A stretch of 15,540 nt of DNA. Source: Pseudomonadota bacterium (GTDB lineage Bacteria > UBA10199 > 2-02-FULL-44-16 > JAAZCA01). Positions within the stretch are counted from its first letter, which is position 1. Every line of letters begins with the position of its first letter. This document shows positions 1 through 15,540 of the stretch, piece by piece. Where the stretch lies: assembly GCA_043798915.1 (NCBI GenBank), contig JAZDOG010000081.1, positions 1 to 15,540 of the forward strand, read 5' to 3'. The notes beneath the pieces were generated by a model. That model had not been told where the DNA came from. It ran no database searches and saw nothing but the letters and a program-made list of their open reading frames with translations. A program made the translations under genes and the position numbers.

Positions 1-268
1 GCGTCAAGGACTCGCGGACATTGGGGGGGCGGGCTATGCCTCGCTCGATGCCGACGACGCGCCCGTTGTCGATCCATACAACGTCGATCGCGATGCGCAT
101 GCCGAGCATCCAGAGCGACCAGCGGCGGCGGAACGGAAAGATGAAAAGCATCCCGTCCGACGTCGGACGATCCCTGAAAGACAGGCCGCGCATGCGCGAT
201 AAGGCCGTGTCGGCCACCCCGACTGAAAAGGGATGTCCATCGATCTCCACGGTGCGGGTTTGTATCAT
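1..268 (-). CDS. DUF192 family protein (3' end outside window)
   Basis: Not in the ORF track; translated by hand from ATG at 268, which forms an ATGA overlap with the upstream stop at 265-267: MIQTRTVEIDGHPFSVGVADTALSRMRGLSFRDRPTSDGMLFIFPFRRRWSLWMLGMRIAIDVVWIDNGRVVGIERGIARPPNVRESLT... It matches the DUF192 pattern (vA.t...R.rGL..R....GMLF.F......WM..M...iDv.wid..g.vv.i). The frame is open to the window edge. Confidence 0.85.
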   Translation of the reverse strand, partial: MIQTRTVEIDGHPFSVGVADTALSRMRGLSFRDRPTSDGMLFIFPFRRRWSLWMLGMRIAIDVVWIDNGRVVGIERGIARPPNVRESLT

Positions 269-1659
269 TTCCCCCCTGCGGCGATCTGCGAGCCAATCCC
301 CTCCTTCAGCCTCCTGATCTCCTTCGTATCCGGCGCGCGCGCCAGAAGCGAAGCCAAAGCAAAGATCGCCGCGCCCTTCCCTCCGCCGCTCTCCAGCGCG
401 AGCCTCCCAAGCGAGGCATAGGCCGGGGCATATGATGGGTCGGCCTCTATCGCGTCGCGGAAGAGCCTCGCGGCACCGGCGGGATCCGCCTCTCTGGTCG
501 CGAGCCCCAGCTCATGCGCAGCGATTGCGCCGCTTGTCCCGCAGAATGGCACGCCCGCTCCCCGCGCGACCGATGCAGCCGCGGCTGCATCGCCGCCGAT
601 CCGCGCGGCGCGGATGCGGAGCGCAGCCGCGAGATTCGATCCACCCTCCGCTTTCGAGAGGATTTTTTCGGCGCCGGCTGCATCTCCTTCCGCCAGATCC
701 ATCCGGGCAAGCGCGAGGAGGGCAAAAAATCCGTCCCTCCTCTTCGCGAAGCGCCGATAGATTTTTCTGGCTTCGTCGTCTGCATCCTCGCGCTCGAGGA
801 GCATCGCGCGGGCAAATTCCTCCATCGCGGACGATCCGCTCACTTCCATGGCACCGCCGCCATCGAGCAATGATGCCAGCGAAAGGAATATGCGTTCGGC
901 ATCACCTGCACCTGCGCGGGCCGCCACGTTCGCAAACCTTCGGGGCTCCTCTGCAACTCCAGGACACGAACCACGGCCGTCGAGAAATGCGTAGAGCGAG
1001 CGCGCCGCAACGAGCCTTGCCTGAGCAGCGAATGAATCCGGCTCCTTCGAGAGCCTGGCACGGATTGCTGCGATGACGCTGGGCGAGGGGAGCCAATCGG
1101 CATCCGCGGTGAAATCATCATCTGCCCTTCCTTTCAAGCCGTGTCGCTCCGGCGCAGCTGTGCGCAAACCGCCGGCCATTCCCCGGCACTCGAAGAACAC
1201 CTCGATGAAGCGACCGGACGGCGCGGAGCACGAGACCTCCATGATAGAGCCGCCGGAGGGCACGAGGATGACGAGGCCGAGGGATGCAACTCCCGCCCCA
1301 CCTCCGCGCGCCGCCGCTATATCGAAGGATGCCGCGAGCGCCTTCCCCTCGACCGCAGAGATATCGTCGACCGACTTGAGGAGCGCGCCGCCGAACTCGC
1401 GCGCAACTGTGAGGGCGATGAGATCGCGCGAAGGCGCGCCGACGGGTTCATTCATCCGCTTAACGCGCGCGCGGCCGCCACTGCCGTCACGGAGTTCCAC
1501 GACGACATCGCCGAAGCCCTCCGCAATTTTCCACCCTGCCGGTATTTCGAACGCGACGCCGCGGACAGGATCAATAAATCTCCCCTGTGCCCCAAATGCA
1601 TCAGGCACAAAAAGCTGAAGCACCGCGAGCACAAAGAGACATACTGAAGCTCGTTTCAT
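265..1659 (-). CDS. Exported protein, 464 aa: signal peptide, PsbP/Mog1-like N-terminal domain (tentative), C-terminal TPR-like repeats
   Basis: Start moved from 1830 to ATG 1659 (GGGAGG RBS, ATGA overlap with the upstream stop). Signal peptide MKRASVCLFVLAVLQLFVPDAFGA. FIDPVRGVAFEIPAGW resembles the start of PsbP-like domains. TPR-like segments include LALARMDLAEGDAAGAEKILSKA and AARLFRDAIEADPSYAPAYASLGRL. Confidence 0.7.
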   Translation of the reverse strand: MKRASVCLFVLAVLQLFVPDAFGAQGRFIDPVRGVAFEIPAGWKIAEGFGDVVVELRDGSGGRARVKRMNEPVGAPSRDLIALTVAREFGGALLKSVDDISAVEGKALAASFDIAAARGGGAGVASLGLVILVPSGGSIMEVSCSAPSGRFIEVFFECRGMAGGLRTAAPERHGLKGRADDDFTADADWLPSPSVIAAIRARLSKEPDSFAAQARLVAARSLYAFLDGRGSCPGVAEEPRRFANVAARAGAGDAERIFLSLASLLDGGGAMEVSGSSAMEEFARAMLLEREDADDEARKIYRRFAKRRDGFFALLALARMDLAEGDAAGAEKILSKAEGGSNLAAALRIRAARIGGDAAAAASVARGAGVPFCGTSGAIAAHELGLATREADPAGAARLFRDAIEADPSYAPAYASLGRLALESGGGKGAAIFALASLLARAPDTKEIRRLKEGIGSQIAAGGK

Positions 1660-2882
1660 GGCCGATGCCTCCCTTCGTCGCCGGCGCCCTTGCATCGGCG
1701 CACCCCTTCCGCCGCAGACTCGGAGGCGGATGGATCGAGCGCGGAGAGGGCGGAGGATATTTCCTCGTAGATCGGCAGCGCGCGGCCGCAGCCGGAGAAC
1801 CTCTCGGCCGACAGCGCGCCCGAGAGCCATCTGCCCGCCGCGGATTTGATCGACGCATCGATCCTCGCCTTGAGAGAGGCGGCCGCGTTGCCAGCGCCGG
1901 CATCGGTTGCAGCTTGAACCTCCGCCCTCGCCCTGCCGAGGCGAGAGACCGCCTCTCTTGCATCCAGCGAATCGACTGAGGAGAGCATGGCTCCGATCGC
2001 CGCAAGGCGCGGCGCCGCATCGTCCCTGACGCTCGCCGCGAGAGAAACGCGCGCCTCATCGAGCGGCCCTGCAAACGTCGGCCTGATCCCACCGGCTCGC
2101 AGGATCTCAGCCGCTCGGTCGAGCGCACTTTTGGCGCCAACGAGATCGCCCAGACCTTTTAGCCTCATCCCATCTTTGAAAAGTGCGAGCGCCTCTTCTT
2201 CACTGCCTGAGGATAATTCATCGCCATATGAACTCTCGGATTTTTTTCCGGCAGCTTGGGCGTCATCGCCGCTATTGAGCTCTTCAAGCAGACGCCTTGC
2301 CTCAGCATCCTCTGGCGCGGATTCCGTGGTCTCGATGAGCGCCAGCCTCGCCTGTTCGATCCGCCCCGCGCGGAGATGATCGCGAGCCTCTTCGATGAGC
2401 CTCGTGGCACTCACAACCGAAACTGCCTGGGCTGCCGGAGCCGGGTCAACAGCGACCGGCAAGGGATACGATGGAGCGGCAACAGGTCCGCGCTGAAATA
2501 TCGCAGCCATCGTCGCGATTGCCAGAAGGAAAGCCATCGCTCCGAACAGACACACGCGCCGGCTGATGCGCGCGCGCCACGGAACCCTCGAATCCGCGAC
2601 CGAGAGGCGCGTGAGCCCCAGCGCGATAGCATCGCCCGGCCCAATCGCTCCGATCCGTTCATCCCTGCCCGCCAGGGCCGCATCCTGGAGCGCCGCGCAG
2701 ACAAGCCCCCTGGAGCGCCGCGCGAAGACGGCGTAGGCGATCTGCCCCGGGGCAACCTCCTTCACAAGGCACAGGCCCTCGCGCGAAGATGAAAGAAAGA
2801 GCATGCCCTCGCGGCCAAACTCCGCTTCGAGAGGCGCCCGGCCATCCTGCATCTCGAGCTTCAACCTCATCGCTCTCTTCAT
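1656..2882 (-). CDS. Bitopic membrane protein, 408 aa: N-terminal beta-rich (degenerate FHA-like?) domain, one TM helix, Pro/Ala linker, TPR-like helical domain
   Basis: Start moved from 3134 to ATG 2882 (AGAGGGGG RBS, ATGA overlap). TM helix VCLFGAMAFLLAIATMAAIF. TPR-like segments LIEEARDHLRAGRIEQARLALIETTESAPEDAEARRLLEEL and ALALFKDGMRLKGLGDLVGAKSALDRAAEI. IGPGDAIALGLTRLSV resembles the end of an FHA fold. Confidence 0.7.
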   Translation of the reverse strand: MKRAMRLKLEMQDGRAPLEAEFGREGMLFLSSSREGLCLVKEVAPGQIAYAVFARRSRGLVCAALQDAALAGRDERIGAIGPGDAIALGLTRLSVADSRVPWRARISRRVCLFGAMAFLLAIATMAAIFQRGPVAAPSYPLPVAVDPAPAAQAVSVVSATRLIEEARDHLRAGRIEQARLALIETTESAPEDAEARRLLEELNSGDDAQAAGKKSESSYGDELSSGSEEEALALFKDGMRLKGLGDLVGAKSALDRAAEILRAGGIRPTFAGPLDEARVSLAASVRDDAAPRLAAIGAMLSSVDSLDAREAVSRLGRARAEVQAATDAGAGNAAASLKARIDASIKSAAGRWLSGALSAERFSGCGRALPIYEEISSALSALDPSASESAAEGVRRCKGAGDEGRHRP

Positions 2883-3286
2883 TGCGCCCCCTCTGCGCGG
2901 ATTCTCGCGAGGCGCTCCTCTGCGCGGAGAAACCGCCTCGGGTCGCCCGCCACCGACGCCTCCGACACCTCCGCTTCGATCTTCTGCGTGAGCGCGCCGC
3001 GCCTTCGTGCGATTGCGGAGATGAGGGCTTCGCCTTCCTCGGAGGGATGAAGCGCGTTTGAGAGCGCGGCAGAAGCCGAAGCCCGGTCGAGCATCCCGCC
3101 GCGAAGCGCGGCCCTCCCCTCGCGCGAGAGCCACGACGCGAGCTCACCGGCCGCGGAGATCGGCTCCGCGGAAGCTTCGGGCGCGGCGTCCGCCGGGTCG
3201 CGCGCGCCGATGTGCACCGATCCGGCCACAGCGAGCACGAGCCCCAGCGCCAGCGCCGGGAATATCGCGATCCTCTTTTTCAGCAT
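2879..3286 (-). CDS. Small membrane-anchored or exported helical protein, 135 aa, with a TPR-like hairpin
   Basis: Start moved from 3580 to ATG 3286 (GGAGG RBS; ATGCTGA overlap with the upstream stop). N-terminus MLKKRIAIFPALALGLVLAVAGSVHIG is basic then hydrophobic. Helical segment ASWLSREGRAALRGGMLDRASASAALSNALHPS. Confidence 0.65.
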   Translation of the reverse strand: MLKKRIAIFPALALGLVLAVAGSVHIGARDPADAAPEASAEPISAAGELASWLSREGRAALRGGMLDRASASAALSNALHPSEEGEALISAIARRRGALTQKIEAEVSEASVAGDPRRFLRAEERLARIRAEGAQ

Positions 3287-3726
3287 GTTTTTTCCTCCAG
3301 CGTCATCAGGACGCAGTCGCCGGCCGGCGCGGAGAAGCAGAACATCTGCCGGCCGCCCCAGGCGCACTCCCACGAAGAGCCGCGCCCCCTGCGCGCAGCT
3401 GCAGCACCTTCGAGGAAGCGCGCGGCCGATTCTGGCGGGACGATATCGACAAGATGTGCGCCGCTGCCCGCACCTCCATTCGCCATCCCGCGGCCGCGGC
3501 GGCCGGCAGCGACGAGCCTCAATGAAGAATCGAAGAGGAACGTGGCGGCACCGCAGAGCGTTTCGACCGCGTCGCACCATTCGCCCTCATCAGGACCCTT
3601 GTGCGAAGCTCCGACATCGACATGCGGCTCCGCAGCGTCATCCGCGCGCGGATTTTTTCGCGTGCAGATCGCCGCCGCAATTGCGACTCCCACTATCAGC
3701 CAGCCTGTGAACCCCGCGATCGTCAT
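3280..3726 (-). CDS. Hypothetical protein, 148 aa: N-terminal TM helix plus PAS-like domain
   Basis: Fills the gap between tadC and the next gene (10 nt gap upstream, 7 nt overlap downstream). TM helix AGFTGWLIVGVAIAAAIC. The segment ATFLFDSSLRLVAAG...GAHLVDIVPPESAARFLEGAAAARRG...GGRQMF..SAP.GDCVLMTLE follows the PAS fold pattern. The RBS is weak. Confidence 0.6.
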   Translation of the reverse strand: MTIAGFTGWLIVGVAIAAAICTRKNPRADDAAEPHVDVGASHKGPDEGEWCDAVETLCGAATFLFDSSLRLVAAGRRGRGMANGGAGSGAHLVDIVPPESAARFLEGAAAARRGRGSSWECAWGGRQMFCFSAPAGDCVLMTLEEKTC

Positions 3727-3736
3727 GATGTCCGAT

Positions 3737-4639
3737 TCAGAAAAGGGCGCCCAAGCCGCCTGTTGCCAGGCGCACGATCAGCGGCCCGAAGATGACGATG
3801 AACGTCGCCGGCATTATGCAGATCGCCAGCGGGATGAGCGCCTTCTGCTGCGCGGCCACACCCTTGCGCTCCGCTTGCGCAAAGCGCTCGGCCCTGAGCC
3901 TCACCGAGAGCGTGCGCAGCACCGGACCGATCCCGCCGCCCAGCGCGTCCGCCTGGATGAGCAGCGAGCAGAACGATGAGAGCGCGGGCACGCACGCGCG
4001 CCGGCCCATGACGGCGAGCGCCTCGCGCCGCTGCGTCCCCATCCTGATTGCGGATTCGAGGCGCGCCAGCTCTGATTTCAAAGGCCCGTTCTTCAGCCGC
4101 GCGGCGATGCGGCCGAGCGCCTCCGCAAAATCGAGGCCGGCCTCCACCGAGAGGGCCAGCCAGTCGAGCGCTCCGGGGAGCTCGAGCTCGATGGCCGCGC
4201 GGCGGCGGCGCACCTTGGCCCTAAGCCACAGCGTCGCAGCGAACCACCCGAGCGCCGCGCCCAACACGGCCCTGAGTGGCAACGGCATATTGAAGAGCGC
4301 GATGAAGGCGAGGGCCGTAAGCATCGAAGAGGCTAACCTCATGGCGCAGAAGCCGGCGGCATCGATCGACTCATCGAGGCCGGCAGCCGCGATCATGCGC
4401 GAGAGTTTTTCTCCATTGCGCGGGAGGCCCGCCATCGAAGCCAAAGGCAACATCCAGTGGCACATAGATATGAGCAACCACGACAGGGGCGATGCGGGGC
4501 GGGCCTTTGTCCTCATCCCGCTCGCGTGCCAGAGCCTTTGCCGCTCCCTCCTCCGCCAGATGGCCAGCAGGCCAGCCCATGCGGCGACGCCGGCAAGGAT
4601 CACGCATATGAAAAACTCAGCTACGGTATTATCGACCAC
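3737..4639 (-). CDS. tadC: Tad pilus inner-membrane platform protein TadC (T2SSF family), 300 aa
   Basis: GTG start with GGAGG RBS. T2SSF motifs ELPGALDWLALSVEAGLDFAEAL, LIQADALGGGIGPVLRTLSVRLRAERFAQAERK and LIPLAICIMPATFIVIFGP. Confidence 0.92.
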   Translation of the reverse strand: MVDNTVAEFFICVILAGVAAWAGLLAIWRRRERQRLWHASGMRTKARPASPLSWLLISMCHWMLPLASMAGLPRNGEKLSRMIAAAGLDESIDAAGFCAMRLASSMLTALAFIALFNMPLPLRAVLGAALGWFAATLWLRAKVRRRRAAIELELPGALDWLALSVEAGLDFAEALGRIAARLKNGPLKSELARLESAIRMGTQRREALAVMGRRACVPALSSFCSLLIQADALGGGIGPVLRTLSVRLRAERFAQAERKGVAAQQKALIPLAICIMPATFIVIFGPLIVRLATGGLGALF

Positions 4640-5238
4640 GCGGCCTCCATCTCGCTTGTCAGCCCGCCCTCTTTGGATGCGTCGCGCCAGAGCGCAGGCG
4701 TGATTTTGCGGACGATGCGCAGGCGCCCGGCGAGCGGGGATCCGCTCTTCGCATCGAATATCGCGACACCCTCGCCCTCAATGGCGACAAACCGCGCGCC
4801 GACATTTGCAAGAGCCGCCGTCGCCGCCTCGTCCGGCGGCGCATCCTCCCGCGGAATCTTCCCGCCGATTTTGAAGCTCCGCGCTGAGACGTCCCGGCGG
4901 GGAAAACTGACAGGGCGGGGATCGGAGAATTCGATCTTCGCCTCGATAGGAGGCAGCTCGCGATCGGCGATGAAAACCGGCGCATCGGATTGGCCGCCCT
5001 GCCCTCCAGCGGACGGATTCAGGGGAAGCGAGAGGATGCGCGACGGAAGGTCCTGCCACAGAATCCGGGATGGCTCGATGCCGCCGGGCGATTGCCTCCG
5101 CCTGACGACCATGCGGCGCTCCTGTATCTTTCCGCCCTCCTTCATTATAGAGACGGTGCGGTAGCCCGTATCCCCAAGGCCCATCGAGAGCGATGATGAA
5201 GCTAATATAATGATAGCGATGAGCCAGATCCTCCGCAT
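4621..5238 (-). CDS. Hypothetical exported protein, 205 aa, between tadB and tadC
   Basis: GAGGGAG RBS, signal-peptide-like N-terminus MRRIWLIAIIILASSSLSMG, 10 nt gap after the tadB stop and 19 nt overlap with the tadC start. No family recognised. Confidence 0.65.
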   Translation of the reverse strand: MRRIWLIAIIILASSSLSMGLGDTGYRTVSIMKEGGKIQERRMVVRRRQSPGGIEPSRILWQDLPSRILSLPLNPSAGGQGGQSDAPVFIADRELPPIEAKIEFSDPRPVSFPRRDVSARSFKIGGKIPREDAPPDEAATAALANVGARFVAIEGEGVAIFDAKSGSPLAGRLRIVRKITPALWRDASKEGGLTSEMEAAWSIIP

Positions 5239-5248
5239 GTCGTCTCCC

Positions 5249-6022
5249 TCACACTCTGATCATCACGATGCTCCTCAGCCACGCCGCGCCGAGCGCTTCG
5301 AGCAGGATTCCGAACGCGACCAGGAGGTGCCCCAGGCGCGTGGCCACCAGCGGCTCGATGTAATCCGGCGCCACCATATAGAGCGCCACCCCGAGCAGCC
5401 ACGGCATGGCAAGCAGCATGGCGCCTTGATAGACCCCCTGCGCGGTCAGCACGCGGATGCGCTCCTCGACGTGGAGCCTCCCTTCGACTGTCGCCGCGAG
5501 CGTGCCGAAGGTCTCGATCAGGTTGCCGCCCGTGCGCCGGAGCACCTCGACCGACTGGACAACGAGGCAGACGTCCTCCGTCGGGACTCGCTCTGCGAGG
5601 ATCGCAAGCGCCTCTTCCGCGGTGCGGCCGAGCTTGAGCTGCGCCACGACGCTCACGAGTTCCCCGCCTAGCGGGGATGCGAGTTCGAGCGAGGCCATCT
5701 CGAGCGCCTGCGCGAGCGAGAGCCCGGCCCTCATCGCGTTTCCGATGAGCGCCAGCGCGTCCGGGAGCTGCCGGTCCGCGGCGATGAGCCTCCTCTTTCT
5801 GATGACTGCAAGCAGCAGTACGACGGCGGGAGCGAATAGCGAAAGCGCGGAGCATATCCTCGGGGAGAGCTGCACGCCGGCCGTGTCGGCCTCCCGGGCG
5901 ACCCGGTCGCGGCCGCGCAAGATGAGCGGCGCAGCGCACGGGACAAGACGCGCCAGGGCAAAGGCCAGGGCCGCGGCCGCAATGGCCGCCGAGATAATGA
6001 ATGCCATCTTGAGTATCGGCAT
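5249..6022 (-). CDS. tadB: Tad pilus inner-membrane platform protein TadB (T2SSF family), 257 aa
   Basis: Motifs [53 protein letters not shown] and [11 protein letters not shown]. It directly follows the ATPase gene and has a GAGGGAG RBS. Confidence 0.92.
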
Positions 6023-6031
6023 ATCTCTCCC

Positions 6032-7990
6032 TCACAGCGCGGGAAGTTCTATTCCCCGCGCCGCAAGCTTTTCAGCGAAGCGCGGCTTGAGGCCGGTGGG
6101 CGTTAGTTTCCCATCGTCCGGCGAGATCGCTGCGAGCGTCTGCATGCATGGAGTCGCCCCCTCCATGCCGGTGAACTCGGATATCTCCACAACGCGGCGC
6201 ATGCCGTCCCGCCGCGCCACCTGCACCACGAGATTGACGGCGCGGACGATCTGCTCGCGCACGGAGACGAGAGGAAGCTCCATGCCGGCCATGAGCACCA
6301 TCGTCTCGAGTCTGGCCAGCGCGTCGCGCGGCGAGTTTGCGTGGACGGTCGTGAGCGAACCCTCGTGCCCGGTGTTCATCGCCTGGAGCATGTCGAGCGC
6401 CTCCGGGCCGCGGCACTCGCCGACGACGATCCGGTCCGGCCTCATCCGGAGGGCATTGCGCACGAGGTCGCGTATGGCAACCGCGCCGGCGCCATCGAGC
6501 CCCGGCGGTCTTGATTCGAGCCTCACCACGTGAGGAAGCGGGATGAAGAGCTCGGCCGCATCCTCTATTGTAACGACGCGCTCCGCGGGATCGATCCGCG
6601 CCGCGAGCAGCCCCAGGAGTGTCGTCTTCCCCGCTCCGGTGCCGCCGGAGATCACCATCGAGACGCGCGCGCGGATGCACGCGGAGAGAAACGCGCCGGC
6701 GCCCTGCGTGAGCATGCCGCCGGACACCGCGTCGTCCATCCCCCTCACCCTCCTCAAAAATCTCCGGATCGTCACGGCTGGGCCGTCGATCGAAAGCGGC
6801 GGAATGATGACGTTCAGGCGTGAACCGTCGGGGAGCCTCGCGTCCACCATAGGGGACGATTCGTCTATGCGTCGGCCCGTCCGCGCGACCATGCGCTCTA
6901 TCACCGCCATGAGGTGCGCCTCGTCGGCGAATTTTAGAGCGACCGAGTTCACTCGTCCCTGCCGCTCCGCCCAGACGCGCTCGGGCCCGTTGACCATGAC
7001 CTCGGTCACCTCTGGATCGGAGAGCAGCGACTCGATTGGGCCGAACCCGACGGAATCGTCGACGACCCTCTTCACGACAGACTCGGGAGAGAGGCCCGCG
7101 AGTTCCGACGGATCGATGCCGGCGAGCAGGCGGCGCGCGGCCGCGGCGACGCGGCGGCGGAACGACTCCTCCGCGGCCCGGTCGCCCGAGGGCACGCGGA
7201 GATCCTTGAACTCGTGGTCGGCGCGGAGCTCTCCGAGGATTTTTCTCACCGCCGTTTCACATCTGTCATCGCAGGCTTTTGCATCTGGAGATATTTTTTC
7301 TTCGATTTCATGGGATGCGGACTCGCTGGATGCAGGATGCGGCTCCGCCTTGGGCACTGCGACCGCTCTCTCGATCAAACGCAGGGCCAGCCGCTCGATC
7401 TCCTCCGCGCCGCCCCAGAAGGCGAGCTTCCATCTGCGAGACAGCCTCGCGGCCATGGCGGTGTCGGCACTGGAGTTCCAGCCGCCGGAAGAGCCGAGGG
7501 CAAATCCGGCCGGGTGCGCGGAGACATCGTCCTCGAGCATGCGGTCCATCATCCGGCCCGCAGCTGCGAGCCCGCCTTCCGCGGAGACATCCGCCACGAC
7601 GAGCGCCGGCAAAGCCGGCAGCGCCTGCGCAGCGATCAAAAGCGATTCCGGTCCGATCGCGAAGAGGATTATATCGAAGACGCGCGAAATATTTGCGAGC
7701 GGGGCTGCATCGACTGGACCGTCGCAAGCTACGGCGGCGACGGAACCGTTTGGGGAAAGAAAGCCGACGAGGGCCTGGGCCTCGAGACCGCCGAGGTGCA
7801 CGAGGAGTTCGCTCCATGCCCTTGTCCCGCTCCGCTTCGCAGCACCCCCTGAGGCATCTATTATAAGGGGCGTCTTACCACGCGCCGAGAACCACGACGC
7901 CACGCCGCGGGCAAGGGAAGCGGCGGAGGATCCGTCTGCGGGATCGGCGATTGCAAAGCAGCGCGCGCGCGATGCGCCGTCTCGATTCAT
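6032..7990 (-). CDS. cpaF: Tad pilus assembly ATPase CpaF/TadA with an N-terminal degenerate MinD/CpaE(TadZ)-like domain, about 652 aa
   Basis: [44 protein letters not shown], Walker [10 protein letters not shown], Asp box TIEDAAEL, Walker [16 protein letters not shown] and His box [17 protein letters not shown] 7990 is preferred over 7996 because of the 8 nt spacing from GAGGAGG and the ATGA overlap with the secretin stop. Confidence 0.95.
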
Positions 7991-9513
7991 CGCCATTTCC
8001 TCCTCTGCGGCCGGCGCGTCTCGGATGCAGCCGCGCCGCCATCGACGTCCGCCTCTTTGACGTCTCCGCCGCGGCGGCCGGCCAGATATGATCCATACTC
8101 CTTCTTCGATCGGTCGCGGATCATCGACTCCTCGGTCGCGAGGAATTCCTTGAGTTCTGCCTCCGCCGGCGTCGGCTGCTCCACGAGCCTTGGCGTCACG
8201 AAGATCACGAATTCGGACCGGTTCGACTGGAAGTCCTTCGAGAGGAAGAGGGCGAAGAGCGCCGATGAGGTGTCGAGATCCCGAGGGACGCGGTTTCTCA
8301 TCTTCACTTCGCCGTTCCTCACGATGTTGCCGAGCACCAGGCTCTGGCCGAATTTGCAGATCGCGCTCGTCGAGACGGTGTTCGTGTCGATGGCGCCCCG
8401 GAGGTCCGCCGTCGGCGAGGAGAGGGTCGCGGTGAGCTTCACGTCAACGCCGCCGGCCACCTCTATCGGAGTCGCCTCGATGTCTATCCCCATCTTTTTG
8501 AACTGCACGTCCTGGCCCTTGTAATAGGGGACCTCCGTCCCGCTGAATATCTTCGCGTCCTCTCCGCTCTTGACGACGATCGACGGATTTTCGAGCACCC
8601 GGCCGTCGCCGCGCTCGCGCACGAGTTGGAGCTTCGGCACAAGCTGGAAGACGAAGCCGATCAGTTCCTTCCCTAAGCCGCTGATGGATGAGAGCAGCCC
8701 CGCGCCGCTGCCGTTTCCGGCGTTGGCATGCCCGCCCGATGGGAAGGCGCCGGGCGCCCAGTTGATGCCCAGCTGCCTCAGCGCCGACTTCTTGATCTCC
8801 ATCATGTGGAAGGTGAGCTCGATCATCTTTCCGCGGCCGACCTGCCTCTTCGTGTCGCGCGCGTCGATCAGGTCCAAAACCTCGGGCGAGTAGAGCTTTG
8901 CTATCTCCACGGCGCGCTTTGCGTCGGCCTGGCTGTAGGCCACGCCCTCGAGGACGATGCGGTCGCGAACGGAGCGGACCGTCACGCCAGGAACGTCGAT
9001 CGATTTCGCGATGGCGTCTGCGAGCTGGCCGATCGCGTCGTGAGCGAGCCTGATGCGGCTCCTGATCCGCGGGTCTTGGCGGGCCACGCCTTCGATGTGG
9101 CGGAAGTCCTCCGGCTCGGCGACCTCGCCAGTCACCTCCACGTGTCCGTTCTGCACGCTGACCTTCACGCCGGAGAGTTCGCCGAATTCGCTCTTCGCCT
9201 TGTCGAGGACCTCCTTGAGGGACGTCGTCACGACCCTCACCTGGAACTCGTCTCGCTTGGCGCCAGCGGCATCCCACACCGTGACCATCGTCTCGCCGCC
9301 GCCGCGCGCGTTCACATAGATGGAGCGGCGGTCCTGCGAGACGATGTAGTCGCACACGCCGGGATCAGCCACGGCGACGTCGCCCACGTCGTAGCCGAGT
9401 TCGACGGTCGTCGACTGCCCCTTCATGAGGGACTGCGACGAGATGGCCGCCGCTGCCGGAATCGCAGTGCCGATGATCGCTGCCGCCATAATCGAAGATA
9501 TTATCAATCGCAT
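7987..9513 (-). CDS. cpaC: Tad secretin CpaC/RcpA, 508 aa: signal peptide, pilus-formation N-terminal domain, two BON-like domains, secretin domain
   Basis: DVGDVAVADPGVCD...YVNARGGGETMVTVWD (CpaC N-domain); two BON-like repeats (VKVSVQNGHVEVTGEV and VTVRSVRDRIVLEGVAYSQADAKRAVEIA); secretin motifs EIKKSALRQLGINW, RVLENPSIVVKSGEDAKIFSGTEVP and SEFVIFVTP. AAGGAG RBS. Confidence 0.92.
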   Translation of the reverse strand: MRLIISSIMAAAIIGTAIPAAAAISSQSLMKGQSTTVELGYDVGDVAVADPGVCDYIVSQDRRSIYVNARGGGETMVTVWDAAGAKRDEFQVRVVTTSLKEVLDKAKSEFGELSGVKVSVQNGHVEVTGEVAEPEDFRHIEGVARQDPRIRSRIRLAHDAIGQLADAIAKSIDVPGVTVRSVRDRIVLEGVAYSQADAKRAVEIAKLYSPEVLDLIDARDTKRQVGRGKMIELTFHMMEIKKSALRQLGINWAPGAFPSGGHANAGNGSGAGLLSSISGLGKELIGFVFQLVPKLQLVRERGDGRVLENPSIVVKSGEDAKIFSGTEVPYYKGQDVQFKKMGIDIEATPIEVAGGVDVKLTATLSSPTADLRGAIDTNTVSTSAICKFGQSLVLGNIVRNGEVKMRNRVPRDLDTSSALFALFLSKDFQSNRSEFVIFVTPRLVEQPTPAEAELKEFLATEESMIRDRSKKEYGSYLAGRRGGDVKEADVDGGAAASETRRPQRRKWR

Positions 9514-9540
9514 AGACGCTCCTTGGCTGATAGCTGCTTT

Positions 9541-10386
9541 TTATCTCCCCTTGTATTCCCGATATCCCTTTTTCATCGGCACGAGTTCGTCGTGACCGCC
9601 GGTGATCGTCGCGATCGTCGTAGGCGGGGTGCGCTCCGCGCCGGCATCGTCGCCCCAGGCGCGAAGCGCGACGGTGAGCGCACCGGACTCGCGCGCAAAG
9701 GCGAGCGCCTGCGCCTCGGCAGGCGTGACGGCGAGCGTGGCGGTCGCCTGCGCTCGACCGGGGACCATGGCCTGGCCGCCGAACATGCCTCCCTTTGCGG
9801 CGGCGCTCTTCGGCGCCGGCAGCGCATCGGCGATCTCGCTGCCGACGGCGAGAACCTGCACATCCTCGACGATGGTGAGAGTGGTGCGCCGGACCGAAGA
9901 CTCCTGCCCGAGATCGAACGTGGCCATCACATCGACCACGTCGTAGGGCTTTATGATTCCGGAGGAGCCCGCCGCGTCGTCGAGCGGAATGGCCACCGCC
10001 CTCCTCCCGGCGGGTATGACCGCCGCGAGCCCGCGAGCATCGCCGACGCGGCGCGCGTTGGCTGGCGTCATGTGCGCGCCGGCTCTGATGGGGACGACGG
10101 CGACGCGGCCGGCTGCGTCAGAAACGGATGAGAAGGCGGCGGGCTGGACGAACCGCCGAGGCACGCGCGCCATGCCGATCGCGTTCTCGTCGATCGCCTC
10201 GCCAGCGGCGATGTCGCGCGCGGCGACCGCCACGCCCACTGGCTCGGCCACGCTCATAATACTCGCCTCGCGGCTGCCGAGGTAGCCAGCTGCAAAGAGG
10301 CAGGCGGCCAGCGCTGAGACGCACGCGACCAGGAGCGGCTTCTGTTTTACGATTTCACCAATCTGCACAGATCGGATCTGAAACAA
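9541..10386 (-). CDS. cpaB: Flp pilus assembly protein CpaB/RcpC (SAF domain), 281 aa
   Basis: N-terminal TM helix; SAF domain VAVAARDIAAGEAI; LAAVIPAGRRAVAIPLDDAAGSSGIIKPYDVVDV; IVEDVQVLAVG; ATLAVTPAEAQALAFA...GALTVALR. The TTG start is preceded by a strong SD (AGGAGGTGA). Confidence 0.93.
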   Translation of the reverse strand: MFQIRSVQIGEIVKQKPLLVACVSALAACLFAAGYLGSREASIMSVAEPVGVAVAARDIAAGEAIDENAIGMARVPRRFVQPAAFSSVSDAAGRVAVVPIRAGAHMTPANARRVGDARGLAAVIPAGRRAVAIPLDDAAGSSGIIKPYDVVDVMATFDLGQESSVRRTTLTIVEDVQVLAVGSEIADALPAPKSAAAKGGMFGGQAMVPGRAQATATLAVTPAEAQALAFARESGALTVALRAWGDDAGAERTPPTTIATITGGHDELVPMKKGYREYKGR

Positions 10387-10696
10387 TTTTCACCTCCTGC
10401 GGCGCGCTAATTTCCCGGCGCAGCTTGCCAGCGCCTATGGCGACTGGCTCCCCGCCGTGGACGAACGAAACTTTTCCCATCTTCTCGATGCACATCCTTT
10501 GAAAACCCTGGCCCAGGTGCGACGCGTCCCACTCGCGGAGCGCCGCCGACGCCTCCGCCTCAGCGGACGCAACGTCGTGCACACCCTGCGTGAAGAGCGC
10601 CGCGAACTGTATAATGATAAGAAAGAAGAGCGCCGCCAGCGGCGTCATCGCCGCAACCTCGATCATCGCGTTGCCTCTGTTCCCTTTGAGATTCAA
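10355..10696 (-). CDS. TadE/TadF-like minor pilin, about 113 aa
   Basis: Class III signal RG|NAMIE (Glu at +5) followed by a hydrophobic helix. Probable TTG start at 10696 (TTGA overlap with the upstream stop, GAGGA RBS). Two Cys (RMCIE, PICADW) could form a disulfide. Confidence 0.75.
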   Translation of the reverse strand: MNLKGNRGNAMIEVAAMTPLAALFFLIIIQFAALFTQGVHDVASAEAEASAALREWDASHLGQGFQRMCIEKMGKVSFVHGGEPVAIGAGKLRREISAPQEVKIVSDPICADW

Positions 10697-11547
10697 TGCC
10701 GCATTTCCTCGTACCCGGCGCCCAGCGTCCACATCGGCACGAGCGCCGCGTGGTAGAGTTCGTCGGACCCCTCTGCCGATATCTGGTCCCTGGCCTCGCT
10801 CACGGTGTCAGTGGCCTTCAGCGCAAAGTTTCTGACTGAACCGCCGAAGGCCTGCGCGGCGGCAGAGGCGCTGATCTCCACATGGTCGAAGAATTTGCCC
10901 AGCAGCATCGGCCTGATCGTTTCGCTGGCGAGCACACCGATCGTCGCATCGGGCCCCTTGGGTTTGACAAGGTAGCTCTTGTGGTCGTAGCTCTTTGTCT
11001 CTACAGACGTTGGATCTAAATAATCCGTTCCGGTGACATAGCTATAGTCCACGTGCCCGTCCTGTTCCTGTTCCTCACTATCCGAGAGAAATACCCCTCC
11101 GGGCAAAACGGTGCGACCGGTTGAATTGGGCGCGTTCGCCGCGAGGAGATTCAGCGCATAGGCGTTGGCCCGTGCCGGCATTTCATCCTGAATCTCCCTG
11201 ATGTTTTCGGAATCCACATCGTACCCGCGTTTGAATGAGGCGATGCGCCTCTGGGATGTCGCTTTGGTCTGCTGCGAGTCGCTGCCAAATTCGCTCACTA
11301 GATTGCGCCAGTCTTTGTATATCCGCCAGTTCTGGAAGGATATCTCATTAAGCGCATCCGCCAGCACGACGGCGCCCACATATGCCGCTCGATCGGCGGC
11401 GGCCTCGAGCCTCGCCCGTGCGACGGCTATGCGCCCGAGGTCGATGGCGAGCGCCAACATCACCACCATGAGCGGAACGGCGATCATGATGAGCACCGCC
11501 ACGCTCCCCCGCTCTTTTCCCGCGGATTTTCTCACGGATAATCGCAT
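10693..11547 (-). CDS. tadG: TadG-like (Tad domain) minor pilin, about 284 aa, no vWA domain seen
   Basis: ERG|SVAVLIMIAVPLMVVMLALAIDLGRIAVARARLEAAADRAAYVGA is the typical Tad N-terminal motif (D.G......LQ.AAD.AA..GA). ATG 11547 has a GGGAGG RBS. Confidence 0.82.
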   Translation of the reverse strand: MRLSVRKSAGKERGSVAVLIMIAVPLMVVMLALAIDLGRIAVARARLEAAADRAAYVGAVVLADALNEISFQNWRIYKDWRNLVSEFGSDSQQTKATSQRRIASFKRGYDVDSENIREIQDEMPARANAYALNLLAANAPNSTGRTVLPGGVFLSDSEEQEQDGHVDYSYVTGTDYLDPTSVETKSYDHKSYLVKPKGPDATIGVLASETIRPMLLGKFFDHVEISASAAAQAFGGSVRNFALKATDTVSEARDQISAEGSDELYHAALVPMWTLGAGYEEMRH

Positions 11548-11975
11548 GCGCGATATCCTCCCGAATCGTTGCAATATGGCGCCGGAGTGTCGCCTCCTTG
11601 GAGCACCGCATCGGAGAGGCCGGGGGTCAACGCATCCGCCCTCGGGCTCTCCCTCCAGAGCAGGCGGGCGGGACCGAGCGCCGGGATATTGATAAGCGAA
11701 TTGGCGACCGCCACGATTTTCACCGGCTGAGAGGCATCGCTGGCCTCTGTGAGCCCCCCGCGAAAGAGAGGACGATCGAGCATCGCATAGAGTTCCACAT
11801 CGGCGAGGTCGCCCTGATAGACGGCTGAGACGCGCGCTGCGCGCATCGCCGCGTGCTGTGCCATGGCGCTCCTCACTCCCGTGAGCGCACCCTCGAAGAC
11901 GACGAAGATGAGCAGGAGCGCCATCGGCAGGACGATGGCGAATTCGACAAGCGATTGGCCTCTCGCATATCTCAT
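11532..11975 (-). CDS. tadE: TadE-like minor pilin, 147 aa
   Basis: RG|QSLVEFAIVLPMALLLIFVVFEGA...AQHAAMRAAR is the TadE signature. ATG 11975 has a GAGG RBS and lies 11 nt after the flp stop. C-terminal Cys pair YCNDSGGYRAC. Confidence 0.88.
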   Translation of the reverse strand: MRYARGQSLVEFAIVLPMALLLIFVVFEGALTGVRSAMAQHAAMRAARVSAVYQGDLADVELYAMLDRPLFRGGLTEASDASQPVKIVAVANSLINIPALGPARLLWRESPRADALTPGLSDAVLQGGDTPAPYCNDSGGYRACDYP

Positions 11976-11986
11976 GGGCCGCCTCA

Positions 11987-12184
11987 CTAGTTTGGATTCG
12001 ACATCGGCTGGTTCGTCGTGAGCCAGCCCGAGACGTTCTGCGCGAGCTGCGCTATCGCCTGGTTGAACGTCGGGATGAAGTGGCTCGCCGCAGCCACGAG
12101 CCCCAGCACCAGGACTGCCACGATCAGCATGTACTCCGTCGCGGCCTGCCCCTTCCTGTTCCCAACCCTCTTCATGATCGACAT
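11987..12184 (-). CDS. flp: Flp family type IVc major pilin, 65 aa
   Basis: MSIMKRVGNRKG|QAATEYMLIVAVLVLGLVAAA contains the Gly cleavage site, Glu+5/Tyr+6 Flp motif and hydrophobic helix. Strong RBS AAAAAAAGGAGG before ATG 12184. Confidence 0.93.
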   Translation of the reverse strand: MSIMKRVGNRKGQAATEYMLIVAVLVLGLVAAASHFIPTFNQAIAQLAQNVSGWLTTNQPMSNPN

Positions 12185-12226
12185 GGCCCCTCCTTTTTTT
12201 GTCACAACGGATACACACGTTTAGAA

Positions 12227-12243
12227 TGCACGAGCCGTGCCAA
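12227..12243 (-). promoter_or_regulatory. Sigma-54 (RpoN) -24/-12 promoter for flp and the tad operon
   Basis: Minus strand TTGGCACGGCTCGTGCA has one mismatch to consensus YTGGCACGRNNNTTGCW, with exact GG-N10-GC spacing. It lies about 43 nt upstream of the flp ATG; predicted TSS near 12216. Confidence 0.85.
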
Positions 12244-12259
12244 AGTTGAGCTGACGATT

Positions 12260-12272
12260 TTTCAACGAGTTA
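12260..12272. promoter_or_regulatory. Putative IHF binding site
   Basis: Plus strand TTTCAACGAGTTA has one mismatch to WATCAANNNNTTR. It sits at about -44 to -56, between the sigma-54 box and the putative enhancers, where IHF sites usually lie. Confidence 0.5.
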
Positions 12273-12294
12273 GGCTGTCGGATGGGGCAAGAGG

Positions 12295-12332
12295 TGCAGC
12301 GATTGTGTGCAGTGCTGCAGCGTTTTGCTGCA
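12295..12332. promoter_or_regulatory. Two tandem 17-bp TGCA-N9-TGCA dyads, putative upstream activator sequences for an NtrC-family enhancer-binding protein
   Basis: TGCAGCGATTGTGTGCA (12295-12311) and TGCAGCGTTTTGCTGCA (12316-12332; within the inverted repeat CTGCAGC-N5-GCTGCAG). Centres are 21 bp apart, at about -87 and -108 from the predicted TSS. Confidence 0.65.
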
Positions 12333-12369
12333 GTTTGGGATAAATGGGGTAGGGTCCGAACCGGATAGA

Positions 12370-15300
12370 TCAGCGGGGAGGCGCGGAACCGGCGGGGGCG
12401 CTGCCGGGCCCGCCTTTGCGGCCCTTGGACTTAACTTGTTTGCCCGGCGTCTTGCCCCCGGGGCGCGCTGTCGTCCCGGATTTTTCCGGGTGGTGCCTTT
12501 TTGCCGGCCTCTTTCCATCCTTCGCGGCGACCACCAGCTCTTTGAGGCGCTTAAATAGCGGCGCGGCTGACAATATTGGCTCAATCTCCTGGGCGAGCCC
12601 CAGCTCTTCGAGCACCTTCCATAGCGGCAGCGCCTTGACTTTTGCTGTGGCATCCGCATCGAGTGCGATGCCCATTTTTTCATGGACGGACAGCATCCTG
12701 CCTTTCAAAACAGCCACAATTTCGCGCCTTCCCTCCTCGTTGAGGAGGTCCCACAATCCTTTGAGCTTTCCAAATTGATTTTGCATGTCCTTATTCAGAA
12801 AATCAGAGAGGAATCCGATGCCGACCCTTCGAGCGAACTTAAGGATTATGTCGTCACCAATGACAAGGGTCTGCTGGAGTCGATCCAGTGCCGAGAAGTA
12901 TGCCTGCATCCCTTCAAATGTGTCTGCGGCGAATTCGTCCGCTGTATTTTGAATACGCCCCAGGACATACATGAAACGCCAGACGAACGCCCGCCGCAGC
13001 TCATCCGTAACAAGCTCGGGATGCTTGAGTATTGTCTCTGCCCCTTCGCTCAGTTCCCATGGAGTCGTAAAGCTCCGGAACCTTGCCACCTTATAAAGCG
13101 TCTGCACTCCCTCTCTGCCATAGGTGTGTTCGAGGAAATACTTGATGTCGCGATACTGGCTGGGGCGCAGGATATAGAGGAGGGCCCCCACCTCTTCGCC
13201 GGCGCTGCCGCCGAGCGACCGGGCGACATAACGGGAATTATCTATCATCCGGATGGTTCGCGAGAAATCGTTCGATATCCCGGCCGACAACCGCGAAATC
13301 GCCTCCCTCAACGGAGCATCGTCCGCCCGCAGCTTTGCCAAGACATCCGCCACTGCGCTTCGCAAACTCCTGATCTGTGCCCCGCTTGTGCTCATAGCTC
13401 GGCTTCTGAGATCAAACTCGTCAGCAGAAATATGTCCAATAAATGTGTTCAGGTTAGTTGGTCCGTCCAGGCCAAACGCCAGTTCCGCCGCCTGTTCGAC
13501 AACAGCCAGTATCTCGCCGTGCACCATATCCAGATAAAAGGAGCTGTCTGCCAGCATTCTCAGATTATGTGAAATTAGAAAAGCCGGCGCATCTCCGGAT
13601 GAGGATTCGGGTAAATGTGACCGCGCTTTATACTTCTCAAACGCCCTTGCAGCTTCGGGGCCGAACACCCTGTCGATCTCCCGATCCCAAAGGCTCTGCA
13701 GACGCGCAACGACGTCCCCCTCATCGCTCATCGCCTTCACCTCGCGCAAAAGCCCGGACGTGAACCCAACCTTCTGCTGCAGCGCCCTCATCTGCGGGCT
13801 CAGCCGTCCATTGTCCTGGCCGGCGGCAAAAGGTGCGGCTGATCCGCCCGCGCCCTTGCCATCTGGCGCGCGAAATATCTTCAGCGGATCTTTTCCAAAC
13901 GGAGTGAGCGAACCTTCTTGTGCTCCAGGCAATCTTTGGAGACCTCGCACAACCGTATCGATAATATTTCGTACACCGCCAGGTTGGAGGAACGCGGCCA
14001 CTCCGGCGAGCATGTCCACGAGCTGCTCGTGGCCCGCGGTCCCCTCTGCCGGAGTGCCCCTGACAATGTCATCCGCAGCGATGCGCGCGGCATTCAACGC
14101 CCGTTCCGCCCTGGCGTGCTCCACATGCGACCGGACCTTCCCTGCGACATGCCCTGCCACGGCATGCCCGATCTTCTGTCCGACCTTGAGAACTCCCAGC
14201 GTCTTCATGTTGAGGAGAAAGTTCTGGAGGCTCCAGGCATCCTCAGGCCTCCCCTCCGAAAGGCCGACGGCGGCCTCCCAGCTCTGCAGACCCATGAACA
14301 CCACCGCCTCGGCTGAGAGATCGGCCAGCTTGTAGCCGGCCCTTTCTCCACCGTGCATTATCAGATAACACCTTTGCGCCTCACTCAGCTGTGCAGCCGG
14401 CCTCTTGAAGATCGCGAGCGAATCCCCCTCGAATGCCTTCAATGCCTCGGGGTTTCGCTTCAGGGCATTCAAAAATCCCCTCCACTCCGCTTTGGCACGG
14501 ATCGTCTTTGCAAATCCCGCCTCGAACAGCGCCTTGCCCGCGGGGATGGCCGCAAACATCAGGATGTCTTTGACCGATTCTTCCATGTAGCTGCCGGTAT
14601 GCTGTCCGCGAAGCTTGTGCCAGCCAAACTGCGTGGACGTGAATGCCTGCGCGTTGACGACGAATGCCACGGCCTGATGGAGTGCCGGGTTCGCAAGGAC
14701 CTCGCCCGCGATGATATACCTGCGCGCCTTGAGCGCCGTCGATGCCATGCGAAGGATTGCGCCCGAGGCCGCTGCAGCCGCTCCAGCGATCGCCCCGCAG
14801 ACGATGATGGACAGCGTGGATTCGAAGCCGACGTCCAGGAGCAGGTCGCGCGTGCTGTCTTTGATATGCCAGCCCTGGCCTTCAAGGCTTGCCCTCTGCG
14901 CCTCGACCTCCCTGGCCATCTCGGAGTCGATTCCTTTGGATTTCAAAAGCGCGGAGAAGATCAGGCCCGCCGCCTCGTAGGACCTGACCGACGGCCCGCG
15001 CATCCACTGCGCCGTCGCGAACAGGATGCCTGCGCGACGCGCGGGATTCGTCTCATCCGCAACCCTTCGCATCCTTGAAAAAAGCTCGTCGTTTGCCGCG
15101 ACGACCAGATCGGAATAATACTCCGCGGAACCCCTCTCTGAAAAACCGCGCTCGAAGCGTTCACCCAGGACCTCTGCATCTCCTGCCCTGTTGCCCGTCA
15201 TCCAGTTCAGAAAAGCGGCGGCCGACGAGCGCCCTGCCTTTTCCTCCTTCTGCCGCCTTGCCAGCTCGACCGCCTTCTTCTCGATGATATCGATCGCTTC

Positions 15301-15540
15301 TTTCGAACTTTTGGCCCGGCCTGAAACGAGAAGCCCGCGGATCTCATCTGCAAGGGCCTTGCGCCCCTGCGCGAAAAACTCCTCCTTCTTCCGCACAAAA
15401 TCAGACTCGGCACCCTGCATGACCGAGGCGCTGTGGAGGTCGGAGATCTGTCCGATGAGAGAAAGGGTCGCCAGCTCCGAGGCCATCTTCTCAAAGGCCT
15501 GCTGGAGCTTAGGCGTCTGGCCGAGTTTCTGTTCCACAAA
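12370..15540 (-). CDS. Very large hypothetical protein (>1055 aa, 5' end outside window), mostly alpha-helical, with central hydrophobic Ala/Gly-rich segments and a basic disordered tail
   Basis: The frame is open for more than 3.1 kb up to the window edge (15538-15540 reads TTT in frame) and the composition is protein-like. No family recognised. Confidence 0.85.
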   Translation of the reverse strand, partial: FVEQKLGQTPKLQQAFEKMASELATLSLIGQISDLHSASVMQGAESDFVRKKEEFFAQGRKALADEIRGLLVSGRAKSSKEAIDIIEKKAVELARRQKEEKAGRSSAAAFLNWMTGNRAGDAEVLGERFERGFSERGSAEYYSDLVVAANDELFSRMRRVADETNPARRAGILFATAQWMRGPSVRSYEAAGLIFSALLKSKGIDSEMAREVEAQRASLEGQGWHIKDSTRDLLLDVGFESTLSIIVCGAIAGAAAAASGAILRMASTALKARRYIIAGEVLANPALHQAVAFVVNAQAFTSTQFGWHKLRGQHTGSYMEESVKDILMFAAIPAGKALFEAGFAKTIRAKAEWRGFLNALKRNPEALKAFEGDSLAIFKRPAAQLSEAQRCYLIMHGGERAGYKLADLSAEAVVFMGLQSWEAAVGLSEGRPEDAWSLQNFLLNMKTLGVLKVGQKIGHAVAGHVAGKVRSHVEHARAERALNAARIAADDIVRGTPAEGTAGHEQLVDMLAGVAAFLQPGGVRNIIDTVVRGLQRLPGAQEGSLTPFGKDPLKIFRAPDGKGAGGSAAPFAAGQDNGRLSPQMRALQQKVGFTSGLLREVKAMSDEGDVVARLQSLWDREIDRVFGPEAARAFEKYKARSHLPESSSGDAPAFLISHNLRMLADSSFYLDMVHGEILAVVEQAAELAFGLDGPTNLNTFIGHISADEFDLRSRAMSTSGAQIRSLRSAVADVLAKLRADDAPLREAISRLSAGISNDFSRTIRMIDNSRYVARSLGGSAGEEVGALLYILRPSQYRDIKYFLEHTYGREGVQTLYKVARFRSFTTPWELSEGAETILKHPELVTDELRRAFVWRFMYVLGRIQNTADEFAADTFEGMQAYFSALDRLQQTLVIGDDIILKFARRVGIGFLSDFLNKDMQNQFGKLKGLWDLLNEEGRREIVAVLKGRMLSVHEKMGIALDADATAKVKALPLWKVLEELGLAQEIEPILSAAPLFKRLKELVVAAKDGKRPAKRHHPEKSGTTARPGGKTPGKQVKSKGRKGGPGSAPAGSAPPR

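Follow-up and report, generated by a model that had tools for sequence, protein, structure and literature searches.

Gene content and layout of the operon

The window, the whole stretch of 15,540 nucleotides that was analysed, holds a genuine Tad (Flp; type IVc) pilus operon of a high-GC diderm bacterium, carrying several tightly packed extra envelope genes. As the first-pass annotation had claimed, there are 15 co-oriented genes, all on the minus strand, from flp (11987-12184) through to a truncated DUF192 gene (2-268). The pilus parts are an Flp prepilin with three pilin-like proteins, CpaB and the secretin CpaC, the ATPase CpaF, and the platform proteins TadB and TadC. A further five genes, all of them extras, are internal to the operon, and the DUF192 gene is the last on the contig. 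From flp onward the features are:

11987-12184, minus: flp, Flp-type major prepilin, 65 aa; leader MSIMKRVGNRKG then QAATEY
11532-11975, minus: tadE-like minor pilin, 147 aa; leader ends RG, then QSLVEF
10693-11547, minus: tadG-like, 284 aa; N-terminal Tad/TadE-G motif only
10355-10696, minus: putative TadF-like second small pseudopilin; start at TTG 10696 gives leader MNLKGNRG then NAMIEV
9541-10386, minus: cpaB/rcpC; NCBIfam TIGR03177 E 7.3e-46, 156.5 bits (cutoff 71)
7987-9513, minus: cpaC/rcpA secretin, 508 aa; Pfam Secretin E 5.6e-18
6032-7990, minus: cpaF/tadA ATPase, 652 aa; Pfam T2SSE E 1.3e-58
5249-6022, minus: tadB platform protein; Pfam T2SSF E 1.6e-9
4621-5238, minus: u205, orphan of 205 aa with an N-terminal signal-like segment, between tadB and tadC; called on position and composition
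3737-4639, minus: tadC platform protein; Pfam T2SSF E 1.5e-17
3280-3726, minus: u148, orphan of 148 aa with an N-terminal TM segment; the weakest gene call
2879-3286, minus: u135, orphan of 135 aa with a signal/anchor segment; Shine-Dalgarno and ATGA overlap with u408
1656-2882, minus: u408, predicted bitopic inner-membrane protein; conserved family and AF2 model
265-1659, minus: u464, secreted, with a beta-rich N-domain and C-terminal TPR repeats; Pfam TPR_19
2-268, minus: DUF192 gene, first 89 codons only; Pfam DUF192 E 1e-15, 58 bits (cutoff 27)

All nine start/stop overlaps reported earlier were present: 4-nt ATGA-type overlaps at 265-268, 1656-1659, 2879-2882 and 7987-7990, a further 4-nt overlap (TTGA) at 10693-10696, and longer overlaps at 3280-3286 (7 nt), 4621-4639 (19 nt), 10355-10386 (32 nt) and 11532-11547 (16 nt). 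Non-ATG starts underlie three of these. GTG 4639 and TTG 10386 each have a GGAGG-like Shine-Dalgarno, and TTG 10696 was favoured for the TadF-like gene because only this start, or GTG 10732 further upstream, yields a prepilin-type leader (G/NAMIE); TTG 10696 is preceded by GAGGAA and ATG 10666 by AGAGG only. Reading the upstream sequence by eye placed a GGAG/GAGG-type Shine-Dalgarno at 12 of the 15 starts, and GC3 exceeded GC2 in every gene. ORF length was treated as weak gene evidence at 65% GC because opposite-strand ORFs reach 505 aa. The earlier reading of a divergent Tad locus whose operon takes in non-canonical genes is supported.

Pfam or NCBIfam Tad-type matches were obtained for nine of the 15 genes, with further matches for the DUF192 gene and u464. 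The G/XXXXEY motif of flp could be read directly in the sequence, downstream of a Shine-Dalgarno AAGGAGG; its product has a single hydrophobic helix (residues 19-37) and matched Pfam Class_IIIsignal at E 0.0031, under that family's cutoff. The tadE-like product matched TadE (E 1e-7, 32.4 bits, cutoff 22.9), and the tadG-like product, with a hydrophobic helix at its N-terminus, matched Tad (PF13400, E 6.6e-9). The product of 10355-10696 had no Pfam match, and its G/XXXXE leader motif and hydrophobic helix suggest that it may be TadF-like. CpaB also matched RcpC (E 9.5e-27) and SAF (E 9.4e-13), and the secretin T2SS-T3SS_pil_N (E 5.6e-15) and BON (E 1.4e-10).

Like canonical Tad/Flp loci (type IVc; Aggregatibacter tad, Caulobacter cpa), the window combines in a single co-oriented operon an Flp pilin carrying the G/XXXXEY motif, pseudopilins resembling TadE/F/G, CpaB/RcpC, a CpaC/RcpA secretin that contains pilus-N and BON domains, CpaF/TadA, TadB and TadC. 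In contrast to them, the window carries no prepilin peptidase, recognisable TadZ/CpaE or lipoprotein TadD by Pfam/NCBIfam, has five extra intra-operon genes, and encodes a CpaF with an N-terminal domain of about 250 residues. A large co-oriented ORF without explanation lies just upstream of the operon (12370-15540).

The three orphans were called on position, an N-terminal hydrophobic segment and composition. For u205 (GC1/2/3 of 62.6/52.9/74.3) there was no match in Pfam, NCBIfam, PHROGs, PDB sequences or 80 comparison loci. The only family signal for u148 was a sub-threshold Pfam PAS_4 match (E 0.18, 12.5 bits, cutoff 23.1), with no PDB or PHROGs match and no homologue in the 80 loci. The remainder of u135 is Ala/Arg-rich and probably helical; it matched no Pfam family at E<=10 and had no homologue in the 80 loci. 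The PAS-like and TPR-like labels previously given to u148 and u135 were thus not upheld. Could the small extras (u148, perhaps u135 or u205) be chance open frames in GC-rich spacer? Their lack of family matches and of homologues in the 80 loci would fit, as would the missing Shine-Dalgarno upstream of the u148 start, a plus-strand rival ORF (3212-3979) with a GC1/2/3 pattern similar to that of u148, and the long shadow ORFs common in the window. However, all three fit their gaps exactly, with 10-nt spacers or overlaps with their neighbours, all three start with a hydrophobic segment and have GC3 above GC2, and u205 and u135 have a Shine-Dalgarno. We consider chance frames unlikely.

The N-terminal extension of CpaF

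CpaF matched TIGR03819 at E 2.5e-98 with 329 bits, under the cutoff of 373. The usual CpaF occupies residues ~277-651 and is preceded by an extra alpha/beta domain (1-~250) without a Walker A motif. The N-terminal 300 residues matched no Pfam family at E<=10, and neither FHA (Pfam or a local FHA HMM) nor TadZ (HMM) was detected at the N-terminus. Profile comparison with TadZ by hhalign gave a probability of 10% (E 0.0031), aligning residues 5-88 to the beginning of the P-loop domain of TadZ. In the AF2 model the extension had a pLDDT of 57 with alternating strands and helices, and Foldseek returned no match to it at E<=1e-3. The extension is not FHA and is weakly TadZ-like.

Among the 80 comparison loci, TadZ-CpaF fusions were found in three (L050, L024, L045) and FHA-CpaF fusions in four (L022, L026, L038, L080). 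In L050 cpaC is followed by a long cpaF as in the window, likewise with no separate tadZ, and this locus was the best match for the window cpaC, tadB (39% identity by tblastn) and flp. The CpaF tree gave the window no supported position (branch length 0.85); an AU test did not reject its grouping with the fused ATPases, and the group fell apart in a careful tree. The N-terminal domain may be a decayed TadZ (ParA/MinD-like) domain, which would stand in for the absent separate tadZ in the manner of the three intact TadZ-CpaF fusions.

The envelope proteins u408 and u464 and their counterparts

u408 is a member of a conserved family, with 43 distant homologues at E<=1e-3 among 1.84 billion representatives. 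Its AF2 model (pLDDT 88.1) shows a cytoplasmic FHA-fold (1-96) followed by a TM helix (102-130) and, on the periplasmic side, a helical TPR-like domain (159-404). This agrees with the earlier FHA-like/TM/TPR label and places the protein across the inner membrane. In the family alignment C397 is invariant and C365 is present in at least 90% of members, both in the periplasmic domain. Among the 50 Foldseek matches listed for the model, six were FHA entries (target TM 0.58-0.66, E-values 4e-3 to 8e-3). At the sequence level, Pfam FHA matched none of 35 family members, hhalign of the family gave FHA a probability of 3%, and no conserved FHA signature was found in the alignment. The structure model thus supports a degenerate FHA fold for the N-domain, with no support from sequence. 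The family profile also matched the P. aeruginosa PilF TPR (2ho1, E 3.9e-6), and by Atlas features u408 scored 0.94 to FHA/YscD/TPR clusters, which are found most often in Acidobacteriota, Bdellovibrionota and Myxococcota.

The FHA-fold/TM proteins YscD and PrgH of type III systems and GspL of type II systems tie the cytoplasmic to the periplasmic side. By analogy, u408 may link cytoplasmic CpaF and TadB/TadC to the periplasmic side, and since its FHA fold is without the phosphothreonine-binding signature, it is more likely a docking surface than a phospho-sensor.

u464 matched Pfam TPR_19 (E 1.1e-5, 26.1 bits, cutoff 25). Structure matches to its Atlas model (pTM 0.65) included clusters in which 28% of members carry PsbP and a cluster named DUF1795, at TM 0.39-0.43. 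The TPR half of its earlier PsbP-like/TPR label therefore stands, and a PsbP/DUF1795-like N-domain is a lead only. As a secreted TPR protein u464 may fill a TadD/PilF-like role near the secretin. Compared with TadD/PilF TPR pilotins, u408 shares the PilF TPR profile match but is TM-anchored with a cytoplasmic domain, and u464 shares TPR repeats and a signal peptide but has an extra beta-rich N-domain. Unlike the TadD/PilF lipoproteins, u464 showed no lipobox ahead of the hydrophobic core when its sequence was read.

The DUF192 gene is incomplete because the contig end cuts it. Of 80 related loci, 28 carry DUF192 on the same strand as tad, and in 20 of these 28 it starts less than 600 nt from the tadC end, so that the proposed linkage to tad elsewhere holds for this gene; in the window u148, u135, u408 and u464 lie between tadC and DUF192. 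Partners with an FHA-TM-helical architecture were found in two of the 80 loci, following tadC-DUF192 in a Lentisphaeria MAG (L026) and an FHA-CpaF in a Proteobacteria MAG (L038). Both share the three-part architecture of u408 and adjoin tadC/DUF192 or cpaF, but carry a canonical Pfam FHA (L026 E 2.3e-15), which is absent from the u408 family, and the u408-family HMM (A1) gave no significant match to them. Of 59 loci, four (L005, L007, L025, L056) have a TPR protein following tadC or DUF192.

In several loci kinases and response regulators follow tadC (L001, L002, L014, L028, L037, L061). This would suit a regulatory module in which a membrane sensor set, made up of a small PAS-like protein and an FHA phospho-reader, switches pilus assembly on or off according to signals from the envelope or from phosphorylation. 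The weak PAS_4 match in u148 points the same way, and FHA domains in T6SS and Kil have been proposed as signalling parts. We regard such a module as rather unlikely: Pfam and NCBIfam searches of the 15 window proteins gave no match to a kinase, phosphatase, receiver or PilZ family, the u408 family shows no conservation of the FHA signature residues, the PAS match is sub-threshold, and u408 and u464 are mostly periplasmic repeat scaffold.

Proposed functions: adhesive pilus or contact-dependent killing

The explanation that we favour, at a probability of roughly 55%, is a Tad pilus operon in which the extra proteins would help to assemble or scaffold the pilus machine and would not form a separate weapon. 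Its output would most likely be an adhesive Flp pilus, adhesion being assumed from the family, and the prepilin peptidase would have to be encoded elsewhere. The first-pass annotation, which as a whole is partly supported, had instead suggested a candidate contact or predation machine, possibly for contact sensing or effector delivery.

We compared the locus with two predatory systems. In Myxococcus xanthus Kil, KilD and MXAN_4648 are FHA+TPR proteins (PMC8460266, supplementary file 1), the FHA+TPR-type genes KilD, MXAN_4648 and MXAN_4649 adjoin ATPase and platform genes, and the hallmark is a KilF ATPase with an N-terminal FHA domain (PMC8460266). Kil and the window have in common Tad-like cores, an FHA+TPR domain combination beside the core and secretins with the same three domain types. 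However, Kil has several canonical FHA proteins in two gene clusters, whereas the window has one operon and one FHA-fold domain, seen in the structure model only. In Bdellovibrio bacteriovorus, the ATPase is a TadZA fusion, the tad loci are without TadV, and the tad genes have TPR, FHA, PilZ and kinase genes in their vicinity, with PAS named in the Figure 1D legend (bioRxiv 10.64898/2026.07.08.737194). Both this system and the window have no separate TadZ or TadV, an N-terminally extended ATPase and TPR-/FHA-type neighbours. The Bdellovibrio extension, though, keeps a Walker A-like motif in a recognised ParA/MinD domain where the window has PADGSSA, and its tad genes are dispersed whereas those of the window are contiguous.

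These likenesses, the Atlas neighbours of u408, the window's own lack of a peptidase and separate tadZ, and the large upstream ORF at 12370-15540 are the case for a Kil- or Bdellovibrio-type machine for contact-dependent killing or prey invasion, in which the extras would sense contact or aid effector delivery. Such a machine is in our view very unlikely, and the predation reading found no support in the window. CpaF has no FHA fusion, the single FHA-fold protein is without an FHA sequence signature, family searches of the window proteins found no effector-like family, and the CpaF tree neither places the window nor retains the fused-ATPase group. The reading is further weakened because partners of the same kinds (FHA and TPR proteins and DUF192) are also encoded in Tad loci from Lentisphaeria, Acidobacteriota, Bacillota and further phyla.

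Operon layout and the Tad core

The window spans an entire contig of 15,540 bp (GC 55-69%). The genes of interest are all carried on its minus strand in a series that opens with flp and runs through 14 more genes down to position 2. The features called were as follows.

11987 to 12184, minus strand: flp, Flp-type prepilin, 65 codons, AAGGAGG ribosome site, MSIMKRVGNRKG then QAATEY, hydrophobic helix
11532 to 11975, minus strand: TadE (Pfam)
10693 to 11547, minus strand: gene with a TadG-like N-terminal motif (Pfam)
10355 to 10696, minus strand: fourth pilin-like gene, called by motif only, no Pfam match
9541 to 10386, minus strand: CpaB/RcpC (NCBIfam TIGR03177, 156.5 bits where the cutoff is 71)
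7987 to 9513, minus strand: CpaC/RcpA secretin (Pfam Secretin, T2SS-T3SS_pil_N and BON)
6032 to 7990, minus strand: CpaF/TadA-type ATPase (Pfam T2SSE, E 1.3e-58)
5249 to 6022, minus strand: TadB platform protein (Pfam T2SSF, E 1.6e-9)
4621 to 5238, minus strand: u205, orphan gene
3737 to 4639, minus strand: TadC platform protein (Pfam T2SSF, E 1.5e-17)
3280 to 3726, minus strand: u148, orphan gene
2879 to 3286, minus strand: u135, orphan gene
1656 to 2882, minus strand: u408, predicted FHA-fold, transmembrane and TPR-like protein
265 to 1659, minus strand: u464, putative secreted TPR protein
2 to 268, minus strand: DUF192 gene, truncated by the contig end

The nine start/stop overlaps claimed in the first-pass annotation were all found in the sequence. 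Three of them depend on non-ATG starts (GTG 4639, TTG 10386 and TTG 10696), which were accepted because ribosome sites are present, and TTG 10696 was accepted because only this codon or the upstream GTG 10732 yields a leader of the prepilin kind (G/NAMIE). In DNA this GC-rich the length of an ORF says little about whether it is a gene, as the opposite strand carries ORFs of up to 505 aa, and the gene calls therefore rest on family matches, ribosome sites and composition. GC3 exceeded GC2 in all called genes. Third-position GC was 68-70% in u408 and u464 (within 265-2882) as compared to 84-86% in cpaC, tadB and tadC (within 3737-9513). Scanning for promoters and terminators turned up nothing convincing as a minus-strand promoter ahead of flp, and no terminator within the operon rose above chance; Rfam found no RNA family in the window, including the region upstream of flp. 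Plasmid searches with the window DNA and the u408 and u464 proteins returned a 257-nt stretch of the ATPase core as the sole match, and a PHROGs search of the window proteins returned nothing useful.

Upstream of flp lies a 1056-codon ORF (12370-15540, minus strand) that runs in the same direction as the operon; its stop lies 185 nt ahead of flp, and the contig end leaves it open. Searches of Pfam (E<=10) and NCBIfam, and of PHROGs and the PDB sequences, gave no match for it. Its GC is lower (55-60%), it has a single hydrophobic stretch, and its tail is rich in Lys, Pro and Gly.

Judged by sequence, the operon encodes the parts of a Tad/Flp type IVc system: a prepilin, an ATPase with two platform proteins, and CpaB with a secretin. 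The product of 11987-12184 is an Flp-type prepilin with the G/XXXXEY processing motif (RKG then QAATEY); its sole Pfam match was the archaeal Class_IIIsignal model at a sub-threshold E of 0.0031, and the Flp_Fap model did not match it. CpaF scored 329 bits against TIGR03819, under the cutoff of 373. Among the 15 window proteins, Pfam and NCBIfam detected no Peptidase_A24 match that would represent a TadV/CpaA prepilin peptidase and no ParA/CbiA family that would represent a separate TadZ/CpaE gene. The prepilin peptidase gene may lie outside the contig, which ends on both sides.

The u408 family and its neighbours

Homologues of u408 were sought exhaustively with HMMER among 1.84 billion representatives; 43 came up at E<=1e-3, 33 of them at E<=1e-10. 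They are mostly 350-404 aa long and align end to end at 22-40% identity. Word-index searches, a method that is insensitive at 25-40% identity, returned only u408 itself with the single sequence, and with the family profile returned the window's own protein and one known family member. The family alignment (A1) holds 35 of the 44 listed sequences, the 9 left out being shorter or partial. From the N-terminus it shows a conserved domain, then a hydrophobic helix and a TPR-like region, and towards the C-terminus two cysteines, of which C397 is invariant and C365 is conserved in at least 90%. In 5 of the 35 members (P0016, P0021, P0027, P0028 and P0040) the N-terminal FHA-fold domain is absent and the hydrophobic segment comes first, so that what stays constant across the family is the periplasmic domain.

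AlphaFold2 run on A1 gave a model of u408 with a pLDDT of 88.1 overall and about 95 over residues 1-96. The model has ten strands within 1-96, one helix at 102-130 and, beyond a disordered linker, further helices across 159-404. A Foldseek search of the PDB with this model gave 6 FHA entries among the 50 rows listed (CT664, Rv0020c, two of Rv1827/GarA, OdhI and GarA), at probability 1.00, target TM 0.58-0.66 and E 3.9e-3 to 7.6e-3 over 98-102 columns, the remainder being TPR or 14-3-3 repeats. In an ESM Atlas feature search u408 scored 0.94 against FHA/Yop-YscD_cpl clusters, and TPR is also present in some of these. FHA domains (PF00498) carry a sequence signature of GR, SxxH and NG. The Pfam FHA model matched none of the family members (0/35), a local FHA HMM had no match anywhere in the window, and when A1 was compared by hhalign with eight real FHA domains the probability was 3%, with a short alignment in register. 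The FHA His column aligns with Tyr in the u408 family and the Arg is not conserved. We call the N-domain a predicted FHA fold without the FHA signature because the modelled structure matches FHA whereas the sequence models (Pfam, local HMM, hhalign) do not. The FHA-like label given to u408 in the first-pass annotation thus stood for the beta-sandwich fold, as seen by model and Foldseek, but not for the sequence signature.

The u408-family profile also matched PilF TPR (E 3.9e-6), and u464 has TPR matches at threshold level in Pfam. Outer-membrane lipoproteins are marked by the Cys rule of the lipobox. The window shares TPR repeats with TadD/PilF TPR pilotins, but reading of the u464 sequence found no lipobox after the hydrophobic core and u408 is TM-anchored, so that neither has the lipoprotein character of a pilotin. 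The Atlas model of u464 (pTM 0.65) gave structure rows at TM 0.39-0.43, including clusters that carry the name DUF1795 or have PsbP on 28% of their members, and its N-domain had no Pfam PsbP match at E<=10; a PsbP/DUF1795-like fold is a possible lead only. No match was found for u205, u148 or u135 in Pfam, NCBIfam or PHROGs, and the PDB sequences gave TPR noise or nothing for u464 and no match for u205 and u148. The reading of u148 as PAS-like was not upheld, with PAS_4 sub-threshold (E 0.18, 12.5 bits where the cutoff is 23.1) and no PDB sequence match. The sequence upstream of u148 has no ribosome site.

How the Tad inner-membrane platform is coupled to the periplasm and outer membrane is less worked out than in type II and type IVa systems. 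As a conserved bitopic family inside a tad operon, with a predicted FHA-fold cytoplasmic domain and a TPR periplasmic domain, the u408 family is a concrete candidate for platform-periplasm coupling.

DUF192 and the comparison loci

A genome-contig scan with CpaF yielded at least 601 stretches, from which 80 tad loci were kept for comparison. The best identity to the window CpaF among the matches listed was 55-57%, over residues ~277-651. In a tblastn search of the 80 loci none of u205, u148, u135, u408 and u464 was matched, nor was the fourth pilin-like (TadF-like) gene or the 1056-codon ORF upstream of flp, and the A1 HMM gave only weak TPR noise in their six-frame translations. Accessory genes of Tad loci are expected to vary, and the extra genes of the window are therefore no surprise in kind.

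The window DUF192 (PF02643) was matched at E 1e-15 and 58 bits (cutoff 27), over model positions 1-66 of 96, the match being partial because the contig end cuts the gene. The first-pass annotation had proposed following the accessory genes for synteny with tadC, and this was borne out for DUF192. It was present in 28 of the 80 loci kept, across many phyla and always on the tad strand, and started within 600 nt of the tadC end in 20 of the 28 (64 loci were long enough to assess). By this recurrence on the tad strand and near tadC, DUF192 is a recurrent, unnamed Tad-associated gene. The accessible text of one study mentions tadC-DUF192 adjacency for a few Bacillota only (PMC12786226). Within the window, tadC and DUF192 are separated by four genes, u148, u135, u408 and u464. 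When the first two ORFs after tadC were taken from each of 59 loci (116 ORFs), DUF192 was found in 19 ORFs and TPR proteins in 4 loci, and the counts for FHA and Peptidase_A24 were 1 and 2. The position of DUF192 after tadC in about a third of the 80 loci kept offers a testable setting for a family of unknown function.

The CpaF extension and likeness to Kil and Bdellovibrio systems

The N-terminal extension of CpaF is not an FHA domain. Pfam found no FHA in residues 1-300 at E<=10, and the single-sequence model (pLDDT 57) is alpha/beta, with eight strands alternating with helices, rather than all-beta. Foldseek with this low-confidence model returned nothing at E<=1e-3 and only generic alpha/beta matches, and a word-index protein search, insensitive at 25-40% identity, returned the window's own protein only. 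By hhalign, residues 5-88 fell where the TadZ P-loop domain begins (probability 10%, E 0.0031). A TadZ HMM, made from 56 upstream ORFs chosen by position and length with no individual checks, detected intact TadZ-CpaF fusions in three loci and did not detect the window CpaF N-terminus. We infer that the extension is a decayed ParA/MinD domain.

The three intact TadZ(ParA/MinD)-CpaF fusions (L050:8924-11095, L024:4068-6176 and L045:8261-12043) lack a receiver-like domain and occur outside Bdellovibrio, in MAGs of which one is titled Deltaproteobacteria, one is unclassified and one is Eremiobacterota.

The CpaF trees contained no reference sequence from Kil, Bdellovibrio, Caulobacter or Aggregatibacter. 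In a quick tree the fused ATPases grouped in a single clade and the window CpaF fell outside it. Joining the window CpaF to the fused ATPases was favoured by the AU test (lnL +23.4, p-AU 0.777). In a careful tree the fused-ATPase clade dissolved and the window sat on a 0.85 branch without supported placement, with bootstraps not settled.

Tad pili are widespread organelles of adhesion and colonisation. The first-pass annotation had likened this locus to the Kil killing system of Myxococcus xanthus and to the tad loci of predatory Bdellovibrio. As described in the text available for Kil, its ATPase is FHA-fused, and many FHA proteins and FHA+TPR proteins stand beside the core genes (PMC8460266); a review, in the part available, puts forward the kil-cluster FHA proteins as signalling candidates (PMC12428579). 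For Bdellovibrio, the accessible portion of a preprint describes a TadZ-ATPase fusion (TadZA), tad loci without TadV, and TPR, FHA, PilZ and kinase neighbours, with PAS named in the legend to Figure 1D (bioRxiv 10.64898/2026.07.08.737194).

In domain composition the likeness to Kil is genuine. It failed the one sharp test that could be applied, as the Kil ATPase has an N-terminal FHA domain whereas the window CpaF has none by Pfam, local HMM or model. For the several FHA proteins beside the Kil core genes, FHA+TPR proteins among them, the window has one possible equivalent, the FHA-fold/TPR protein u408, seen by structure only, and none by Pfam. The same parts also occur in phyla not known for predation. 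The window locus is a Tad variant, and its extra genes are most simply read as assembly or scaffold parts. A bolder reading takes the u408 family as a so far unnamed class of Tad inner-membrane scaffold, a counterpart of T3SS YscD/PrgH that joins an FHA fold no longer able to read phosphothreonine, a single TM helix and a TPR domain locked by a disulfide. On this reading the family, a decayed TadZ on CpaF and the three orphan envelope proteins would be the marks of a contact-dependent Tad machine of Kil/Bdellovibrio-like type in a genome-unsampled lineage. We consider this combined reading improbable, at roughly one chance in eight. The u408 family connects ordinary Tad loci with the FHA-rich Kil and Bdellovibrio machines.

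FHA domains were found in 6 of the 80 loci kept, and in 4 of these as FHA-CpaF fusions. The KilF-type fusions lie at L022:9575-11326, L026:9350-11110, L038:783-2375 and L080:7014-8789, and one of them is from a Lentisphaeria MAG. The order in L026 is FHA-CpaF, tadB, tadC, DUF192, a 560-aa FHA-TM-helical protein and a PEGA-repeat protein. In L038 an FHA-TM-helical protein (2400-3415) follows FHA-CpaF; the A1 HMM had no significant match to it, and the helical region at its end carries several cysteines reminiscent of the u408-family cysteine pair.
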